In this document: positions 1 through 64,000 of the stretch, piece after piece | How positions within the stretch are numbered: the first letter of the stretch is position 1 | How the letters are laid out: the number at the start of each line of letters is the position of its first letter | NCBI GenBank assembly: GCA_937921305.1 | Contig: CAKZSU010000003.1 | Location: 116,599-180,598 of the forward strand | Direction: 5' to 3' | Source of the DNA: an uncultured Patescibacteria group bacterium | GTDB taxonomy: Bacteria; Patescibacteriota; Microgenomatia; UBA10105; UBA927 | Length of the DNA stretch: 64,000 nucleotides | Made by a program: the position numbers and the translations under genes | Notes under the pieces: generated by a model | Databases searched by the model: none | Seen by the model: the letters and a program-made list of their open reading frames with translations, nothing else | Told to the model about the DNA's origin: nothing

Positions 1-1037
1 AAATCTTGAACAATCAAAAAATAATTGGTGTACCCTTTTTTGTTGATAATATCCAATTCATACTCTAGCCGTTTTCGCATGTCTTCTGTAAAAACAGGAT
101 ATTTTTTGGAAATTCGCTCTTCGATAAGTTTTCGCAAATACGACTCAGGCGTATATCCCTCCGGAATCGGAAATTTCGGAAGAATCCATTTGCCAACGCT
201 TAATTCAATGTTACACATCTCCGCAATACGGAGCGTATTATCGATCGCCTCAGGAATATCAAGGAATAACGCTTTCATCTCATCGGGAGACCGCATGTAA
301 AAATCAGGACTATTAATCATGGAAAGCGGTCTATCTTTGTCAAGAATAGTTTTTTGAGTTTGTACACAGAGAAGAATTTCTTGCGCCTCAGCGTCTTCCG
401 CGTCAACATAATGAATATCATTCGTCGCCACCATCGGAAGTCCAAGTTTTTTCGCAAGACGGATAAGTCGTTGATTCAGATCTTCAATAAACGGCAAGGC
501 AGGATGTCGTTGAAGCTCGATATAAAAATTTCCCTCTCCGAATAAATCTCTATACAACGACGCAATTTCCTCTGCTTTCTTTTCTTCGTTATGCCGAATT
601 AATGACGCAATTTGCCCTTGCACACACGCACTCGTCGCAATTAACCCCTCATAATGTTCTTTTAATAACTCGAGGTCTATACGAGGTTTATAATAATACC
701 CTTCAAGATGCGCTTTAGTAACGAGTTTCAAAAGATTTTTATAGCCAGTTTCATTTTTTGCAAGCAATAACAAATGATATGGATCCGTATCGATTTTCCC
801 TTCTTTATCATGACGACTCCTCCTTGCCACATAGGTCTCAACCCCAAGAATTGGCTTGATTCCTGCCGCTTTTGCTTGCATATAAAACTTAAAAATGCCA
901 TACATTGCTCCATGATCCGTCAATGCCAACGCATCCATCTCATATGATTTTGCCCGCTCAATCAATTTTGAAAGTTTTCCTAATCCATCAAGAAGAGAAT
1001 ATTCTGAGTGTGTATGAAGGTGAATAAAGTCAGCCAT
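1..1037 (-). CDS. dnaE: DNA polymerase III alpha subunit (DnaE), N-terminal PHP-domain part; the gene continues past the window start
   Basis: Minus-strand frame open from the ATG at 1035-1037 to position 1 with no stop, which is why it is absent from the ORF track. Translation reads MADFIHLHTHSEYSLLDGL...DHGAMYGIFKFY...GYTNYFLIVQD, a typical DnaE PHP N-terminus. Confidence 0.8.
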   Translation of the reverse strand, partial: MADFIHLHTHSEYSLLDGLGKLSKLIERAKSYEMDALALTDHGAMYGIFKFYMQAKAAGIKPILGVETYVARRSRHDKEGKIDTDPYHLLLLAKNETGYKNLLKLVTKAHLEGYYYKPRIDLELLKEHYEGLIATSACVQGQIASLIRHNEEKKAEEIASLYRDLFGEGNFYIELQRHPALPFIEDLNQRLIRLAKKLGLPMVATNDIHYVDAEDAEAQEILLCVQTQKTILDKDRPLSMINSPDFYMRSPDEMKALFLDIPEAIDNTLRIAEMCNIELSVGKWILPKFPIPEGYTPESYLRKLIEERISKKYPVFTEDMRKRLEYELDIINKKGYTNYFLIVQD

Positions 1038-1062
1038 GAAGAAAGTATACTATGTTCTTTTC

Positions 1063-1978
1063 TTAAATCCAGTCATTTTTTATGAATACCCAAAGCATGC
1101 CAACAATAAACACAAGACAAATCGTCATAATCCCAAAGAATGCCATCGGGCTTTCCTGAAACGGCAATTGAACATTCATCCCATAAAAGGAAGCAATAAG
1201 CACGGGAATAGTTAATATCACGGTAAACGAAGTGAACATTTTGATAATCCTATTTAAATTATTTGAAAGAATAATCGTATACGCGTCGCGAAGATTAGTG
1301 ATCGTTCGAATGTTTACTTTTAATAATTCCTCCATTTGTCTCCCCTCAAGAATAATATCTTCAAACGCGTCATCCTCTTCTTCTGTTTTTGTAAATATTT
1401 CACAATCTCGAAGCATTTCATAAATTCTATCCATGCGAAGCAATGAAGTGCTCAAATCGTAGAGCGTGTTCTCAATGTTCACAAATCTAAAAAACATCTG
1501 CATTTGTAATATTTCCTTCTTTCTTTTGATATCGTCGAATCTCTTTGCTTATCGCTGTTAAACAAAAACTATATGCGGCGTTAATTTCTTGAAACAGAGA
1601 AATTAATATCACTTGAGGATCTAATCTTGATTCCCTAGAGATTCGTTGAAGGATAAAATCATAAAACGGAAACGAATCTTTTGTTATGGTGATACATATA
1701 TTAGGAAGAATAATGCACAGCAATGGATATGTCTGAATCTCCGATTTATTTTTGTAAGGATATCGAATAAAAAAATATGGAATATTTTCTTCAAATTCCA
1801 ATCGAGGCACTTCGTAGATATCATACGCGTCAGATAAAAGACTTGAATTCAGATGAAACACTTGAACAAACTGATCAAGCTGAGAAGAAGAGAGCGATTC
1901 ACCGTGTATCCACAACGCGTCATGCTTGATTGTTTGTTGTTCAATAATCTTTTTTGGCGAAGAAAAGTGCTTAAACAT
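1063..1978 (-). CDS. corA: CorA Mg2+/Co2+ transporter, split into two ORFs (1487..1978 N-terminal, 1063..1503 C-terminal) by a frameshift
   Basis: The C-terminal ORF carries the YGMNV (GMN) signature and two C-terminal TM helices. The combined length (163+146 aa) matches CorA. The two reading frames switch inside an A6 run at 1489-1494. Confidence 0.7.
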
Positions 1979-2020
1979 ATTCGACCCTTTGGCTACTAAA
2001 CAATCAAAAGAATAGAAGAA

Positions 2021-3340
2021 TTAAGAAAGCGACCGCTCTAGACGATCATAAATAATTTTCTTATCTCCTTTTCCGTGAAGTTTCTTCATCACTTGTCCAA
2101 AAAGAAACATCAACGCCGGCTTCTTTCCCGCTTTATAATCTTGGACCGCCTTTTCGTGATCCAAAATCACATCGTGTATCGCTTGTTGCATTTCGTCGTC
2201 TGAAACATGAATGACCGTTGTTGCTTGAACAATTTGATGAAGAAGATCAGTTGCTGAGACTGCATGAATATCAACTTTTTTATTGATAATCCAATTTGCA
2301 ATCGTCGTTGGAGCAAGATTATGATTTCTCCCTTCTTTTACAGCATCTTCGAAATACTGAGCAATCTGGCGACTTGCGATCAGCATATCAATAAGTTGAT
2401 CGGATAATTGATATGCTTCTTTGAATCGTCGAGCTTTTTCATCAGGAAGCTCAGGAAGATTCTCTCGCAACGATTCAATATATTGCTCTGTAAAATGAAG
2501 TGGAGGAATATCAGGATCAGGAAAGTATCGATAATCTTCAGCGTGCTCTTTTGATCGTTGAGAAAATGTTTGCCCAGCGTCTTCATTCCATCCTCTTGTT
2601 TCTTGTTTTGGAGTAGCGCCAGATTCAAATATTGATATGTGACGAGCGACTTCATATTCAATCGCTTTTTTCACAAAATTAAATGAATTAATATTTTTGA
2701 CCTCGATTTTATATGGCGGCAACCCTTCATCTTCTGATTGTTTCACTGATATATTCGGCTCCAACCGCATGCTTCCTTTCTCCATGTCCGCGTCGGAAAT
2801 ATCGAGATATCGAATAATTTGATGAAGTTTCTTCAAAAATGATTTCGCGTGCTCTCCACTTCGAATATCGGGTTCCGTGACGATTTCAATCAACGGAACG
2901 CCAGATCTGTTAAAATCAATAAGTGTGACTTCTTTTCCATCAATTGTCGTATGCTGAAGCTTTCCCGTATCTTCTTCTAAATGAACCCGATGAATGCGAA
3001 CATCACCTTCAGGAAGAGATAACACGCCGCCTAAACATAATGGTTGATCATATTGGCTAATTTGATATCCCTTCGAGAGATCGGGATAGAAATAATGCTT
3101 TCGATCGAACTTTGAAACCATGTTTATTTTGCAATTCAATGCTAATCCCAACATAATCGTCCATTCAATCGCTTTCTTGTTCGGCACAGGAAGTCCTCCG
3201 GGCATACCCAAACAAACAGGACAGGTATAGATATTCGGCTTTGGAGCGTGAAACGGATCGTTCTTGCACCCGCAAAACATCTTCGATTGCGTCTTTAATT
3301 CAACATGAATTTCTAAACCAATAATAGGCGTATAGGACAT
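2021..3340 (-). CDS. gatB: Asp-tRNA(Asn)/Glu-tRNA(Gln) amidotransferase subunit B
   Basis: MSYTPIIGLEIHVELKTQSKMFCGC...PVCLGMPGGLP matches the GatB N-terminus. The start is taken at the internal ATG (MSYTP); the listed ORF start is further upstream. Confidence 0.9.
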   Translation of the reverse strand: MSYTPIIGLEIHVELKTQSKMFCGCKNDPFHAPKPNIYTCPVCLGMPGGLPVPNKKAIEWTIMLGLALNCKINMVSKFDRKHYFYPDLSKGYQISQYDQPLCLGGVLSLPEGDVRIHRVHLEEDTGKLQHTTIDGKEVTLIDFNRSGVPLIEIVTEPDIRSGEHAKSFLKKLHQIIRYLDISDADMEKGSMRLEPNISVKQSEDEGLPPYKIEVKNINSFNFVKKAIEYEVARHISIFESGATPKQETRGWNEDAGQTFSQRSKEHAEDYRYFPDPDIPPLHFTEQYIESLRENLPELPDEKARRFKEAYQLSDQLIDMLIASRQIAQYFEDAVKEGRNHNLAPTTIANWIINKKVDIHAVSATDLLHQIVQATTVIHVSDDEMQQAIHDVILDHEKAVQDYKAGKKPALMFLFGQVMKKLHGKGDKKIIYDRLERSLS

Positions 3341-3454
3341 AGATAACAGACAATAACTGACTGCCAATGGATGACTGCAAACAGCCAACGGAAAAAAGCT
3401 AATTACAAACAGTCAATAAATAAATAACGATTGATAATGCGTCTTCTTTAATCT

Positions 3455-4873
3455 TCATATTTTATCTACTTTGTGAATCCAGCGATTCCATGGCGTTTCT
3501 CGCTCATAGAGATACGCCGCTTGCAACACCTTTTCTTCCTCAAAATGATCGCCAATAATCGCCAATCCTAATGACAAATTCGTTTTTGAATCTCTGTAAC
3601 AAGGAATAGAAATAGCGGGATTTCCCGCAAGAGACGACGGTTCATTAAGCATGTCCACAACTTCCCCGAACATAGGATTTCCTTCGCTCGCTCCAACTTT
3701 CAACGCGTATCCAGGAGACGGTGTAGAGATGAGGAGATCGTATGAAGAAAATAATTGATCAAAATTTTTTTTGTATAACATTCGAACCTGTTGAGCTTTT
3801 ATATAATATTTATCGGCGTATCCCTTTGACAGGGTAAATGTTCCGAGCATGATTCGCCGTTTTGCTTCATTGCCAAAGTGTGATCGATCCCTGCCATATC
3901 GAATGCCGTCATATCGAGCCAAGTTGCTTGCCACTTCACTTCGTTGAACGATCGTATATACAGCGACAGCATAATCTGGAGAAAGAACCTTATCTTTTTC
4001 AAGTGTCTGAGAAAGTTTAATTTCATCAACGATAGCGCCATGAGACGCAAAAAGTTTCCCAGCGTTGATCACAACTTCTTTGACTTCTTGAGGCATATGC
4101 AGATGATCCATATATATAATGCCAATTCGCATTCCTTTCACGCCTTTTTGCAAAGACGATCGATAATCTGGAGCTTTTCGATTTGATGATGTCGCATCAT
4201 ATAGATCTTTTCCCGCCATATACCGCAAAAGAATCGCTGCATCTTCGACGGTTTTTGTCATTGGACCAGGGCAATCTAACGAAGATCCCATCGCAATGAC
4301 CCCAGCACGACTCACGCGACCGTAGGTTGGCTTCAATCCAACGCACCCGCACCAACACGCGGGAATTCGTATCGACCCAGCTGTTTCAGATCCAATCGCC
4401 GCGATGCACATATCTGCGGACACAGCGGCGGCGCTTCCTCCAGAAGATCCGCCCGGAGAATAATCGGGATTATCAGGATTTCGCGTTGTTCCAAAATCCG
4501 ATGTCTCCGTGCTTGATCCATGCGCCCACGCGTCTAAATTTGTTTTGCCAATAACAACGCCGCCAGCGTCTTTTATCCGCTTTGTCACTGTTGATTCGTA
4601 TGGCGAATAAAATCCTTCAAGAACGCGAGAAGACGCGGTCGTTGGGAGACCAACAGTTAAAAAGTTGTCTTTTATCGCTATCGGAACGCCAGCAAGATCT
4701 GTTTCAGGATTTCCTTTCTCCGATGAGTGTTCATCGATAGAGAGATACACATTCAACGTCGGATTTTTTTCTCGAATGAATGCATGCACCTCACCATGAA
4801 CCTCCTGAACGCTAACCTCTTTCGATTTGATCAATTCTATTGCTTTTGTAAGAGTTAAACGATGTAATGTCAT
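3455..4873 (-). CDS. gatA: Glu-tRNA(Gln) amidotransferase subunit A (amidase family)
   Basis: Carries the amidase signature GGSSGGSAAAVSADMCIAAIGSETAGSIRIPA. The listed ORF start at 4900 is TTG; the ATG at 4873 (MTLHRLTLTKAIEL) fits the GatA N-terminus and avoids overlap with gatC. Confidence 0.9.
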   Translation of the reverse strand: MTLHRLTLTKAIELIKSKEVSVQEVHGEVHAFIREKNPTLNVYLSIDEHSSEKGNPETDLAGVPIAIKDNFLTVGLPTTASSRVLEGFYSPYESTVTKRIKDAGGVVIGKTNLDAWAHGSSTETSDFGTTRNPDNPDYSPGGSSGGSAAAVSADMCIAAIGSETAGSIRIPACWCGCVGLKPTYGRVSRAGVIAMGSSLDCPGPMTKTVEDAAILLRYMAGKDLYDATSSNRKAPDYRSSLQKGVKGMRIGIIYMDHLHMPQEVKEVVINAGKLFASHGAIVDEIKLSQTLEKDKVLSPDYAVAVYTIVQRSEVASNLARYDGIRYGRDRSHFGNEAKRRIMLGTFTLSKGYADKYYIKAQQVRMLYKKNFDQLFSSYDLLISTPSPGYALKVGASEGNPMFGEVVDMLNEPSSLAGNPAISIPCYRDSKTNLSLGLAIIGDHFEEEKVLQAAYLYERETPWNRWIHKVDKI

Positions 4874-4880
4874 ACTTTCT

Positions 4881-5204
4881 TTATTCGTCTTGATAATCAA
4901 TCACTTGATCCACAACAATATATCCGTTGTGTGTTCGAAGAGCATTTGACAAAGCTTGTTCTTGCGTAAACATTCTTGATTCATCGACAATATCCTCTCT
5001 GGTGACATTTTCCAAATCCACGGCATGATAATCTTCATGAATATCCTTCGTGTCAATACGTTGCAGCTGATCTAAAACGATCATTGTTTTGGTAAACCCT
5101 TCAGCCAACGAAACAGCTTGCGTTTCATCTATAGGAATATTTGCAAGCTTTGCCACCATGTGAACATCTTGAGAACTAAATGTGTAAGTCATAGTTGAAA
5201 GCAT
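4881..5204 (-). CDS. gatC: Glu-tRNA(Gln) amidotransferase subunit C
   Basis: A ~100-aa protein immediately upstream of gatA in the classic gatCAB order, with a GatC-like acidic C-terminus. Confidence 0.75.
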   Translation of the reverse strand: MLSTMTYTFSSQDVHMVAKLANIPIDETQAVSLAEGFTKTMIVLDQLQRIDTKDIHEDYHAVDLENVTREDIVDESRMFTQEQALSNALRTHNGYIVVDQVIDYQDE

Positions 5205-5230
5205 TATATCATGCTGGTAGGATACGATCT

Positions 5231-5518
5231 ATGAGAGAATATCAAAAAGCGTTTCAAGCAATGCTTGAAGAAAACAAAGAATTATTTAACACCTTCAAAG
5301 CTGTTCACGACGCATACATGATAAATCCGGAAGCAAATAAAGAAAAATTTAATGAAATAGGAGCAACCGTTGTTGACATTGTTAGAGAAACAGAACGAAG
5401 ATTGTGCGCGCAAATGGGGAAAAGCGTCTATAGCAAATTTAGTCATCGCCTGTCTGAAAAGTTCTGGGAACAAGTTCGAACGATGTTTCCAAAAATCGAC
5501 TTTGTCGGCGTAAGATAG
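5231..5518 (+). CDS. hypothetical small protein (96 aa)
   Basis: ORF with an ATG at 5231 (MREYQKAF...); the listed ORF start at 5195 is TTG. No recognisable domain. Confidence 0.4.
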   Translation: MREYQKAFQAMLEENKELFNTFKAVHDAYMINPEANKEKFNEIGATVVDIVRETERRLCAQMGKSVYSKFSHRLSEKFWEQVRTMFPKIDFVGVR

Positions 5519-5520
5519 AA

Positions 5521-6129
5521 TCAAATCAATACTCTTCCCGTGTCGTAGTACCTTAATAAAGACAGGTCATTTCTTCCTGAAAAAAGCAATTCATTTATCA
5601 ACTTTTTCAATCGAATTCTATCAAATATACTGCTCCCAAGAAGAACCACGGGGACATGTTGATCTAATAAATCGGCGATCATGCTGGAAAATCGCTCAAA
5701 TGAGCGATGATTGAGCATCTTTCCAAATCCGAGATGAAAGTCAACATGACAATCCGGATTTATCTTCAAAAGCACGCGTCGTATTCTCTCTTGCAATCGA
5801 TGAGAAAAAAATGGAAACGCTCCTGATTCTTCTTGAACAGGAATTCTCATGGAAACAATATGTATCGATCTAGCATGACGAGCAATGCTTCGAAAGAACA
5901 CCCATTTATATGGATCATTATCATTCTGAAAGAGATGATTCATAACACCATCAAAATCTGTCCATACATCAACCAAAGAAGTGTCTTTTTCAAACGCTGG
6001 ATCGTCAAGAACATCGCTGACAGAACGGATATTCCGAATGGTTGGGCGATATTTCTCTGGAAGAGACGAAAGAGAACGATCAATCTCACAAGAAGGGCGT
6101 AAGAAAAAACAAATCTCCCGAGTATTCAT
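5521..6129 (-). CDS. hypothetical protein, co-oriented and contiguous with gatD (possible third gene of the murT-gatD unit)
   Basis: 203-aa ORF whose ATG at 6129 directly abuts the gatD stop at 6126. I recognise no confident family; motifs such as PDCHVDFHLGFG are present. Confidence 0.5.
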   Translation of the reverse strand: MNTREICFFLRPSCEIDRSLSSLPEKYRPTIRNIRSVSDVLDDPAFEKDTSLVDVWTDFDGVMNHLFQNDNDPYKWVFFRSIARHARSIHIVSMRIPVQEESGAFPFFSHRLQERIRRVLLKINPDCHVDFHLGFGKMLNHRSFERFSSMIADLLDQHVPVVLLGSSIFDRIRLKKLINELLFSGRNDLSLLRYYDTGRVLI

Positions 6130-6881
6130 AATGAACAAGCGTATTCATGCGCCTTCCATTCAAGGTCGTCGGGCAAAGGATCAAGATGAACAGTTTTTTT
6201 GTACTTTATCGAAAGGGCTGTATAAATCAACCAATCCGCAATATGCGGATTTTTTGAAAGAAACGGCCCATGAGCGTAAGTAGCAATACAATGCTTATAC
6301 ATCGCTCCCTCTGTGCCGTCTTCTCCGTTATTTCCAAACCCTTTAATGACACGCGCAAAAGAAGAAACGCCATTCCCTAAATATGTTCTCCCTCCATGAT
6401 TTTCAAATCCAACAATTGTCGGACGAAATGGAAGATGAGAGACTTTGAAACGATCAGATATTTCGGCAACAAGATTTCCAATGCATCGAGGTTTATCTTT
6501 TCCGAAGTGCTTCGTCACCATATCAAAGATTCCCAGTCCCTGTAGTTTCTCTCCGTCTCCAGTCATGTAGTAGTGCCCAAGCAATTGGGGAGATCCGCAC
6601 ACAAACAATCCAACTTTATTCTCATTAAACAACTCTTTTAAGATGCCGCCCTTTCTTCTTCGTAAATCTTCAATAACTAATTTTTGTTGTCTATCTTGCG
6701 CGCCACCTCCAATAACAATATCGCATTGTTGAATATCTTGCTCCGATGTGTCAAATGTGATCGAACAAATTTTTACATCAATACCTCTCCATTCGCATCG
6801 CTTTTTAAGTACCACAATATTTCCTCGATCACCATATGTACTCATTAAATCTGGGTATAACCATCCAACAATCAAGTTCAT
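6126..6881 (-). CDS. gatD: lipid II isoglutaminyl synthase, glutaminase subunit GatD (CobB/CobQ-like GATase)
   Basis: Motifs CGSPQLLG (nucleophile Cys), GFENHGGRTY, GFGNNGEDG and YAHGP closely match S. aureus GatD. A strong RBS (GGGAGG) precedes the ATG at 6881. Confidence 0.85.
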   Translation of the reverse strand: MNLIVGWLYPDLMSTYGDRGNIVVLKKRCEWRGIDVKICSITFDTSEQDIQQCDIVIGGGAQDRQQKLVIEDLRRRKGGILKELFNENKVGLFVCGSPQLLGHYYMTGDGEKLQGLGIFDMVTKHFGKDKPRCIGNLVAEISDRFKVSHLPFRPTIVGFENHGGRTYLGNGVSSFARVIKGFGNNGEDGTEGAMYKHCIATYAHGPFLSKNPHIADWLIYTALSIKYKKTVHLDPLPDDLEWKAHEYACSL

Positions 6882-8185
6882 AAAATTTTCCTCCCGAGTA
6901 AATATTTTCTAACACCAAGCATAGCAGTATATGTTGGTAGCACCCATATATGATCATCAACAGTTGTTCGCGATATCGCATACTTCATTGCTTCATCAGT
7001 TAAATCAAACACATGTATTCGAGAGGAAGAAACACCGGCATATTTCAAACGCACCGCCATGTCGCACCTCCGATCTCCGGAAACAATCACTGGAATATCA
7101 ACATCTGAAACCATCTCCATATCCGCATCCCAAATCCAACTTACATCCCTGCCGTCGGCAATTCTATCGTTTAACAAAAATACAATCGGTCCTTTTTTTG
7201 ACGATCGCAGCACAGTTCGAAGGGATTCATTTAATCCCGTTGGATTTTTTGACAGTAAGATTGTTACTCGCCGACGATGAAATGTGATTTGCTCCATTCT
7301 TCCAAACGCTGGAGAAAACGATGAGAGCGCCTTCGCAATATGTTCTCGAGAAATGCCTAGCGCAAGCCCAGTCAACGATGCAGCAAGCGTGTTGTAGATG
7401 TTATATGTTCCTTCAAGAGGCGATACGACATCCTTTGCCGTTAACGATAACTCTGGATGAATAAACCCACATCGACCGCACGCCCATTTCCCAAGATGAG
7501 AAAAATACACACCGCCAAATGTTAGTTTATTTCCGCATTCTGGACAGTATGACGCATCCATGGCATGCTCCGCCGATGGAAGAAATAACTCTGAATCATC
7601 AATGCCAAAAAATCGCACATCATGATGAATGAGACGCTTTCCGATAAACGCAAGCTGGGGGTCATCGCCGTTAATAATACACACGAATCGTGAATTCATG
7701 TTAACTAAAGCATTCATCCACTTCTCAGCAATGGCGTCAACTTCTCCATACCGATCCAACTGATCTCGAAATAAATTCAAGAGAACAATCATATGAGGCG
7801 ATAGTTCTTCTAATAGCTTAGGAAGCGTCGCTTCATCAACCTCAAAAATACTATATCGAGAACGAAGATTGCCAAACCAATCGCTATCATGTACAAAAGC
7901 GGACACGATTCCATTATCAAGATTCGCTCCGCTTTCATTTCTGCGAACGCGCATCCCAGCATACCGCAATATCGTATCAATCATCTTTGCCGTTGTCGTT
8001 TTGCCATTTGTGCCAGCTACAAGAATAATTTTTCCATCTTGAGAGGCAAATGCTTTAAGTATTGCAGGACGGAAACGAAGGACAAACTCTCCCGGCCATG
8101 TGGCGCCAGAGCCAAGACGAAATACACGAATGAAAAGCATGAATATCTTCGAACAAACAATCACAATTCTATCGAAGACATTCAT
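6878..8185 (-). CDS. murT: lipid II isoglutaminyl synthase, Mur-ligase-like subunit MurT
   Basis: Mur ligase P-loop (VAGTNGKTTT), a Cys4 ribbon (CPECGN...CGRCG) and a C-terminal DUF1727 motif (DVSWIWDAD). Its stop overlaps the gatD start, as in a murT-gatD operon. Confidence 0.85.
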   Translation of the reverse strand: MNVFDRIVIVCSKIFMLFIRVFRLGSGATWPGEFVLRFRPAILKAFASQDGKIILVAGTNGKTTTAKMIDTILRYAGMRVRRNESGANLDNGIVSAFVHDSDWFGNLRSRYSIFEVDEATLPKLLEELSPHMIVLLNLFRDQLDRYGEVDAIAEKWMNALVNMNSRFVCIINGDDPQLAFIGKRLIHHDVRFFGIDDSELFLPSAEHAMDASYCPECGNKLTFGGVYFSHLGKWACGRCGFIHPELSLTAKDVVSPLEGTYNIYNTLAASLTGLALGISREHIAKALSSFSPAFGRMEQITFHRRRVTILLSKNPTGLNESLRTVLRSSKKGPIVFLLNDRIADGRDVSWIWDADMEMVSDVDIPVIVSGDRRCDMAVRLKYAGVSSSRIHVFDLTDEAMKYAISRTTVDDHIWVLPTYTAMLGVRKYLLGRKIL

Positions 8186-8206
8186 GACTATATTATCTCA
8201 CATACG

Positions 8207-10348
8207 TTAATTTGGTTGGAGAAAGAGAATCTTGCCGTCTTTGTAATCCACTTTTACAACAGAATGTTGCGCAATATTTCGCTCGATAATTCGAAGCGAC
8301 AATTCATCAAGAATCTGATCTTGGATTACCCGCTTCAATGGGCGAGCACCAAACGCTGGATCATATCCCGTTTCTTGCAGATACTGCTTTACCGATTCTG
8401 TAAACTGAAGATGAATATGTTGCTTTTTCAACCGTTCTTCAACAATCGCCAATTGCAAATCAACAATCCGTCGAAGTTCTTCCGGACGCAAACTCTGGAA
8501 TATCGTGATATGGTCAAGTCTATTGAGAAACTCTGGTCGAAACGCTTTATACACAATATCCAAAACTTTCGCTTCCATCTCTATCTGGTCTTTTTCCGCG
8601 TATGAACGAATGATATCTGATCCAAGATTTGATGTTATGATTAAAATTGTATTTGTGAAATTCACCACGCGACCCCGTCCATCGGTAAGGCGTCCGTCAT
8701 CAAAAATTTGAAGAAACACATTGAATACTTGCGGATGCGCTTTCTCCACTTCGTCAAACAGAATGACGGAGTACGGCTTTCTTCGCACTGCTTCTGTCAA
8801 CTGTCCTCCCTCGTCATATCCCACATACCCAGGAGGAGCTCCGATGAGCCGGGCGACAGAATGAGGTTCCATATATTCACTCATGTCAATCCGAATTAAA
8901 GCCTTCTCATCGTTAAATAAATAATCAGCTAACGCCTTTGCCGTTTCTGTTTTTCCCACACCCGTTGGACCAAGAAAAAGAAATGTTCCGATCGGGCGCT
9001 TTTCGTCGCCAATTCCAGCCCGATTTCTCCGAATTGCCGACGCTACATGCTGAATCGCAGTTTCCTGACCAACAACCCGTTTCGCCAATTCTTCCTCAAG
9101 ATGAACAAGCTTTTCCGCTTCAGATGCAAGCAGTTTCGACACGGGAATCCCCGTCCATCGCGACACGACACGCGCGATATCTTCTTGCGTGACTTCCTCT
9201 CGCAATAATCGTTCTTCTTCCGGTATTTTCGCTAAATCCTGTTCAAGCGTTCGAATCGTTTTTTCCACTTCTGGAATTTTTCCATATTTAATCTCCGCGG
9301 CTTTATCAAGCAACGCCTCTCGCTCCGCTCGTTCCAGTTCCACCCGAAGACTGTCAAGTTCAACTCGTTTTGCCTGAAGTTTCGCGATAATATCTTTCTG
9401 CTCCTGCCACCGTTTCTCCAATATGCTTACCTTTTCTTTCAATCCTTGGATAACTTTCTCCACTTCCTCAATTCGCTCTTTATCTGCTTTCTCTCGTTTT
9501 AACGCCGCTTTTTCAATTTCTCGTTGCGTCAATGTTCGCTTCAATTCATCAAGCTCGAGAGGCATGCTTTCCGTGTCAATTTTTAATCCCGATGCCGCCT
9601 CGTCAACAAGGTCAATCGCCTTGTCTGGAAGAAATCGATCGGGAATATACCGGAGAGAAAGATCAACCGCGGCAAGCAACGCGTCATCGGTAATCCGGAT
9701 GCCATGATGGACTTCGTATTTTTCTTTCAATCCTCGAAGAATCGCAATCGCGTCTTCTCGAGAAGGCTCAGAAAGATAAACTGGCTGAAATCTCCGCTCA
9801 AGCGCTGCGTCTCTTTCAATGTACTGACGATACTCTCGGACAGTCGTCGCGCCGATTGCGTGTAATTCTCCTCGCGCCAACGCAGGTTTTAAGATATTCG
9901 CGGCATCCATCGATCCACTCGTGGCTCCCGCGCCGACAAGCGTATGAAGTTCATCCATGAACACGATATACTTTCCCGAGGATTCTTCTATTTTTTTCAA
10001 TAGTTTTTTTAATCGCTCTTCAAACTCTCCTCGAAATGCCGAACCAGCAACAAGAGACGCGATATCCAATGCAAGAATTTCCTTATGTTTTAAAGTTGAC
10101 GGAACATCGCCAGAAACAATCCGTTGAGCAAGTCCCTCAACCACAGCGGTTTTTCCAACGCCTGGATCTCCCAAAAGGACTGGATTGTTTTTTGTTCGTC
10201 TCGCCAAAATCTGCATGACGCGTCGAATTTCTTCGTTTCTTCCAATCACTGGGTCAAGTTTGCCAATTCGAGCTTTTTCTGTAAGATTTACTGTGTGCGC
10301 TTCAAGTGGATCTCGATTGTCTTGTGGAGGTTGATAATTGATATCCAT
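8207..10348 (-). CDS. clpB: ClpB-type AAA+ disaggregase lacking the N-terminal substrate domain
   Basis: Two AAA modules (GDPGVGKTA and GPTGVGKTE Walker A motifs) with a long coiled-coil M-domain between them. At 713 aa it equals ClpB minus the ~145-aa N-domain; the protein begins just upstream of D1. Confidence 0.85.
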
Positions 10349-10400
10349 GTAGCTCAGTATAAGAAAATTAGCACTTAAATGTCAAGATTGCTAATCTATC

Positions 10401-10610
10401 TTATTTCGCTTGCCCAACATAGGTTATGCGACGAGAAATACTGCGTTGATCTCTTAATTGCATCAGTTCTTTAACCATATCTGGAGATAAAAGGTCAAGC
10501 TGATATTCTTCATCCTTTTTCTTTTTTCTATGCTTTTTCTTTACAGAAGAAGGAATATGAAAATAATCATAAAGAGCTTGCAACAAATCTTCAGCAGAAT
10601 CATTACTCAT
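10401..10610 (-). CDS. hypothetical small basic protein (69 aa)
   Basis: ATG-initiated ORF between htpX and clpB in the same orientation, with a lysine-rich centre (KKKHRKKKKDEE). No SD sequence seen. Confidence 0.25.
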   Translation of the reverse strand: MSNDSAEDLLQALYDYFHIPSSVKKKHRKKKKDEEYQLDLLSPDMVKELMQLRDQRSISRRITYVGQAK

Positions 10611-10631
10611 AAATGTAGTCTAATAAATGTT

Positions 10632-11537
10632 TTACATCTGACGCAAGCGTTTAATTCGATCTTCAATAGGAGGGTGAGTATTGAACAAATTCGCAAACCA
10701 TGCGTGGAACTCTTTTCCTTTGAATGGATTCGTGATATATAGGTGCGCTGTCGCGTTTGTCGCAGCTTCAAGCACTTCTCGATCTTTACTCAATTTTTCT
10801 AACGCTCGAGCCAAACCTTCTGGATTCCGCGTGAGATATGCAGCGGAGGCGTCGGCTAAATATTCTCTCCGTCTTGAAATTGCAAGCTGAATAAGCATCG
10901 CGATGATTGGAGAAATAATCGCCAATATGATACCAATAATAAGAAGAAGGCTTCCATTACTTTCTCTTTGTTCACTTCTTCTACTTCCGCCTCCCCACCA
11001 CAATGAGTGCGAAAACATATCCGCAAGAAACGCCACAGTGCCAACAAGAATAGAAACGATCAGCATTAACCGAATATCATAATTTTTGATATGTGCGATT
11101 TCGTGAGCAACCACGCCTTCTATTTCGCTTCGATCAAGGCGAGAAAGAAGTCCTGTCGTCGCGCAGACAACGCCATGCTTCGGATCTCTCCCTGTCGCAA
11201 AGGCATTCATGGCAGTATCATCGATAACATATAATTTTGGCATCGGAATGCCAGCGGCAATAGAAATGTTTTCTGCGACAGTAAAAAAATCAAAATCTCG
11301 CGTTCGGTCAGCTGGACGAGCGCCAGACATGCTCAAAACGATTTTGTCTCCCCAATAATAACTCACGAAGTTTGAAAAAAACGCGATCGCCAACCCAATC
11401 CATATCCATGAAGAACCATATCCCAACGCGTAGCCAAAAATATAGGAGACAACAACGACGAAGACCGAGAATGCCGCCATGATGAGATAGGTCTTCCAAA
11501 TATTTGATTCAATCTGCGAACGAATAGAAGTTTTCAT
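10632..11537 (-). CDS. htpX: M48 family zinc metalloprotease HtpX
   Basis: [10 protein letters not shown] (HExxH) motif, N-terminal TM helices and a size typical of HtpX. Confidence 0.85.
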
Positions 11538-12097
11538 TTGAAACTAACTTTTGGAGCTTTTCGTTCTTCTTCTGAATCTGTTTTAAAGAATTCTTCTTCT
11601 TTGAATCCAAACATGTTCGCAACAAACACCGATGGAATCGTTTTAATCTTCACATTGTATTCCATGACCGTTGTGTTGTAGTATTGTCTCGCGTACGCGA
11701 CTTTGTCTTCCGTATCTCCGAGTTCTCGTTGCAATTGAAGAAAATTTTCATTCGCCCGTAATTGAGGATATGCTTCAGCGACAGCAAATAGTTTTCCCAA
11801 CGCTTGCGTTAAAAAATCATCGGCGATCGCTTTGTCATGAGCGCCTTTGGCGTCCATCAACGCTGTTCTTGCTTTTGTCACATTTTCCAACACATCTTTT
11901 TCGTGCTTCGCATATCCTTTGACTGTTTCAACAAGGTTTGGAATAAGTTCCGCTCTTCGCTTCAACTGCACATCGATTTGACTAAACGCTTCTTTGATTT
12001 GCTCCCGCAGGCGAACTAATGTGTTGTATAACATTAATCCATACAACACGATTCCACCAATGATTAAAAGAATGATAACAAGAGAAGATAGTGTCAT
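11534..12097 (-). CDS. lemA: LemA family membrane protein
   Basis: N-terminal TM helix followed by [43 protein letters not shown], which is LemA-like. Its 4-nt overlap with htpX reproduces the common lemA-htpX pairing. Confidence 0.8.
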
Positions 12098-12152
12098 ACT
12101 GCATTTCCCTTCTTAAGCTTTATATATAACATGATTTAATCATCTGCGCAAC

Positions 12153-13931
12153 CTACGTTTTCACAAACCATCTGTGAAACACGTCTCGATAGCGCGTATT
12201 AACCACATGACGAGGCTCCACCCACCCCCTTCTCGCGACATCGACGCCATAACGCATGAATTCCATTTGATGAACCTCATGCGAGTCTGTGTCGATACAA
12301 AGAGACACTCCCATGTTTATCGCGTCTCGAACCAATAAATCAGGAAGATCAAGTCGATCTGGATACGCGTTGATCTCCATGGCAATATCTCGTTCTTTTG
12401 CAACTCGCATAATTTCCTTCCAATCTGCATCTATTCCTTCTCGTTTCAATAACAATCTTCCCGTCGGATGCCCATAGATTCGCACTTTCGGATGCGCGGT
12501 TAATGCAGAAATAATCCGACGCGTCATATCTTGTTTGTTTTGACGAAACGAAGAATGAATAGATACGATAGCGCCATCAACAAATTCAAACGCCTCCACA
12601 GGAAGAGCAAGTGTTCCATCGGGAAGAATATCGACTTCGCACAAAATATAGAGTGATACTGACGCGTCTTTTGTATTTTTTTTCCACAGCGCATACTGCT
12701 CTTGATACCATGCATATCGTTGTTCCATGATAATTGCGATTTCTTTCGCAGACATGCCGGTGATCTTCGGATTATGATCGGCGATACCGATATAGTCATA
12801 CCCCAACGCATGAGCAAAAGAGAGATGATCATGAACATGACTTTGGCCAAGATCATGAGATGTTGGAAACGCGTAATTTGTATGCATATGCAAATCGCCT
12901 TTTATATCATCAACATGAATGAGGTTTGGAAGGATTCCTTGCATAGCTACCTCTATCTCCCCTCTATCTTCTCGAAGCTCCGGAGAAATCCATGGCAATC
13001 CAAGCGCGCGATAAAGATCTTCTTCTGTTTCGCACTCTCGCACCTCTCCTGTTTTTACATGTTTTACGCCGTACTCCGATACACTCAATCCTTGTTCCTG
13101 TGCGTACGAACGAAGGTGAATATTGTGATGTTTTGATCCGGTAAAGTATTGAAGCATCGCGCCATATCTTCGCCGATCATGAACACGAAGATCCACTTGC
13201 CTTCCGTTATGCAACACAATTGTGGCCCCATGATCTCCTTGATCAATAATGGTTTGATGAGGAAACCGAAGAAAATGCTTGATTACATCTTCTGGTTTAT
13301 CGGCAACACACGCGATGTCAATATCCCCAATCGTCGCCACACGCCTTCGGAGACTTCCCAACGCATCCACCCGTTGAACAGCAGGATGACGCTTCATGTG
13401 AGAAATAACTTCTTGAGCAATCTGATCAGCATCATACAACGAAACTCTCTGCTCTTTAATCGATCCTTTTTCATACAACATGATACCTTCTAAAATAAGC
13501 TGTTCTGACTTTTCCCCAAAGCCTTCCAATTCAGCAATTTTATGCTCCTCGATTAAACGCTTTATATCTTCAAACACAGTCTTCGGATCTTTCAGATGAA
13601 ATGCCTGAACAAGACGATACGCTTTTTTTGGACCAATGCCGGGAACAAGCAGGAGAGGAAACACCGTTGAAGGCACTTTTGATAATACTTCATTGAAATG
13701 ACAAGATTGTCCTGTTCGAAAGAGTTCATCAAGATGTTTTGCAATCGCTTGTCCAATTCCAGGTATCTCGTAAATTTTTCCTTCTTGCCATAACTCCATC
13801 ACTTCTGACGTGAGATGCTCAACGCTTTCTGCGGCCTTATCATACGCGATAATTTTAAATTTATTCTCTCCAAGAATGGTATATGAGGCGGAAATGTTTT
13901 TGAGAAGTTGAGCAAGTTCTTTATTGGTCAT
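12153..13931 (-). CDS. polX: DNA polymerase X family protein with C-terminal PHP phosphoesterase domain
   Basis: HhH motifs (GIGQAIAKHL, GIGPKKAYRL), a pol-beta nucleotidyltransferase motif (GSLRRRVATIGDIDIA) and a C-terminal PHP domain (DLHMHTNYAFPTSHD). Confidence 0.85.
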   Translation of the reverse strand: MTNKELAQLLKNISASYTILGENKFKIIAYDKAAESVEHLTSEVMELWQEGKIYEIPGIGQAIAKHLDELFRTGQSCHFNEVLSKVPSTVFPLLLVPGIGPKKAYRLVQAFHLKDPKTVFEDIKRLIEEHKIAELEGFGEKSEQLILEGIMLYEKGSIKEQRVSLYDADQIAQEVISHMKRHPAVQRVDALGSLRRRVATIGDIDIACVADKPEDVIKHFLRFPHQTIIDQGDHGATIVLHNGRQVDLRVHDRRRYGAMLQYFTGSKHHNIHLRSYAQEQGLSVSEYGVKHVKTGEVRECETEEDLYRALGLPWISPELREDRGEIEVAMQGILPNLIHVDDIKGDLHMHTNYAFPTSHDLGQSHVHDHLSFAHALGYDYIGIADHNPKITGMSAKEIAIIMEQRYAWYQEQYALWKKNTKDASVSLYILCEVDILPDGTLALPVEAFEFVDGAIVSIHSSFRQNKQDMTRRIISALTAHPKVRIYGHPTGRLLLKREGIDADWKEIMRVAKERDIAMEINAYPDRLDLPDLLVRDAINMGVSLCIDTDSHEVHQMEFMRYGVDVARRGWVEPRHVVNTRYRDVFHRWFVKT

Positions 13932-13964
13932 GAATCTATGAATAAAATGAAGGCAAAAATTTTG

Positions 13965-14038
13965 CGGACCTGAGCGGATTCGAACCGCCGATCTTCGCCG
14001 TGACAGGGCGACGTGTTAGGCCTCTACACCACAGGTCC
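13965..14038 (-). tRNA. tRNA-Asp (anticodon GTC)
   Basis: The reverse complement of 13965-14038 folds as a cloverleaf: acceptor GGACCTG/CAGGTCC, anticodon stem TCGCC/GGCGA, loop CTGTCAC and T-arm GGCGGTTCGAATCCGC. Confidence 0.8.
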
Positions 14039-14241
14039 AGGTTTGTATATGATAACACATCATAGCATATTTTAACATCAACACTATTTTCCCTCTTGCA
14101 AACCTGATCAAAGTATGTAAGTATATTTACAAACTGGATCAAAACAGCTGTTGCGACTTCACAAAGAGCAACTTCAATGAAGTTATACATTACTCTTGCC
14201 CACGCATATTCGTACTAAAAGAAACAATAAGGAGGAAAAGT

Positions 14242-14919
14242 ATGGCGTCAAAATCATCAAAAACAGAAAAAACAGAGAGAAATAAAATTTTTGATGACAA
14301 ACCCATGAATGAACAACACAACGAAGATCCTGAACCAAAAATCTCTACAATAGAAAATATTATCTCTGTGATACTTGGAATCGCGGTAGTCATCGTGATA
14401 GGAGTGATGGTTATCAATGTCATACGGAATAGAGAAACAAAGCAAACAACGAACAACAAAGAAAAACAAGAACAAACAACTACAGAAGCAACAATCTCGG
14501 CTCATCATGTGGTGCAAGAAGGAGAAACACTCTGGGGAATAGCGGAGAAATACTATAACGATGGATTTAAATATAAAGAAATTCTAAAAGCGAATAATCT
14601 ACAAGAAGGATCTCGCATAGAAAAAGGGCAAAAGCTTGTCATTCCCAAAGTAGAAAAAGATCTTGCTCAAGAATCAACAACACCATCAGCAACTCCAACA
14701 TCTGGCCCAATAGGACCAACGGGAAAGACAGAGGAACAAAAAGAGACGATACTCTCATCCTCATCGGATAAGCAATATACGGTCGTAAGAGGAGATACGC
14801 TCTGGAACATATGTGTCAAACACTATAATAATGGGTATAAATGGATTGAGGTTGCGAAGGCGAACAATCTAAAAAATCCTCACCTCATCCATGCGGGGAA
14901 TGTCCTTATTCTTCCGTAA
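14242..14919 (+). CDS. membrane-anchored protein with two LysM peptidoglycan-binding domains
   Basis: Strong RBS (AAGGAGGAAAAGTATG), an N-terminal TM helix and two LysM repeats (HVVQEGETLWGIAEKYY... and YTVVRGDTLWNICVKHY...). Confidence 0.85.
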   Translation: MASKSSKTEKTERNKIFDDKPMNEQHNEDPEPKISTIENIISVILGIAVVIVIGVMVINVIRNRETKQTTNNKEKQEQTTTEATISAHHVVQEGETLWGIAEKYYNDGFKYKEILKANNLQEGSRIEKGQKLVIPKVEKDLAQESTTPSATPTSGPIGPTGKTEEQKETILSSSSDKQYTVVRGDTLWNICVKHYNNGYKWIEVAKANNLKNPHLIHAGNVLILP

Positions 14920-14942
14920 AAACACAGCCACTGCCTCTTGTC

Positions 14943-14963
14943 ATGCTGAATGTGTTTCAGCAT
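14943..14963 (+). terminator. possible intrinsic terminator after the LysM gene
   Basis: 8-bp stem ATGCTGAA/TTCAGCAT with a TGTGT loop 24 nt after the stop. The downstream U-tract is weak. Confidence 0.25.
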
Positions 14964-15147
14964 CTTGCAAAGTTTGAAAATATACTTCCTTCTATGGAAA
15001 TTTTAGATTCTAAATCACGTTCAGGATGATATAAGAGAAAATTCGTGATGACGAAAAATAGCATTACGATGACACAAGAAGAAGTTCAAATTAAAAATTA
15101 AAACACGAACAACAAACTCTCTCCATGTATTTCTTTCATAAATAGAG

Positions 15148-15153
15148 TATAAT
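15148..15153 (+). promoter_or_regulatory. candidate -10 box (TATAAT) for the tRNA-Gly/tRNA-Thr pair
   Basis: Perfect TATAAT 15 nt upstream of the tRNA-Gly 5' end. No convincing -35 element. Confidence 0.25.
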
Positions 15154-15168
15154 TTTATGCAAGTATCT

Positions 15169-15240
15169 GCGGCGGTAGTTCAGTGGTAGAATGTCTGCTT
15201 CCCAAGCAGAAGGTCGCCGGTTCAAATCCGGTCCGCCGCT
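15169..15240 (+). tRNA. tRNA-Gly (anticodon CCC)
   Basis: Acceptor GCGGCGG/CCGCCGC, anticodon stem TCTGC/GCAGA with loop TTCCCAA, and T-arm GCCGGTTCAAATCCGGT. Confidence 0.8.
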
Positions 15241-15249
15241 CACTCTCCC

Positions 15250-15320
15250 GCCCCTTTAGCTTAGTGGCAAAGCAGCGGTATCGTAAACCGCGGACGTCAG
15301 TTCGATTCTGACAAGGGGCT
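15250..15320 (+). tRNA. tRNA-Thr (anticodon CGT)
   Basis: Acceptor GCCCCTT/AAGGGGC, anticodon stem GCGGT/ACCGC with loop ATCGTAA, and T-arm GTCAGTTCGATTCTGAC. It lies 9 nt after tRNA-Gly. Confidence 0.75.
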
Positions 15321-15389
15321 CATATACACCGTTAATTCACACCGACGCTTCATCTTCTTTTCATCTTTTTTTGCTTTTATCGATTCTAT

Positions 15390-16052
15390 ATGAACATCAA
15401 AAATCTTCCCCATGTGGATCGTCCTCGAGAAAAACTCCAAAAATACGGCCCCAAAAAACTCACAAATACCGAACTTCTTGCAATCCTTCTGAGAACAGGA
15501 ACAAAAGACATGAATGTTATTGAACTTTCTTCACGTGTTCTAAAAATAATACACAGCGCCAATCTTCCAAACATAACTATCGACGTGTTAACACGTATAA
15601 AAGGACTAGGGACGACAAAAGCGTGCGAAATTATCGCGGCGATGGAATTAGGAAAACGACTGCTCAAGGATCCCGAACCTCCTCAAATCGTTTCTCCACA
15701 AAGAGTATATGAATCATTAAAAACTATCGCGAATCACAAAAAAGAACATTTTATCGCAATATACCTTGACACGCGCAACAGGGAAATAACGAGGGAAATT
15801 ATTTCTGTCGGCACGCTTAATGCAAGCATTGCCCATCCGCGTGAAGTCTTCGAACCGGCGATTCGCCTTCTCGCGAACGCGGTTATCGTCGCGCATAATC
15901 ATCCCTCGGGAGACCCGACACCGTCTCAGCACGATATCGATATCACAAAGCGGTTGCATGAAGCAGGAAAACTTCTTGACATACAGCTTCTTGATCATAT
16001 AATCATCACACCAACTTCGTACATTAGCTTTCATGAAATTGGTATGGTGTAA
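15390..16052 (+). CDS. radC: RadC-like JAB domain protein (UPF0758)
   Basis: N-terminal HhH-like region and a C-terminal JAMM motif HNHPSGDPTPSQHD. Confidence 0.85.
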   Translation: MNIKNLPHVDRPREKLQKYGPKKLTNTELLAILLRTGTKDMNVIELSSRVLKIIHSANLPNITIDVLTRIKGLGTTKACEIIAAMELGKRLLKDPEPPQIVSPQRVYESLKTIANHKKEHFIAIYLDTRNREITREIISVGTLNASIAHPREVFEPAIRLLANAVIVAHNHPSGDPTPSQHDIDITKRLHEAGKLLDIQLLDHIIITPTSYISFHEIGMV

Positions 16053-16116
16053 CTACTATAGCCCTCTTTACTGTTTGTTTCTCTTATTTAAGGTTTGACT
16101 CCTTATCATTCTTACT

Positions 16117-16584
16117 ATGTTTTCTGAACGATATCATCATTTCTCATCATTATCATACAATCTTAAAAACGGTCCGCACAGAGAACAGTTCTACGAACGT
16201 GTATGGGAAGAAGGGATCAACTGTCAAGGACTGCTCCATCTTTTTTATTATCATGTGTTTGGAAAACAACTTCCTTCGTCGCTCCGGTCAAAAGAACTCT
16301 ACGACGATGAAACGCTGTTTCAAACACTTGATCAAGACGCAACTCCTCGCTTTGGCGATGCGTATCTCTTTGGAAGAGAAAACCTTCAGGACATGCGAAA
16401 ACTGCATATTGCTATCCTTGTTGAACCGAACAATGGATTACTTCTTCACGCGACACCCATTGCGTCTGGTGTCGCCATCTGGCCGATTGAAACATTCTTC
16501 ACTCATGAACGATACGCACAGATCTACCGAATAAAACGATTCAAAGAAGAACTACCATTACCAACACCGCAAAACCATGTATAA
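16117..16584 (+). CDS. cytoplasmic NlpC/P60-like (papain-fold) protein
   Basis: A Cys-containing INCQGLL segment resembles the NlpC/P60 nucleophile motif. GDAYLFG and HIAILVEPNNGLLLHAT fit the downstream His segments. No signal peptide. Confidence 0.45.
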   Translation: MFSERYHHFSSLSYNLKNGPHREQFYERVWEEGINCQGLLHLFYYHVFGKQLPSSLRSKELYDDETLFQTLDQDATPRFGDAYLFGRENLQDMRKLHIAILVEPNNGLLLHATPIASGVAIWPIETFFTHERYAQIYRIKRFKEELPLPTPQNHV

Positions 16585-16603
16585 TCATATTGAATGATAA
16601 TGT

Positions 16604-17329
16604 ATGAAACAACAACTTTCTTCACGACTTGCTAGATTTGAAGAAAAAAAACTAAAAACGAGACTCTTATTTGCTGTTATTGGAACACTTCTCGTCATCA
16701 CGTTATTAGTGGTCTTTGGATTTCGTTTAATGATCAGTTTTTTTATATTTCTTGATCAGATGAGAGGAAAAAAAAGCTCGACAAACCAATCACCGTCAAC
16801 GGTGCTTGTCATTCCTCCCTATCTTGATCCTCTTCCTGCTGCGACCATGTCCGGAAAACTTATAATTACTGGTAGAGGCCAAGCAAACGCAACGATCATT
16901 CTGTATATCAACGACTCGGAAACAAAACGAGAAACAATTTCCGACGATGGAACGTTCTCAATCACTTCTCAAAACCTTCCCGAAGGTTCATACACAATCC
17001 GAGCAAAAACCACTGACAGTAACGGAAATACGAGTAATTTTTCCAATACCATTACAACAATAATTAAAAAACGCCCGCCACTTCTTGAAATTTCGTCTCC
17101 GGTCGACGACATGATGATTACCGGAGACGATAATATTCTTCAGATAGAAGGCAAAACCGATGAAGGCGTTGATATTCGCGTCAATGATCGGTTTGTTATC
17201 GTAAAACCAGATGGATCATTTATCTATCCATACCCATTGGAAGAAGGAGAAAATATCTTGACCATTCAAGCGATTGATCAAGCCGGAAATATCACAAAAG
17301 TTGAAAAAATCGTAACATATAAAAAATAA
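16604..17329 (+). CDS. membrane-anchored protein with bacterial Ig-like (Big) repeats
   Basis: TM helix LLFAVIGTLLVITLLVVFGF followed by two beta-rich repeats rich in T/S/N/G, with an Ig-like pattern. Confidence 0.5.
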   Translation: MKQQLSSRLARFEEKKLKTRLLFAVIGTLLVITLLVVFGFRLMISFFIFLDQMRGKKSSTNQSPSTVLVIPPYLDPLPAATMSGKLIITGRGQANATIILYINDSETKRETISDDGTFSITSQNLPEGSYTIRAKTTDSNGNTSNFSNTITTIIKKRPPLLEISSPVDDMMITGDDNILQIEGKTDEGVDIRVNDRFVIVKPDGSFIYPYPLEEGENILTIQAIDQAGNITKVEKIVTYKK

Positions 17330-17333
17330 TAAT

Positions 17334-18503
17334 TTATCGTCTCCTTGTTTGTTTTTCTATGCTCCCAACCATAATCCAAACCAATACAAGTATCCACGGG
17401 TACAACATGCTGTTGTTAAAGAAACTATGAAGCAAAATCGAGACGAACGCGGAAATTATAGCGTATGCAGTTATGTCTTGTATCAATAGAACAATCCGAA
17501 CAATATGAAATACAAGATACAGAAACAATGAAAATCCCACGATTCCTGTTGTTACAAAAATGACCATTAAACTGCTATTCAAACCTCCGGCGTCTCGAGA
17601 AATAATTCCATCCATGTCAAGCATTCGTTCTCGCGTGGCGTGAAATCGCAACATGTTATACCCAATCCCAAAGATTGGCGCGATCCTCGCGGCGGCGACG
17701 CTTTTTGTATAGCTCTCTATCCGCGCCAACGTTGAATCTGACCGAAGCAATCGATTAGTATCCACGCCGTACGACGGAATCAACGCGTAAATAATGCCAG
17801 CAAAGATAAGAATGCCAAGCAAGAAAAATTTTCTTGTACACAACACAAAGACAATCAACGCCCCGATAAACGCGACAAAAGAACTTCGAGAATGCGTTAA
17901 CATAATCGAAACAAGCACAATACCCTGCATGACAAACCATGTGAATGATGATTTTTTTGCCACATACGACAATCCAAAAAAAAATGAAACGACCAGAAAT
18001 AATCCAGCAAAATTTGGATCAAGAAATGTTGAAAACAATCGATAATAATGTTCATCCCATCCTCGATCAAGAAAACTTCGAAGACTTGGAAAGAATACGT
18101 ATTGAACGATCCCAATAATCGCGAATGCAACGCCAACAAGATAGATACTTCGTCTCCAAATAATCGGAGATATATGGTCATTTACAACGACGATATACAA
18201 CCCAAAATACATCAGAAATCGCCAAAGATATAATGAACCCAGAAGTAATTGAACATGCGAAAATCCCCCAATGTTTAATAACAAAGAAACACATGCCGCG
18301 GAGGCGAAATATATCATCGGACGGATAAGATCTCCCTTTATTGAAACAATCTTTTTACGACGAATGGTCCGAAACAAAAAGAACAAAAGCATTAACAATA
18401 TAACGACATCATGCAGAAACACGCGAACACCGGGAGTGATATCAATTCCCCCAAATTGCCCAAGCAATAACGCGATGTACAGTGCGATATGCAAAATATT
18501 CAT
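17334..18503 (-). CDS. O-antigen ligase / Wzy-like polytopic membrane protein
   Basis: 389 aa with ~10-12 TM helices and a central loop, at the start of the glycosyltransferase locus. Assignment by architecture only. Confidence 0.45.
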   Translation of the reverse strand: MNILHIALYIALLLGQFGGIDITPGVRVFLHDVVILLMLLFFLFRTIRRKKIVSIKGDLIRPMIYFASAACVSLLLNIGGFSHVQLLLGSLYLWRFLMYFGLYIVVVNDHISPIIWRRSIYLVGVAFAIIGIVQYVFFPSLRSFLDRGWDEHYYRLFSTFLDPNFAGLFLVVSFFFGLSYVAKKSSFTWFVMQGIVLVSIMLTHSRSSFVAFIGALIVFVLCTRKFFLLGILIFAGIIYALIPSYGVDTNRLLRSDSTLARIESYTKSVAAARIAPIFGIGYNMLRFHATRERMLDMDGIISRDAGGLNSSLMVIFVTTGIVGFSLFLYLVFHIVRIVLLIQDITAYAIISAFVSILLHSFFNNSMLYPWILVLVWIMVGSIEKQTRRR

Positions 18504-19240
18504 GAACGAGACTGCGCAAGATACAATTTCGCTCTTGCGAGAAATGAATGAAGACTCATCATAAACGCCATAATCGTTCCCTCTGTTCCATCTCGAAACC
18601 CTTGACGAAGAACATAATTATACAAAAATTTTCCCAGTGGATACGCGACAATATCAACTACTGATACGCGAGTTCCTATTTTTTTTAGCTCTTCCGCATG
18701 AAGCGTCGAATATCTGTTTATGTCGTCAATAAATGATCGAATGGTTGGATGCGAATAATGCAGAAGCGGATGGCGAAGATCGCCGATTCGTCCTTTGATA
18801 TCCCACACTTCATGAACCGATCTTTTCCAAACACCCGAGTCTTTTTTTCCTAAACGAAGCAATCGCACACGCGCGGTTTCTCCGAATCGTAACTGTTTTC
18901 CAAAAAATATATCCTGCCGTTTCAGCCTATATCCCACATATGTATCGGTTTGTATCGCGTGTTGTATGTCATCTCGCAAACCAGAGGAGACCACTTCATC
19001 AGAATCAACAAATAATATCCACTCTCCCCTTGCTTTCTCCAATGCAAAATTTCTCTGAAATGCAAAATTATTATGAAGAGAATGACGAATCACGCGAGCG
19101 CCATATCCTTTCGCGATCATCCGCGTGTCATCTGTTGAATCGTCGTCAATAACAACAATTTCATCACACCATGAAAGCGAATCAAGACAGTGAACAATCG
19201 TGTCTTGATTGTTTTTGGTCAATACGACGGCGGATATCAT
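18500..19240 (-). CDS. family 2 glycosyltransferase
   Basis: AVVLTKNNQDTIVHCLDSL...VVIDDDSTDDT...FVDSDEV matches GT2 (DxD/DXSXD). Confidence 0.8.
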   Translation of the reverse strand: MISAVVLTKNNQDTIVHCLDSLSWCDEIVVIDDDSTDDTRMIAKGYGARVIRHSLHNNFAFQRNFALEKARGEWILFVDSDEVVSSGLRDDIQHAIQTDTYVGYRLKRQDIFFGKQLRFGETARVRLLRLGKKDSGVWKRSVHEVWDIKGRIGDLRHPLLHYSHPTIRSFIDDINRYSTLHAEELKKIGTRVSVVDIVAYPLGKFLYNYVLRQGFRDGTEGTIMAFMMSLHSFLARAKLYLAQSRS

Positions 19241-19276
19241 GAAGCAATTGTATCATTGTTTCGATATACTACGCAC

Positions 19277-20380
19277 ATGACATGGGGAAAATATACGTTC
19301 CTTTTCATTATTATAGTATACCTCGCGCTCTACTTCACGAAAGCGATCTATCTTGGCAAAACAGTCTATGGAGACGGCGTCTATTATTATGCATGGATGC
19401 GATCGCTCATCGTCGATCGAGATATCAATTTTGATAATGACTATGCGATGCTTGGAGGGGCGCAACCATCAACGCCTGACGGAAGAATAGGGAATGTGTA
19501 TCCCATCGGACCACCGTTGCTTTGGTCCCCATTCTTTGTTTTTGTCCATCAAATTCTAAAAGGAGACGGCTTTTCATTCACTTATCAAATATTTACTGGA
19601 TTGATCGCGTGTTTATACGCGATCGCCGGCCTTGTGTTGCTGTATCGATTGCTCGCATCTTCTGTTCAACCCCACATCGCAATTTTTACTATTTACGGCA
19701 TCGCGTTTGGTACGAATATGTTTTTTTACGGATCACTTGATACCATCACCTCTCATAGCATTTCGTTTTTTCTTTCTGTTGTCGCTCTTACGTTTTCGCT
19801 TCAAGGAAGCTCGTCGTTTCTGCTCGGCGCTTCACTCGGATTGCTCGCTTCCACAAGAACGCAAGATATCATCTATATGCTGCTCGCCTTGCCAATCCTT
19901 ATCCGTCAAAGATCCATTCAAACACTCATCCGTCTTGGATTGGGATGGTTTCTTGGATTTGCTCCAGAACTCTTCGCGTGGCAACTGCTCTATGGAACGA
20001 TTCTGAAAAGTCCGTATCTTGATGACTATCACTATTTTGACTGGTTTCATCCTCATCTTCTTGACACGCTTTTATCTTCAAACAATGGACTCTTTTTTTG
20101 GACGCCGCTCGTCGCGTTTTGCCTTCTTGGACTTATCCTGAAGAGAAAGTGGCTATTTCTTTTGATCTTTTTGCTTCAATGGTATCTCATCTCGTCGTGG
20201 TCGTTTTGGTGGCAAGGCGCGTCATTTAGCGGAAGAATGTTTATCAGTTTTCTCCCCCTCGCGTCGTTTGGGCTTGCATCTTTTTTACAACAATTCAACA
20301 AGACTGTTCAACTTCTTTTTATTGGATATTTCTCAATACACACAACCATCGCTATTCTTTTTTACCTTCTTCACACCTAA
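19277..20380 (+). CDS. polytopic membrane protein, putative GT-C fold glycosyltransferase (PMT/ArnT-like)
   Basis: ~10 TM helices. The ATG at 19277 (MTWGKYTFLF...) is preferred; the listed GTG at 19190 would overlap the divergent GT2 start. It is the only plus-strand gene in the locus. Confidence 0.45.
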   Translation: MTWGKYTFLFIIIVYLALYFTKAIYLGKTVYGDGVYYYAWMRSLIVDRDINFDNDYAMLGGAQPSTPDGRIGNVYPIGPPLLWSPFFVFVHQILKGDGFSFTYQIFTGLIACLYAIAGLVLLYRLLASSVQPHIAIFTIYGIAFGTNMFFYGSLDTITSHSISFFLSVVALTFSLQGSSSFLLGASLGLLASTRTQDIIYMLLALPILIRQRSIQTLIRLGLGWFLGFAPELFAWQLLYGTILKSPYLDDYHYFDWFHPHLLDTLLSSNNGLFFWTPLVAFCLLGLILKRKWLFLLIFLLQWYLISSWSFWWQGASFSGRMFISFLPLASFGLASFLQQFNKTVQLLFIGYFSIHTTIAILFYLLHT

Positions 20381-21896
20381 CGATTCCTCCCACTTCTCTT
20401 GGTGCGAGAAGATACACCGGCGGATCTTCCAATGTGAAGACTTGCGTATCGCAATATCCTTCATACTTCTCTGGCGTTCTTGTGAACACAAGAGGTCGTC
20501 GCTCCTTCACATATGTTTCCATCATGCTCGGAAGATCGGGATATATCGTCGATGTTATTCGTCCCCAATTTACATACACGCCGCGAAATGCATGAAATCG
20601 TTCGGGGTGAAAAAACTGATAAAACGCGATATTCGTGTCATTGATATAAGTAAGATGTGGATGCGACTGAAAGATAACGTCCATCGTATCATATGTATCT
20701 TCAATAAATAGCTGAAATTCTCTCGTCAGTGGAATTCCATGGATGATCGACAATCGATCAGTGAACGTGACGCCATGTTTCACTCGATCTATCCCATGCC
20801 AAACACTCAAACCCAAATTCAATCCAATAAGAAACAAAAAGAAAGGAAAGAATGATTTCCTCACCCGATATAAGAGATATACAAACATGCCCATCATCGG
20901 CGTTGTTGCCCAAAAAAAATGCAATCGTTCTGTCACCGGATAATACTGATGCCACGACGCGATACTCACACCACTGAGAACAAGAAGAACGCGGGATACT
21001 TTTGATGTATTACGAGTTATTTCATAATAAAAACTAACACAAAAGATCAACACCGATGATAATGGTAAGACAATCCATATCCAATATTCATGAATCGACC
21101 GCCAATAGCGCGTCGCAAGCAAACTCTTGAAAAGTTGGACAAAAGAAATTCCTCGCGTCTCCTGCGAAAACGGCACTTGCATCACCATAGATTGCAACCA
21201 CCAATCATTAAGAGATTCTTGCAAAACAAGAATAAGGAGTATTGGAAACGATCCCGCCATCGCGCCGAGGAGAAAAATCGTGTATCGCGATGCCAGACGA
21301 GAACGAAAGAAAAGAATGCCAATCACGCCAATCATTGCCATCATATGCGTTATGCCAACTGATTGTCGAAACCAAAAAACAATAGACGCAAAAACGCCGG
21401 TAAGAACAAGATATCGAGACGCATGCAGCTCGATGTATCGTATGAGCAACAACGCGCTAATACATTGAAACAACGCCGCAAACACAGACGACCACGAATG
21501 AAAAAACCACCAATACACAGGAGCAAGTGATATCCAAAGAAAAAATGCAAGCATGTTCCAACGAAAAGAAAGAAATCTTCTGTTAGTTTCCCACAGCACA
21601 ACAACGGTTAACGCGTACGCAAGAAGCGTCATCAATCGAAGAGACAATACATGTTCTCCAAACAATCGCAATCCCACGGCATGGACCCATGTGAACAACG
21701 CGCCGTATTGCGTAAATGTTTCTTTGAATAATATCTTCCCCTTAAGCACTTCCAACGCGGGCATAAGCACGATACCGTCGTGCGCCCCGTCAATATAAAA
21801 CAAGGAGAAGAAGCCAAAGACAAAACATGTGAAAAGAATAAGAAAAAAATGAACAGTAATCTTCACGGTAATATAATTGAAGGCAGGAAAGAACAA
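20352..21896 (-). CDS. polytopic membrane protein with C-terminal soluble domain, GT-C (GT39/GT83-like) glycosyltransferase candidate
   Basis: 514 aa with N-terminal multi-TM and a C-terminal ~150-aa globular part. The TTG start abuts the stop of the upstream gene, suggesting translational coupling. Confidence 0.45.
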   Translation of the reverse strand: MFFPAFNYITVKITVHFFLILFTCFVFGFFSLFYIDGAHDGIVLMPALEVLKGKILFKETFTQYGALFTWVHAVGLRLFGEHVLSLRLMTLLAYALTVVVLWETNRRFLSFRWNMLAFFLWISLAPVYWWFFHSWSSVFAALFQCISALLLIRYIELHASRYLVLTGVFASIVFWFRQSVGITHMMAMIGVIGILFFRSRLASRYTIFLLGAMAGSFPILLILVLQESLNDWWLQSMVMQVPFSQETRGISFVQLFKSLLATRYWRSIHEYWIWIVLPLSSVLIFCVSFYYEITRNTSKVSRVLLVLSGVSIASWHQYYPVTERLHFFWATTPMMGMFVYLLYRVRKSFFPFFLFLIGLNLGLSVWHGIDRVKHGVTFTDRLSIIHGIPLTREFQLFIEDTYDTMDVIFQSHPHLTYINDTNIAFYQFFHPERFHAFRGVYVNWGRITSTIYPDLPSMMETYVKERRPLVFTRTPEKYEGYCDTQVFTLEDPPVYLLAPREVGGIVRCEEGKKE

Positions 21897-23765
21897 TTAT
21901 CGCAACTCATACAAACGAATATAGGGATTTTCCCACAAAAAAGAAAGATGAGCCAACAGCGGACTGTCTTCAACGCGATGCGGAAGAAAGATATATCGAA
22001 CCCGAAGAGAACGCAACACATCAACCGCAGTATCAGGAATCGCCACGCCTGTCGGATCATTTGCTGGAACGCCAAACAGGGCTTGATATCGGCGATCAAT
22101 CATCGACGCGTATCCATCCACGATCGGAATATTGTAGATCATCAAAAGATTTGGCCGAAACATGCGGAATTGCCACAGAACCTCTCGTTCGATCCATGGT
22201 TCTCCAAATACTCGCATGTATGGCGAAGGATACAATGAGGGATGAACATAAAATCGATACCCGTCCTCCGTCCTTTCTCGTATTTCTTGAACAATGCGCT
22301 CTTGTTCCGCTTTCCATGTCATCACTACATGATAAGAAAGCGTAATCAGATTCATTCTGGCATATAAAAACAAATCAAGAAAAAGAAATAACACAACGGC
22401 AATATTTGACAATCGCGAGAAACGAGATGATATCGCGTATATCCCGAGCAATCCACAACCAAACAAGAGAGCATTTTGTTGTATCATCGAAAATATCGTT
22501 TGCACCCCGCGATCACCCAGAAACGCCAATTTTCGTTGCAATGACGAATAATTTAAAGAAAAAAGCATGCGATAAATTGAATCCTCAGCTGCTACAAATC
22601 CAAACCACATTACAAAAAAGAATATGCTTGAAAGAGCAACAATCTTTTTCGATAGTCCCCTTTGAAGGGCATACCCTGAAAACATCGCAAATGAAAAGGT
22701 GAACAAAAGCAAAAAATGACTCGGCACGCGAAACAACCTAATACCCGGAATGAGATGATAAAAAAGAGAAAATATCGGCGTTGATGATCCAAACGCGAGA
22801 AGAAACGAAAGAATACCAATCCCTGAGAAAAAAAGTTCATGGCTTGACCATTTTCTGCGAACGAGAAACGAGAAAAATAAAATCCACGGCGTTATTCCAA
22901 TATACCCATACATCGACCCTCCCTGCCACCACTCCGTTCCTTCAGAAAGATTGCCAACGATACTTGGCAAGAAAAAGCGAAAAATAGCGAGAATCTGAAG
23001 CGACCCAAAAGTAGCGTAGGAAAATCCGCTTCCAATGCGAGTTGAATGGAGCGCGTGTAAAACAAAAGGAAGCAACTGGGGCAACGCAAAAAATATCGTG
23101 GCAAGACATATAAAAACGAGACGCATTACTCGATAAACAAATGGAATGCGCAGAAATATCAACGCGTATACATAACACAAAAGAAACGAATAAAAGATGA
23201 GTTGAATATGACCGGCAAGTATCTGTAACACAGAAAACGAGACAACAAGTATCGCGGTTTTTTTTGATGGACGAGAACAATATAGAATCCAAGAACTAAA
23301 CACCAATGGAAGCCATGACGCAACCTGAAGCATCGGCAGATTGTTCGTGTACGAAACAATCGTTCCAGAAAAAACGAACACGATCGTGGCAATCATTCTA
23401 GACCAGAACGTCATCTGCACTACGCCCGTCACCCACAGCATACCAACGCCGGCAAGTCCGATATGAAAAAGCGTCACGATCGTCATACCTCGAAAGGGCT
23501 CGAAGAAAAGAAAAACAACATTGCCCGGATACAATGGACTTACATTAATATCAGCAAGAAACGGCGACCCCGAAAATAAGAACGGACTATCTATCGGAAA
23601 AACGCCAGATAAAAGAGATTTCACCCAAAATATTCTCGCCGGAATATTAATAAGCAAATTATCACAGCAATACACAATCTCATCAAACGCGATCTGCCGA
23701 TAAAAAAATATCGAAAAAAAAAGAAAAAACATTATCAACAAAAGGAAAATCGATTGTCTCTTCAT
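21897..23765 (-). CDS. large polytopic membrane protein (YfhO/GT-C-like), putative glycosyltransferase
   Basis: 622 aa with more than 12 predicted TM helices. No soluble catalytic domain recognised. Confidence 0.4.
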   Translation of the reverse strand: MKRQSIFLLLIMFFLFFSIFFYRQIAFDEIVYCCDNLLINIPARIFWVKSLLSGVFPIDSPFLFSGSPFLADINVSPLYPGNVVFLFFEPFRGMTIVTLFHIGLAGVGMLWVTGVVQMTFWSRMIATIVFVFSGTIVSYTNNLPMLQVASWLPLVFSSWILYCSRPSKKTAILVVSFSVLQILAGHIQLIFYSFLLCYVYALIFLRIPFVYRVMRLVFICLATIFFALPQLLPFVLHALHSTRIGSGFSYATFGSLQILAIFRFFLPSIVGNLSEGTEWWQGGSMYGYIGITPWILFFSFLVRRKWSSHELFFSGIGILSFLLAFGSSTPIFSLFYHLIPGIRLFRVPSHFLLLFTFSFAMFSGYALQRGLSKKIVALSSIFFFVMWFGFVAAEDSIYRMLFSLNYSSLQRKLAFLGDRGVQTIFSMIQQNALLFGCGLLGIYAISSRFSRLSNIAVVLFLFLDLFLYARMNLITLSYHVVMTWKAEQERIVQEIRERTEDGYRFYVHPSLYPSPYMRVFGEPWIEREVLWQFRMFRPNLLMIYNIPIVDGYASMIDRRYQALFGVPANDPTGVAIPDTAVDVLRSLRVRYIFLPHRVEDSPLLAHLSFLWENPYIRLYELR

Positions 23766-25507
23766 TTGAATACCAATATTGAATCAGCAACAATAGTTTG
23801 TATCCGATCGGGATCATAACGAGGAAGTTGATAGTACCCGCATTGATACCAATTTGTTACGCTAATCGCCGTTATTGATTCGCCACGATGGTCAGGATAT
23901 CGAATCGTATGAAACGCGCAAATTTCATCATTTTTATAACTTCCCCACGCACGATCGCTCTCAAATCCGTATGCCGAGCCATCATCTCTTCCAAAATAAG
24001 AAAAATAAAGTTCGCTTGGCTTTGCTTTATCGATATACCGCTGAAATGAAATCAATCCTTGTCCCCAGTCGATATTGCTATCAAACAAATACCGATATCG
24101 TTTTGTTCGAGAAATAAAACTATTTGTGAATGAAATACTATGAGGATATGCCGTGTATAACGAATACCCCATCCATGCAATCATTCCAAACAGTAGCGCC
24201 ATTTTCCATTTCGATCGAACATCCTGGAACGGATACCCTGCGACAATCGCCAAAAACGGAAACGATGGCAAGATATACCGAATAAGCGGTTGCATGCGAA
24301 CAAAACTAACAACAAAAACGATCGCAAAAATAGGAATAAGGAAGAGATATCGATATTCAGGATCGCGAACTCGGTTGTCTCGAATTGTTAGTTTATATTC
24401 AGGAATATGACTCACCATCTCCGACGATTGTGACTGATTCTGCGACGGATATTTTCTTATAAAAACGGTTTGTATCATGGTTATCAACAAGGATCGATGA
24501 TTTTCAGAAAGCACCGTCATAAAAAAACCAAGAACACACAAAAGAATCAATGGAAACGGAAGTTTCACCAGAGCTGCCTGAAGCATCATAAGAGGATGCA
24601 CCGACGGATGAAACATCCCCATATGAAAAACCGGTTGAGATTCTCTTGCGCGCAACGCATTATTCTTGAGAATTCCGATATAGTCCCCAAGCGGAACAGG
24701 CGTCCCCTGCAACCAAAGAATTGCCTGTTTTAACAAATTCAGATTCCTTTCCTCGGCAAACGCAATGAGTCTATTCGACAACCGCTCGGGATTATCATGC
24801 GGAACAAGAATGGAAGTAAAACGAAAAAAATATGTGCTCCATACAATAAACCCCGCGACACATACCGCAAAGAAGAAATGTCTCACATGATATCTACACC
24901 ACGAAAACGACCACACATTACGTTTCAAAATCAACACAAAACACATGCTTGCAAATAAAAATGGCAATGCAGAAATTTTTGACGCCAATGCAAGTCCTAA
25001 AAAAATCCCGAAGAAAAAAAATTTTGTCATGGTCGGAGAGGAAAACGCGTCAAGAAATGAAACATACGCAAGAAATATGAAGAGCGTTGCCCCGATATCA
25101 GATGTAATGTAATGACTGTGCGCAAGAAATGTGGGCTCTAGCGCCAAGACTATGCCAGACGCAAGAGAAGACGCTTGACCGATATATCGTCGAGACGCTT
25201 CCATCACCTGCCATAAAAGGATTGACGCTAAAAATACAATAACCAAACGATTCAAAAGATATCGTTGAGAGGGTGTTCCTTCAGATGGCGTGAATCCAAG
25301 CACGGATGGAATTGACGCAAGTTCTCGTATAAGCGGAGGATTGTACGGTTCAATGGGAAACTCCTGTTTTGTAATATTTGTGAACCCTTCCTGAAGATTA
25401 AAAATTTCATCAAATGTCAATGATTCTTGAAGAGCGCTTCCTAATGTTGCTACGATAAACACTGCGACGATTCCCCATCGCAACAATCGATAGAGCGTAC
25501 TGCTCAT
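23762..25507 (-). CDS. GT-C fold glycosyltransferase (ArnT/PMT family-like)
   Basis: First extracytoplasmic loop contains TFDE (the DE motif typical of GT39/GT83). 581 aa, multi-TM. Confidence 0.5.
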   Translation of the reverse strand: MSSTLYRLLRWGIVAVFIVATLGSALQESLTFDEIFNLQEGFTNITKQEFPIEPYNPPLIRELASIPSVLGFTPSEGTPSQRYLLNRLVIVFLASILLWQVMEASRRYIGQASSLASGIVLALEPTFLAHSHYITSDIGATLFIFLAYVSFLDAFSSPTMTKFFFFGIFLGLALASKISALPFLFASMCFVLILKRNVWSFSWCRYHVRHFFFAVCVAGFIVWSTYFFRFTSILVPHDNPERLSNRLIAFAEERNLNLLKQAILWLQGTPVPLGDYIGILKNNALRARESQPVFHMGMFHPSVHPLMMLQAALVKLPFPLILLCVLGFFMTVLSENHRSLLITMIQTVFIRKYPSQNQSQSSEMVSHIPEYKLTIRDNRVRDPEYRYLFLIPIFAIVFVVSFVRMQPLIRYILPSFPFLAIVAGYPFQDVRSKWKMALLFGMIAWMGYSLYTAYPHSISFTNSFISRTKRYRYLFDSNIDWGQGLISFQRYIDKAKPSELYFSYFGRDDGSAYGFESDRAWGSYKNDEICAFHTIRYPDHRGESITAISVTNWYQCGYYQLPRYDPDRIQTIVADSILVFK

Positions 25508-26616
25508 AAAAACTTACTCCATACCTCCTCAATTTTTTTCGCGCCAATCATCTTGTCGTGATATCGCTCCGCTCTCGCCCTCGCTTTTTTGCCATAGGTT
25601 TCTCTCAATGTTGGATCATCCAATAATCGCCGCAATTGCTGGACAAGAGAATATGCATCGCCAGGATGAGCAAACAACGCGGCATCTCCCACATTTTCAG
25701 GTATTCCTCCGCTATATGTAGTAACAATCGGAAGACCGCTTGCCTGCGCTTCAAGAAGCGTAGTGTTGTATTGTTCCTGCCATGTTTGCGTTTCTTTGCT
25801 TGGCGCAACATAGATATCCGCGTTCGCATAAACCGTTGGCATATCCTCATATGAAGCGGTTTCATAAAACACACGATGTTCCACGCCCAGTCGTCTTGCC
25901 ATCGTTTGCAACCCGCGTTTTTGACTTCCTTCTCCAACAAGAGTAAGTGTGATATCGTATGTTTTTAATAGCAACGAAAACGCGTATAACAATTCATATA
26001 CGCCTTTATATCCTTCCAACCTTCCACAAAATAGAATGCGAATTGATCTATCATTTTTTTCTCTCTTCTTCGCGGGAGCAAAACGAGTTATATCGATAAA
26101 ATGTGGAATAACGGTAATGTTTTGTTCATCAACGCCTTCAAGGAGTAACGCTATCTTTGTCCGTTCCGTCAACGCAATAATATGATCAAGCTCTTGATAG
26201 GAACGTTTCTTAAACCTTTTTCTTCCCCAAATACCTTCATTGTTAAACGGAATATTTTCCAATACCGTGGCGATCACGCGTTTCACCCATCCTTTTCGTT
26301 TCGCGGATAAGCATTGCTGGGTATAGTGATAGTATGTTTCCGCCGTGTGAACAAGATCGAACCCTTTCAACGCGACTTCAAGTCCAAAAAGATACTGAGC
26401 GTCTATAAACAATCGATTGAGTATGGCCATTTTCTTTGGAAACTCTGGAAGATCCATAGGAGAAAGCAATTTTTTTACAGGAAAAGCAAATGTGTCATGA
26501 TACGAACGCATCGAACCAAACGCCGTAATGTCAAATCGATCAATCAACGGCTCAAAAAACTGCATTTCATACGCATTTAAAAATGTTCCTCGAACAATCG
26601 CCGCTTTCGGTTTCAT
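25504..26616 (-). CDS. family 4 glycosyltransferase (GT-B)
   Basis: EX7E-type C-terminal motif (LEAQASGLPIVTT...GGIPE) and GT4 architecture. Confidence 0.8.
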   Translation of the reverse strand: MKPKAAIVRGTFLNAYEMQFFEPLIDRFDITAFGSMRSYHDTFAFPVKKLLSPMDLPEFPKKMAILNRLFIDAQYLFGLEVALKGFDLVHTAETYYHYTQQCLSAKRKGWVKRVIATVLENIPFNNEGIWGRKRFKKRSYQELDHIIALTERTKIALLLEGVDEQNITVIPHFIDITRFAPAKKREKNDRSIRILFCGRLEGYKGVYELLYAFSLLLKTYDITLTLVGEGSQKRGLQTMARRLGVEHRVFYETASYEDMPTVYANADIYVAPSKETQTWQEQYNTTLLEAQASGLPIVTTYSGGIPENVGDAALFAHPGDAYSLVQQLRRLLDDPTLRETYGKKARARAERYHDKMIGAKKIEEVWSKFL

Positions 26617-27383
26617 ATCAGATTTCTATACAAAATACCGCTATATCTCGTCAACAACAATAACCGCATCCCACGATGAACAACAAGTTTTTTTACAATC
26701 CATGGCAAAGGCAAGGAATGAATCATATAGGCAACCGTTATCACGAACTTCTTAAGCCATACGCGGATATGATCAACAAGACTCGGATTTCCCGAAATCA
26801 CATAGAGAATGGATCCTGTGGCGCCGATATCCACAATATCGTTTCGTTTCCATATATATTGTCGTATCGTTCTCCATACACCGCATTCCCCGCAAAATCC
26901 ATCATGAAACGCGATAACGCCTCCATCGCGAGAGACAAATGGCGCCCACAACGAATAATCTTCAGTCGCATGACGTTCATCATGCAATCCATCGATAAAT
27001 AACAATCGTATTGTTCTTTTCCATTTCTTCGAGGCATCCCGAGATGTCATGACCAACGGTCGAACTATATCGGCAATACTAGCTCTTTCAATATTATCCT
27101 GAAACGCCTCAAATGTTCCGTTATCAACCGGATGATCGCCATCCTGAATAACCCCCTCGTGAGGATCTATCGCCCATATACATCCACCCTGTTTTCCGCG
27201 CTTCATTCCATACGCTAACGCGATCGTCGAACGTCCTTTATAACTGCCAATCTCCACAATATCTCCGGAAGCTGGAGCGCAACGAGCTAACTCATACAAT
27301 AGCATGGCTTCGCGAAGAGACAACCACCCGTCAACGGAAGAAAGCAACGCGCGCAACTCGCTTCTTGAGTACGGATCATTCAT
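26613..27383 (-). CDS. class I SAM-dependent methyltransferase (Methyltransf_24 / TylF-MycF-like)
   Basis: VEIGSYKGRSTIALA glycine-rich motif and downstream acidic residues, sitting between two GT4 genes. Confidence 0.6.
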   Translation of the reverse strand: MNDPYSRSELRALLSSVDGWLSLREAMLLYELARCAPASGDIVEIGSYKGRSTIALAYGMKRGKQGGCIWAIDPHEGVIQDGDHPVDNGTFEAFQDNIERASIADIVRPLVMTSRDASKKWKRTIRLLFIDGLHDERHATEDYSLWAPFVSRDGGVIAFHDGFCGECGVWRTIRQYIWKRNDIVDIGATGSILYVISGNPSLVDHIRVWLKKFVITVAYMIHSLPLPWIVKKLVVHRGMRLLLLTRYSGILYRNLI

Positions 27384-28470
27384 GACGCAACATCTCCGTT
27401 ATGACTCCATATACAATCTCGCTAAAACGTTTCCACGAAAATTCCGACGCCTTCGCCAAACCGCTTGCGATAGAAACATTCCGCAATGAATCATTTGTTA
27501 TGATATCAGTCATCGCTTGCGCTAACGCATGAATGTCATTAGGCTCAACGAGCATATGCTGTTCTGGAATAATCTCTGGAAACACCGCTGATTTTGTCGC
27601 GACAACAGGACATCCGCACGCCATTGCCTCCATAACAGGCAGACAAAACCCCTCCGTAAGAGACGCCGTGACAAACGCGGACGCGCCGCGATAATAATGA
27701 GACAAAAGGTTATCCGGCACATATCCAAGAAATCGAACATAATATTCCATACCCTCTTGTTGTATCGTTTGAAAAATTTCTTTATCCATCCAATAATCTC
27801 CACCAATGATCAGCAAAAGATATCGTTTGTTGGAGCGTTTCAAGAACTCATGAAACGCGCGAATCACCACAGGAATATTTTTCCCGGGCTTCAAACTACC
27901 AACATGCAAAAAATACGGCAACGTTCCTTGAAACGCTTTTCCATCTCGAGAAAATCGCTCATCAACACCGGGATAGGCGACAGTAATCTTTTCTGATTGA
28001 ACATGATACATCTGACAAATATCCTGTTTTGTTGTCTCTGATATAGTGATAATGTGATCGGATCGATGAATCAACTCCTTCGTTCTTTTAGCAAGATGAT
28101 GATACGAATGTGGATATGCGCTGGGATAATGCAAGAATCCTAGATCATAAATAAATCCAATATTGGTTTGGAATCCTACCGGAACAGCTTGTGAAACACC
28201 CAAGAAAAGATCGACAGGATGAATCAATAAACTCAACGGAAGACGAACCTGAAACCATCCTTTTTGAGGTTTCAAGACAAAAGATGCCATGTTCGAAGAC
28301 AGTGTTTTCATAATATTATCGCTAATCGGAGCGAACGAATACAGCCGATAGTCATTCATCTCATCCAAAGACGATAACCCTTGAAACAAGCGAAGAATCA
28401 CGCGATACACGCCAACTTTCAATCGGTCGTCTTGAACACATAGCGCACCGGCGTCAACACCAATCGTCAT
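27376..28470 (-). CDS. family 4 glycosyltransferase (GT-B)
   Basis: GT4 C-terminal domain: FVTASLTEGFCLPVMEAMACGCPVVAT. Confidence 0.8.
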   Translation of the reverse strand: MTIGVDAGALCVQDDRLKVGVYRVILRLFQGLSSLDEMNDYRLYSFAPISDNIMKTLSSNMASFVLKPQKGWFQVRLPLSLLIHPVDLFLGVSQAVPVGFQTNIGFIYDLGFLHYPSAYPHSYHHLAKRTKELIHRSDHIITISETTKQDICQMYHVQSEKITVAYPGVDERFSRDGKAFQGTLPYFLHVGSLKPGKNIPVVIRAFHEFLKRSNKRYLLLIIGGDYWMDKEIFQTIQQEGMEYYVRFLGYVPDNLLSHYYRGASAFVTASLTEGFCLPVMEAMACGCPVVATKSAVFPEIIPEQHMLVEPNDIHALAQAMTDIITNDSLRNVSIASGLAKASEFSWKRFSEIVYGVITEMLRHE

Positions 28471-28723
28471 ATATACTCATGAAATACTGAACGCGACTAG
28501 ATGTCAATGTACGATCAATCCTCGCATCATAATCATATTGTTATCTCAAGCTCTTGAACATGTCATCTGTCATCATTTTTCCCATCCTAAATTTTCCTTC
28601 GTGCTATCCTGAACCTGTTTCAAAATCTAAAGAATAATGAAGAAAATATAGTTTCCGAACATTTGTAAAATACTGAAATAAGTTCAGTATGATAAATACT
28701 GATATAAACAAAGGAGCAATCTG

Positions 28724-29503
28724 TCAAGCAGAATACGGATGCCTCCCAAATCTTCTGAGAAGATAATCACGAATCCCCGCCAACGCTCCCCATTCTCTCA
28801 GAGTTACATGCTCAAGAATTGTTTTTGGAAAACGAAGCGTCTCATATATTTTCACAGAAAACGGAGCATTTCGTTCAATAAACAGCAAGTGATTTCTTGC
28901 AAGATAGTATTGATGAAGAAATGGCTTGTTTTGAAATGTCGACGACTCTTTGTGACGGACATCAGACAAGGGAACAACATGAAGAGGAAACCCCTTCTTT
29001 CTTGCTCTTATACAATACTCAACTTCTTCATAAAAAATAAAATAGGGATCATACAAATAGCCAATTGAACTAATAACATCTCGATGAATCGCAAGAAATG
29101 AACCTGACAAAAATTGCATAGGCTCTGGATCTGTTTCCGCCGTCCATCGTTTTGGATCCAATGATCGAGGATATGAACCGGCAAGACCAGGAGAACATCG
29201 AGAAAGAAACTGAATAAATGAATGAACAACATGTTTCGTCATCTGCACATCATCATTCAAGACAACCATCCATTCATATTTATGCGTGTACACATATCTT
29301 AATCCGCGATTTACTCCTCCTGTGTACCCCTTATTCTCTTTATTGGGAAGATAGATCACATGGTCAATCGAGATAGTTTTTTTTGGTGTGTTATCAACAA
29401 GAATAACCGTATGTGGACACAACGAATCGACCAACGATCGAATCTTTGCTTGATCAGGAAAATAGGTGAGGATGATAAACGCTATATCAAGTGATGTTTC
29501 CAT
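28724..29503 (-). CDS. family 2 glycosyltransferase
   Basis: The internal ATG (METSLDIAFIILTYFPD...) fits a GT2 N-terminus; the longer listed ORF overlaps the epimerase. The C-terminal part is typical GT2. Confidence 0.7.
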   Translation of the reverse strand: METSLDIAFIILTYFPDQAKIRSLVDSLCPHTVILVDNTPKKTISIDHVIYLPNKENKGYTGGVNRGLRYVYTHKYEWMVVLNDDVQMTKHVVHSFIQFLSRCSPGLAGSYPRSLDPKRWTAETDPEPMQFLSGSFLAIHRDVISSIGYLYDPYFIFYEEVEYCIRARKKGFPLHVVPLSDVRHKESSTFQNKPFLHQYYLARNHLLFIERNAPFSVKIYETLRFPKTILEHVTLREWGALAGIRDYLLRRFGRHPYSA

Positions 29504-30498
29504 GTTTCCGGAACTAAATCGTTTTCCAACTCCAACGGAATATATGAGAATAACTTTGGTCCTTGCGTTTTTACCCATGCGATTGTTTCCCGTATGCCGT
29601 CTGTTAATGAAGTCGAAGGACGATAGCCAAGCATCATTCTTGCTTTTGTGATATCGCAATACGCGGAGACAATTTCTCTCGGACGAAACGGAACATACAC
29701 AGGTTCAAATTCCTTAGGAACATCTCCGTCAAACCATGACGAGAGGATCAATAAAGAAAGTTCGTTTAATGTATGCGGCTTGTCTGATCCAATATTAAAC
29801 ACTTCTTGTTTATATTCATCAGATAATCCAGCTTTCACGACGGGAGGAATAAGATCATAAATGTAGGTAAACGCTCGTTTTTGGGCTCCATCTCCATAAA
29901 TGTAATATGGCTTTCCTTGAGATAATCGATTTAGAAAAATCGCAACAACATTTCTATAAGGATCGCTCATGTTTTGCCGTGGACCGTAAACATTATAAGG
30001 ACGAATAATTACATAGGAGAACCCATGAACAGTTGACAATATCCGCGTAACATCCTCCATTGAAGATTTCATCACACCATACACATCTTCCGGTCGTTTC
30101 TCCATCTTTTCTGAAAATGGCGGTGTTTGCGCGCCATAAACGCTGATACTGCTAAATAGAATTACTTTTTGGATACCATGTTTTACACAGGGAACAAGCG
30201 TGTAAAGATATGCTAAATAATTATTTTCAGATGATGATAATGGGGTAAATTGACTTCTTCCTTCAGTCGCATCTGCAGCGAGATGAAAAAGAATCTCTGG
30301 TTTAACTTGTTGTATATAAGTAGCGACAGCATCTTTATTTCTCAAATCAAGATTTGTAAATCGACATTCTTTGTGAATATACGTTTCTTGTCCTCCCGAA
30401 AGATTGTCCACGCCGTATACTTCATCATGATTCGCGATAAGCGCGTCGACGAGATGACTGCCTATAAACCCCGCCGCACCAGTAACAAGAATTTTCAT
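29482..30498 (-). CDS. NAD-dependent nucleotide-sugar epimerase/dehydratase (SDR family)
   Basis: MKILVTGAAGFIGSHLVDAL Rossmann motif and a YxxxK-type SDR core. Confidence 0.85.
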   Translation of the reverse strand: MKILVTGAAGFIGSHLVDALIANHDEVYGVDNLSGGQETYIHKECRFTNLDLRNKDAVATYIQQVKPEILFHLAADATEGRSQFTPLSSSENNYLAYLYTLVPCVKHGIQKVILFSSISVYGAQTPPFSEKMEKRPEDVYGVMKSSMEDVTRILSTVHGFSYVIIRPYNVYGPRQNMSDPYRNVVAIFLNRLSQGKPYYIYGDGAQKRAFTYIYDLIPPVVKAGLSDEYKQEVFNIGSDKPHTLNELSLLILSSWFDGDVPKEFEPVYVPFRPREIVSAYCDITKARMMLGYRPSTSLTDGIRETIAWVKTQGPKLFSYIPLELENDLVPETWKHHLI

Positions 30499-30529
30499 AT
30501 TATTTTTTTAATTTTACTAATATAATGAA

Positions 30530-31336
30530 TCATTTTATAAAGTTTCTATGTATTATTTTAAAAAAAGCAAAGAAATAAATCGAAGATATATATAAAGAGA
30601 AAATAACATGAGCCCTAAAACCTGCCCAACCATCAAGAAAACCTTTACCCCTGAAATAACCACTAAAAAATAGTGAAATGAATTTCGTTAATCCTAAGTA
30701 AAGAAGCCTTAATAAATTAACTTCTTTTTTTGCTAATTCATCTCCTTCAATTTGAATATAAGTTAAAAAATTTTTAAAGTCTAAAAATCTTGCATACTTG
30801 GAGTTTCTTGAAAAATGCAGTATATCTAAGTTTTTATATGCTGTTAGATTATCGGGAATATCTATATGAGGATGTATTGGATTATAGAAATAATAACCTA
30901 TATTTTGAAATAGTCTTAATTGAAAATCTGGATAAAATAAACCATATCTAAAATACTTGCCTTTTCTATAATAATTTCTTCTTGAAAACCAATAACCTAA
31001 TATATTATTGTTTTTTATTAATTTAGGAGTTTCTTTTATTAAATCTTCACTCAATGACTCATCTGAGTCTAAAAAAAATATCCAGTTATACTTCGCATTC
31101 TTCAATCCAATATTTCTTAATTCAGAGTGATTTAATTTAGTATCAACCTTTATTATTCTTATTTTAGAGTTACTTTTTAAATTTGATGATAATATTCCTA
31201 TAGTACCTAAGCTTTGAACTATTATTATTTCACTACAGAAATTCATAAGAGATTTTATTGAATTTTCAGTTAAAAGATCATACACGTGAGTAATAATTAT
31301 TCCTGTTATTTTTTTTTCATGAATTTTTTTATACAT
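30530..31336 (-). CDS. family 2 glycosyltransferase in a strongly AT-rich segment
   Basis: GT2-like N-terminal half (IIITHVYDL...FFLDSDES). Local GC is far below the window average. Confidence 0.6.
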   Translation of the reverse strand: MYKKIHEKKITGIIITHVYDLLTENSIKSLMNFCSEIIIVQSLGTIGILSSNLKSNSKIRIIKVDTKLNHSELRNIGLKNAKYNWIFFLDSDESLSEDLIKETPKLIKNNNILGYWFSRRNYYRKGKYFRYGLFYPDFQLRLFQNIGYYFYNPIHPHIDIPDNLTAYKNLDILHFSRNSKYARFLDFKNFLTYIQIEGDELAKKEVNLLRLLYLGLTKFISLFFSGYFRGKGFLDGWAGFRAHVIFSLYISSIYFFAFFKIIHRNFIK

Positions 31337-31406
31337 AAACTAATAAGAAATTTTGAAATTGTCTTTTAATCTTTTTTTCATCTTCAAATTTTATAATTAA
31401 AGATTT

Positions 31407-33687
31407 ATGAAAAAGTTAATACTAAAATTAATAGCTTTAGTTATAATTTTTAATTCTTTTATTTTTTTAATTTTTCAAACTAAATTAAAAGCATCATCAA
31501 ATTTTGTAAAGCATGCTAATAATCCAATAATATCATTTTAAAGCCTACAACCTTCAGTTATTTACTCAAATAATAAATTCTTAATGTGGTTCAATTCAGG
31601 AGGAAGTATTTATTATGCAACATCTACTGATGGAATTAACTGGGAACTTTACGCCGGTAATCCGATATTAACTCCAGATGGTAATCCAAATGAACAATAT
31701 ATTACTGAGCCAAAAGTTATATACGATGAAGGAGTATATAAAATGTGGTATACGGCAATACCATCCTCGAATGTTTATTACATTAGATATGCAACATCAA
31801 GTGACGGAATAAATTGGATAAAAAGTAACCAAACTGTGAATTTACCTCAACAACAGTGGGAAGGACCATCAAGAGCTTATCCAATGGTTTTAAAAGTAAA
31901 TTCGGAATATAAAATGTGGTACACAACAAATGATGGAAGATAAGCTATGCCACATCAAGTGATGGCATAAATTGGATACCATATCCTGCAAATCCAGTTT
32001 TAATTGCTGATCAACCTTGGGAAGGTAACGATGTGGCCGGTGCAAGCGTCATATTTAATGGAGAAAATTATGAAATATACTACGCATCTTCAGGAAAGAT
32101 ATCTTATGCAACTTCTACTGATGGAATTAATTGGTTTAAACAATCAGATAAAAATCCAGTTATAGGACCAAGTGGTGGATGGGATACAAATCAAATAGCA
32201 CCAAGTGCAATAAAATTACAGAATGGAACTACATTGTTGTACTTTTCAAGTTATGGAGAAGGACTATGTAGAATCAGCCTAGCGTATAATGGGCCGATAG
32301 AAGCACCGACACCTACACCAACCACCTCCCCCACCACCTCCCCATCACCCACGCCAACACCCTCTTCATCCCCAACGCCATCGCCTATCACAACGCCGAC
32401 AGCCACTCCGACGCCAGCGCCTGTTACAAAAGCTATTATTATTCCAGGATTTGGAGCAAGCTGGAACAGAGACGCGTTGCTTGAATGCAAGTCAGAAAAT
32501 TATGCTGAGGCATGGACGCTGAATGATCTTGCCGAAGATATCTATCGTCCAATTCAAGCATCGCTTTCAAACAACAATATAACACCAATGCTATTTGCCT
32601 ATGATTGGAGAAAAGATGTGCGAGAAACATCTAGAGCGTTGCAACAATTTATCGAAGCAAACACGCTTGAAAATGAACGCGTCCACATTATCGGGCACAG
32701 CATGGGAGGACTCGTTGCTCGAGCGTATCTTGAACAAACTATGAACAACAACAAAGTTAGTTCGCTTGTAACTGTTGGCTCTCCACATCAAGGAGTAGCG
32801 TCTGCCTACGCGGCATGGTCCGGAGGGGAAATTTGGAGCAACGATCTTCTTTTCAAAATTTACCTTTCTCTACTCATGAAACGATGTCAACTCAAACAAC
32901 GAATCCCTATTGCAAAAGACGCGGTGCAACAATTTGTCCCGTCAATACGGAATATGCTCCCCACATATGACTATCTTATCAATCATCAAACCAATCAAAT
33001 CATTCCCGTGCATACCATGATCGATCAAAACAATTGGTTACCGAACAATGCGTTCAATGCTCCATTTTACTCTGTATCGATAGGATCAGTATCAGGAAAT
33101 GGATTCCAAACGCTTGAAAAATTCGCGTGACACGAAGAAATAGCATAGATGTTCTCTTTGGTCGATGGAAAGACGGACGACCAGTTCGAAGAATTTACAC
33201 AAATCACGGAGATGGTGCAGCGCTTGCTCAAAGCAGCTTCATACCGAACGCCAATCATCGCACTTTGCAAAAAAACCATACGGACATCATCAAATCTCAG
33301 GAAGGAGTGAGCGCGATTATGGCGTTGCTTGGATTACAATCGTCATCACTGCAAACATTACATATGGCATCGGAACATCAAGATTCAGAGCCACAGTCTG
33401 CTATTGTGATACTCAACGAAAACGGCGATGTATCGTTCATGGAAGAAAACAATCATCTCCAGCGAGGAAAAGATCCATCGATGCTGATCATCGTGAATCC
33501 AAAAAATAAAGAATATAGAATGCGATTCTCGTCACGCAGTAACGCGTCTCGAATTTTTATCGGGCAGTTTCTACCCGAAGATACGATTGTATGGAATGAA
33601 TATACAATCAGAGGAAGTGGGACAAAAAGAGCAACATTTAAATTCAGAATGGAACAACCATCGCACAATCGCCTGTTTGTGGAATAA
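31407..33687 (+). pseudogene. disrupted gene for a secreted BNR/Asp-box beta-propeller / Pro-Thr linker / lipase-like alpha/beta hydrolase fusion protein
   Basis: A signal-peptide ORF (MKKLILKLIALVIIF..., 31407-31538) is ended by an in-frame TAA at 31539-31541. The same frame continues into repeated Asp-box blades (YATSTDGINW four times). A -1 frameshift at ~31935-31940 and a further +1 shift at ~33127 follow. The downstream alpha/beta hydrolase has a GHSMGG nucleophile elbow and a HGDGAA Asp region. Confidence 0.65.
32305..32425 (+). repeat. low-complexity Pro/Thr/Ser linker coding region
   Basis: Encodes PTPTPTTSPTTSPSPTPTPSSSPTPSPITTPTATPTPAP. It coincides with a jump from AT-rich to average GC within the same gene. 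Confidence 0.6.
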
Positions 33688-34256
33688 CAAACATTTTTAA
33701 CCTAAATGATACATATATAAGAGAAATGATATTCGAAAAAACCGCTAATAACCTTGAACCTATATCTAATTGATATTGCTAAAATAGATCTTTAAGTCTT
33801 CTATCCCTCATGCTACTGAAGAAGATGCTTGCTTGCTTTTTGTGTGAATTCCATTAAAAAAGTCAAACAATACATATATGATATCAAAAGAAACAAGCAG
33901 ATAGCCGATCTTTGCTTACATAATATAGAAAGATCATAATCTTTAAGTGATGTGAATTTTAGTTTGAACTTATAGCGATGTTGATGTTGTGGATTCCATG
34001 GAAGAAATGGTTCGAAAAAATCTTAAAAAATCAAGAGAAGTAAATGAATACATAAGGAAAAAATGTAGATGATGAATGTATATCAAAAATTGAAGAAATA
34101 CGCTTAATGAGGTATTCATCGAAGTCCTTTTTACTAAGGAAAACTAAACACAAAAATTGTTAAGATAAATGATTATAATTTGATTTTTTGCAGAAAAAAC
34201 AATCAACGCATCGTTTTAATCCAAATAAGAATGCAAGGGACAACGAAATTTGGCAA

Positions 34257-34616
34257 TTACCAAACAAATAAAGAAATGAATTGTTTGACTGAAAACAGAA
34301 GGTTGTTTTGAGGAAACCAGTCAAGTCCAAGCATCATTGAGAACATCCATGCTGCCACAACAAGAACGACAACAAGGCTCACCGTAAGATATTTCTTCAA
34401 AAAGAAAGATGATGCCGCGACAATGATGCATGCGATACCGTAGAGCGGAATAAAATATTTGAGAATCAAAACATAGTGACTGTATAAAAAAGCTAAATTG
34501 TGCACGGTGTTCTCAAATATCGAAGATACTACAGAAAGCAAGAAATACAATAAAGTCTGAATGAACTGAACTGAAGCAAGCGGAATAAGAAGAGCGAAAA
34601 GCGTTTGAACAAGCAA
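34257..34616 (-). CDS. hypothetical small membrane protein (4 TM)
   Basis: 119 aa, four hydrophobic helices, no known motif. Confidence 0.35.
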   Translation of the reverse strand: MLVQTLFALLIPLASVQFIQTLLYFLLSVVSSIFENTVHNLAFLYSHYVLILKYFIPLYGIACIIVAASSFFLKKYLTVSLVVVLVVAAWMFSMMLGLDWFPQNNLLFSVKQFISLFVW

Positions 34617-34665
34617 ACGACGATGCTGATAGACAATACTTTTTTGGCAGGCTTCATAGATTGTG

Positions 34666-34739
34666 TGGACTTGAGAGGATTCGAACCTCTGACCTTTGCA
34701 ATGTCAATGCAACGCTCTAACCAACTGAGCTACAAGTCC
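34666..34739 (-). tRNA. tRNA-Val (anticodon GAC)
   Basis: The reverse complement gives acceptor GGACTTG/CAAGTCC, D-arm GCTCAGTTGGTTAGAGC, anticodon stem TTGCA/TGCAA with loop TTGACAT, and T-arm AGAGGTTCGAATCCTCT. Confidence 0.8.
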
Positions 34740-34993
34740 TTTAATATATCATCATTATGATGATTAGAGCACATTACTAACGTTACCGAACTCATTAAAT
34801 ATCTTGCATTTGCTCGTAAACATGTTCTTCTTTATTTTTTAATTGCTTTTTGCTTATAAGATTATATCGGATAGACACATTTGATATAAAAACTTTTTCA
34901 GCTGATCATGCAGTTGTAAGAAATTTACTGATCTATCACATTAACTCTGGTATTCTCATTGACCATTTTGATTATATCACCTACACTAAAAAT

Positions 34994-35560
34994 ATGGAAA
35001 TTGTCAAAAAATTAATCGCGTGGATTTTCGATTTTCTTCAATCTATTGTGGTTGTCATGGCGATCCTTGTCATGATTTACCTCTTCATTATTTCTCCTCA
35101 AGAAATTAGCGGCGATTCCATGTTTCCCACATTTAAAAACGGCGAATATATTTTAACCAATAAAGTGGAATATAAATTGCATGAACCGCAACGAGGCGAT
35201 GTTATTGTCTTTAAATCTCCAAAAAATAAAGATATTGACTACATTAAACGAATTATAGGAATTCCCGGAGATACAGTTTCGTTGCGAGATGGCAAATTTT
35301 ATGTCAATGGCGAACTCCTCGATGAACAGTATCTTCCACCATATATCTACACCTTCGCTGGATCATTTATGAAAGAAAACATGGAAGTAACGGTCCCTGA
35401 GGGATATTACTTCGTCGTTGGCGATAATCGACCGAATAGTTTAGATTCGCGAGAATTTGGATTTATCCCAAAACAAGATATCATCGGAAAAGCGTTCTTC
35501 AGATATTGGCCATTTGAACGAGCGGGATTAATTAAAAATCCAAATGTGGAGAAAAAATAA
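34994..35560 (+). CDS. lepB: signal peptidase I
   Basis: SPase I boxes: GDSMFPTF, RGDVIVF, KRIIGIPGD and GDNRPNSLDSR. The ATG at 34994 (MEIVKK...) is preferred over the listed upstream start. Confidence 0.85.
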   Translation: MEIVKKLIAWIFDFLQSIVVVMAILVMIYLFIISPQEISGDSMFPTFKNGEYILTNKVEYKLHEPQRGDVIVFKSPKNKDIDYIKRIIGIPGDTVSLRDGKFYVNGELLDEQYLPPYIYTFAGSFMKENMEVTVPEGYYFVVGDNRPNSLDSREFGFIPKQDIIGKAFFRYWPFERAGLIKNPNVEKK

Positions 35561-35564
35561 GAAA

Positions 35565-36398
35565 TTATTGTTCGATCGTTACTAGGGTCTCGTTGCCGAT
35601 TCTTTCTCGAATCTGTCGCAACACTCGACTTGTGCTCGTTAGACTTCCCCTAATGATAAACGTAACCCTTGCTTCAACATTTGACTGCGTAATTTTTACC
35701 ATCCCATTGATCGCCTTTGCCATATCTTTTGCCATCACCTCAAGTTCATCGCTGTGAATCCGTTCCACTCGTTGCAACGGCTTTTGTCCATATTTGCTCT
35801 TTAATTTTCTTGCCAGATCTTCCGCGCCTCGAACAGAAATATTATCAGCGAGAATCATCTTGTACGCGTCTACCATGATTTTTGGATCTACAAGACCGGC
35901 AATCGCTCGCGCGTGCCCTTCTGAAATCGCTCCGGAAACCAACCCATCTTTGATCGCGTCCGGTAAAGCGAGCAAACGCATGGTATTCGACACATACGAT
36001 TCGCTTTTCCCAATTCGTTTCGCAATTTCAGACACTTGAAGTCCAAATTCTTCAACGAGTCGTTGAAACGCAAGAGCGCGTTCAATTGGATTCAGATCTT
36101 CTCGTTGCACATTCTCCACGATTGCCATCTCGAGCATGCCTCGAGAGGTCGTTTCTTTCACAATGACAGGAACAGTGGTGATTCCCGCGATCTTTGCCGC
36201 TCTCCATCGACGTTCGCCAGCGATGATTTGATACCCTGCAGGCGTCTTTGCCACAACAAGCGGTTCAATAATCCCGTGTTCTTTGATGGAAGAAACAAGA
36301 TCTACTAATGAGTCAGTAGTAATCAATCCTCGAGGCTGAAGAGGGTTCGGCTCTATAACATCTATTTCTAAAAAAAGAACCTGTTGATTGGCAGACAT
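35565..36398 (-). CDS. parB: chromosome partitioning protein ParB/Spo0J
   Basis: ParB box (GIIEPLVVAK...YQIIAGERRWRAAKIAG) and an HTH. Confidence 0.85.
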   Translation of the reverse strand: MSANQQVLFLEIDVIEPNPLQPRGLITTDSLVDLVSSIKEHGIIEPLVVAKTPAGYQIIAGERRWRAAKIAGITTVPVIVKETTSRGMLEMAIVENVQREDLNPIERALAFQRLVEEFGLQVSEIAKRIGKSESYVSNTMRLLALPDAIKDGLVSGAISEGHARAIAGLVDPKIMVDAYKMILADNISVRGAEDLARKLKSKYGQKPLQRVERIHSDELEVMAKDMAKAINGMVKITQSNVEARVTFIIRGSLTSTSRVLRQIRERIGNETLVTIEQ

Positions 36399-36406
36399 GA
36401 TGCTAC

Positions 36407-36661
36407 TTACGGTTTAGGAACAACAGAAACAATCTGCTTTCCCAATCGTTGAGAAAATTTGACAATTCCTTCCACTGTCGCAAAGATTGTGTAATCTTTT
36501 CCTATGCTTACACCTTCTCCAGGATGAAATTTCGTTCCTTTTTGACGGACAATAACGTTTCCTGGAATAGCCATCTGTCCGCCAAAAATTTTCACGCCTA
36601 ATCGTTTTGAGCGAGAATCTTTATTTCCTTTCGCAACACCGCCTGCTTTGACATGAGCCAT
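36407..36661 (-). CDS. rpmA: 50S ribosomal protein L27
   Basis: [28 protein letters not shown]. Starts at the ATG at 36661 with no N-terminal extension. Confidence 0.9.
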
Positions 36662-36663
36662 AG

Positions 36664-37812
36664 TTAGACACTCCGGAATAAATAAAACGCTCGTTTTACA
36701 AATGCTTGTGGACGAGCGTATATCCACGGTCCATCTTCTACACTATACCCTAACCTTTCACACCTGTCAATGACCTTTTTCACAGTTAATTCGTTACCAT
36801 TGAACGACACAATGGGGAATGCCATAATAATAAGCCCTTCAGATTTTACTACTCTTTTCCACTCTTTTAGGCATCCAATATACAATTTCTCTAATCCTTT
36901 CAGCATGTTCTGAACTTTTTTGAAATCATGTTGATCGACAAGCGCAAGAGACGGATCGCCTAAGAATGGCTCGGTAACTATCGCGTCAACGCTTCCTTCT
37001 TGAAGAATGTCGGCAATATGCGTTGCGTCGGCATGATAAACTTGGTATTTTTCAGAAGATATACTATAGGTTTGAGCAATCCATCGAAGATTTTCTTGAG
37101 CATTATTGATAACTTCCCGAACAATATCAACGCCAATCACACACCATCCTTCAAGCATTGCCTCGGCAAGAATCGTTCCCATACCGCAAAACGGATCAAG
37201 AAGCGTTGGATCTTTAGACATTTGCTTTGCGGAAGACGCGATATTCACGATCATGCGAGCAACTTTTGGAGGGAGCATCCCGCGTTTCGCGTCAGCGCGA
37301 GGTCTGCCAAAATCTCGCACGCTCCACGCGTCAACATCTTGTGAAACGATTGTTTGAATAATCATCGTCGACTCTTTCCGAGGAATAAAAAGATATTCCG
37401 TAACACGGTGATCTCGCATAATAATAGCGGACAACGGTTCATTGTTCGGATTAAAAATATATCGAGAGGAAATTCCTTGAGTTTTTAACGCATCTTTTAC
37501 TTCTCGAGAAAATGATTGAGAAAATGAATGATCGCCAAGATGAGAAAGCGTGAATGTTATCGATCGAGGATTGCTTCTCGCAAGATATGTAGCAATACGA
37601 TCAGGAGCAATAGACGATTCTTCCGCAATGATAGTTCCAATTCGCACCGTCCCGCCAAGCCGCCTGATGAGAAGTTCAGGATCTGCGTCTATTGATGTAA
37701 CAGCAACGCGAGGATGAACCAAATCAATTGATGAATGAGGAAAAAGATATCGAAGTTCAGCAAACGCTAGCGCTGGTGTTCGCCCAAAAACAAACACCAT
37801 TGGAGATATCAT
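36664..37812 (-). CDS. THUMP-domain class I SAM-dependent RNA methyltransferase (Trm14/RlmL-like)
   Basis: [13 protein letters not shown] motif I and an N-terminal THUMP-like region. It lies between rplU and rpmA. Confidence 0.55.
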
Positions 37813-37815
37813 AGA

Positions 37816-38124
37816 TTACGCAATGCTCTCAATCTGAAGTTTTGTCAGCGATGGTCGAAAACCTTTTTTTCTTCTATATCGCGCTTTGGCTTTGAATCGA
37901 CGCACTTCGATTTTTTCTCCCAAATACTGCTTTAATACTTTCGCTTTGACTTTTGCTCCCTCAATCACCGGTTGACCGATGACGACATCGCCATCGTTGT
38001 CTTTTAGCAACACATCAGTCAACTCTATTTCAGCGCCTTCGTCATATGGTAGTCGATCAACATCAATAGTATCGTTTGGAGAAACTTTATATTGTTTTCC
38101 GCCAATAGCAACAATCGCAAACAT
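37816..38124 (-). CDS. rplU: 50S ribosomal protein L21
   Basis: MFAIVAIGGKQYKVSPNDTIDVDRL... The 103 aa from the ATG at 38124 match L21 length. Confidence 0.9.
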   Translation of the reverse strand: MFAIVAIGGKQYKVSPNDTIDVDRLPYDEGAEIELTDVLLKDNDGDVVIGQPVIEGAKVKAKVLKQYLGEKIEVRRFKAKARYRRKKGFRPSLTKLQIESIA

Positions 38125-38129
38125 AGTCC

Positions 38130-39200
38130 CTATATTATACGAATTTGCCGCGTTCTTCGCAACGACCACAATATACCAATGCCAACACATAATGAAATAA
38201 ATGAACTCCCGCCATACGAAACAAATGGCAGTGTAATGCCAGTAATCGGAATAATTCCCATATTCATACCTGCGTTTACAACTAATTGAACGCAAATAAT
38301 ACTAAACAATCCGAAACTATATAAAAAAAGCAGATCGTCGTGCTGAGATGGTCGCATAAATGGCCGAATAATTCGCCAAAGCACTATGCCATAGAGCGCA
38401 AAGAGCGCAACACCACCAACAAATCCTAGTTCTTCGATAATCGTCGCAAAAATAAAATCCGTATGGTATTCAGGAAGAAACTGAAGGTGGCTTTGCGTTC
38501 CTTTTCCTAGTCCTCTTCCAAACAATTGACCACTCCCAACAGAAATCATCGCTTGCAACGCGTTGTATCCAACTCCTTTTGGATCAAACGACGGATTAAG
38601 AAAGGTTAGAATCCGCAATTGTTGAAACGGTTCAAGCATATTCCATGCAAACGGAACAATCGCGATGCCGACACCAGCTAATACCGCAATAAACCATAAT
38701 GAAATGCCGCCAACAAACATCATAGATGACCAAAATACGCCATATACAATCGCTGTTCCTAGATCCGGCTGTTTAAAAATAAGAAAAAATGGAATAAGAA
38801 AAAGGAGTGCATGTAGAGGGAAAAAACGAATCTGCCTCGGAGAGTATCGAGTTATCGTGGTCGCAAAAAACAACAAAAATATCGGCTTGAGCAGTTCTGA
38901 TGGCTGAATTTGAATCGGACCGAGAAAAATCCACCGAGACGCTCCCCGAATTTCTGGGCTAAGATGCGTCACTGCAAGCATCGCTACGGCAAAAGCGTAT
39001 AAATATGGAGCAAGATAGATAAAAAATACTCCATCAATGCGAGAAATCGCCACAAGAAGCAAAAATCCCACGACAACAAAAACCAGCTGTTGAACGAACA
39101 ACGGAGATCCGAGAGAAAGCAAGGTAAACAACCCAAACAACGAAAGAAAAAAGAGCAAAAAGAGCGTTACCCAATCGATATCTCTAAAGACTCTCCCCAT
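38130..39200 (-). CDS. rodA: SEDS family peptidoglycan glycosyltransferase (RodA-like)
   Basis: Ten TM helices and the SEDS signature GSGQLFGRGLGKGTQSHLQFLPEYHTDFIF. Confidence 0.75.
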   Translation of the reverse strand: MGRVFRDIDWVTLFLLFFLSLFGLFTLLSLGSPLFVQQLVFVVVGFLLLVAISRIDGVFFIYLAPYLYAFAVAMLAVTHLSPEIRGASRWIFLGPIQIQPSELLKPIFLLFFATTITRYSPRQIRFFPLHALLFLIPFFLIFKQPDLGTAIVYGVFWSSMMFVGGISLWFIAVLAGVGIAIVPFAWNMLEPFQQLRILTFLNPSFDPKGVGYNALQAMISVGSGQLFGRGLGKGTQSHLQFLPEYHTDFIFATIIEELGFVGGVALFALYGIVLWRIIRPFMRPSQHDDLLFLYSFGLFSIICVQLVVNAGMNMGIIPITGITLPFVSYGGSSFISLCVGIGILWSLRRTRQIRII

Positions 39201-42079
39201 GATACTGTTGAAGCTACGGTATCGCGGGCGATTTGGTCAAGAGTAGATTTTGGCAACGATTGATACCGCGTCGGTAAGACGAGATGAATCTTATCTTTCA
39301 GCGTAAGCTTCTTTTCTTTTCGCAACGCTTGGATAGATCGGATAAGTTCGCGAACCGCTCGCTTCTCCTCTAGTGCTTTTGTAATCTCCATATCAAGAGA
39401 TACCGTCATTTCTCCATATCGCTTATCTAAAACAGACACAGCATCAACAGACGGCTTCTCGAGAGAAGGAACATATCGCTCTACATTCACTTCATCCTGA
39501 ATCGTCTTCAAAATATCTGGAACGCGGGAAAACACCTCCATATCAACGCCCTTCAAACTCCATGCATCAAGCGGTTGTTTGATAGGAAGCGCGTGTTTCT
39601 TTCGCAACGAATGAAGTCCTTCAACGATGGTTCGAGAGAGTTCGACAAGCGACTCAAAATCATCGTTAATCACGGCTTCATCATAAGACGGCCACTCTTC
39701 GTGATGAACCGACTGTTTTTCATGAGGAAGATTTTGATAGATCAATTCAGCGATAAACGGAACAATTGGCGCGATCACGACCGAAACTTGCTTGAGAACC
39801 CAACCAAATACTCGCATTGTTTGAGGGTCGTTTCTAAATCGCTCCCTGCTCCTTCGGAGATACCATGTGGAGAGATCGTCAATAAAGGATGCGATGTGGC
39901 GACACGCAAACGGCGTATCATACCCATCAAACGCCTTTGTAACATCGCGAATCAGTCGATTTGCTTTGCTGACAATCCATCGATCAAGATCGTGCGCGAT
40001 CGATGACGGCAATTCGATGCGATCTTCCTGCAATCCGTAGAGTTTATAAAACGAAAAGGTGTTCCACAAAATAGTGATAACCCGTTGATACACCTCGGCA
40101 ACGCCTTTTTCAGAAAAGTTTATATTTTCTCCTTTCATGACAGGAGACGCCATAAGATAAAAACGAAGCGCATCAACGCCATACTTCTCAAACAAAATCG
40201 ACGGATCGGGATAATTCTTTTTTGATTTGCTCATCTTTTGTCCATCTTCCGCAAGAATATTTCCCGTGGTCACGGCGTTTTCGAATGTGTGTTTTCCAAA
40301 CAATCCAACAGACATCACATGAAGCGTATAAAACCACGCGCGTGTCTGAGCGATGTATTCAGCGATAAATTGCGCCGGGTGGGTTTTCTCAAACACTTCT
40401 TTATTCTCGAAAGGATAATGAATGGACGCGTACGGCATGCTTCCAGACTCTACCCAACAGTCAAATACTTCCGGAATTCGCTTTCCTTTGATCGTTCGGT
40501 CATCATCAACCCACACTTCGATATCGTCCAAAAACTCTCGATGAATATCGGTCAGCCCTTCTACTTTTTTCGGATCTACTGCCCACTGCTGTAATTCCTC
40601 AATCGACCCAATAATTCTCATACTTTGCTGTCGACCGTCCGCTGGCTGCTGGTAAGCCTTCCAAACCGGCATCGGGGTTCCCCAATACCGCGATCGAGAA
40701 ATGTTCCAATCTGGCGCGGTTTCAACACCTTTGCCGAATCGTCCATATTTCAAATGAGACGGATACCAATTGATGCATTCGTTGTGTTTCAACAGATCAG
40801 GCTTTAGTTTTTGAATATTGATAAACCACGCAGGTACCGGCGCGTGATACAAGCGTGTCTCGCACCGGTAACATACCGGAACGCTATGGACGCGCGTTTC
40901 ATCATGATAAATAAGCCCTCGCTTCGCCAAATCTTCATTCACCAGAGGGTTGACATCAAGAATATACATGCCTGCCCATGGTTGCACCTCTGGCTTAAAT
41001 CTTCCCTCGCTATCAACATGCTCGACAAGCTGGACATGATGAGAAGTCATTACGCGAAAGTCATCTTCTCCATACACCGCAAGCGTAACAATACCCGTTC
41101 CTTCTTCATCGGCAACATACGAATCGGCGATAATAACACCCGCTCGCTCTCCTTCCGATCGCGGATAAAAATCGTAATGCAACGCGAAGGTAAACTGTTC
41201 AAGCTCTTTTCCCTTATACGATCCTTCAACTGTATATTTTCCCCGAAGCATAGAGGAGGCCCTGCTTTCCGCAAGAATGTAGCGTTCATCTCCTTGTCTT
41301 ACAACGATATAGGCAATATCAGGATTCACCGCCAATGCCGGCGTAGCGAGTTTATTCCACGGGGTTGTCGACCACGCCAAAAGGTATGTGTTTTGCAACT
41401 CGTTTACTTTGTATTTATAGGTCGTGCTCGGACCCGGCAGATCTTTATAACTATTATCCATCGCGATTTCAAAGTTGGACAACGGCGTCGCGCACCGAGG
41501 ACAGTACAAAATCACTCGCTTTCCTTCATAGACATATCCTTTCTCCCACAATGTCTTAAACGCCCACCACACGGATTCCATGTACGAGATATCCATTGTT
41601 TTATACGAATTCTTGAAATCCACCCATCGGCCAATCCGGCGAATCACTTTTTCCCACTCTTTGTCAAACCGTAGAATCGCGGCTCTGCAGGACGAGTTAA
41701 ACTTGTCTATCCCCATCGCTTCTATCGCTTTTTTTCCTCCTTTTAACCCCAATTCTTTTTCCATCATGTTTTCGATCGGTATACCATGACAATCCCATCC
41801 CCACACCCGCTCCACGCGATATCCTTTCATGGTCCAATAGCGAGGGATAACATCTTTAATCGTAGAAGCAAGAATGTGCCCGTAGTGCGGGGTGCCGGTG
41901 GCAAACGGCGGACCGTCGTAAAACACATACCTTTTGTTTTCCGGACGAGACGACACAGAAGTCTCAAACGCGTGTATTTCCTCCCAATACGCTAGCACAT
42001 CGTATTCTTTTTTCACCAAATCCTGCTTTTCTTGAACATTTTGAATAGCGAGACGATCGACGACTGAATTCATATACAT
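39167..42079 (-). CDS. ileS: isoleucyl-tRNA synthetase
   Basis: HIGH (PHYGHIL), KMSKS (GQKMSKSKKNYP) and the class I editing-domain architecture. Start set at ATG 42079 (MYMNSV...), which is preceded by AAGGAGG; the listed GTG at 42172 lies inside the T-box leader. Confidence 0.85.
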   Translation of the reverse strand: MYMNSVVDRLAIQNVQEKQDLVKKEYDVLAYWEEIHAFETSVSSRPENKRYVFYDGPPFATGTPHYGHILASTIKDVIPRYWTMKGYRVERVWGWDCHGIPIENMMEKELGLKGGKKAIEAMGIDKFNSSCRAAILRFDKEWEKVIRRIGRWVDFKNSYKTMDISYMESVWWAFKTLWEKGYVYEGKRVILYCPRCATPLSNFEIAMDNSYKDLPGPSTTYKYKVNELQNTYLLAWSTTPWNKLATPALAVNPDIAYIVVRQGDERYILAESRASSMLRGKYTVEGSYKGKELEQFTFALHYDFYPRSEGERAGVIIADSYVADEEGTGIVTLAVYGEDDFRVMTSHHVQLVEHVDSEGRFKPEVQPWAGMYILDVNPLVNEDLAKRGLIYHDETRVHSVPVCYRCETRLYHAPVPAWFINIQKLKPDLLKHNECINWYPSHLKYGRFGKGVETAPDWNISRSRYWGTPMPVWKAYQQPADGRQQSMRIIGSIEELQQWAVDPKKVEGLTDIHREFLDDIEVWVDDDRTIKGKRIPEVFDCWVESGSMPYASIHYPFENKEVFEKTHPAQFIAEYIAQTRAWFYTLHVMSVGLFGKHTFENAVTTGNILAEDGQKMSKSKKNYPDPSILFEKYGVDALRFYLMASPVMKGENINFSEKGVAEVYQRVITILWNTFSFYKLYGLQEDRIELPSSIAHDLDRWIVSKANRLIRDVTKAFDGYDTPFACRHIASFIDDLSTWYLRRSRERFRNDPQTMRVFGWVLKQVSVVIAPIVPFIAELIYQNLPHEKQSVHHEEWPSYDEAVINDDFESLVELSRTIVEGLHSLRKKHALPIKQPLDAWSLKGVDMEVFSRVPDILKTIQDEVNVERYVPSLEKPSVDAVSVLDKRYGEMTVSLDMEITKALEEKRAVRELIRSIQALRKEKKLTLKDKIHLVLPTRYQSLPKSTLDQIARDTVASTVSWGESLEISIG

Positions 42080-42345
42080 TTTTACCTCCTTATCAATGCG
42101 ATTCAATACTATATACTTTAAACGCGTATCACAAAAAAGCCGCTCTCCTTTTTGCGAAGGACGAGCGGACACACTCGTGGTACCACCTTGCTTCGTTTTA
42201 CCGAAAGATATAGTAAAACCTCATTGTATAGCTATTACGGGCATACCCGTCAGGGTCTACTCTCCTTCTCGGATTTCTTCCTGAGGCTCGTTCCGTGATT
42301 GCGGAACTCAAACGCCGTTATTTTTTTGTATATTTACACTATACC
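42080..42345 (-). promoter_or_regulatory. T-box riboswitch leader of ileS
   Basis: On the minus strand there is a T-box sequence AAGGUGGUACCACGAG (plus 42174-42195). It is immediately followed by a terminator hairpin and U6 (plus 42133-42168). An upstream Stem-I-like region holds GGAGAGUAG and an AUC triplet (GAAAUCCGAG) as candidate Ile specifier. Confidence 0.6.
42133..42168 (-). terminator. T-box attenuator terminator (intrinsic) upstream of ileS
   Basis: RNA: CCGCUC G UCCUU CGCAAA AAGGA GAGCGG followed by CUUUUUU. The 5' arm can alternatively pair with the T-box sequence as an antiterminator. Confidence 0.55.
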
Positions 42346-42828
42346 ACATCCTTTCCATATTCGTCTATCCCATCAATCATTTCTATCAAGGATATTGAGT
42401 TGATTATCTTACTCTTTGCTTCACTTTGCAAAAAATTTTTTGTTTAAATCTTTCTTTTGATTCAAAACATACTTTCATAAAAATGTACAATACAAGAAAT
42501 CTCAATAGAGTATCGCGTGAATTATTTCGTTATTTATTGCAACTCATGCATGAGAAATCACTTACTTTAAATAGTAGATATCATTATAGCTAGGTAAGCT
42601 ATTCTTAAAATCATTCTTCACTCAATTGAGCGATAAAAATCGATTGAATTCGATCAATAAGTTCTTGAAACGAATATCGTTGAATAATAAACACAAATCA
42701 ATACAATCTTTCCATTCTCCTTCTTGCTGAATCAAGAAAGGAGAGTTCATCGTTTAAATTATTAAAAAATCTCGCATTACTTGTAAAACTTTGTGAAGAA
42801 CAAAAAAATGAATACTAAAAAGAAAAGT

Positions 42829-45800
42829 TTATTCTCTGACAAAGAGTATAAAAAACAACGAAACAGGGAGCAATCCAAATCCTATCCACTGCAACAATTG
42901 CGGAAGAAAAAATAAAATGATTGTTCTTTGCTTTGAAGAGGGCGAAAGCTCCCACCCATTCGCCCAATTATTGACAAGCACATGATTTCGTAACGGTTTT
43001 CCAAAAAGAAACGGAATCATCCTCCCCAACGATGAATCAATTTCATATGCTTTCCATCCCGAGTGAAATGATTGATATAACGCAAGAATTCCTTTCTCCT
43101 CTTGCGGAACGAGAGAAACAACATAATATGTTGGATAAGGATGAAATACATCAGGGGCAACAAATGTATGAGGAACAAATTCTCTCTTTTCTTCTTTTTG
43201 CACCATCAAACCCATCATCCATAAATAAGGGATTTGATGAACAACAACACGATGCAATTCATTTCTTGTTTGCTCATTACCAATAGAAAGATTATCAAAG
43301 TTAATCGTATATCCAAAGCTATATGGTTCTTGCGGTGGGATCACAAAGTGATTCGTAAAAATATCTTTTGCTGATTGAGGTTCTAAATAGGTGTCATAGA
43401 GCAATCGTTTTGTTTGGTGATTTGTAATTGAGATAATCAACGGTAAATTTTCTATATGCTTTGAATCAACAGTAACCACATATCCCTGTCGTTGCAGAAG
43501 AAATGGAAGAAAAAAATCAATACAATTGCTTGAATGAAGACTCGTTAGCGTAAGAACATTTCGTTGTTTCTCTTTTCTTACCTCTTGCATCTTTACTCCA
43601 TCATTAAATGCATCGCATGTTTTCGGTTCTCGAATAAAATTATTCCACGCGTCGCTATTGTAGCTATACAATCCATATACTTTCGGCACATGAACAACAA
43701 TCCGATCACTCAATCCATCGATAAGCATCGTCGCTCCTTTTGTTGCAGTGTCAAAAGAAAGATCAATCACTTTCTCACCATAGACAATACGAGGAAAAGA
43801 ACGATACGTAATTCTATCGTCATCAATCGTAAGCAATGAATCATGATCAAATGGAGGAATCGTCATCACCCCACGAATATCCTTTGAAAGAGATGCTGAA
43901 AATTCGTAACCCTGATCATATTCTTGAATAGTTATCATTCGATCTTGAATCATTTTCCCAGTGAACAAAGAACGAAATGGAAAATATATATCTGGATAAC
44001 CTGTCGATGTTTTATATGGACCAATCATCTCAAACGCCTTATCGATATCCATCGTAATCGCTTTTGGCTGAACTTCCGGAAGTGAAGTAACAAAAGAAAC
44101 ATGCTGATTTGCGCGTTCAGGTCGAACAATACGATAGATATGAATCGATCCAAAGACGCTCTGCTTCTCAAAACGATCATCTTTCACATCTCCATTCAAC
44201 AATTTCTCAAGTGTGAACGATCCAGATTCTTTATCGTGTAACACGATGTTTGTATCTATGAGTAGCCAATCAATCGCGTATTTCCGCAACACTCCATGAA
44301 ATCGATCAATCGAACCCTCCGCCAACGCTTGCGTGCTTTCCCAATAAAAATTTTCGTTATGATAACTCCACGGATCGAATGCGCGATCCATAATCGGCTG
44401 AGGAATACCAAACCATTGAAACCCAGACCCGATCACCCCCCAGCGATACTGCGTCCACGCCCAATACCAAGGAGCTGGAAAAACAGCAATGCGTTGATCA
44501 TATCGTTGCTCTTGAAAAAAACGAAACATATCAAAATATTCCCGAGGAATCGCTACACGAAGATTGCTATGTAAAAAGTGTCCTTGAAACGATGGAAGTG
44601 TTAAAAGGAAAAGTAACACGCTAACAACTGCATGAGCAGCAACAACTATTAATTTTCTTTTTTCAATAAACTGAAAGAAAAACAACAATCCAATTCCAAA
44701 CAACAACGAGAATACCAAACTATACGAGATAAAAAATTTTGTATATACAAATCGAAAGATAATATGAACAAGAGGAAACAACGATCGAATCGCAGTATTT
44801 GCTTGCTCAATCAACGGGATATTATTCCCAATAACAAATAAACTAATAAAAAACCAAAGAACAAGAGGAACACCAGAACTTTGTCGCTTAATCACAACGC
44901 TACCTATCCCTACTATAACAATGCCAAAAACTATCCATCCAATCGGTTCATACCATATCTGAGATAGATGCTCCCGCCATGGCTTCATCATGTAATCAAC
45001 TACTCCTGTAGTATGATCAAGCTGCACAAACTCCAAACTAAAACTCTTTAACAGCGCAAAACTTCTCACATCTCCATATTCATGATTTTTTAAATAAATC
45101 TCATGACTTGCTCGCTGATTATTTTTCGAATTTGCAATGATATGGGCGTTATGTATTGTAGAAGCAATATACGGAAGCCCCCAAAACGCATTTGCAAAAC
45201 ATATTAAGAATATACTGACGAAAACTGGCTTTGGAGATCGTTTTGCTGAAATATGATGAAAAAGGAATACAAAAACAAACATGGTATATACAATAAACAC
45301 TGTTGGGACATGCGCCATCGGCGTAGCAAGAAATGATATAAGAAGAAAGAAAAACGACCGCTTCACGGAAATACGATCCAACAAAAGCGCAAGCCCAAAC
45401 AAAAGCCAAGGCAACCATCCAAAATAAGCGATAAACGGCTCAAAAGGAAGATAAAACATCTGCACAGTTGCAAAATTATATTGATATACTAACGCTGATA
45501 ATGCACCAACAGACCGAACAAATTCTTTTTGTGGATGATTTCGAAATAAAAAAGAGAAAAGAATATAGACTCCTATCCCACCAAATGCATGCATGGAAAA
45601 AATAAAGACATATCGAAGGAGATGGTGGGGGAAAAATAGGGACAACAAAAATATATAAACATAATGAACAACATTTGCAGCGTGCGACATTCCATCCTCT
45701 AAACCAAGTCCTCGATACTCTTGCCAAACACTGGTCAACGCACGAATGATATTAAGGGAAAAATGAAATTCAGGAAAATTATTATCCCACCCAACAACAT

Positions 45801-45915
45801 ATGTTCCGGAAAGATAGTTCTGAACAAATAGCGTGAGGCTTAAAAAGATGATAATAAAAAAAGGGCAATACCGAATAATTACCCTCTGAAGAAATCTCTT
45901 CATCAATTTAAGCAT
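42829..45915 (-). CDS. 1028-aa polytopic membrane protein with large extracytoplasmic C-terminal domain (GT-C-like glycosyltransferase candidate)
   Basis: ~13 N-terminal TM helices (~450 aa) followed by a ~550-aa soluble domain. ATG start. The adjacent GT2 gene supports a glycan-assembly role. Confidence 0.4.
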   Translation of the reverse strand: MLKLMKRFLQRVIIRYCPFFIIIFLSLTLFVQNYLSGTYVVGWDNNFPEFHFSLNIIRALTSVWQEYRGLGLEDGMSHAANVVHYVYIFLLSLFFPHHLLRYVFIFSMHAFGGIGVYILFSFLFRNHPQKEFVRSVGALSALVYQYNFATVQMFYLPFEPFIAYFGWLPWLLFGLALLLDRISVKRSFFFLLISFLATPMAHVPTVFIVYTMFVFVFLFHHISAKRSPKPVFVSIFLICFANAFWGLPYIASTIHNAHIIANSKNNQRASHEIYLKNHEYGDVRSFALLKSFSLEFVQLDHTTGVVDYMMKPWREHLSQIWYEPIGWIVFGIVIVGIGSVVIKRQSSGVPLVLWFFISLFVIGNNIPLIEQANTAIRSLFPLVHIIFRFVYTKFFISYSLVFSLLFGIGLLFFFQFIEKRKLIVVAAHAVVSVLLFLLTLPSFQGHFLHSNLRVAIPREYFDMFRFFQEQRYDQRIAVFPAPWYWAWTQYRWGVIGSGFQWFGIPQPIMDRAFDPWSYHNENFYWESTQALAEGSIDRFHGVLRKYAIDWLLIDTNIVLHDKESGSFTLEKLLNGDVKDDRFEKQSVFGSIHIYRIVRPERANQHVSFVTSLPEVQPKAITMDIDKAFEMIGPYKTSTGYPDIYFPFRSLFTGKMIQDRMITIQEYDQGYEFSASLSKDIRGVMTIPPFDHDSLLTIDDDRITYRSFPRIVYGEKVIDLSFDTATKGATMLIDGLSDRIVVHVPKVYGLYSYNSDAWNNFIREPKTCDAFNDGVKMQEVRKEKQRNVLTLTSLHSSNCIDFFLPFLLQRQGYVVTVDSKHIENLPLIISITNHQTKRLLYDTYLEPQSAKDIFTNHFVIPPQEPYSFGYTINFDNLSIGNEQTRNELHRVVVHQIPYLWMMGLMVQKEEKREFVPHTFVAPDVFHPYPTYYVVSLVPQEEKGILALYQSFHSGWKAYEIDSSLGRMIPFLFGKPLRNHVLVNNWANGWELSPSSKQRTIILFFLPQLLQWIGFGLLPVSLFFILFVRE

Positions 45916-45927
45916 AGCACAGATTTC

Positions 45928-46845
45928 TTATGACTTCTGAACAAGAAACGCGAGAGAACGATGTTCATGGTTCCAAAGTTTCCATTTTATAAGAGACGTC
46001 TTTGCCATTCCGCGAAGAAAAAGATATATTGGAACAATCAATTGTTCCGGCAATAAACCGACAATGACGCATTGAACGGCAAGCACTATCCATGCACGCA
46101 AGGACATCCGATACTGAAATTTTTGTATCGCGGAAAGTCTAATTCGGACAGAGTTCCAAAACTTCTTTTTTGGTTCTTGTAGCGAAGCATTTTTACCGTG
46201 GACGCGATACGCGATCAATTTCTCGGGTAGATTATGAAACAATCCGATGTGAAGAAACCTAAAAAATGTGTAGTAATCGTCGTTCACATCCCAAACCATT
46301 TCATAAATTTTTCTTTTCCGTGGAAGAAACGATCGGCGAATCATCACCGACGGATGAACAATCGGGTGAAGAATACCATACTGTTCATAAATCGCGTCAT
46401 GGTTGATTGGAAATCGTTTTTCCCCAATAATTGTTCCATTTTTATCGATAATATCCGCTTGTGTTCCTAAAACAAATACATCCGGATGGCTCGTCATGTA
46501 GGTTACTTGTCGCTCGATGCGTTCCGGGTAGGATACATCGTCCGCATCCATCCTTGCGATAAACTCGCCTCGAGCAAATTGAACGCCATAGTTCATTGCG
46601 CCGTTGCCCGCGGCGTTTGTTATTCGCTTTGTACGAACCGCGCGAATTTTTTTAGGAAATCGTCTCGCGTAGTCTTGAAGAATCTCCCACGACCGATCTG
46701 TCGAACGATCATCAACGAGAATAATCTCTACATTTGGATATGTTTGACGCAAGAGACTGTCAATAGCTTCCGCGACATACGCTTCTGCGTTATGCACCGG
46801 CATAATCACAGAAACAAGCGGTAATATATTTGTAATAGTTTTCAT
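45928..46845 (-). CDS. family 2 glycosyltransferase with C-terminal TM segment
   Basis: VSVIMPVHNAEAYVAEAIDSLL...ILVDDRSTD...ARMDADD. The ATG at 46845 is preferred over the listed TTG. Confidence 0.8.
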   Translation of the reverse strand: MKTITNILPLVSVIMPVHNAEAYVAEAIDSLLRQTYPNVEIILVDDRSTDRSWEILQDYARRFPKKIRAVRTKRITNAAGNGAMNYGVQFARGEFIARMDADDVSYPERIERQVTYMTSHPDVFVLGTQADIIDKNGTIIGEKRFPINHDAIYEQYGILHPIVHPSVMIRRSFLPRKRKIYEMVWDVNDDYYTFFRFLHIGLFHNLPEKLIAYRVHGKNASLQEPKKKFWNSVRIRLSAIQKFQYRMSLRAWIVLAVQCVIVGLLPEQLIVPIYLFLRGMAKTSLIKWKLWNHEHRSLAFLVQKS

Positions 46846-47039
46846 ACTATATATGTCATACAAACTTTTACTATTTCCTCCATATTCAACGCATTGAATA
46901 CAGAGGAAAAACGAGAACGCAAAAAGAAGAAGACAACAAAAAAAACGTAGATCCTATGCAGCATAGAGCATAGGCACGTCTTCCATTTGCTTCTCTTGCT
47001 TACGTTTTTCCACAATAACGACCGGGAAGTCACTGTACT

Positions 47040-47099
47040 GCCTTATCTGCAGACGCGGATATCGATATTTTTATCGAAACCCACTGCGCTTTATCGCAG
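47040..47099 (+). repeat. left copy of an imperfect direct repeat bounding the GC-rich island
   Basis: GCCTTATCTGC...GCGCTTTATCGCAG. It matches the right copy GCCTTATCTGCGCTTTGCAG (48751-48770) apart from a 35-nt internal insertion with its own small palindrome. Confidence 0.35.
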
Positions 47100-47146
47100 A
47101 ATATTCAGCCTTGGTGACTCCCAGCCGCGTTTGCTATGATGCTACC

Positions 47147-47836
47147 CTATTCGGGCAGCTTCGCGAAGGAGAATCCGGATGCGTTGCCGCGGTTGCAGCG
47201 GACAAAGATCCACGATTCGCCCTTTCCGAGCGTCTCTTCGACGCGGAGCGATAGAATGTTTGCTCGATCAACGAGCAACGTGCCGGTGTCGAAGGGGTGC
47301 TTCCCATCGTAGTTGTGAAACACCATGCACTCAGGGCCCACAAATCTGTAATGCCCTGGATGCAATGTTAGAGCAACCTCATGCGCCTCCCTACCTGGGA
47401 AGGGGAGGCACGGCTGGTACCACCAGCCGTTCGGCTGCAAGTCAGAATAGCCGGACTGCAACGGGTCGTAAACGACCAGATAGTCATTGTGGCCATTGAC
47501 CCCGTTGACCGTCGCGTAAAACACCTGCCCCCCATTAAGGACAGGTACGACCCTGCCGTTCGAGCAGGTTACCTGCCGCGTCGGCTCCGCCACGTTGGGG
47601 GTGGTAGGTTCGGGAGTAGCCGTGACCACCACAACGTTGGGCGTTGTAGGTTCGGGAGTAGCCGTGACCACCACAACGTTGGGCGTGAGGGTGGGGTTAG
47701 GCAGGGTAGGGGTGGAAATGGCGCTCTGCGCCATCTCGCCGATGGTCTGCCCCTGCTGGAACTGAGGCGAGCAAGCAGCGACTACAAGCACTGCTACCAT
47801 ACAAACCAGGAAAACCAGGATTCGTGTGGGTTTCAT
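47147..47836 (-). CDS. lipoprotein with tandem Pro/Thr-rich repeat and Cys/Trp/Gly-rich C-terminal domain (GC-rich island)
   Basis: RBS GGAGAGGGG then ATG (MKPTRILVFLVCMVAVLVVAAC with a VAAC lipobox). Two 14-aa repeats (TPNVVVVTATPEPT). No known domain. GC is well above the window average. Confidence 0.6.
   Translation of the reverse strand: MKPTRILVFLVCMVAVLVVAACSPQFQQGQTIGEMAQSAISTPTLPNPTLTPNVVVVTATPEPTTPNVVVVTATPEPTTPNVAEPTRQVTCSNGRVVPVLNGGQVFYATVNGVNGHNDYLVVYDPLQSGYSDLQPNGWWYQPCLPFPGREAHEVALTLHPGHYRFVGPECMVFHNYDGKHPFDTGTLLVDRANILSLRVEETLGKGESWIFVRCNRGNASGFSFAKLPE
47604..47687. repeat. 42-bp tandem direct repeat (2 copies plus partial) inside the lipoprotein gene
   Basis: GTAGGTTCGGGAGTAGCCGTGACCACCACAACGTTGGGCGTT at 47604-47645, repeated at 47646-47687. 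Confidence 0.7.
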
Positions 47837-47859
47837 TTTTCCCCTCTCCTTATACTTAC

Positions 47860-48351
47860 TCATGGATTAGACTGTGATTGCGCTTGATTGTGAGTGCTAT
47901 GGTCGCCCTTCTTCTTTGAAAGAGCAACCAAATAGACGATGCCCACCAGCACAAAACCGACGCAGATATTAACGAGTTGTTGAAGAGTCAGCGTCGGTAC
48001 GACAAACATGATAAAACCCGCCATCGCCAATACGGCAATGACGAGTTTGCCAAAGTTCTCGCTCTTCACGAGCGACAGCCTCATACTCTCTGGAATAAAC
48101 CAGGCGAGGATAGCAAACATAGCTCCTCCCCCAAGGACAAGTCCCCACCACGGGTTAGAGGCAACTACTTGCGATGCGTAGAGCGAAAGCAGAGCGGAGC
48201 CAGCAGCAAACTCAGACTTACTGAGGAGCTGTATAGCTTTCTGATCAGTCAACCCTCGGATGAGGTATCCGAGGAATGCCATAACCCCAATGATGGTATA
48301 GATCCACCATTGGGTAGTGAGGTAGTTCATCCACTGCTCGATCATGACCAA
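47860..48351 (-). CDS. hypothetical 4-TM membrane protein (GC-rich island)
   Basis: 163 aa with four hydrophobic helices. Its stop overlaps the upstream region of the lipoprotein gene. Confidence 0.5.
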   Translation of the reverse strand: MVMIEQWMNYLTTQWWIYTIIGVMAFLGYLIRGLTDQKAIQLLSKSEFAAGSALLSLYASQVVASNPWWGLVLGGGAMFAILAWFIPESMRLSLVKSENFGKLVIAVLAMAGFIMFVVPTLTLQQLVNICVGFVLVGIVYLVALSKKKGDHSTHNQAQSQSNP

Positions 48352-48750
48352 TTCCCTTTCTTAAACTACGGATTCTCCCACTCTCTTCCTTATCGGGAGT
48401 AAACCTACGATCGTTCCATACGGAAGAGATTTTATATACCGCTGGGAGTTTGCGCGGTAGACACGCCACTCAGCATGTCTATCTGAGGATGACTAAGAAC
48501 CTCAGGATTTCTATCTCCAAAACCATCACTTCTTTAAGTAAGAATATGGAGACAAAAATCCTGAGGCTAAAGCCTCCTCAAACAAAAAATGACTCATCGC
48601 GACTCATCCCAGCAATTTTAGACGAACCCTTCCTTCGCTCGCCATCTCATCCCCTCGTTTACCGACAATCGCTTTAGCGATAAGAGATGCCACCCAGATT
48701 ATTGTTTTTGCGTTCTCGTTTGTTAATGTACAATTCTTGGTAACTACTCC

Positions 48751-48770
48751 GCCTTATCTGCGCTTTGCAG
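48751..48770 (+). repeat. right copy of the island-flanking direct repeat (itself a hairpin CTGC-GCTTT-GCAG)
   Basis: See 47040-47099. Confidence 0.35.
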
Positions 48771-49283
48771 AGGGCGAACTAGCGCCAAGGTCTCCGATCT
48801 CCTTCGGAGTAGGCCTGAGGAAATACTCAGGAACATCTTTACTTCTTAAAGAACTAACTATGTTTCCAAACATTTCCTTCTTTTAGCTCTAAAGACGAAG
48901 ATGCGCGCATCCTGCCGAACGCGCACGTCTTTTCCTCAAAAGCAAAGAAAAAACCGACCGTTTCTTATTATCATTTCAAAGAGCTTCTGTTGGTTCGATA
49001 TACAAATAATTTACTATGATTTATCGCTACCGACAGAAAGCAAAGTTTTGGTGAATTATACTATAGGATATAGTAATTGTCAATAAATAAAGAAGAGGAT
49101 GTAGGGGATTTATTCTTCGTTACTTATAAAAATTCTTACGCCTAAAGGTATAAAAAATCATTTTTTCGTTCAAAAATTGTTCGATTAATAAGGCATCACA
49201 GTATTCACTCATTAGACGTTAAACGCATACAAAAAACTTCTCTTTATCAGCAACATATCCATTCATAATAATATGAAAACATA

Positions 49284-49997
49284 TTATTGACGAGCAAAAA
49301 TTATTACAACACCTTCTGGAAATATACTTGTCATAAAATTTGTTGGATCTGACCTTAAAAAAGACGAAACCCTACGAATACCACGTCGATCATTAAATTC
49401 ATTCCAAAATGCTAATCGATTTGGCGGTGCCATGTAATCGCCATCGACAGTAACAATAATGAGACTTTGTGGAGCAATAAAATTATTATCAAGCACATGT
49501 CTGATAGCTTTTGCCCAGCTCTCCTCTCGAGAAAGATCCAAAAAATCTGGAGAGCGAATCAGAAGAACATTTGGAAGCCGATTATGATCACCACGAAGAT
49601 CACCTAATTCAATTTCTTGCCCATACTTTGGAATAACAGAAAATGAAATATTCTGCACAACACCTGGACCCCAAAACATTTCTAACGTTTGCCTATCGGA
49701 TTCAACATGAGGATCAACTCCTACATACCTCACAGGTGGCTTTCTACCATCCGGAAGACGACACAAAGCAATAGAAAATGGATCACGAGGAAGTGTTCCA
49801 CAACCTAAGGAAAAAACATAAAGTGGCAACTGCCCATTATACACATGAGCATCTGGGTGATATATCATAACATGAGCAAAAACAGCAGCAAAATTAGCAT
49901 CCATTTCAGAGAAAAGATTTGTTTTTGGAAAAGAGAGATCCAATTTCCAAGGAGTTCTCTTGGAAAAATCTTCTGGAGAACAAGTTGATTCAGTCAT
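49284..49997 (-). CDS. hypothetical protein, possibly a divergent class I SAM-methyltransferase fold
   Basis: FSLGCGTLPRDPF resembles motif I and YVGVDPH a post-I acidic strand. It lies immediately downstream of ftsZ. Weak call. Confidence 0.3.
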   Translation of the reverse strand: MTESTCSPEDFSKRTPWKLDLSFPKTNLFSEMDANFAAVFAHVMIYHPDAHVYNGQLPLYVFSLGCGTLPRDPFSIALCRLPDGRKPPVRYVGVDPHVESDRQTLEMFWGPGVVQNISFSVIPKYGQEIELGDLRGDHNRLPNVLLIRSPDFLDLSREESWAKAIRHVLDNNFIAPQSLIIVTVDGDYMAPPNRLAFWNEFNDRRGIRRVSSFLRSDPTNFMTSIFPEGVVIIFARQ

Positions 49998-50000
49998 GGT

Positions 50001-51182
50001 TTATCCCCCTCGCTGGCGAAGGAACGCTGGAATATCGAATTCGTCTTCTTCTGGCGGAGTATCGTCTGTTGGCGGAAGCTGGATAGTTTGATTCTGTTGA
50101 TGGGAAAATCCAGAAGACGCTCTCCCTTGCAAAGATGGAGATTGATGATACATCGTCGTTGATGGCGCTGAAAACACCGATTGATTGCTATAGACCGTCC
50201 GTTGGGATAAATCTTTCAGCCGTTTTTTTGTCTCGTCAAAACCTGTCGCGACGACGGTGATTTTCACCTGATCAACCATCGAATCCACAATTGTCGCTCC
50301 AAAAATAATATTCGCGTCTGGATCAACGGCCTGAGCAATCGTCTTCGCGGCTTCATCCACTTCTGCCATCGTCAAATCTGGACCGCCGGTAACATTGAAC
50401 AATACACCTTTTGCTCCCTCCACAGATACTTCCAAAAGCGGAGAAGCGATCGCGGTACGCGCCGCGGTCGCGGCTCGATTCTCCCCAACGCCTGTGCCAA
50501 TTCCCATCAATGCCGATCCGGAATTTGTCATAATCGCCCGAACATCAGCAAAATCTACATTGATCAATCCCGGCATCGTAATAAGATCAGAGATACCCTG
50601 CACACCCTGACCTAATACAGAGTCGGCCACACGAAACGCTTCAAGAAGCGTCATCTTCCGATCAACCACATCAAGGAGTCGTTGATTTGGAATAACAATC
50701 AGCGTATCGACTTTATCTTTGAGGTTTGCAATGCCTTCTTCAGCATTAACCATTCGTCTTGCGCCTTCAAATGCGAATGGCTTTGTGACCACAGCAACAG
50801 TCAACGCGCCAAGTTCTTTCGCGATCTCCGCGACCACCGGCGTAGCGCCAGTTCCTGTACCTCCTCCTTCTCCGCAAGTTAAAAAAACCATGTCCGCGTC
50901 TTTGAGGTGATCTTTGATTTTATCGCGAGATTCCTCCGCAGCCTTAAATCCAATTTCCGGATTTCCTCCCGCGCCGAGCCCACGCGTCAACTGCTCACCT
51001 ATTTGAACTTTTGTGGGGGCTTGCGATGTGAGAAGCGCTTGGGCGTCGGTATTCATCGCGATAAAGTCGACGCCAACAATTTGCGTGACACTAATCATGG
51101 AATTAATCGCGTTTGTTCCTCCGCCGCCAATCCCAACAACTTTTATTTTCGCGAATCGGGCAATATCGGGTTTAATTAACAT
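50001..51182 (-). CDS. ftsZ: cell division GTPase FtsZ
   Basis: Tubulin signature [18 protein letters not shown] and a C-terminal disordered tail. Confidence 0.95.
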
Positions 51183-51213
51183 AGATGTCGTAAATGAGGA
51201 GCAGGTGCTATGG

Positions 51214-52539
51214 TTATGGCAAAAATGACTTTAACAGATTCATGATCTTTCCCGCAAGACCCTTATTGGATCCTTTTTGTCCTCCTTTTCCAAACATTGA
51301 AAAGAAAGATCGTGACTCTTCATTTCGTCTTGCCTGCGCGCCGTAAAGAAGCAACCCAACACTCGTCGCATATGCCGGCGTCATGATTTCATCAATAAGT
51401 CCACGAACACGCATTGGAATACCCACACGAACAGGCATCGCAAGATTTCTTTTCACACAATCAAGAATCCCTACAGTTTCTGCCCCGCCACCAGTTAATA
51501 CCACACCAGACGGTGTCAAACCGCCAAACCCGCTTCGCTTGATTTCCAACGCAACCATGGTAAAAATTTCATTTAATCTCGGTTTGATAATCCCCTCAAC
51601 CAATGTTTTTCTCGATAATTTCTTAATATCTTCCGCAAGATTAAGGTTTGACACATCAAATTCGTCATTGCTCTGCTGCTTCTTCTCATCTTTTCCCGAG
51701 GATGATTGATCTTGCCGATATGGAATCGGAGGAAGCGCTGGCGTTTTTGGCAGTTGACCAAGCTTGAGCTTAATTTTTTCCGCACTTTCCAAAGAGATCC
51801 GAAGCCCAGCGGCAAGATCTTTTGAAATATGAACAGCTCCAATTGGAATCACCGAAGAATACGACAACGCGCCTTCCACAAAAATCGCTACATCTGTGGT
51901 CTCCCCGCCAACATCCACGACAATCGCACCGAGATCTTTCTCCGTGTCTGATAACACCGCCGTTGCAGACGCCAACCCGCTAAACACAAGACCCGCAACA
52001 TCCACGCCCATTTCTTGAACACACTTATGCAAGTTCCGTATTGCGGTAACACCTCCCGTAACAAGATGAGCATCAACTTCAAGACGAATTCCTGTCATCC
52101 CCACAGGATCAACAATGTCTTCTTGCTGATCCACCTTATATCCGCGAGGCAATACATGAAGAATTTCTCGAGACGAAGGAATAGAGACCGCTTTTGCCGC
52201 TTCAATCACACGATTGACATCATGTTCAGTAATTTCTTTATCAGGTTCGGATACCGCCACAACGCCATGCGAATTAATCGACGCAATATGATTTCCGCTA
52301 ATAGAGACATACGCTTCTGGCGCAGAAACGCCAGCCATCCGTTCTGCCGCTTCAAGAGATTGCGCGATTGCTGAGGATGCCTCATCGATATTCACCACTT
52401 GCCCTTTGCGAATACCCCTGCTTGTCACCGTGGAAACACCGACAATATTTGCGTATCCATCTTCTGTTAATGAAGCGATAAGCGTGACGATTTTCGATGT
52501 GCCGATATCAATACTTGAAATAATGTTGTCTCTTGCCAT
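51214..52539 (-). CDS. ftsA: cell division protein FtsA (actin-like ATPase)
   Basis: DIGTSKI N-terminus, actin-fold phosphate motifs ([10 protein letters not shown]) and a position upstream of ftsZ. Confidence 0.9.
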
Positions 52540-52560
52540 ATGTTTAGTATAGTTCCCTTT

Positions 52561-53247
52561 TTATGGAATGATAACTGGGTTTACAAACCGCAGATCAATC
52601 ACTTGAGGAACTTGTCCCTTCATTCTAAATCCCTTCAGAAGAGTATGTAAAGTATCAGATGTTTTCTTTCCGTCTCCGTCTGAGCGAACGAATACAGTCG
52701 TATCACGCATGCTAATCTCAAGAAACCCATCACTATTCAACACGATTGCTCGAATATCCTCAATAGACCGAAACGATTGAATAATTGAGATGCTCATATC
52801 AACTCCTTTCCCTGACACGGTTTTTCCCGCTTTCATTTCATCAACCGGTAGGCGAAGCGTCGGAAGAGACACAGACGCAGAACTTTCAAACAACATCCGC
52901 TCCTCATCCACCGCGAGCGTTCTTCCAGCATATTCTAAGAAGGCAATTGGTTCCCGAAGAGTGAATTGAATAATCAATCGATGAGGATACCTTTTTATAA
53001 AACGAACATTTTTTACCCTCGGATATTTTTGAACTATAAATGTTTTCATTTTTTGTTCAGGAAAGAAAAGAAGATTCATCGGTATTTGCGATGGATCAAT
53101 CTCCACAGTAACATGCGATGGTTCAGTGTGAATCTCGCGGATCTGAAAAAGAGACAATACACCAAACACTCCGATAAGGAAAAAGCAAACAAATATTCCA
53201 ATTCGAACAACAGGATACGAAAGCAATCGAATGATCCGCCGTTTCAT
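52561..53247 (-). CDS. ftsQ: cell division protein FtsQ/DivIB (POTRA domain)
   Basis: Single TM followed by a POTRA-like beta-rich domain, between murG and ftsA. The ATG at 53247 abuts the murG stop. Confidence 0.6.
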   Translation of the reverse strand: MKRRIIRLLSYPVVRIGIFVCFFLIGVFGVLSLFQIREIHTEPSHVTVEIDPSQIPMNLLFFPEQKMKTFIVQKYPRVKNVRFIKRYPHRLIIQFTLREPIAFLEYAGRTLAVDEERMLFESSASVSLPTLRLPVDEMKAGKTVSGKGVDMSISIIQSFRSIEDIRAIVLNSDGFLEISMRDTTVFVRSDGDGKKTSDTLHTLLKGFRMKGQVPQVIDLRFVNPVIIP

Positions 53248-54296
53248 AGATAAGAGAGAATCACATCGCATAACCGCTTTGTTCCATCAATAGGCACAGA
53301 CAGGTATTCTCGTTTTGGCAGAGATTCCAACGCATTAATAGATTTAATGAATGTTTTATCAGACGCATCTTTTTGATGTAATAAAACTGTGGGCGCATAG
53401 AAAGCAAGCCATTCAGCATTTACTTTTTGCTCGTGTTGCAACGGCAATGGAATAAGGAGAGACGGCGTTTTGGTCACCGCAAGCTCATACACGCTATTTG
53501 CACCAGCTCGACTCACAACAAACTTTGCGTTATGAAGCAACCACGACGCGTCGGGCGGATCGATGTACGGCGCGATATAGTATCGGTTCTTAAGTTCAAT
53601 CGGGAGCATATCTCGAATCATAGTCGCTTTTTCCCAAGAAACCAACCCGGTCTGATGCGCGATAACATATCGCGTCAACAATACTCGAGCCACTCGAAAG
53701 AACAGATCATTGACAAACACCGCGCCAGTCGTGCCTCCTGTCACATAAAGTATCGGACGAGACGATAAAAAAGGAATTGAAGGTTTATCCGGCGGATGAA
53801 GGATTTCGTATCGAAGCGGAAATCCCGTATAAATATATCGTCCTTTTGCCATGTCTTCATAACTTACACACACCGCGCTCGCGAGATATCGAAGCGCCGC
53901 GTTCCCCATCCCAAAGCTATGCGTCTGCTCATGAATCACCAAAGGAATACCGCGAATAATCGCGGCTATTCCCACAGCGGTTCCCACATACCCGCCAAAC
54001 GACACCACGACGCGAGGACGAAGTGAGGATAAAAATTGAGCAATCGATATGACAGAACGAATAAATGCTATTCCCTCTCGAGGACGGGGAATATCTATTA
54101 TATGCGTATAATTACAAAGAGAACACATAATCTGTTCTTCTATTGAGTTAGAAGTTTGTTCAGCAGAAGCAAACACTCTCCGTCTGCCGATAAACACTAG
54201 CGATATCGTCTTCTCTCGCTGTTTCAAATCTTTCGCAACAGCATAAGCTGGAGAAAGATGACCGCCAGAAATCACAAGAACACGACGCGTATTCAT
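53244..54296 (-). CDS. murG: undecaprenyldiphospho-muramoylpentapeptide beta-N-acetylglucosaminyltransferase
   Basis: GT28 two-domain layout with an N-terminal VLVISGGHLSPAYAVA G-loop, between ftsW and ftsQ. Confidence 0.75.
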   Translation of the reverse strand: MNTRRVLVISGGHLSPAYAVAKDLKQREKTISLVFIGRRRVFASAEQTSNSIEEQIMCSLCNYTHIIDIPRPREGIAFIRSVISIAQFLSSLRPRVVVSFGGYVGTAVGIAAIIRGIPLVIHEQTHSFGMGNAALRYLASAVCVSYEDMAKGRYIYTGFPLRYEILHPPDKPSIPFLSSRPILYVTGGTTGAVFVNDLFFRVARVLLTRYVIAHQTGLVSWEKATMIRDMLPIELKNRYYIAPYIDPPDASWLLHNAKFVVSRAGANSVYELAVTKTPSLLIPLPLQHEQKVNAEWLAFYAPTVLLHQKDASDKTFIKSINALESLPKREYLSVPIDGTKRLCDVILSYL

Positions 54297-55426
54297 TTTG
54301 TATACTTGCTTATATTTAACACGATACCAAACGCGGAAAGCAAAACAACAAGACTAGACCCGCCGTAGGATATAAACGGCAACGGCACACCGGTAAGCGG
54401 AAATAACGCGATAATCGCGCCAATGTTGATCGCCGATTGCAATCCAAACCACGCGATCACGCCAACAATAATCAGTCTTGCAAACAGATCAGGAGATCGT
54501 CGAGCAATACGAAATAATCGCCAAAGAACAAAAAGATACCCAAGAAGAACTATTGACGATCCAATAAGCCCAAATTCCTCCGCGACAATGGCAAATATCG
54601 CGTCAGTATTTGCTTCTGGAAGGTAATCATGTTTTTGCCGAGACTTTCCCGCGCCAACGCCAAACACTCCTCCTGAACCAATGCCAAGAAGTGCTTGACG
54701 AATCTGGTACGACGCGCCGTATGGATCTCGCTCTGGATTAAGGAATGTCGTAATTCGTTGCAACCGATACGGCGCGGCAAGAGCAAGGACAAGCAAAATT
54801 ATCACAATCACAGGAACAAGTCCCAAAAACTGCTTGATCGGCGCTCCGGAGATAAAGTACATAGTTAATGAAATAATCAACAAAATAATACTTGTCCCCA
54901 TGTCAGGTTGGAGCAGGACAAGTCCCACCGTGGCGCCCAAAAAAAATAGAAACGCGGAGAACCGTTCTTGTTCTTTTTTGCATAACCACGCGGCAAGATA
55001 GAGGATGACGGCAAGTTTTGCGAATTCAGACGGTTGAAAACTTGTAAATCCCAAATTGATCCATCGACTCGCTCCCATCACCCGAACCCCAATCACAGGC
55101 AGAAATACCGCGATCAATAAACACAAAGTCACGACAATAAAAGGAACAGACGCGACATACCACGCGGTATAGGTAATGCGAGAAGTAATGAATAACGCAA
55201 CCAATCCAACACAAAACCACATCAGTTGTTCTTTAATAAAGAAAAATGGGGAACCAAAATCGCGTAACGCAATCGCGGTGGATGCGTTATAAACCATAAT
55301 CAGCCCAAACATGCTTAACGCTAACACCAACAGAAACAACACCCCATCACCCCGATGCTCTGAAGCGTTTGTTTTTTTTGTTGCAAGATTGATCCAGCGT
55401 GATACTGTAGCGTGTACGCGTTTCAT
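54293..55426 (-). CDS. ftsW: SEDS family lipid II flippase/polymerase FtsW
   Basis: Ten TM helices and a SEDS C-terminal motif, next to mraY and murG. The ATG at 55426 (MKRVHATVSRW) avoids overlap with mraY. Confidence 0.75.
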   Translation of the reverse strand: MKRVHATVSRWINLATKKTNASEHRGDGVLFLLVLALSMFGLIMVYNASTAIALRDFGSPFFFIKEQLMWFCVGLVALFITSRITYTAWYVASVPFIVVTLCLLIAVFLPVIGVRVMGASRWINLGFTSFQPSEFAKLAVILYLAAWLCKKEQERFSAFLFFLGATVGLVLLQPDMGTSIILLIISLTMYFISGAPIKQFLGLVPVIVIILLVLALAAPYRLQRITTFLNPERDPYGASYQIRQALLGIGSGGVFGVGAGKSRQKHDYLPEANTDAIFAIVAEEFGLIGSSIVLLGYLFVLWRLFRIARRSPDLFARLIIVGVIAWFGLQSAINIGAIIALFPLTGVPLPFISYGGSSLVVLLSAFGIVLNISKYTK

Positions 55427-55436
55427 GAAAGATGTG

Positions 55437-56483
55437 TTACGGGCGCGAAGTCGTGAGCAACGCGGCCCATAACCCAATAACGGCCAACACAATCGCGAGA
55501 ATCCAAAACCGCATTACAATTTTTGTTTCCGGCCATCCTCGATATTGCAACCAAAGATGCAACGGCGCGGCAGGGATTAATTTTCTTTTGAAGATCATTT
55601 TGCTTAACAACTGGATAAGAGAGAAAAACACTTCAACAACAAAAATTCCGCCAATAATCACTAACACAGGCATTTTTCCTAACAAGATGCCCACCACGGC
55701 AAATGTCGCGCCAAAGGACAACGCGCCGGTGTCTCCCAAAAAAATTCTTGCCGGGTGAACATTAAAATAAAGAAACGCGAGGAGCGATCCAATCCATAAC
55801 GCGATAAACACAGACAACGGCGCATCAAGAATAGAACTTGATATCGTCCAAAACGCGCCAAGAGCGATCATTAAGACGCCAGATGCCAATCCATCTAATC
55901 CATCAGTAATATTAAACGCGTTCGCAAACGCGATGATGGTAAACATGGAAAACGGGAAAAATAACCACCCAAGATCAAGAACGCCGATAAACGGAATATG
56001 CAAAATTGTTATGCCAAGATCAAACACAAGCCAATAACTGACGATCGCGGCAAGAACCAACTCAAGAAATAATTTGTGCCTGAGACGCAATCCAAAAAAT
56101 CGCTCTCGTTTCCACGCAAATGTTTTTTTCGCATCATCAATTAATCCCAAAATGCCAAACGATATGAATGTGAAAAGAATAATCTTTACCTCTGTCACCA
56201 GAGAATACACCGATGTCACAGGAAGCCAAAAATATTCCATAAGGAAAAGAAGAATTGGAAGCATGACTGAAACAAACACGATAATCAAGAGCCCGCCGCC
56301 AACAGGTGTTCCCGCTTTGTGCGAATGAAAGGAATCAAAGATAGGTGTTCGCTTTTCAAAGATATCAAGAGTTTTTTGTCGCTGCCTCTGAAACTTCCAT
56401 TGATAAAGCAACTTAATAAATGGAATATAAAGAGCGCTCGTGATAATGTATGAAAACAGCAAAACGCCGAGAAGAAATACCAT
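55437..56483 (-). CDS. mraY: phospho-N-acetylmuramoyl-pentapeptide transferase
   Basis: NAFNITDGLDGLASG and a C-terminal HH motif region with a multi-TM layout. Confidence 0.9.
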   Translation of the reverse strand: MVFLLGVLLFSYIITSALYIPFIKLLYQWKFQRQRQKTLDIFEKRTPIFDSFHSHKAGTPVGGGLLIIVFVSVMLPILLFLMEYFWLPVTSVYSLVTEVKIILFTFISFGILGLIDDAKKTFAWKRERFFGLRLRHKLFLELVLAAIVSYWLVFDLGITILHIPFIGVLDLGWLFFPFSMFTIIAFANAFNITDGLDGLASGVLMIALGAFWTISSSILDAPLSVFIALWIGSLLAFLYFNVHPARIFLGDTGALSFGATFAVVGILLGKMPVLVIIGGIFVVEVFFSLIQLLSKMIFKRKLIPAAPLHLWLQYRGWPETKIVMRFWILAIVLAVIGLWAALLTTSRP

Positions 56484-56489
56484 AGAAAT

Positions 56490-56864
56490 TTAAGAAAATA
56501 TGATCCCCGCGACGCGAGGACCAAAAATAATCATGGCGACAAGAGTGGCGCCAAACGCGATAAAGAGCATCATGCCAGCAGCGACATCTTTTGCAATTTT
56601 CGCTTCTTTTTTCCACTCTTGCGTCACAAGATCCGTAATCGCCTCAAGACTTGTGTTTACCAACTCGCCAGTAATTCCAAGAACAATCGTAAACACAATG
56701 ATCGTCCACTCTACTGGCGTAATTTGGAAGACATACCCGAGGGCAATCGCAAATAAAGAGAGCGCCACATGCACACGAAAATTTGGTTGCGTGGTAAACG
56801 CCCAAAAAAGACCATCAAACGCGTGCTTAAAAGATATCGTGTGTTGGCGAATCAACTTTTTCAT
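56490..56864 (-). CDS. dgkA: DgkA-family lipid kinase (diacylglycerol/undecaprenol kinase)
   Basis: 124 aa, three TM helices and the family's conserved acidic motif (GELVNTSLEA). Confidence 0.7.
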   Translation of the reverse strand: MKKLIRQHTISFKHAFDGLFWAFTTQPNFRVHVALSLFAIALGYVFQITPVEWTIIVFTIVLGITGELVNTSLEAITDLVTQEWKKEAKIAKDVAAGMMLFIAFGATLVAMIIFGPRVAGIIFS

Positions 56865-56881
56865 ATCATGAGTATAGCATG

Positions 56882-57871
56882 TTAATATCCCTTCTTTATC
56901 CTTCGGATGGCTTCAATGCATCGAGGGATACAATAAAAAGGAGATACCGGATAATCCTGTGCGTGAAGATATCGACTCTCCTCTCCTCCGAACCCTTGCT
57001 TAAATAGCGTAATTCCTTTCCATGGATGAGAGACAGATTCGCTTGGCGCGACACCCCAGAAATTATAGAGTTTCATACCTCGACGCTTCGATTCCTGAAT
57101 CGCGATCCACTGAATAAGATGCGCGCCAGACGGCGACCCTCGCAACGAGGCGCCGTAATGATAGATTGCCTGTCCGCCAAAAAATAATATGATCGCCGAA
57201 GCGATAACTCGTCCTTCGTATTCCGCGTAATACAAAACCGCGTGATCGTTCCGAGAAAATACATCAAATTCTTCTTGAATACCTTTATGCGGAACGAATC
57301 CTTGTCGTTTTGCTGTTTCTTTATAGAGAGCAAAAAACTGCGAAAGATCGTCGGACCTATAGACGCGGACACCCATCCGTTCTGCTTTTTTTATTTCATA
57401 TCTCGTGGTTTTTCTCATCTGCGAAAAGATCGCATCAAGCGGAGAATCCAACGGCAATACCCAGCAGACTTCCGCATCCATCGCATGAATGGCCGCAGGC
57501 TTATATCCTGCCGAAGCAAACGATTGTTGAAAAGATTCAGGAATTAACGGATTGACACGAAAAAATAACACATGCTCCTGTTTTGCGCGGATCTTCATAA
57601 ACTCCGTAAATGAAGAAATTGTCTCTTCCGTATATTCTTTAAGAACAGGTCCATGACGAATATGGAGAAACGATCCGCGTCTCGCAAGAACTTTGACAAC
57701 CTGAAATATACCAACACACTCTTTTCTTTTCCACATGCCATATCGCTGTACAGAATCTCCTGTCTTTTCCAAAACCTCTCCCCACTCCCACGACTGAAAT
57801 AATGCGTGAGAAGCAAAACGAAACAACACATCGTCCCACTGTTTGTTATGAGTAATTAGTTCAATGTTCAT
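56882..57871 (-). CDS. FemAB-family aminoacyl-tRNA-dependent peptidoglycan interpeptide-bridge transferase
   Basis: ~330 aa with a double GNAT-like fold and FemAB/FemX-like segments (ALFQSWEWGEVLE..., GQAIYHYGASL...). Confidence 0.7.
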   Translation of the reverse strand: MNIELITHNKQWDDVLFRFASHALFQSWEWGEVLEKTGDSVQRYGMWKRKECVGIFQVVKVLARRGSFLHIRHGPVLKEYTEETISSFTEFMKIRAKQEHVLFFRVNPLIPESFQQSFASAGYKPAAIHAMDAEVCWVLPLDSPLDAIFSQMRKTTRYEIKKAERMGVRVYRSDDLSQFFALYKETAKRQGFVPHKGIQEEFDVFSRNDHAVLYYAEYEGRVIASAIILFFGGQAIYHYGASLRGSPSGAHLIQWIAIQESKRRGMKLYNFWGVAPSESVSHPWKGITLFKQGFGGEESRYLHAQDYPVSPFYCIPRCIEAIRRIKKGY

Positions 57872-58205
57872 GCGTCAATCCGCGAAGAATAATCGAAAAT
57901 ATCGTCATTAGAATTGATCCGGCAAGCGCTGTCCCGATTCCATCCACAGAAAATCCCGGGGTAATCGCACTTGCAAGCAGCAAGATCAGCGCATTGATCA
58001 CAAAAAGAAACACTCCCAATGTGATCATTGTCACTGGAAGGGTGAAAAGAACAAGAATCGGCTTTACCAATACATTAAGGAATCCAATGACGCCGCTTGC
58101 AAGCACTGCTTGCAAAAAACTATCAACATGAATCTGTGGCAGAAGCATCGCGACAAGATACAATGAAAGCGAATGAATCCCCCATGTCAAAACAAGCGAT
58201 TTCAT
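57861..58205 (-). CDS. DUF360 / phage-holin-4-2 family small membrane protein
   Basis: 114 aa, four TM helices and an LP...TLG.FLFVINALIL pattern. Confidence 0.5.
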   Translation of the reverse strand: MKSLVLTWGIHSLSLYLVAMLLPQIHVDSFLQAVLASGVIGFLNVLVKPILVLFTLPVTMITLGVFLFVINALILLLASAITPGFSVDGIGTALAGSILMTIFSIILRGLTHEH

Positions 58206-59398
58206 ACGATTGATTCTATCACGCGCATAACTTTCTTTGCTTCCGATTGCGTAACGCGCATTGGAAGATTCACAATTTTTTTACAGTATGCTTCTGCATT
58301 CGGGCAAGATCCAAGAACATACCCAGCAGCGGAAAGATCAACGCCTTTTGGATCTATTGGCGTTACATACCATCGGCCAAGCAAGACGCCGCGAGCTTTC
58401 GCTTTTCGGATAAGGTCATCCGGATTATCAACAAATATCGGATACCGAAGATATATCGCATCGCTGTAATCTGATCTTTTTCTATATATATTTGCGGCCA
58501 TTCTTCGCATGGCTTGAAATCGCGGAAGTTTTTTGATCTGATGAAGGGCGAGCGCTGTCAACGCGTGTGGATACTTCTGAGGAAATATACCCGGATTGCC
58601 ACCTTCCTTTTCCTCGCGATACACAGGAAATGAAAGCCACCCAAGTTTTTGAAACGCCACAAGTAGAACCTTTCCTATCCCTATCGTGTACCATGGCAAA
58701 ATCAACGCAAAGGCGATTGGATGAAAAAGTTGTTGCGCAATCCATCTATATGATGGATATGCCAATGTTTTGTATTGCTTTTCTAATCGTTGAAACGCTT
58801 CGGAATCTCGAATAATCGCCGCTCCGCCAAACACGCTAGAAATCACTTTGTCTCTTCCAAAGCTAAAAAATGCTGCGTCTCCCCACGATCCAAGCATTTT
58901 CCCTCTGTACGATACGCCAAGCGCGTGAGCGCAATCTTCGATCACGAGAATGCTATGCTTTCTTGCAAATGCCACTATTTCGTCTATCTTTGCCGGAACT
59001 CCGAATGTGTGCTGAACGATAATCGCTTTTGTTTTCTCGGAGATCTTCTTTCTAATTGTTTCAACCGTCAAATTTAGCGTGTCATCAATATCGGCGTACA
59101 CCGGTGTCGCGCCTGTCCACAAAACGCTATTCGGCACCGCGACACAGGTAAACGCTTGAACAATCACTTCATCGCCCTTCTTAACACCAAACGCCCGCAA
59201 TATTTCATACTCCGCAGATCTGCCACTGTTATAAAACAGTATATGATCTGTGCTATATTGACGAGTAAACCATGTTTTTAGCGTTTGCTCCGCGTCTCCT
59301 GTCCTCCACCGCCATGGCGTCAACATCATGCGGATCGCTAAGACAATATCGTCAATTTCTGTGTTTGGAGAAAGAGATGGAGAGATTGGATGAAACAT
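58202..59398 (-). CDS. DegT/DnrJ/EryC1/StrS family PLP-dependent nucleotide-sugar aminotransferase
   Basis: The N-terminus ISPSLSPNTEIDDIVLAI aligns with the family's IPLSRP...E..AV start. The lysine-region motif FSFGRDKVISS is present. Confidence 0.8.
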   Translation of the reverse strand: MFHPISPSLSPNTEIDDIVLAIRMMLTPWRWRTGDAEQTLKTWFTRQYSTDHILFYNSGRSAEYEILRAFGVKKGDEVIVQAFTCVAVPNSVLWTGATPVYADIDDTLNLTVETIRKKISEKTKAIIVQHTFGVPAKIDEIVAFARKHSILVIEDCAHALGVSYRGKMLGSWGDAAFFSFGRDKVISSVFGGAAIIRDSEAFQRLEKQYKTLAYPSYRWIAQQLFHPIAFALILPWYTIGIGKVLLVAFQKLGWLSFPVYREEKEGGNPGIFPQKYPHALTALALHQIKKLPRFQAMRRMAANIYRKRSDYSDAIYLRYPIFVDNPDDLIRKAKARGVLLGRWYVTPIDPKGVDLSAAGYVLGSCPNAEAYCKKIVNLPMRVTQSEAKKVMRVIESIV

Positions 59399-60116
59399 AT
59401 TTTTTTATAAATCGCTCTATGACATCGACAAATTCTTTTGGTTTCTTATATGGAACATTGTGACCAACATCTTCGATCATTTCAAACATGCTTCCTGGAA
59501 TCGTCTGCTTCATTTTTACGCCAATGCGAACAGGAACAATGCTATCTTTCTCGCCCCAAATTAACAAACATGGGACATGAAGATGTTTCATGTCGTCAAC
59601 AAGAGGTTCGCTTACCACCTGCTTAAATGTTTCTCTCATTGTTCCTTCAGCACGATAATATTCTCGAGCTCCGACGAGATAATAATACCACTTTCGAATC
59701 ATTTCGGTTAAAAAAGATAATGTGGGTAATGAAAGAACTCGTTTTCCAATTTTTGCAAGCACAATAAAGAACAATAATTTTGTTCGAGAAACTGGCGTAT
59801 ATCCAGGCGTTCCAGACAATACAAGTACTCGAATATTTTTTTTATACAATGTTGCATATCGAAGACCGACTCGTCCACCAAATGAATGACCAATCAATAT
59901 TGGATCATTAATGTGTTCTTTTTCTAGCACCATTCTGACATATTTCGCGTAATCATTAAGTGTGTAGGGCCGTTCAGGGCTTTTGCATTCGCCAAACCCC
60001 GGAAGGTCGAGTGAAACCGCCCGATAGCCTCGCCGCTCTAATTCTTCTTGCAAGGGTATAAATATCTTTTTCGACAGTCCCCATCCATGCAAGATCACAA
60101 ACACAGGATTTTTCAT
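59352..60116 (-). CDS. alpha/beta hydrolase fold protein
   Basis: Nucleophile elbow LIGHSFGGRVG and an HGWG oxyanion region. Confidence 0.75.
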   Translation of the reverse strand: MKNPVFVILHGWGLSKKIFIPLQEELERRGYRAVSLDLPGFGECKSPERPYTLNDYAKYVRMVLEKEHINDPILIGHSFGGRVGLRYATLYKKNIRVLVLSGTPGYTPVSRTKLLFFIVLAKIGKRVLSLPTLSFLTEMIRKWYYYLVGAREYYRAEGTMRETFKQVVSEPLVDDMKHLHVPCLLIWGEKDSIVPVRIGVKMKQTIPGSMFEMIEDVGHNVPYKKPKEFVDVIERFIKKYVSSNLSISFSKHRN

Positions 60117-61417
60117 AACCGTTTTTTAAATTTTTCTCTCCCTTCACTAGCTCGTTTTTGATTTGAAATGATTGCAATCTCTTTCTTTTCAAATACGAAC
60201 GAATCATCCGGTATATCCGCTTGAATCATTATCCCGGCTCCCACAAACGATCCTTTCCCTATTTTCACCCCGGGCATAATCGAAGTATTGACACCAATGC
60301 GAACATCTTTTCCAATGATCGATCCCAGTTTTACTCGCTGTGTCGATATTATCTTCCCTTTAACCGTGGAAAAAATTTCTCCTTCATCAAGACGGAGATT
60401 CGCCAAGACTGTGCCTGATCCCATACTCACATTTCGTTCAATCACACTATCACCGATGTAATTACTATGAAACCAACAAGAATCGCCTATATACGATCGC
60501 GTAATATCTGTGTTAAATCCGGTTACACAATTCATGCCAATCATACTCTGTCGAATAACATTGTTGTTCCCAATGATCGTATTATCTCCGACATATGCAG
60601 GTCCAGTAATTTTCGTATGCTCAAAAATCTTAACATTGTTTCCAATATACACCGGCCCTTCAATAACGACATTCGATCGAATATCACATCCCTCTCCTGT
60701 GGAAAGCGTTATTTCGCGCAAAAGCGCTTCCACAACATCCAACACATGCCATGGATATTTCAACGACGCAAACGGTCCATCATACGGAACCATCACGCAT
60801 CGCTCCTCGTTCATAAGCATGGATAATGCTTCTTCATACCTCGCGTCCAAATCTCCTTGCGCTCGCTTGAGCATAGCAAAAAATTTGGCAATGTCAGAAA
60901 AATAATGTCCTGAAATTGTCACAAATGGACTTGGGATATTTTCAGGGTATGGTTTTTCGATAATCTCCACAACGCGATCGCCATCCAACCGAAGATATCC
61001 GCCGGGAAAATATCGAGATGGTTTCCATCCGGGGATCGCGCATGCCGCGCCGGACGACTGTCCAACTTCTACCACGCGTTGAGGCAACGATGGATCAAAT
61101 ATATCATCGGCAATCAAGATCAATACTTCATTCGTTTGTATTTCATGCTTCGCCATCAATACAGCGTCTGCCATACCTTTTGCTTCTTGTTGCAGAACAA
61201 TCTTTGTTGGAAAAGAAACATTGATAGCGCGCAACTCCTCATAGTTATCAGGACTCACAACTATCACGACCTCTTTTGTCTGTTTCGGAAGAACACGAAC
61301 AACAGAATACTCGAATAGCGGTTTGCCTACAAACGGAAAAAGAATCTTATTCGTTGAAAGGGGCCAACATCGAGATCCGGATCCTCCAGCGAGAACCAAC
61401 ACGGTGAGATTGTTCAT
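60113..61417 (-). CDS. bifunctional sugar-1-phosphate nucleotidyltransferase / left-handed beta-helix (GlmU-like)
   Basis: N-terminal LVLAGGSGSRCWPLS NTP-transferase motif and C-terminal hexapeptide repeats (IGDNTIIGNNNVI...). Confidence 0.75.
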   Translation of the reverse strand: MNNLTVLVLAGGSGSRCWPLSTNKILFPFVGKPLFEYSVVRVLPKQTKEVVIVVSPDNYEELRAINVSFPTKIVLQQEAKGMADAVLMAKHEIQTNEVLILIADDIFDPSLPQRVVEVGQSSGAACAIPGWKPSRYFPGGYLRLDGDRVVEIIEKPYPENIPSPFVTISGHYFSDIAKFFAMLKRAQGDLDARYEEALSMLMNEERCVMVPYDGPFASLKYPWHVLDVVEALLREITLSTGEGCDIRSNVVIEGPVYIGNNVKIFEHTKITGPAYVGDNTIIGNNNVIRQSMIGMNCVTGFNTDITRSYIGDSCWFHSNYIGDSVIERNVSMGSGTVLANLRLDEGEIFSTVKGKIISTQRVKLGSIIGKDVRIGVNTSIMPGVKIGKGSFVGAGIMIQADIPDDSFVFEKKEIAIISNQKRASEGREKFKKRL

Positions 61418-62751
61418 ACATCATCCTCCTTTACTCGTTCTATATTCGCGCCAAGCGATCGCAACTTGTCTTCAATCCGTTCGTATCCTCTATCAATATT
61501 TTCTCCTTCATATAAATAACTTTCCCCTTCTGCAGATAACGCGGCAAGAATCAGTGTCGCTCCAGCGCGAATGTCATCCATTTCAACGACAGCGTTATGA
61601 AGACGCGTTGGTCCATGAATTTCAATCGCTTGATAGATTCCCTCGATACGATCTTTCCAACGAAAATTATAGAATGTTTCCGGATCGGATACACGGGGAT
61701 CGTAAAATCGAATATCCGCGCCCATCTTCAATAAATGCTTTACGTACGAAAACCTATTCTCAAACACCGCTTCATGCAAACGAGATACGCCATCAGCCTG
61801 CGTCATAAATACCGCCCATGGTCCCTGCCAATCTGTCATAAATCCGGGATGCGGTCTTGTTTCAATATCCACGGGAAAAATCCGTTCTTTTACTCGATAT
61901 CGCGTCGTGTATTCATCGATTGCATCAACAATGCCTCCCGCTTTTTCAAACGCATCGAGAAACGCGGATAAGTGCGGTCTCTGAGAATCGTGAACAACAA
62001 TATCTCCTTGCGTCATGCCCGCGGCTATTGCAAAAGTAACTTCTTCGTTTCTGTCTCCCATGATAGTGTATTCCGCTCCGTGCAACGAATCGACGCCATC
62101 AATCACAATACTACCCGATGCTGTTCGCTCAATGCGCGCGCCCATTTGACAAAGTAACGCGATAAGATCATCAATCTCCACCTCTTTCGCAGCGTTTTCA
62201 ATAACCGTTGTTCCTTTCGCAAGAACCGCCGCCAGAATTATGGCTTCTGTTCCTGTATGCGTATTCTTTTCAAACCGAATTGTCGTTCCGCGAAGACTAT
62301 TTGAATGAGCGTGAAAGTACCCATCTGAAGAATCGTACTCAATATCCGCGCCCATTGCCCGCAGCGCGTCGATATGACGATCGATTGGTCTTGCGCCAAT
62401 CCTGCACCCACCAGGATTTGGAATGGTTGCCTTATATCTTCTCGCAAGTAACGGACCTAATACAAGGGATGATGTTCTCAATCTCGAGCCGACTTCAAGA
62501 GGAACAAGCGTCTCTCCATTTCCTCTGTATAAAAGCGTAACCGTGTTTTCTTCCATAGTCACAGACACGCCAAGCTCGCTCATAACTTCCGCCATCATCG
62601 TTATGTCCCGAATATGAGGGACATTATGAAGAATGATCTTTTCCTCCGTGAGGAGCGCGGCAACGAACATTTTGAGCGCAACATTCTTCGCTCCTTGCAA
62701 TCGAATATCTCCTTTGAGAGAAACACCGCCGTTAATGATAAATTTTTCCAT
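61414..62751 (-). CDS. murA: UDP-N-acetylglucosamine 1-carboxyvinyltransferase
   Basis: MEKFIINGG...LQGAKNVALK and an active-site Cys loop NPGGCRIGARPIDRH. Confidence 0.9.
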   Translation of the reverse strand: MEKFIINGGVSLKGDIRLQGAKNVALKMFVAALLTEEKIILHNVPHIRDITMMAEVMSELGVSVTMEENTVTLLYRGNGETLVPLEVGSRLRTSSLVLGPLLARRYKATIPNPGGCRIGARPIDRHIDALRAMGADIEYDSSDGYFHAHSNSLRGTTIRFEKNTHTGTEAIILAAVLAKGTTVIENAAKEVEIDDLIALLCQMGARIERTASGSIVIDGVDSLHGAEYTIMGDRNEEVTFAIAAGMTQGDIVVHDSQRPHLSAFLDAFEKAGGIVDAIDEYTTRYRVKERIFPVDIETRPHPGFMTDWQGPWAVFMTQADGVSRLHEAVFENRFSYVKHLLKMGADIRFYDPRVSDPETFYNFRWKDRIEGIYQAIEIHGPTRLHNAVVEMDDIRAGATLILAALSAEGESYLYEGENIDRGYERIEDKLRSLGANIERVKEDDV

Positions 62752-62752
62752 A

Positions 62753-63730
62753 TTAAAATTCTCCGATTTTTACAATTTCTTCTTCTAATTCTACGCCAAA
62801 TTTCTTTTTGACCTCAGCTTGTATGTGCGCGATAAGATCCAAAACTTCTTTTGCTGTCACGCCGCCAAGATTCACAATAAAATTCGCGTGCACTGGAGAA
62901 ACCTGTGCTCTTCCAATCGTATACCCTTTTAATCCAGCGTGATCGATAAGATATCCCGCCGATGTGGTATAAAGCGGCGTTGGGATCATCATCGCCTTCG
63001 CTTTGCTAATATTTTGAAATGTGCATCCAAGGGATAACACCCCTTGCGGTTGGGTTCTCCGTCTATATGCCATGCTTCGATTTGCGATATTCCATAAAAC
63101 CTCTCGCGTCGATCGCTTCAAAACAAATGTAGCTGATAGGACAACATCTTTTGTTTTTTGGATAATACTTGAGCCATAGGAAAATTGAAAATACGAACGA
63201 GGAACGACCATACCCTCTCCTTGTGGCGTAATAATTTCCGCGCTGTACACCACATCCCCAACATATCCTTCCGGATTTGTCCATTTTGAATTCATATACA
63301 TTGCTCCTCCCACAGTCCCCGGAAGTCCAAGATGCATCTCCACTCCTTGATACCCTTCTTCTATGCAATATCGAACAAATGCGTTAAAAATAACGCCAGA
63401 GTCAGCTTTTACATAAACATCTTCAGCATATTGACCTGATTTATATTTCCCCTTCATACCTTTCACGGCAATCTCTCGCGTCATATTCCGAATCACCAAT
63501 CCTCGCACGCCTTTATCGCCAATAAGGGCGTTTGATCCTCCCCCAAGAATCGTGTATGGCACGCCATAGCGTATTGCTTCAAGAATCGCTCGTTTGAGTG
63601 TGTCTCGCGTTTTTGCCTCGATAAACAAATCCGCCGGACCGCCAATTTTCATTGTTGTGTATGGAGCCAACACAACATTTGATCGGCACTCTGGACCTAA
63701 CGCGTGTTGCAATGCGAAAAGACTATCCAT
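62753..63730 (-). CDS. murB: UDP-N-acetylenolpyruvoylglucosamine reductase
   Basis: FAD-binding domain (ILGGGSNAL) and a MurB C-terminal domain. Confidence 0.85.
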   Translation of the reverse strand: MDSLFALQHALGPECRSNVVLAPYTTMKIGGPADLFIEAKTRDTLKRAILEAIRYGVPYTILGGGSNALIGDKGVRGLVIRNMTREIAVKGMKGKYKSGQYAEDVYVKADSGVIFNAFVRYCIEEGYQGVEMHLGLPGTVGGAMYMNSKWTNPEGYVGDVVYSAEIITPQGEGMVVPRSYFQFSYGSSIIQKTKDVVLSATFVLKRSTREVLWNIANRSMAYRRRTQPQGVLSLGCTFQNISKAKAMMIPTPLYTTSAGYLIDHAGLKGYTIGRAQVSPVHANFIVNLGGVTAKEVLDLIAHIQAEVKKKFGVELEEEIVKIGEF

Positions 63731-63736
63731 ATGCTG

Positions 63737-64000
63737 TTATTGTTTTTGTATCGCTTCTTTCATATAACGACCAATATCGCCAGCGCCAAGAGAAAGAATA
63801 ATATCATGTTTTGACCACGATTGCTCTAAAAAATCTTTTACTGACGAATAAAAAAATACAAAAGGATGATGCTTTTGCGCTTCTTTAACAACCGTCTCGC
63901 TCTGCATCTTTTGCTTTTTTTCCCGCGCTGACGCGTAAATTGGCAAAATACCAACAGTATCTGCTTCGATGAACGCCATTCCAAATTCTTTCAGCAACGA
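63737..64000 (-). CDS. murC: UDP-N-acetylmuramate--L-alanine ligase, C-terminal fragment (gene continues beyond the window end)
   Basis: Mur ligase C-terminal domain ending ...ILSLGAGDIGRY. The frame is open to the window edge. Confidence 0.6.
   Translation of the reverse strand, partial: SLLKEFGMAFIEADTVGILPIYASAREKKQKMQSETVVKEAQKHHPFVFFYSSVKDFLEQSWSKHDIILSLGAGDIGRYMKEAIQKQ

Follow-up and report, generated by a model that had tools for sequence, protein, structure and literature searches.

The 64,000-nucleotide stretch analysed here (hereafter the window) contains a short segment whose base composition departs sharply from that of its surroundings, and the question it raises is whether this segment was imported from a GC-rich source or has its composition maintained by selection. 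Atypical GC content is usually read as a sign of recent horizontal transfer; the slot occupied by this segment is GC-enriched in six deeply diverged lineages, the enrichment tracking an excess of predicted mRNA structure, which makes the locus a case in which to test whether selection at the RNA level can shape composition.

Composition and extent of the GC-rich segment

A sequence-only reading of this DNA had described a GC-rich island, and sliding-window analysis confirmed that it is real: 500-nt windows between 47001 and 48000 have a GC content of 0.54-0.56, against a mean of 0.414 for the window and a next-highest value of 0.50. Its span is wider than had been claimed, from about 46900 to about 49000, and this GC-elevated stretch coincides with a predicted transcript running from a consensus promoter (49083-49055) to a hairpin at the ribosome-binding site of a GT2-family glycosyltransferase gene. 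The island holds two ORFs, for a lipoprotein and a small membrane protein, and is neighbored by the GT2 gene and by the gene for a 237-aa protein without a family match. Relative to the 56 other genes of the window (GC3 0.368 +/- 0.059, maximum 0.472), the lipoprotein gene (GC 0.579, GC3 0.703) lies 5.6 SD and the membrane-protein gene (GC 0.496, GC3 0.585) 3.7 SD above the mean. Codons that are rare in the host genome are frequent in the island (CCC 0.37 vs 0.04, CTC 0.37 vs 0.09, AGG 0.33 vs 0.07), which is a classical mark of foreign genes and is at odds with a very highly expressed gene.

Composition alone would speak for an assembly chimera, in which DNA of a GC-rich organism was joined to this genome. 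The probability of such an artifact is negligible, given that L001, a 565-kb contig assembled from a different sample, matches the window at 99.9% identity through both island junctions, with a difference of one 42-bp repeat unit, that both the lipoprotein and the large GT-C protein described below are also encoded on a third contig, of 89.9 kb, and that the gene order recurs in unrelated metagenomes. The concern about chimerism voiced in the sequence-only reading is answered at the sequence level. The lipoprotein gene is present in three strain-level assemblies, and all three real SNPs that separate two strains within the island are amino-acid-changing.

The lipoprotein and the small membrane protein

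The coding features of the island are the following:

47147..47863, minus strand: lipoprotein gene, 238 aa; the product begins with a lipobox-bearing signal peptide, continues in a linker rich in Pro, Thr and Val, and ends in a C-terminal beta-sandwich domain
47592..47687, minus strand: 42-bp tandem repeat, 2.3 copies, encoding the 14-aa linker unit TPNVVVVTATPEPT
47150..47578, minus strand: C-terminal domain, ~143 aa, with the motifs GWWYQPCLP, GPEC and SGFSFAK and a jelly-roll beta-sandwich fold
47860..48351, minus strand: membrane-protein gene, 163 aa, 4-5 hydrophobic helices

The translation of the first ORF upholds the earlier lipoprotein call, as it reveals a signal peptide and the lipobox LVVAAC, the pattern [LVI][ASTVI][GAS]C being satisfied by MKPTRILVFLVCMVAVLVVAAC. 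The protein is identical to P0211 of a 223,647-bp contig; several relatives have the same kind of N-terminus and others use an N-terminal TM anchor. The 42-bp tandem repeat is present as had been read, and its copy number is strain-variable, with P0001 and P0210 from two other contigs having one unit fewer. The Cys/Trp-rich C-terminal domain (C-domain), likewise recognized earlier, defines a rare and unannotated beta-sandwich family of about 140 aa that is tiny in membership. Domain swapping is apparent in the L002 paralogs, which are alike in their N-terminus and not in the C-domain. Sequence searches recovered no match of the lipoprotein to S-layer families.

The second ORF encodes a small membrane protein, with 4-5 hydrophobic helices where four TM segments had been given; an alternative ATG at 48345 would yield a product of 161 aa, as called in L001. 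It has no significant match among Pfam or NCBIfam families, and similarity to GtrA, SMR and MATE proteins is absent. Small multi-TM genes are found at the same position in L007, L013 and L014, with no real similarity to the 163-aa protein detectable, and several loci are devoid of any such gene.

Repeats around the island

Two pairs of repeats are relevant to how the island might have arrived or might be rearranged:

47040..47099: left copy of the 'direct repeat' GCCTTATCTGC...GCGCTTTATCGCAG; right copy at 48751-48770
46909..46925: left copy of a 17-nt exact inverted repeat, AAACGAGAACGCAAAAA; right copy at 48705-48721; E 1.3e-5, only two copies in the window

The sequence-only reading had taken the direct repeats as bounding the island and as pointing to repeat-mediated or site-specific insertion. 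The quoted strings do exist, and the exact 11-mer occurs at only these two places in the 64-kb window; however, the match amounts to 11 nt (GCCTTATCTGC, at 47040 and 48751) with a BLAST e-value of 0.049 between the flanks, and its second half (CTGCGCTTT) gives an e-value of 0.77, so that they are statistically marginal as boundaries. Both copies fall inside predicted RNA hairpins, and no comparable repeats surround the homologous genes in L003, L006, L007 and L008. The absence of an integrase or transposase, which had been noted before, holds good: neither ORF contains a recombinase domain. A search for a tRNA or tmRNA target found the nearest tRNA at 34665-34739, about 12 kb away. No relatives were found in viral contigs, GenBank phages or PLSDB plasmids, and the homologous loci present no empty site. 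Insertion of a small mobile island through recombination between GCCTTATCTGC...GCGCTTTGCAG repeats, whether site-specific or repeat-mediated, is therefore largely refuted and retains a very slight chance.

The inverted repeat is stronger than the direct repeats and had been overlooked. It brackets both genes, and its right copy lies in a promoter-like site, which would fit a model in which the two copies are recombinase sites of an invertible, phase-variable segment and inversion uncouples both genes from the upstream promoter. Yet no recombinase gene is found among the about 20 of roughly 58 window proteins scanned against Pfam, the second alignable assembly has the segment in the same orientation, the repeat has no conserved counterpart in other loci, and with G-U pairs allowed its p is about 0.025 only; we regard inversion as highly unlikely. 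The two sets of repeats also do not combine into the ends of an IS element, MITE or transposon: neither 11-nt direct repeat abuts a copy of the inverted repeat, one lying inside the bracketed segment and the other outside, and there is no transposase.

The GT2 and GT-C partner genes

Downstream of the island lie two glycosyltransferase genes:

45928..46863, minus strand: GT2-family glycosyltransferase, 311 aa, with a hydrophobic C-terminal segment; conserved partner; GC3 0.40
42829..45915, minus strand: membrane glycosyltransferase of the GT-C class, AftD-like by its modeled fold, 1028 aa; has a beta-rich part outside the cytoplasm and a C-terminal helix; conserved partner; GC3 0.31

The GT2 protein matches the Pfam family PF00535 (2.5e-37), and its relatives in the PDB include chondroitin synthase, SpsA and DPM synthase, the last of these (5mlz) aligned over residues 17-129 only. 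Its identity to its syntenic counterparts is 49-59% in all loci found to have one. Against equivalog models it stays below the GtrB, ArnC and DPMS thresholds, with best scores of 123 bits for EpsE (cut-off 450) and 36 bits for ArnC.

The larger protein has no Pfam match at E<=0.1, and a sequence search of the PDB with the profile of its family returned nothing; it was the fold search alone that identified it as a GT-C protein. The AF2 model is of high predicted quality (pLDDT 89.6, pTM 0.89), and Foldseek retrieved as top PDB entries the AftD structures 6w98, 6wby and 6wbx (E 9e-19 to 4e-16), followed by STT3, AftA and PglB. The model thus shows this ~1000-aa protein to be an AftD-like GT-C glycosyltransferase by predicted fold. 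Homologs score against PF11847 (GT-C_AftD) with e-values of 0.0012 and 0.1, under the 26-bit cut-off, and three distant homologs have a precomputed match to that family; as its gathering score is not reached, the resemblance to AftD is at the level of fold only. The family comprises at least 138 clusters, and the few that are named by source are nearly all from Patescibacteria (Gottesman-, Levy- and Moranii-bacteria, Microgenomates), alongside two archaeal-labelled records.

A conserved slot and the exchange of its alleles or domains

A homolog of the lipoprotein stands immediately upstream of GT2 in 10 of the 11 distinct contexts retrieved (the window, L003-5, L006, L007 (=L010-12), L008, L009, L013, L014, L015/16 and L017), and a ~1000-aa GT-C-like gene comes next after GT2 in every contig that reaches that far, L009 stopping within GT2. 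Among the GT2/GT-C loci retrieved via the lipoprotein family, which are relatives and none of them close, all slots are occupied. When three loci were retrieved via the GT-C protein instead, two had other anchored proteins in the slot and the third (L020) had a different layout, in which the gene immediately before GT2 does not encode an anchored protein. Sortase, CLIPPER-domain and TrwB/DUF87 genes, which accompany the module elsewhere, are absent from the window.

The compositional anomaly recurs with the position. GC3 values for the C-domain, GT2 and GT-C respectively are as follows:

window: 0.72 / 0.40 / 0.31
L003: 0.68 / 0.43 / 0.37
L006: 0.72 / 0.29 / 0.30
L008: 0.75 / 0.53 / 0.46
L017: 0.54 / 0.36 / 0.30
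L007: 0.56 / 0.45 / 0.39

The slot gene thus exceeds its AT-rich neighbors in GC3 by +0.1 to +0.4 in six of the nine lineages with the full module. L014, L016 and the 63%-GC L013 show no such excess, which indicates that GC-richness is not intrinsic to the family. The alleles of the GC-anomalous lineages are only 45-75% identical to one another, and the nearest relatives of the window allele (60-65% identical) reside in loci of 42-46% GC. At conserved residues, every pair of alleles has a third-position identity within 0.27-0.51.

Phylogenetic trees of the slot gene and of its partners are in conflict: the C-domain tree pairs L006 with L007 and L016 with L017, and the GT-C tree pairs L006 with L016 and L008 with L017, in each case with 100% bootstrap. 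The conflict of the slot-gene tree with the GT2/GT-C trees shows that alleles or domains have been exchanged between lineages. Taken together, the synteny, the recurrence of the GC3 excess and the tree conflict point to a swappable surface-protein cassette in a conserved slot. With regard to the horizontal acquisition proposed earlier, the gene is indeed compositionally foreign and its family has moved between lineages; the proposed route, insertion at a specific site or through repeats, finds no footing in relatives lacking an empty site, in repeats that are marginal and without counterpart, or in a locus devoid of integrase, transposase and tRNA.

Predicted RNA structure of the leader, spacer and coding regions

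The non-coding parts of the predicted transcript and the promoter-like sites are as follows:

49055..49083, minus strand: sigma-70-type promoter-like site, TTGACA-17-TATAAT (12/12), with a predicted transcription start near 49048
48698..48726, minus strand: second promoter-like site, TTAACA-17-AATAAT, with the right-hand copy of the inverted repeat (48705-48721) as its spacer
48352..49050, minus strand: non-coding leader, ~700 nt, with many long predicted hairpins, one containing the right-hand 'direct repeat'
46864..47146, minus strand: structured spacer, 283 nt, between lipoprotein and GT2 genes, with three predicted structural parts

The consensus promoter-like site is located in AT-rich DNA (GC 0.27) just upstream of the GC rise. 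The leader has many predicted stems of 15-25 bp and a minimum free energy of -250.8 kcal/mol (z -9.8) on the minus strand, compared with -196.7 (z -6.0) on the plus strand; blastx against all family proteins and all related-locus ORFs found no protein remnant in it, and no trace of a displaced native gene in either non-coding flank. The spacer has a minimum free energy of -107.3 kcal/mol (z -7.1, 200 shuffles), and the strand comparison gave z -10 on the minus against -5.4 on the plus strand, the control for both regions being seven other intergenic gaps of the window, with z from -3.7 to +2.1. The first part of the spacer is predicted to be a long stem-loop that holds the left 'direct repeat' together with its 35-nt 'insertion', the second a hairpin at 46953-46974 followed 7 nt on by U8, and the third a 16-bp hairpin at ~46874-46909 that would sequester the GT2 Shine-Dalgarno sequence GGAGG. 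In Rfam searches the leader, the spacer and eight related loci had no family match, tRNAs being the only hits in the window and loci; at E<=1 a hairpin is matched by sub-threshold miRNA or sRNA models alone.

In seven of nine lineages the leader preceding the module is predicted to be strongly structured (z -6 to -12.5); sense and antisense z-scores lie close together for several leaders. Between L007 and L014 the leader hairpins are kept at 77-82% identity and the adjacent proteins are only about 50% identical; in these hairpins pairing is preserved by 2 compensatory changes and by 7 one-sided ones, of which 5 result in G-U. The conserved motif in these leaders is limited to that clade among all loci searched. 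A long-range pairing between leader and spacer, suggested by the 17-nt inverted repeat, was also considered across nine loci, and was discarded as a general feature: it is marginal, and only in the window, L008 and L016 (p 0.025-0.045), with neither position nor sequence conserved.

The excess of predicted structure extends into the coding regions. Compared with synonymous-codon shuffles, the lipoprotein gene has z -4.9 to -6.3 and the membrane-protein gene z -4.5 to -4.8, against -0.5 +/- 1.2 (minimum -2.9) for twelve control genes, though part of these z-scores may be non-selective, as synonymous shuffling also removes local clustering of GC-rich codons. For the C-domain, the GC-anomalous loci gave z of -6.4, -4.3, -2.8, -2.5, -2.4 and -1.0 and the non-anomalous loci -1.8, -1.0, -0.9 and -0.2; the native GC-rich allele of L013 has -1.8 for the C-domain and -0.02 for the whole gene. 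Thus, the leader, both coding regions and the spacer are all predicted in silico to carry excess RNA structure. Structured 5' UTRs are the source of the long half-lives of S-layer mRNAs (PMC10221546), and structure in the coding region raises functional mRNA half-life (PMC6883848).

Origin of the GC excess

Given a GC anomaly in six of nine lineages, with alleles that are 45-75% identical, and the excess of mRNA structure, a single recent import is insufficient as an explanation. We favor the reading, with a probability of roughly 0.45, that the island makes up the variable beginning of a conserved locus for cell-surface glycosylation, and that its GC-richness is maintained together with the structure of its transcript. 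The promoter, the ~700-nt structured leader, the small membrane protein, the anchored beta-sandwich protein and the structured spacer would constitute one transcription unit, the variable front end of an envelope-glycosylation locus (GT2 and the AftD-like GT-C) in a Gottesmanbacteria-like Patescibacterium. The slot would hold interchangeable surface-protein alleles, probably replaced by recombination rather than by an integrase, and the GC-richness would persist through selection on the transcript for extensive secondary structure, as such selection would favor G or C at synonymous and non-coding sites against an AT-biased background. The structure may in turn serve mRNA stability, controlled translation (for instance by sequestering the ribosome-binding site of GT2), or both; and the protein with the Pro/Thr-rich linker could, quite speculatively, be the acceptor of the GT2/GT-C glycan or a partner for it. 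The stronger form of this proposal, in which selection for RNA structure from end to end keeps one surface-protein transcript GC-rich (an 'armoured' mRNA) within an AT-rich, streamlined patescibacterial genome, with its hairpin-rich leader of ~700 nt and hairpins gating GT2 translation, recurring at the orthologous slot in distant lineages, is put forward more tentatively still.

We favor structure-maintained GC-richness over an un-ameliorated import, which is nevertheless a serious if somewhat doubtful possibility. In that case a GC-rich relative with the same locus, or a plasmid-like element, would have given the leader, membrane-protein and lipoprotein cassette, the resident allele being replaced by recombination; the GC content would be the undecayed composition of the donor and the RNA structures ordinary regulatory hairpins. 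The GC3 of +5.6 SD and the host-rare codons are what such an event would leave, the tree conflict demonstrates that transfers occur in this family, and the complete module exists in a GC-rich organism (L013, 63% GC). The closest C-domain (65%) adjoins a TrwB/DUF87 ATPase on a contig that also has PrimPol and ParA, and the three strain SNPs, all of them amino-acid-changing, count on the same side. So does the grading of the GC3 excess over lineages: a spread from 0 to +0.4 is equally expected from staggered imports followed by amelioration. Against import, no close donor allele is found among 1.84e9 representative proteins or 5.8e9 clusters, and six lineages would each need an unsampled GC-rich donor of their own for the same slot. 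Third positions approach saturation in all allele comparisons, with GC3 nevertheless still high, and the GC-anomalous alleles have an excess of coding structure that is less pronounced in the natively GC-rich allele of L013.

GC-biased gene conversion at a recombination hot spot, whereby frequent exchange of surface-antigen alleles lifts GC3 independently of selection on RNA, would accord with the allele exchange, the domain swapping of the L002 paralogs and the repeat and amino-acid polymorphism among strains. The effects reported for this process in bacteria amount to a few percent of GC3, against +0.3-0.4 here, and an excess of structure over synonymous shuffles is not predicted by it; we consider it unlikely.

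Under the 'armoured'-mRNA proposal, a local GC island would point to selection at the RNA level and not to foreign origin, and the leader would represent a new class of large RNAs that act in cis and are associated with loci for envelope glycosylation.

Relationship to known systems

The arrangement recalls the three-component extracytoplasmic glycosylation systems, such as the GtrA/GtrB/Gtr-type GT-C systems of Shigella and Salmonella and the mycobacterial arabinan enzymes, for example AftD (PMC11127046). As in these, a cytoplasmic GT2 adjoins a large GT-C protein, here one with AftD as its best fold match and with extracytoplasmic beta-sandwich modules, and in some lineages a small multi-TM protein is part of the same operon. 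In contrast to them, the GT2 protein falls below every GtrB, DPM-synthase and ArnC equivalog threshold, the small membrane protein lacks GtrA/SMR/MATE similarity and is missing from several loci, and the locus carries a dedicated, variable gene for an anchored surface protein.

This last feature is shared with the S-layer cassette types of Clostridioides difficile, which include the glycosylated type SLCT-11 (PMC6254364): in both, a variable surface-protein gene lies by glycosylation genes and alleles are exchanged independently of the flanks. The protein in the present locus differs in being a small lipoprotein or TM-anchored beta-sandwich protein and not a proven S-layer component, and the exchange is deduced over deep lineages (45-75% identity) rather than between strains. 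We know of no counterpart of the persistent GC3 excess.

At the RNA level, the strong promoter-like site and long leader with stable stem-loops resemble the structured 5' UTR of Lactobacillus slpA (PMC10221546), and the continuation of predicted structure into the coding region resembles mRNA stabilization by coding structure (PMC6883848). At about 700 nt, the predicted leader greatly exceeds slpA-type UTRs in length, with its many stems of 15-25 bp, and a GC3 effect of +0.3 would be unusually large.

We found no description of this envelope locus in the literature that could be searched. The locus is conserved in Patescibacteria of the Microgenomates type, for the most part uncultured bacteria with poor annotation, and combines a predicted structured leader, a variable anchored protein, GT2 and the AftD-like GT-C; an unannotated family of beta-sandwich domains and a candidate large regulatory RNA come with it. 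These episymbionts probably meet their hosts and phages through surface glycoconjugates and variable surface proteins. Finally, the island is similar to classical genomic islands and to surface-polysaccharide genes of atypical GC in being a compositional outlier with envelope functions, and differs from genomic islands in having no integrase, tRNA or credible att repeats, in having the slot filled in the other lineages that were examined, and in the recurrence of the anomaly at the orthologous position. The same 64-kb window also contains an AT-rich GT2 gene inside a polysaccharide cluster.

Composition and integrity of the island

The window is a chromosome segment of 41% GC, which carries a dcw/mur cluster, IleRS, ClpB, ParB, polysaccharide genes and, on the minus strand, ftsA and ftsZ (50001-52539). 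Between about 47100 and 48400 its GC content climbs to 0.5-0.65, confirming the GC-rich island of the sequence-only reading, and the two genes proposed there, a lipoprotein with a tandem repeat and a Cys/Trp-rich domain and a small membrane protein, were both recovered. The principal features, all on the minus strand, are:

49083-49055, promoter-like site TTGACA-17-TATAAT (12/12 matches to the sigma-70 consensus), some 700 nt upstream of the membrane-protein gene
47860-48351, membrane-protein gene, 163 aa, 4-5 hydrophobic helices
47147-47863, lipoprotein gene, 238 aa, signal peptide and lipobox LVVAAC
47592-47687, 42-bp tandem repeat, 2.3 copies, 14-aa unit, within the lipoprotein linker
46874-46909, predicted 16-bp hairpin closing the lipoprotein-GT2 spacer, pairing the GT2 Shine-Dalgarno GGAGG with UUCCUCU
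45928-46863, GT2 glycosyltransferase gene
42829-45915, GT-C gene, encoding a 1028-aa AftD-like protein

In the lipoprotein, the lipobox is followed by a Pro/Thr/Val-rich linker and a Cys/Trp-rich C-terminal domain (C-domain). The GC3 values of the lipoprotein (0.70) and membrane-protein (0.59) genes lie 5.6 and 3.7 SD above those of the other 56 window genes (0.368 +/- 0.059, maximum 0.472). Codons rare in the host prevail in the island (CCC 0.37 versus 0.04, CTC 0.37 versus 0.09, AGG 0.33 versus 0.07), a usage that fits an un-ameliorated import from a GC-rich relative.

The lipoprotein is encoded on three contigs (223.6, 565 and 89.9 kb), and the 565-kb contig, from a separate sample, is 99.9% identical to the window across 20.7 kb spanning both junctions. 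As far as sequence can show, the island is hence not an assembly chimera, an explanation whose probability we consider negligible. The two sequences show 17 differences, among them three true SNPs in the 1.2 kb that encode the island proteins. Each of these SNPs is nonsynonymous: one replaces N by D in the lipoprotein, and the other two affect the membrane protein. The linker repeats of the two sequences differ by a single 42-bp unit.

The direct repeats thought to bound the island (47040-47099 and 48751-48770) are present as strings, but just 11 nt match exactly (E 0.049; second half E 0.77), and both fall within predicted hairpins, in the leader and the spacer. As had been noted, neither an integrase nor a transposase lies near the island; a tRNA was likewise not found nearby. 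These results speak against the repeat-mediated or site-specific insertion inferred from those repeats, and we regard such an att-type event as highly improbable. Statistically stronger is an inverted repeat of 17 exactly matching nt (46909-46925 and 48705-48721; E 1.3e-5), which has no further copy in the 64 kb; inversion between its two copies is very unlikely too, if a little less so. Judged by their defining features, the island did not qualify as an integrase island, an IS/MITE element or an inverton; its 11-nt direct repeats are of marginal significance, and no recombinase was seen among the roughly 20 of about 58 window proteins scanned against Pfam.

Genes of low GC3 were also noted. 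The gene lying between ftsZ and the island (49284-49997, minus strand) has the second-lowest GC3 (0.21) among the window genes examined; its 237-aa product matches no family and has a sequence (LGCGTLP...VGVD) suggestive of a Rossmann or methyltransferase-like fold. A compositional outlier of the opposite kind, a GT2-type glycosyltransferase gene at 30530-31336 (minus strand; GC 0.24, GC3 0.16, -3.6 SD), adjoins an NAD-dependent epimerase and another GT2, with a Wzy_C/O-antigen-ligase-like gene further upstream (neighbor coordinates 28724-30498 and 17334-18503), and looks like an AT-rich polysaccharide-gene import.

A variable slot in an envelope-glycosylation locus

Searches of Pfam, NCBIfam and PDB gave no sequence match for the lipoprotein. 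The C-terminal ~143 aa delimit a small family, with 6 proteins recovered in a word-seeded search, 32 in a profile search and, among 1.84 billion representatives, 27 clusters at E<1e-30. Its members combine a lipoprotein signal or N-terminal TM anchor with a Pro/Thr/Ala-rich linker, collagen-like in one member, and the C-domain; the member from Ca. Gottesmanbacteria GW2011_GWB1_44_11c carries the automatic annotation 'Laminin G'.

Eleven distinct contexts were retrieved, and in 10 of them the homolog lies directly upstream of a ~300-aa GT2 glycosyltransferase (the window and loci L003-5, L006, L007 (=L010-12), L008, L009, L013, L014, L015/16 and L017 from other assemblies). Wherever the contig is long enough, GT2 is followed by a multi-TM protein of ~1000-1084 aa; L009 stops inside GT2. 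Sequence-level searches, including a PDB profile search, gave no annotation for this protein. A model built from a 41-sequence alignment (pLDDT 89.6, pTM 0.89) found its best PDB fold match in AftD, the arabinofuranosyltransferase of mycobacteria (E 9e-19), followed by STT3/OST, AftA and PglB, and some homologs match PF11847 weakly. These fold matches identify it as a GT-C fold enzyme, which would take its sugar from a lipid-linked donor on the outer side of the membrane. The GT-C family comprises at least 138 clusters; the few with a source name come nearly all from Gottesman-, Levy- and Moranii-bacteria and other Microgenomates/Patescibacteria, with two archaeal-labelled records.

Three further GT-C loci were fetched independently of the lipoprotein. 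In L018 and L019 the slot directly upstream of GT2 is filled by other anchored, linker-containing proteins; in L020 GT2 and GT-C are separated by the gene for a 547-aa membrane protein, and the position directly before GT2 has no anchored-protein gene. Upstream of the module formed by slot gene, GT2 and GT-C, genes for a sortase and a CLIPPER-domain protein are frequent. Given this conserved slot before the GT2 and GT-C glycosylation pair, the island forms the variable first part of an envelope-glycosylation locus that is conserved, and is a genuine variable surface-protein cassette. We conjecture that the lipoprotein is a glycan acceptor, via its Pro/Thr linker, or a glycan-binding partner of GT2/GT-C.

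The locus would work like the three-component extracytoplasmic glycosylation system (PMC11127046), the GT-C enzyme being the one component clearly matched; its GT2 is not assignable to a subtype and a GtrA/SMR/MATE flippase is not recognizable. It resembles C. difficile SLCT-11 (PMC6254364) in the switching of surface-protein cassettes beside glycosylation genes, but shows far deeper divergence and a compositional signature absent from that description.

The exceptional context is L002, whose homolog adjoins a TrwB/DUF87 ATPase on a contig that also has PrimPol and ParA. Two adjacent paralogs (8445-11953) lie directly downstream of this ATPase, and the contig, which also has AEP-TOTE, may be a Patescibacterium plasmid or integrative element carrying surface proteins. 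In L003 (17379-19532) and L008 (10879-13044), the module is followed after 6-7 kb by a gene for a ~720-aa DUF8128-DUF87-TrwB_AAD_bind ATPase; the two proteins are 48% identical to each other and 35% to the L002 protein, and the 64-kb window has no such gene.

Exchange of the slot gene between lineages

The GT2 and GT-C trees are mutually concordant, recovering (L008,L017), (L006,L016) and a clade that unites L007/L013/L014, the window and L003. The tree of the C-domain is discordant with both and joins L016 with L017, each conflicting grouping having 100% bootstrap. L006 and L007 are 75% identical in the C-domain, compared with 59% in GT2 and 43% in GT-C. The history of the slot gene is thus decoupled from that of its neighbors. 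The N-terminal halves of the L006 and L007 proteins are entirely different, and the adjacent L002 paralogs have a common anchor/linker (55% identical) and different C-domains; exchange therefore takes place between domains too. Cassettes would be replaced by recombination, without an integrase. The nearest relatives of the window C-domain (L002 65%, L014 62%, L003 60%) are roughly those predicted by GT2/GT-C; no transfer is demonstrable in the window's own lineage. Third-position identity at conserved residues is 0.27-0.51 in all pairs, so there is no recent donor in sight.

GC3 excess and predicted transcript structure

The GC3 excess of the C-domain recurs across lineages:

GC3 of the C-domain and the neighboring glycosyltransferase genes (C-domain, GT2, GT-C)
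Window: 0.72, 0.40, 0.31
L003: 0.68, 0.43, 0.37
L006: 0.72, 0.29, 0.30
L008: 0.75, 0.53, 0.46
L017: 0.54, 0.36, 0.30
L007: 0.56, 0.45, 0.39
L014, without excess: 0.54, 0.49, 0.47
L016, without excess: 0.30, 0.27, 0.29
L013, uniformly 63% GC, without excess: 0.80, 0.88, 0.84

The promoter-like site sits in an AT-rich spacer; GC rises from 0.27 to 0.44 immediately downstream of it and drops again at the GT2 ribosome-binding site. The 699-nt leader has a predicted fold of -250.8 kcal/mol (z -9.8; antisense -196.7, z -6.0), and the 283-nt lipoprotein-GT2 spacer a z of -7.1 to -10; the window's seven other intergenic gaps range from -3.7 to +2.1. The hairpin over the GT2 Shine-Dalgarno suggests that RNA structure controls GT2 translation, or that this translation depends on events upstream. 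Against synonymous-codon shuffles, two runs gave z of -4.9 and -6.3 for the lipoprotein and -4.8 and -4.5 for the membrane protein, 15 control genes ranging from +0.7 to -2.9. For the C-domain coding region, GC-anomalous alleles gave -6.4, -4.3, -2.8, -2.5, -2.4 and -1.0, and non-anomalous ones -1.8, -1.0, -0.9 and -0.2.

Non-coding leaders of 300-700 nt precede the module in 9/9 lineages, with z of -6 to -12.5 in 7/9. Those of L007 (3440-3740) and L014 (7420-7640) keep their hairpins at 77-82% identity, the adjacent proteins being ~50% identical, and have in common a 21-22-bp hairpin and a double hairpin close to the Shine-Dalgarno. In their alignment, 2 changes are compensatory and 7 preserve a pair by substitution on one side; 5 of the latter lead to G-U, which keeps pairing on the sense strand only. 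The motif GAGATAGATGATCTYCGACG is confined to this clade among the loci fetched, and no Rfam family matched the leaders or spacer of the window and eight related loci. The L007/L014 structure is a candidate for a new cis-regulatory RNA.

Pervasive predicted structure thus coincides with the recurrent GC elevation of the predicted transcript. Our favored reading, at a probability somewhat under one half, is that GC-richness is maintained with transcript structure, i.e. kept because the transcript would have to be extensively folded to be stable and/or to gate translation. A parallel is offered by S-layer mRNAs with their structured 5' UTRs (PMC10221546), and another by the effect that coding-region structure has on functional mRNA half-life (PMC6883848). 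The main rival, import from a GC-rich relative, is a less probable though serious contender: the excess is graded between lineages and the GC-rich L013 carries the module, but six unsampled donors would be needed and excess RNA structure is not predicted by it. GC-biased gene conversion as the source of the excess appears unlikely.

Other short GC-rich ORFs occur a few kb upstream of the module in L008 (518-1057, GC3 0.71) and L017 (2229-3053, GC3 0.60), loci otherwise of ~0.4 GC. L020 (Ca. Gottesmanbacteria) has a GC-rich island of a second kind close to its GT2/GT-C module (1383-2057, GC3 0.70 versus 0.30-0.38 in neighbors), with HicAB toxin-antitoxin genes between the island and the module; this island encodes an anchored protein of 224 aa, which has a Pro/Thr linker and whose C-domain, Cys/Trp-rich as well, is unrelated.

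What the first reader, a model, noticed from the sequence alone, without database searches (positions are those of the whole stretch)
56882..61417. Amino-sugar nucleotide genes and a FemAB transferase embedded inside the dcw cluster
Between murA and mraY sit, on the same strand, a GlmU-like NDP-sugar transferase/LbH protein, an alpha/beta hydrolase, a DegT-family aminotransferase, a DUF360 membrane protein, a FemAB-family transferase and DgkA. This arrangement suggests synthesis of a modified amino-sugar precursor and interpeptide-bridge formation coupled to peptidoglycan precursor synthesis. The insertion point is atypical for dcw clusters.
Basis: inference. Interest (0 to 1): 0.5.

Follow-up and report, generated by a model that had tools for sequence, protein, structure and literature searches.

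The report
Esterase–PLP enzyme–FemX module in dcw operon
The genes are really there, but they are not one amino-sugar pathway: an ordinary UDP-GlcNAc synthase sits next to an undescribed three-gene unit (esterase, PLP enzyme, tRNA-dependent Fem transferase) that is gained and lost as a block beside murF/mraY in Microgenomates bacteria and probably tailors the cell-wall precursor.

Summary
Observation confirmed. All six genes lie on the minus strand between murA and mraY, mostly with overlapping stop and start codons. They belong to one long dcw operon of a Microgenomates (Patescibacteria/CPR) bacterium.

The NTP-transferase/LbH protein is an archaeal ST0452-type GlmU. It follows murA in 40 of 80 relatives, often with glmS, with or without the other genes. 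It therefore supplies ordinary UDP-GlcNAc. DUF360 is sporadic. DgkA is a likely undecaprenol kinase next to MraY.

The new result is a strict unit of alpha/beta hydrolase, DegT-like PLP enzyme and FemX-like transferase.
- Of 52 murA–mraY intervals, 10 hold all three genes, 42 hold none and none is partial. A rough MurA tree needs at least 8 gains or losses.
- In 45 of 45 DegT-centred loci with mraY downstream, FemAB lies between them. The usual order is ABH–murF–DegT–FemAB–mraY.
- Uninterrupted MurF::DegT and DegT::FemAB fusion genes exist.
- No enzyme that makes a keto-sugar was found beside the unit.

Most likely the trio tailors and branches the MurF product before or at MraY. The chemistry of the PLP enzyme and the esterase is unknown. 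The module appears undescribed.

The parts
63737..63997 (-). 3' end of murC (cut by the window end)
   Evidence: ORF. In the source contig (L082) a 452-aa Mur_ligase/Mur_ligase_M/Mur_ligase_C gene sits here.
62753..63730 (-). murB (UDP-N-acetylenolpyruvoylglucosamine reductase)
   Evidence: TIGR00179 191 bits (cut-off 144.5); FAD_binding_4 + MurB_C.
61414..62751 (-). murA (UDP-GlcNAc 1-carboxyvinyltransferase)
   Evidence: TIGR01072 444 bits (cut-off 392.7).
60113..61417 (-). Archaeal-type bifunctional GlmU-like enzyme (sugar-1-P nucleotidylyltransferase + LbH acetyltransferase); probable UDP-GlcNAc supply for MurA
   Evidence: TIGR03992 Arch_glmU, 240 bits over its full length, below the cut-off of 292. 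Full-length match to S. tokodaii ST0452 structures 2ggo/5z09, E 3e-48. It lies directly after murA in 40 of 80 relatives and is often followed by a HAD gene and glmS.
59352..60116 (-). Alpha/beta-hydrolase (Ser78-Asp191-His219 triad), first member of the trio
   Evidence: Abhydrolase_1 2e-29. The triad and the HGW oxyanion motif are invariant in 41 homologues. The AF2 model has pLDDT 84 with a poorly predicted hydrophobic cap at residues 105-160. The nearest folds are generic esterases, perhydrolases and ABHD6. It lies upstream of DegT in 39 of 44 loci.
58202..59398 (-). DegT-like fold-type-I PLP enzyme with remodelled C-terminal half, second member of the trio
   Evidence: PF01041 198 bits. 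Lys184 (SFGRDK) and Asp155 (EDCAH) are invariant. The AF2 model has pLDDT 93.4. The best folds are ArnB, GDP-perosamine synthase, WbpE and QdtB, with TM 0.72-0.81 and 20-26% identity. An extra helical insert spans about residues 215-265, with maximum KD19 hydropathy 1.82. Fusions to MurF or FemAB exist in other genomes.
57861..58205 (-). DUF360 / PF04020 small membrane protein (variable passenger)
   Evidence: PF04020 105 bits. It is present in only 5 of 45 DegT-centred loci, and also in L010, which lacks the trio.
56882..57871 (-). FemX-like aminoacyl-tRNA-dependent transferase, third member of the trio
   Evidence: PF02388 107 bits. Profile hits to FmhB 6snr (9e-24), FemA 1lrz and FemX 1ne9 (2e-15). 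F290-K291 is invariant and aligned to the FKK motif. It lies between DegT and MraY in 45 of 45 loci.
56490..56864 (-). DgkA-family lipid kinase, probable undecaprenol kinase feeding MraY
   Evidence: PF01219 105 bits. It lies directly upstream of mraY in 36 of 45 DegT-centred loci, and in some loci without the trio. B. subtilis DgkA phosphorylates undecaprenol (PMC5723303).
55437..56483 (-). mraY
   Evidence: TIGR00445 178 bits (cut-off 192); Glycos_transf_4. The mraY-ftsW-murG-ftsA-ftsZ synteny holds in relatives.
50001..55492 (-). Downstream dcw genes: ftsW (54293-55492), murG (53244-54296), ftsQ-like (52561-53271), ftsA (51214-52539), ftsZ (50001-51182)
   Evidence: ORFs. Conserved order in relatives is shown.

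Best explanation
The stretch is the middle of one long dcw operon of a Microgenomates (CPR) bacterium. The operon reads mraZ-rsmH-ftsL?-ftsI-pgeF-murC-murB-murA-[glmU-like]-[ABH-DegT-like-(DUF360)-FemX-like]-[dgkA]-mraY-ftsW-murG-ftsQ-ftsA-ftsZ. Three separate things lie between murA and mraY.

1. **An ST0452-type GlmU.** It makes ordinary UDP-GlcNAc for MurA.
2. **An accessory three-enzyme module** that travels as a block and normally brackets murF. I infer the following.
   - The FemX-like enzyme transfers an amino acid from an aminoacyl-tRNA onto an amino group of the MurF product (UDP-MurNAc-pentapeptide or its lipid-linked form) just before or at the MraY step.
   - The DegT-like PLP enzyme is sometimes fused to MurF on one side or to FemX on the other. 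It binds the same nucleotide-sugar-peptide precursor and installs or remodels the amino group, or the residue, involved in that branch.
   - The Ser-Asp-His hydrolase handles an ester or amide of the same intermediates, for example by editing or deacylation.
   - Hydrophobic helices in the DegT insert and the ABH cap, together with the membrane-anchored MurF of relatives, suggest the module works at the membrane next to MraY.
3. **A DgkA-type undecaprenol kinase** that supplies C55-P to MraY.

DUF360 is a non-conserved passenger.

**Shown:** gene identities, operon packing, all-or-none co-inheritance, gene order, fusions, intact catalytic residues.
**Inferred:** substrates, order of reactions, membrane association.
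For: **Gene identities.**

**Whole cluster.** Seen on the 565-kb source contig.

**Unbiased murA-centred sample (80 species-level loci).**
- 52 loci hold both murA and mraY. Of these, 10 carry ABH, DegT and FemAB, 42 carry none, and none is partial.
- At least 8 state changes are needed on a rough MurA NJ tree.

**DegT-centred metagenome sample (80 loci).**
- FemAB lies within 3.5 kb downstream in 43 of 44 loci.
- MraY lies downstream in 31 of 33.
- ABH lies upstream in 39 of 44.
- murF is directly upstream in 39 of 44.
- In 45 of 45 loci with mraY downstream, FemAB lies between DegT and mraY.

**Fusions.**
- An exhaustive search with the subfamily-specific C-terminal half found 571 clusters at E<=1e-10.
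- Among the top 150 were 3 DegT::FemAB fusions (747-769 aa) and 3 TM-MurF::DegT fusions (876-944 aa).
- These are uninterrupted ORFs. One is identical in two assemblies and is seen on 5 contigs.

**Catalytic residues.** DegT Lys184 and Asp155, FemX F290-K291 and ABH S78/D191/H219 are all invariant.

**GlmU.** Its role is independent of the trio and is linked to glmS.

**Cell-wall context.** MurT/GatD are present in the window, so the wall is of an amidated type.
Against: - There are no chemical data on any Microgenomates peptidoglycan.
- The carbonyl or amine substrate of the DegT-like enzyme is unknown. No step that would create a keto group is encoded in the module.
- In the window itself, and in L081 and L096, murF is not between ABH and DegT.
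- MurE of relatives carries an EDPR/EDYR motif that keeps the Arg typical of DAP-type enzymes, both with and without the trio. Fem branches are classically found on Lys-type walls.
- One DegT-like gene lacks FemAB nearby (L146).
- One DegT::FemAB fusion sits beside nitroreductase-like and ThiF genes rather than mraY (L166).
- The MurA tree is a rough single-protein NJ tree.
Confidence: 0.55

Rival explanations
1. Amino-sugar reading. The DegT-like enzyme aminates an NDP-keto-sugar. The FemAB-like enzyme then aminoacylates that sugar amine, as Orf11 does on the amino sugar of the streptothricin analogue BD-12. The product would be a modified glycan or wall-polymer precursor built on C55-P.
For: - The fold and N-terminal domain of the DegT-like protein match nucleotide-sugar aminotransferases best.
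- FemAB-like enzymes are known to acylate an amino sugar (Orf11; PMC12945691).
- A GlmU-like nucleotidyltransferase lies upstream.
- An SDR epimerase/dehydratase exists 27 kb away in the window, at 29482-30498.
Against: - No dehydratase or dehydrogenase is associated with the trio. Most loci are gene-to-gene contiguous, and the gap and flanking genes scanned encode CvpA-CAP, Bro-N, PD-(D/E)XK, a class IV aminotransferase and an ATP-grasp-like protein.
- The GlmU-like gene is conserved without the trio.
- The trio brackets murF and is fused to MurF.
- The C-terminal half of the DegT-like protein is remodelled. Family profiles and solved-structure sequence matches align essentially only to residues ~20-206, and there is a 45-aa insert. 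From my own knowledge, this half shapes the sugar-nucleotide pocket in the family.
Confidence: 0.15
2. Donor-tailoring reading. The PLP enzyme acts on the aminoacyl-tRNA, as SepCysS, SelA and SepSecS do on tRNA-bound residues. It would convert a standard aminoacyl moiety into a non-canonical one, which the fused or adjacent FemX then transfers to the wall precursor. The esterase would deacylate wrong or unused aminoacyl-tRNA.
For: - DegT::FemAB fusions exist.
- In L167 a SerRS and a class IIb aaRS lie immediately upstream of ABH-murF::DegT-FemAB.
- An esterase fits an aminoacyl-ester substrate.
- The precedent of fold-type-I PLP enzymes working on aa-tRNA is from my own knowledge.
Against: - The protein belongs to the DegT family, not to the SepCysS/SelA lineages.
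- No positively charged tRNA-binding extension was looked for or found.
- aaRS neighbours were seen in one locus only.
- The fusions to MurF are not explained by this reading.
Confidence: 0.12
3. Supply reading. The DegT-like enzyme and ABH provide a building block for MurF, for example a D-amino acid or an alternative D-Ala-D-X terminus. FemX is merely co-located.
For: - ABH and DegT flank murF directly in 39 of 44 loci.
- MurF::DegT fusions exist.
- ddl is not seen in the cluster.
Against: - It does not explain the strict co-occurrence with FemAB or the DegT::FemAB fusions.
- MurI, or a class IV (D-amino-acid type) aminotransferase, is present next to the module in several loci.
- Fold-type-I DegT enzymes are not known to make D-amino acids (own knowledge).
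Confidence: 0.08
4. No functional link. The genes are unrelated housekeeping genes that happen to ride in a very long operon.
For: CPR operons are long and mixed. DUF360, the MBL-fold gene and dgkA do vary independently.
Against: - Presence is all-or-none in 52 intervals, with at least 8 changes on the MurA tree.
- Gene order is fixed in about 45 loci.
- There are six fusion clusters.
Confidence: 0.04

Closest known systems
FemX of Weissella viridescens / FmhB (FemX) of Staphylococcus aureus (FemABX family, PF02388)
   Same: It has the double-GNAT Fem fold signature. It is about 330 aa, with no match to the stretch of FmhB (residues ~235-295) that lies between the two aligned blocks, as in FemX_Wv. 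The Phe-Lys catalytic motif is conserved. It lies next to murF and mraY, the step at which FemX_Wv acts on UDP-MurNAc-pentapeptide (PMC12945691).
   Different: - Similarity is only distant: NF047883 scores 38 bits against a cut-off of 500.
- Lys36 of FemX_Wv, which from my recollection contacts the UDP-MurNAc-pentapeptide, is not conserved (my reading of the alignment).
- It is always paired with a PLP enzyme and an esterase, and is sometimes fused to the PLP enzyme.
- Donor and acceptor are unknown.
DhpH of dehydrophos biosynthesis (PLP-dependent N-domain fused to a Fem-like C-domain)
   Same: The architecture is a PLP domain followed by a Fem-like tRNA-dependent transferase, as in the 747-769-aa DegT::FemAB fusions. 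DhpH-C is Fem-like with a Phe-Lys pair (PMC12945691). In that pathway the PLP chemistry prepares the amine that the Fem-like domain acylates (own knowledge).
   Different: It is a secondary-metabolite enzyme of Streptomyces. Whether its PLP domain is of a different family from DegT was not tested here (own recollection). It has no link to mur genes.
Nucleotide-sugar aminotransferases of the DegT/DnrJ/EryC1/StrS family (ArnB, GDP-perosamine synthase, PseC, WbpE, QdtB)
   Same: The fold matches (TM 0.72-0.81). The PLP lysine and aspartate are present, and the N-terminal large domain is 35-40% alike locally.
   Different: - All NCBIfam equivalogs score far below their cut-offs and align to residues ~20-206 only.
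- There is a 45-residue hydrophobic helical insert, and the C-terminal half is no longer matched by the family profiles.
- No partner enzyme makes a keto-sugar.
- It is embedded in the dcw cluster and fused to MurF or FemX.
ST0452 of Sulfolobus tokodaii (archaeal bifunctional GlcNAc-1-P uridylyltransferase / GlcN-1-P acetyltransferase)
   Same: It aligns over its full length (E 3e-48) and has the same two-domain architecture.
   Different: It is a bacterial (CPR) host protein. It scores below the TIGR03992 cut-off (240 against 292). Activity is untested.
DgkA of Bacillus subtilis (undecaprenol kinase)
   Same: It belongs to PF01219, is a small membrane kinase, and has a role in the C55-P pool (PMC5723303).
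   Different: Here it is placed immediately upstream of mraY in the dcw operon. Its substrate is untested.

Membership tests
FemABX aminoacyl-tRNA-dependent transferases | Pfam FemAB (PF02388) match above the gathering score over both GNAT-like lobes | tested here: met
   107 bits against a cut-off of 24, in two stretches. The family profile hits FmhB 6snr at 9e-24, FemA 1lrz and FemX 1ne9.
FemABX aminoacyl-tRNA-dependent transferases | Catalytic Phe-Lys pair (F304-K305 of FemX_Wv; FKK motif of FmhB/FemA) | tested here: met
   F290 and K291 are invariant in 31 homologues and align with FKK of FmhB and FemA. The role of Lys305 is taken from PMC12945691. The alignment to FemX_Wv itself stops at residue 297, so the equivalence is shown only through FmhB and FemA.
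FemABX aminoacyl-tRNA-dependent transferases | Uses aminoacyl-tRNA as donor and a peptidoglycan precursor amine as acceptor | not testable with these tools
   Only context is available: the gene lies between murF and mraY in 45 of 45 loci.
DegT/DnrJ/EryC1/StrS sugar aminotransferases | Fold-type-I fold with the Schiff-base lysine and the PLP-binding aspartate | tested here: met
   PF01041 198 bits. K184 and D155 are invariant. Foldseek gives TM 0.72-0.81 to ArnB, Per and WbpE.
DegT/DnrJ/EryC1/StrS sugar aminotransferases | Full-length match to a characterised equivalog (PseC, ArnB, WecE, Per and others) | tested here: not met
   The best hit is PseC at 133 bits against a cut-off of 423. All hits cover residues ~20-206 only. 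The C-terminal half carries an insert at ~215-265.
DegT/DnrJ/EryC1/StrS sugar aminotransferases | Genomic partner that makes the NDP-keto-sugar substrate (4,6-dehydratase or 3-/4-dehydrogenase) | tested here: not met
   None was seen beside the module in about 60 well-covered loci. Most of these are gene-to-gene contiguous. The gap and flanking genes scanned encode CvpA-CAP, Bro-N, a PD-(D/E)XK nuclease, Aminotran_4 and an ATP-grasp-like protein. Not every unassigned ORF was scanned.
GlmU-type bifunctional UDP-GlcNAc synthase (archaeal ST0452 type) | N-terminal sugar-1-P nucleotidylyltransferase plus C-terminal LbH acetyltransferase, matching over the full length | tested here: inconclusive
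   The architecture is present and there is a full-length match to ST0452 (E 3e-48). However, TIGR03992 scores 240 bits, below its cut-off of 292. Neighbourhood with murA and glmS supports the role.
dcw (division and cell wall) cluster | Conserved collinear mraZ...ftsI...mur...mraY-ftsW-murG-ftsQ-ftsA-ftsZ order | tested here: met
   Seen on source contig L082 and in relatives.
DgkA / undecaprenol kinase | PF01219 membrane kinase; lipid substrate undecaprenol rather than diacylglycerol | tested here: inconclusive
   The family match is met (105 bits). The substrate cannot be told from sequence. Adjacency to mraY is suggestive.

The most novel reading that the evidence does not exclude
The ABH / DegT-like / FemX-like trio is an undescribed peptidoglycan-precursor tailoring pathway of Microgenomates. 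A PLP enzyme of the sugar-aminotransferase fold is physically coupled to MurF and to a Fem transferase, and is fused to one or the other in some genomes. It creates or remodels the amino group or residue that receives a tRNA-donated amino acid. The result would be a wall chemotype not yet seen in cultured bacteria.
Probability: 0.35. Interest if true: 0.75.

Novelty: new variant of a known kind. Interest (0 to 1): 0.6.

Why it matters
Nothing is known experimentally about the cell wall of Microgenomates, or of most CPR bacteria. Fem transferases are the only known route to branched stem peptides, and they have always been described as acting alone.

Here a Fem enzyme is obligatorily accompanied by a PLP enzyme and an esterase. 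The three are wrapped around murF and fused in some genomes. This points to an extra, unrecognised chemical step in precursor synthesis.

It also gives a concrete set of soluble proteins to test, including natural fusions such as NCBI MFC1790689.1. It further corrects the automatic annotations of this protein family, such as 'perosamine synthetase' and 'dTDP-4-amino-4,6-dideoxygalactose transaminase'.

Tried and rejected
1. **MurE specificity motif.** I asked whether the trio correlates with a Lys-type or DAP-type MurE. All 54 MurE sequences have EDPR, EDYR or EDSR at the DNPR position, with or without the trio. There is no correlation.
2. **Keto-sugar-forming enzyme.** I looked in the gaps and flanks of the module. 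The gap genes encode a CvpA-CAP membrane protein, a Bro-N protein and a PD-(D/E)XK nuclease. The flanking genes encode a class IV aminotransferase and an ATP-grasp-like protein. None fits.
3. **ABH fold search.** It returned only generic esterases, perhydrolases and ABHD6, with no specific lead.
4. **Gene after DegT in L146.** It is not a diverged FemAB (hhalign probability 0.04).
5. **murF, glmS, HAD or MBL homologues in the window.** None was found apart from MurT.
6. **Literature.** Searches for DegT+FemAB, CPR dcw clusters and Microgenomates bridges found nothing describing the module. The library is incomplete, so this is not proof of absence.
7. **AFDB fold library.** It was unavailable.
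8. **MenH-like idea.** I considered that the ABH might eliminate the enolpyruvyl group of the MurA product to give a 4-keto sugar for DegT. There is no supporting evidence, and the proton involved is not activated, so I dropped it.

Full report
**1. Observation**

The minus strand of 55.4-63.7 kb carries, in order: murB, murA, an NTP-transferase/LbH gene, an alpha/beta hydrolase (ABH), a DegT-family gene, a DUF360 (PF04020) gene, a FemAB gene, dgkA and mraY. Every assignment has a strong Pfam or NCBIfam match.

The genes from murA to FemAB overlap by 4-47 nt. FemAB-dgkA and dgkA-mraY are separated by 17 and 6 nt. They therefore read as one transcription and translation unit. A consensus scan adds nothing decisive.

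**2. Source and whole cluster**

The DegT, FemAB and ABH proteins are found, identical, on a 565-kb metagenomic contig and on two other assemblies. MurA relatives are Gottesman-, Woese-, Levy- and other Microgenomates (Patescibacteria) MAGs.

On the source contig the operon begins upstream of the window. It reads mraZ-rsmH-(small ORF)-ftsI-PF02578(PgeF-type)-murC-murB-murA-NTP/LbH-ABH-DegT-DUF360-FemAB-dgkA-mraY-ftsW-murG-ftsQ-ftsA-ftsZ. murD, murE and murF are not in this copy of the cluster. MurT/GatD lie elsewhere in the window, at 6126-8185.

**3. The stretch is not one unit**

I fetched 80 species-level loci centred on murA, a sample that is unbiased with respect to the insert. I mapped all cluster proteins onto them.

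- murA...mraY-ftsW-murG-ftsA-ftsZ is conserved, but the interval between murA and mraY varies from 0.8 to 8 kb.
- The NTP/LbH gene directly follows murA in 40 of 80 loci. It is often followed by a HAD gene and glmS, whether or not the other genes are present.
- Its best family is archaeal GlmU (TIGR03992, full length, 240 bits, cut-off 292). Its closest solved relative is S. tokodaii ST0452 (E 3e-48, full length). From my own knowledge, ST0452 is a GlcNAc-1-P uridylyltransferase and GlcN-1-P acetyltransferase.
- It is therefore best read as the ordinary UDP-GlcNAc supply for MurA, not as a step towards a modified sugar.
- dgkA sits directly before mraY in many loci, with or without the trio. 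B. subtilis DgkA is an undecaprenol kinase (PMC5723303), which fits a role in supplying C55-P to MraY.
- DUF360 occurs in 5 of 45 DegT-centred loci, always after an MBL-fold gene. It also occurs in L010, which lacks ABH, DegT and FemAB. It is a variable passenger.

**4. The trio**

*Co-occurrence in the unbiased sample.* Of the 52 murA-centred loci that contain both murA and mraY, 10 carry ABH, DegT and FemAB in the interval, 42 carry none, and none carries a subset. On a rough NJ tree of MurA, the presence or absence of the trio needs at least 8 changes among 53 taxa. The three genes have therefore been gained or lost together repeatedly.

*DegT-centred sample.* A second sample of 80 metagenome loci was centred on the DegT-like gene, at 43-55% identity. 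The results were as follows.

| Feature | Loci |
|---|---|
| FemAB within 3.5 kb downstream | 43 of 44 |
| mraY downstream | 31 of 33 |
| ABH upstream | 39 of 44 |
| murF immediately upstream | 39 of 44 |

In all 45 loci with mraY downstream, FemAB lies between DegT and mraY.

*Gene order.* The canonical order is ABH-murF-DegT-(MBL)-(DUF360)-FemAB-(dgkA)-mraY. The window, L081 and L096 lack murF at this place. murF also sits before mraY in loci without the trio, so the trio is inserted around the classical murF-mraY junction.

*Fusions.* I ran an exhaustive HMMER search of 1.8 billion representatives with the subfamily-specific C-terminal half of the DegT-like protein. It found 571 clusters at E<=1e-10. 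Six of the best 150 are long proteins.
- Three are DegT::FemAB fusions (747-769 aa).
- Three are membrane-anchored MurF::DegT fusions (876-944 aa).
- Five of the six were traced to contigs and are uninterrupted ORFs under table 11; P0444 and P0446 were not traced to DNA.
- One (P0447) is on five contigs and has identical DNA in two assemblies.
- Another (P0389) is a GenBank protein, MFC1790689.1, lying in murF-[DegT::FemAB]-dgkA-mraY-murD.

The fusions follow the gene order MurF-DegT-FemX. They argue that the three enzymes share a substrate or form a complex.

**5. The proteins**

*FemX-like (329 aa).*
- PF02388 scores 107 bits.
- The family profile hits FmhB (9e-24), FemA and W. viridescens FemX (2e-15).
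- The alignment to FmhB skips its residues ~235-295 (from my own knowledge, the coiled-coil arm of the staphylococcal Fem proteins), so the protein resembles FemX_Wv in size.
- F290-K291 are invariant and align with the FKK motif. Lys305 of FemX_Wv and Phe328-Lys329 of DhpH-C are the functional equivalents (PMC12945691).

*DegT-like (398 aa).*
- PF01041 scores 198 bits. Lys184 (SFGRDK) and Asp155 are invariant.
- The AF2 model has pLDDT 93.4. Its fold matches ArnB, perosamine synthase, WbpE and QdtB (TM 0.72-0.81, 20-26% identity).
- Every curated equivalog aligns only to residues ~20-206 and scores far below its cut-off.
- The C-terminal half has two extra helices, at about 217-251, with invariant W219, Q223, H226, K243 and E263. 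Its hydropathy peak of 1.82 is in the range of membrane helices.

*ABH (254 aa).*
- The Ser78-Asp191-His219 triad and the HGW motif are invariant.
- The core resembles generic esterases. The cap, at residues 105-160, is hydrophobic and poorly predicted.

*MurF of relatives.* Its N-terminal domain (from my own knowledge, the UDP-binding domain) is replaced by a region of about 130-170 aa that reads as polytopic membrane sequence (by eye).

**6. Mechanism**

Shown:
- a three-enzyme unit with intact active sites;
- strict co-inheritance;
- placement at the MurF-to-MraY step;
- fusions to MurF and FemX.

Inferred:
- the FemX-like enzyme adds a tRNA-borne amino acid to an amine of the MurF product;
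- the PLP enzyme binds the same UDP-sugar-peptide, consistent with its family's taste for nucleotide sugars, and makes or remodels the amine or residue concerned;
- the esterase edits or deacylates an intermediate;
- the unit works at the membrane.

I give this 0.55. The specific chemistry of the PLP step is the weakest part, because no source of a carbonyl substrate is encoded.

**7. Rivals**

- *Sugar amination followed by aminoacylation of the sugar amine (0.15).* There is a precedent in Orf11 of the BD-12 pathway. The fold of the DegT-like enzyme favours this reading. The absence of any dehydratase or dehydrogenase, and the MurF link, disfavour it.
- *PLP tailoring of the aminoacyl-tRNA donor (0.12).* It is suggested by the DegT::FemAB fusions and by the SerRS and class IIb aaRS genes next to the module in L167.
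- *Supply of a D-amino acid or an alternative terminus for MurF (0.08).* It is weakened by MurI or a class IV aminotransferase lying beside the module.
- *Chance association (0.04).*

**8. Comparison with known systems**

The unit works like a Fem-type branching step, and the FemX-like protein passes the sequence tests for the family. Its substrates are untestable here.

The DegT-like protein is a member of the superfamily by fold and cofactor residues. It fails two practical tests for a sugar aminotransferase: it has no full-length equivalog match, and it has no partner that makes a keto-sugar. I therefore do not file it as one.

The nearest architectural analogue of the DegT::FemAB fusion is DhpH of dehydrophos biosynthesis. 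That its N-terminal domain is PLP-dependent is from my own knowledge.

**9. Novelty**

Five full-text searches found no description of a DegT-like or ABH partner of Fem transferases, or of this module in CPR dcw clusters. Public annotations call the protein 'perosamine synthetase' or a dTDP-sugar transaminase.

I rate it a new variant of a known kind: Fem-type precursor branching with two obligatory extra enzymes. Interest is 0.6.

**10. Dead ends**

- MurE carries EDPR or EDYR at the DNPR position irrespective of the trio.
- The ABH fold search gave no specific lead.
- The gap and flanking genes were uninformative.
- One DegT-like gene stands without FemAB (L146).
- One fusion lies in a non-dcw context (L166).

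Noticed in passing
L003:13380-14837, L058:15712-17304 (relatives; not in the window): MurF of many Microgenomates matches the murF profile only from model position ~70 onward. It has a 130-170-aa N-terminal region that reads as polytopic membrane sequence (by eye) in place of the N-terminal domain, which from my own knowledge binds UDP. MurE of L081 (356-1540, 394 aa) also lacks the N-terminal domain. This raises the question of whether these ligases act on lipid-linked rather than UDP-linked substrates.
   Followed up: partly
window 6126-8185 (-): A MurT (Mur_ligase_M + MurT_C) and GatD (GATase_3) pair is present. It implies amidation of the stem-peptide D-iso-glutamate.
   Followed up: partly
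L082:3623-4291 (source contig, just beyond the window's right end): A PF02578 (Cu-oxidase_4; YfiH/PgeF-type peptidoglycan editing factor, own knowledge) gene sits between ftsI and murC. It is conserved there in several relatives.
   Followed up: no
L167:1632-10161: A class IIb aminoacyl-tRNA synthetase and SerRS lie immediately upstream of ftsQ-like-ABH-[murF::DegT fusion]-FemAB. This may hint at the donor amino acid.
   Followed up: no
L166:66-6045: A DegT::FemAB fusion is followed by a nitroreductase-like gene, a 515-aa unknown and a ThiF-like gene instead of mraY. This is a different, possibly secondary-metabolite-like, context.
   Followed up: no
L160:3753-9315: Two FemAB genes lie in one module (ABH-FemAB-murF-DegT-FemAB). 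This suggests a longer branch in that organism.
   Followed up: no
window 17334-31336 (-): A glycan-assembly cluster is present: GT2, GT4, a Wzy_C O-antigen-ligase-like gene, PMT_2, a methyltransferase and an SDR epimerase/dehydratase at 29482-30498. GC drops to 29% at 30-32 kb, against about 42% elsewhere.
   Followed up: partly
window 42829-45915 (-), 20352-23765 (-): Large ORFs of 1028, 514 and 622 aa have no Pfam family.
   Followed up: no
window 56501-56523 (-): A terminator-like hairpin (10-bp stem, 6 G-C pairs, T-rich tail) lies inside the last codons of dgkA, just before mraY. It may be an attenuator. It is a consensus match only.
   Followed up: no
window 59352-59398: ABH and DegT overlap by 47 nt here because this ABH is about 14 residues longer at its C-terminus than its ~240-aa homologues. 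In relatives without murF between them the overlap is 4 nt (L081).
   Followed up: partly
L139:3769-4647 (-), L123:3454-4743 (+): A class IV (D-amino-acid/branched-chain type) aminotransferase lies next to the module in L139. An ATP-grasp-like gene overlaps the start of ABH in L123.
   Followed up: no
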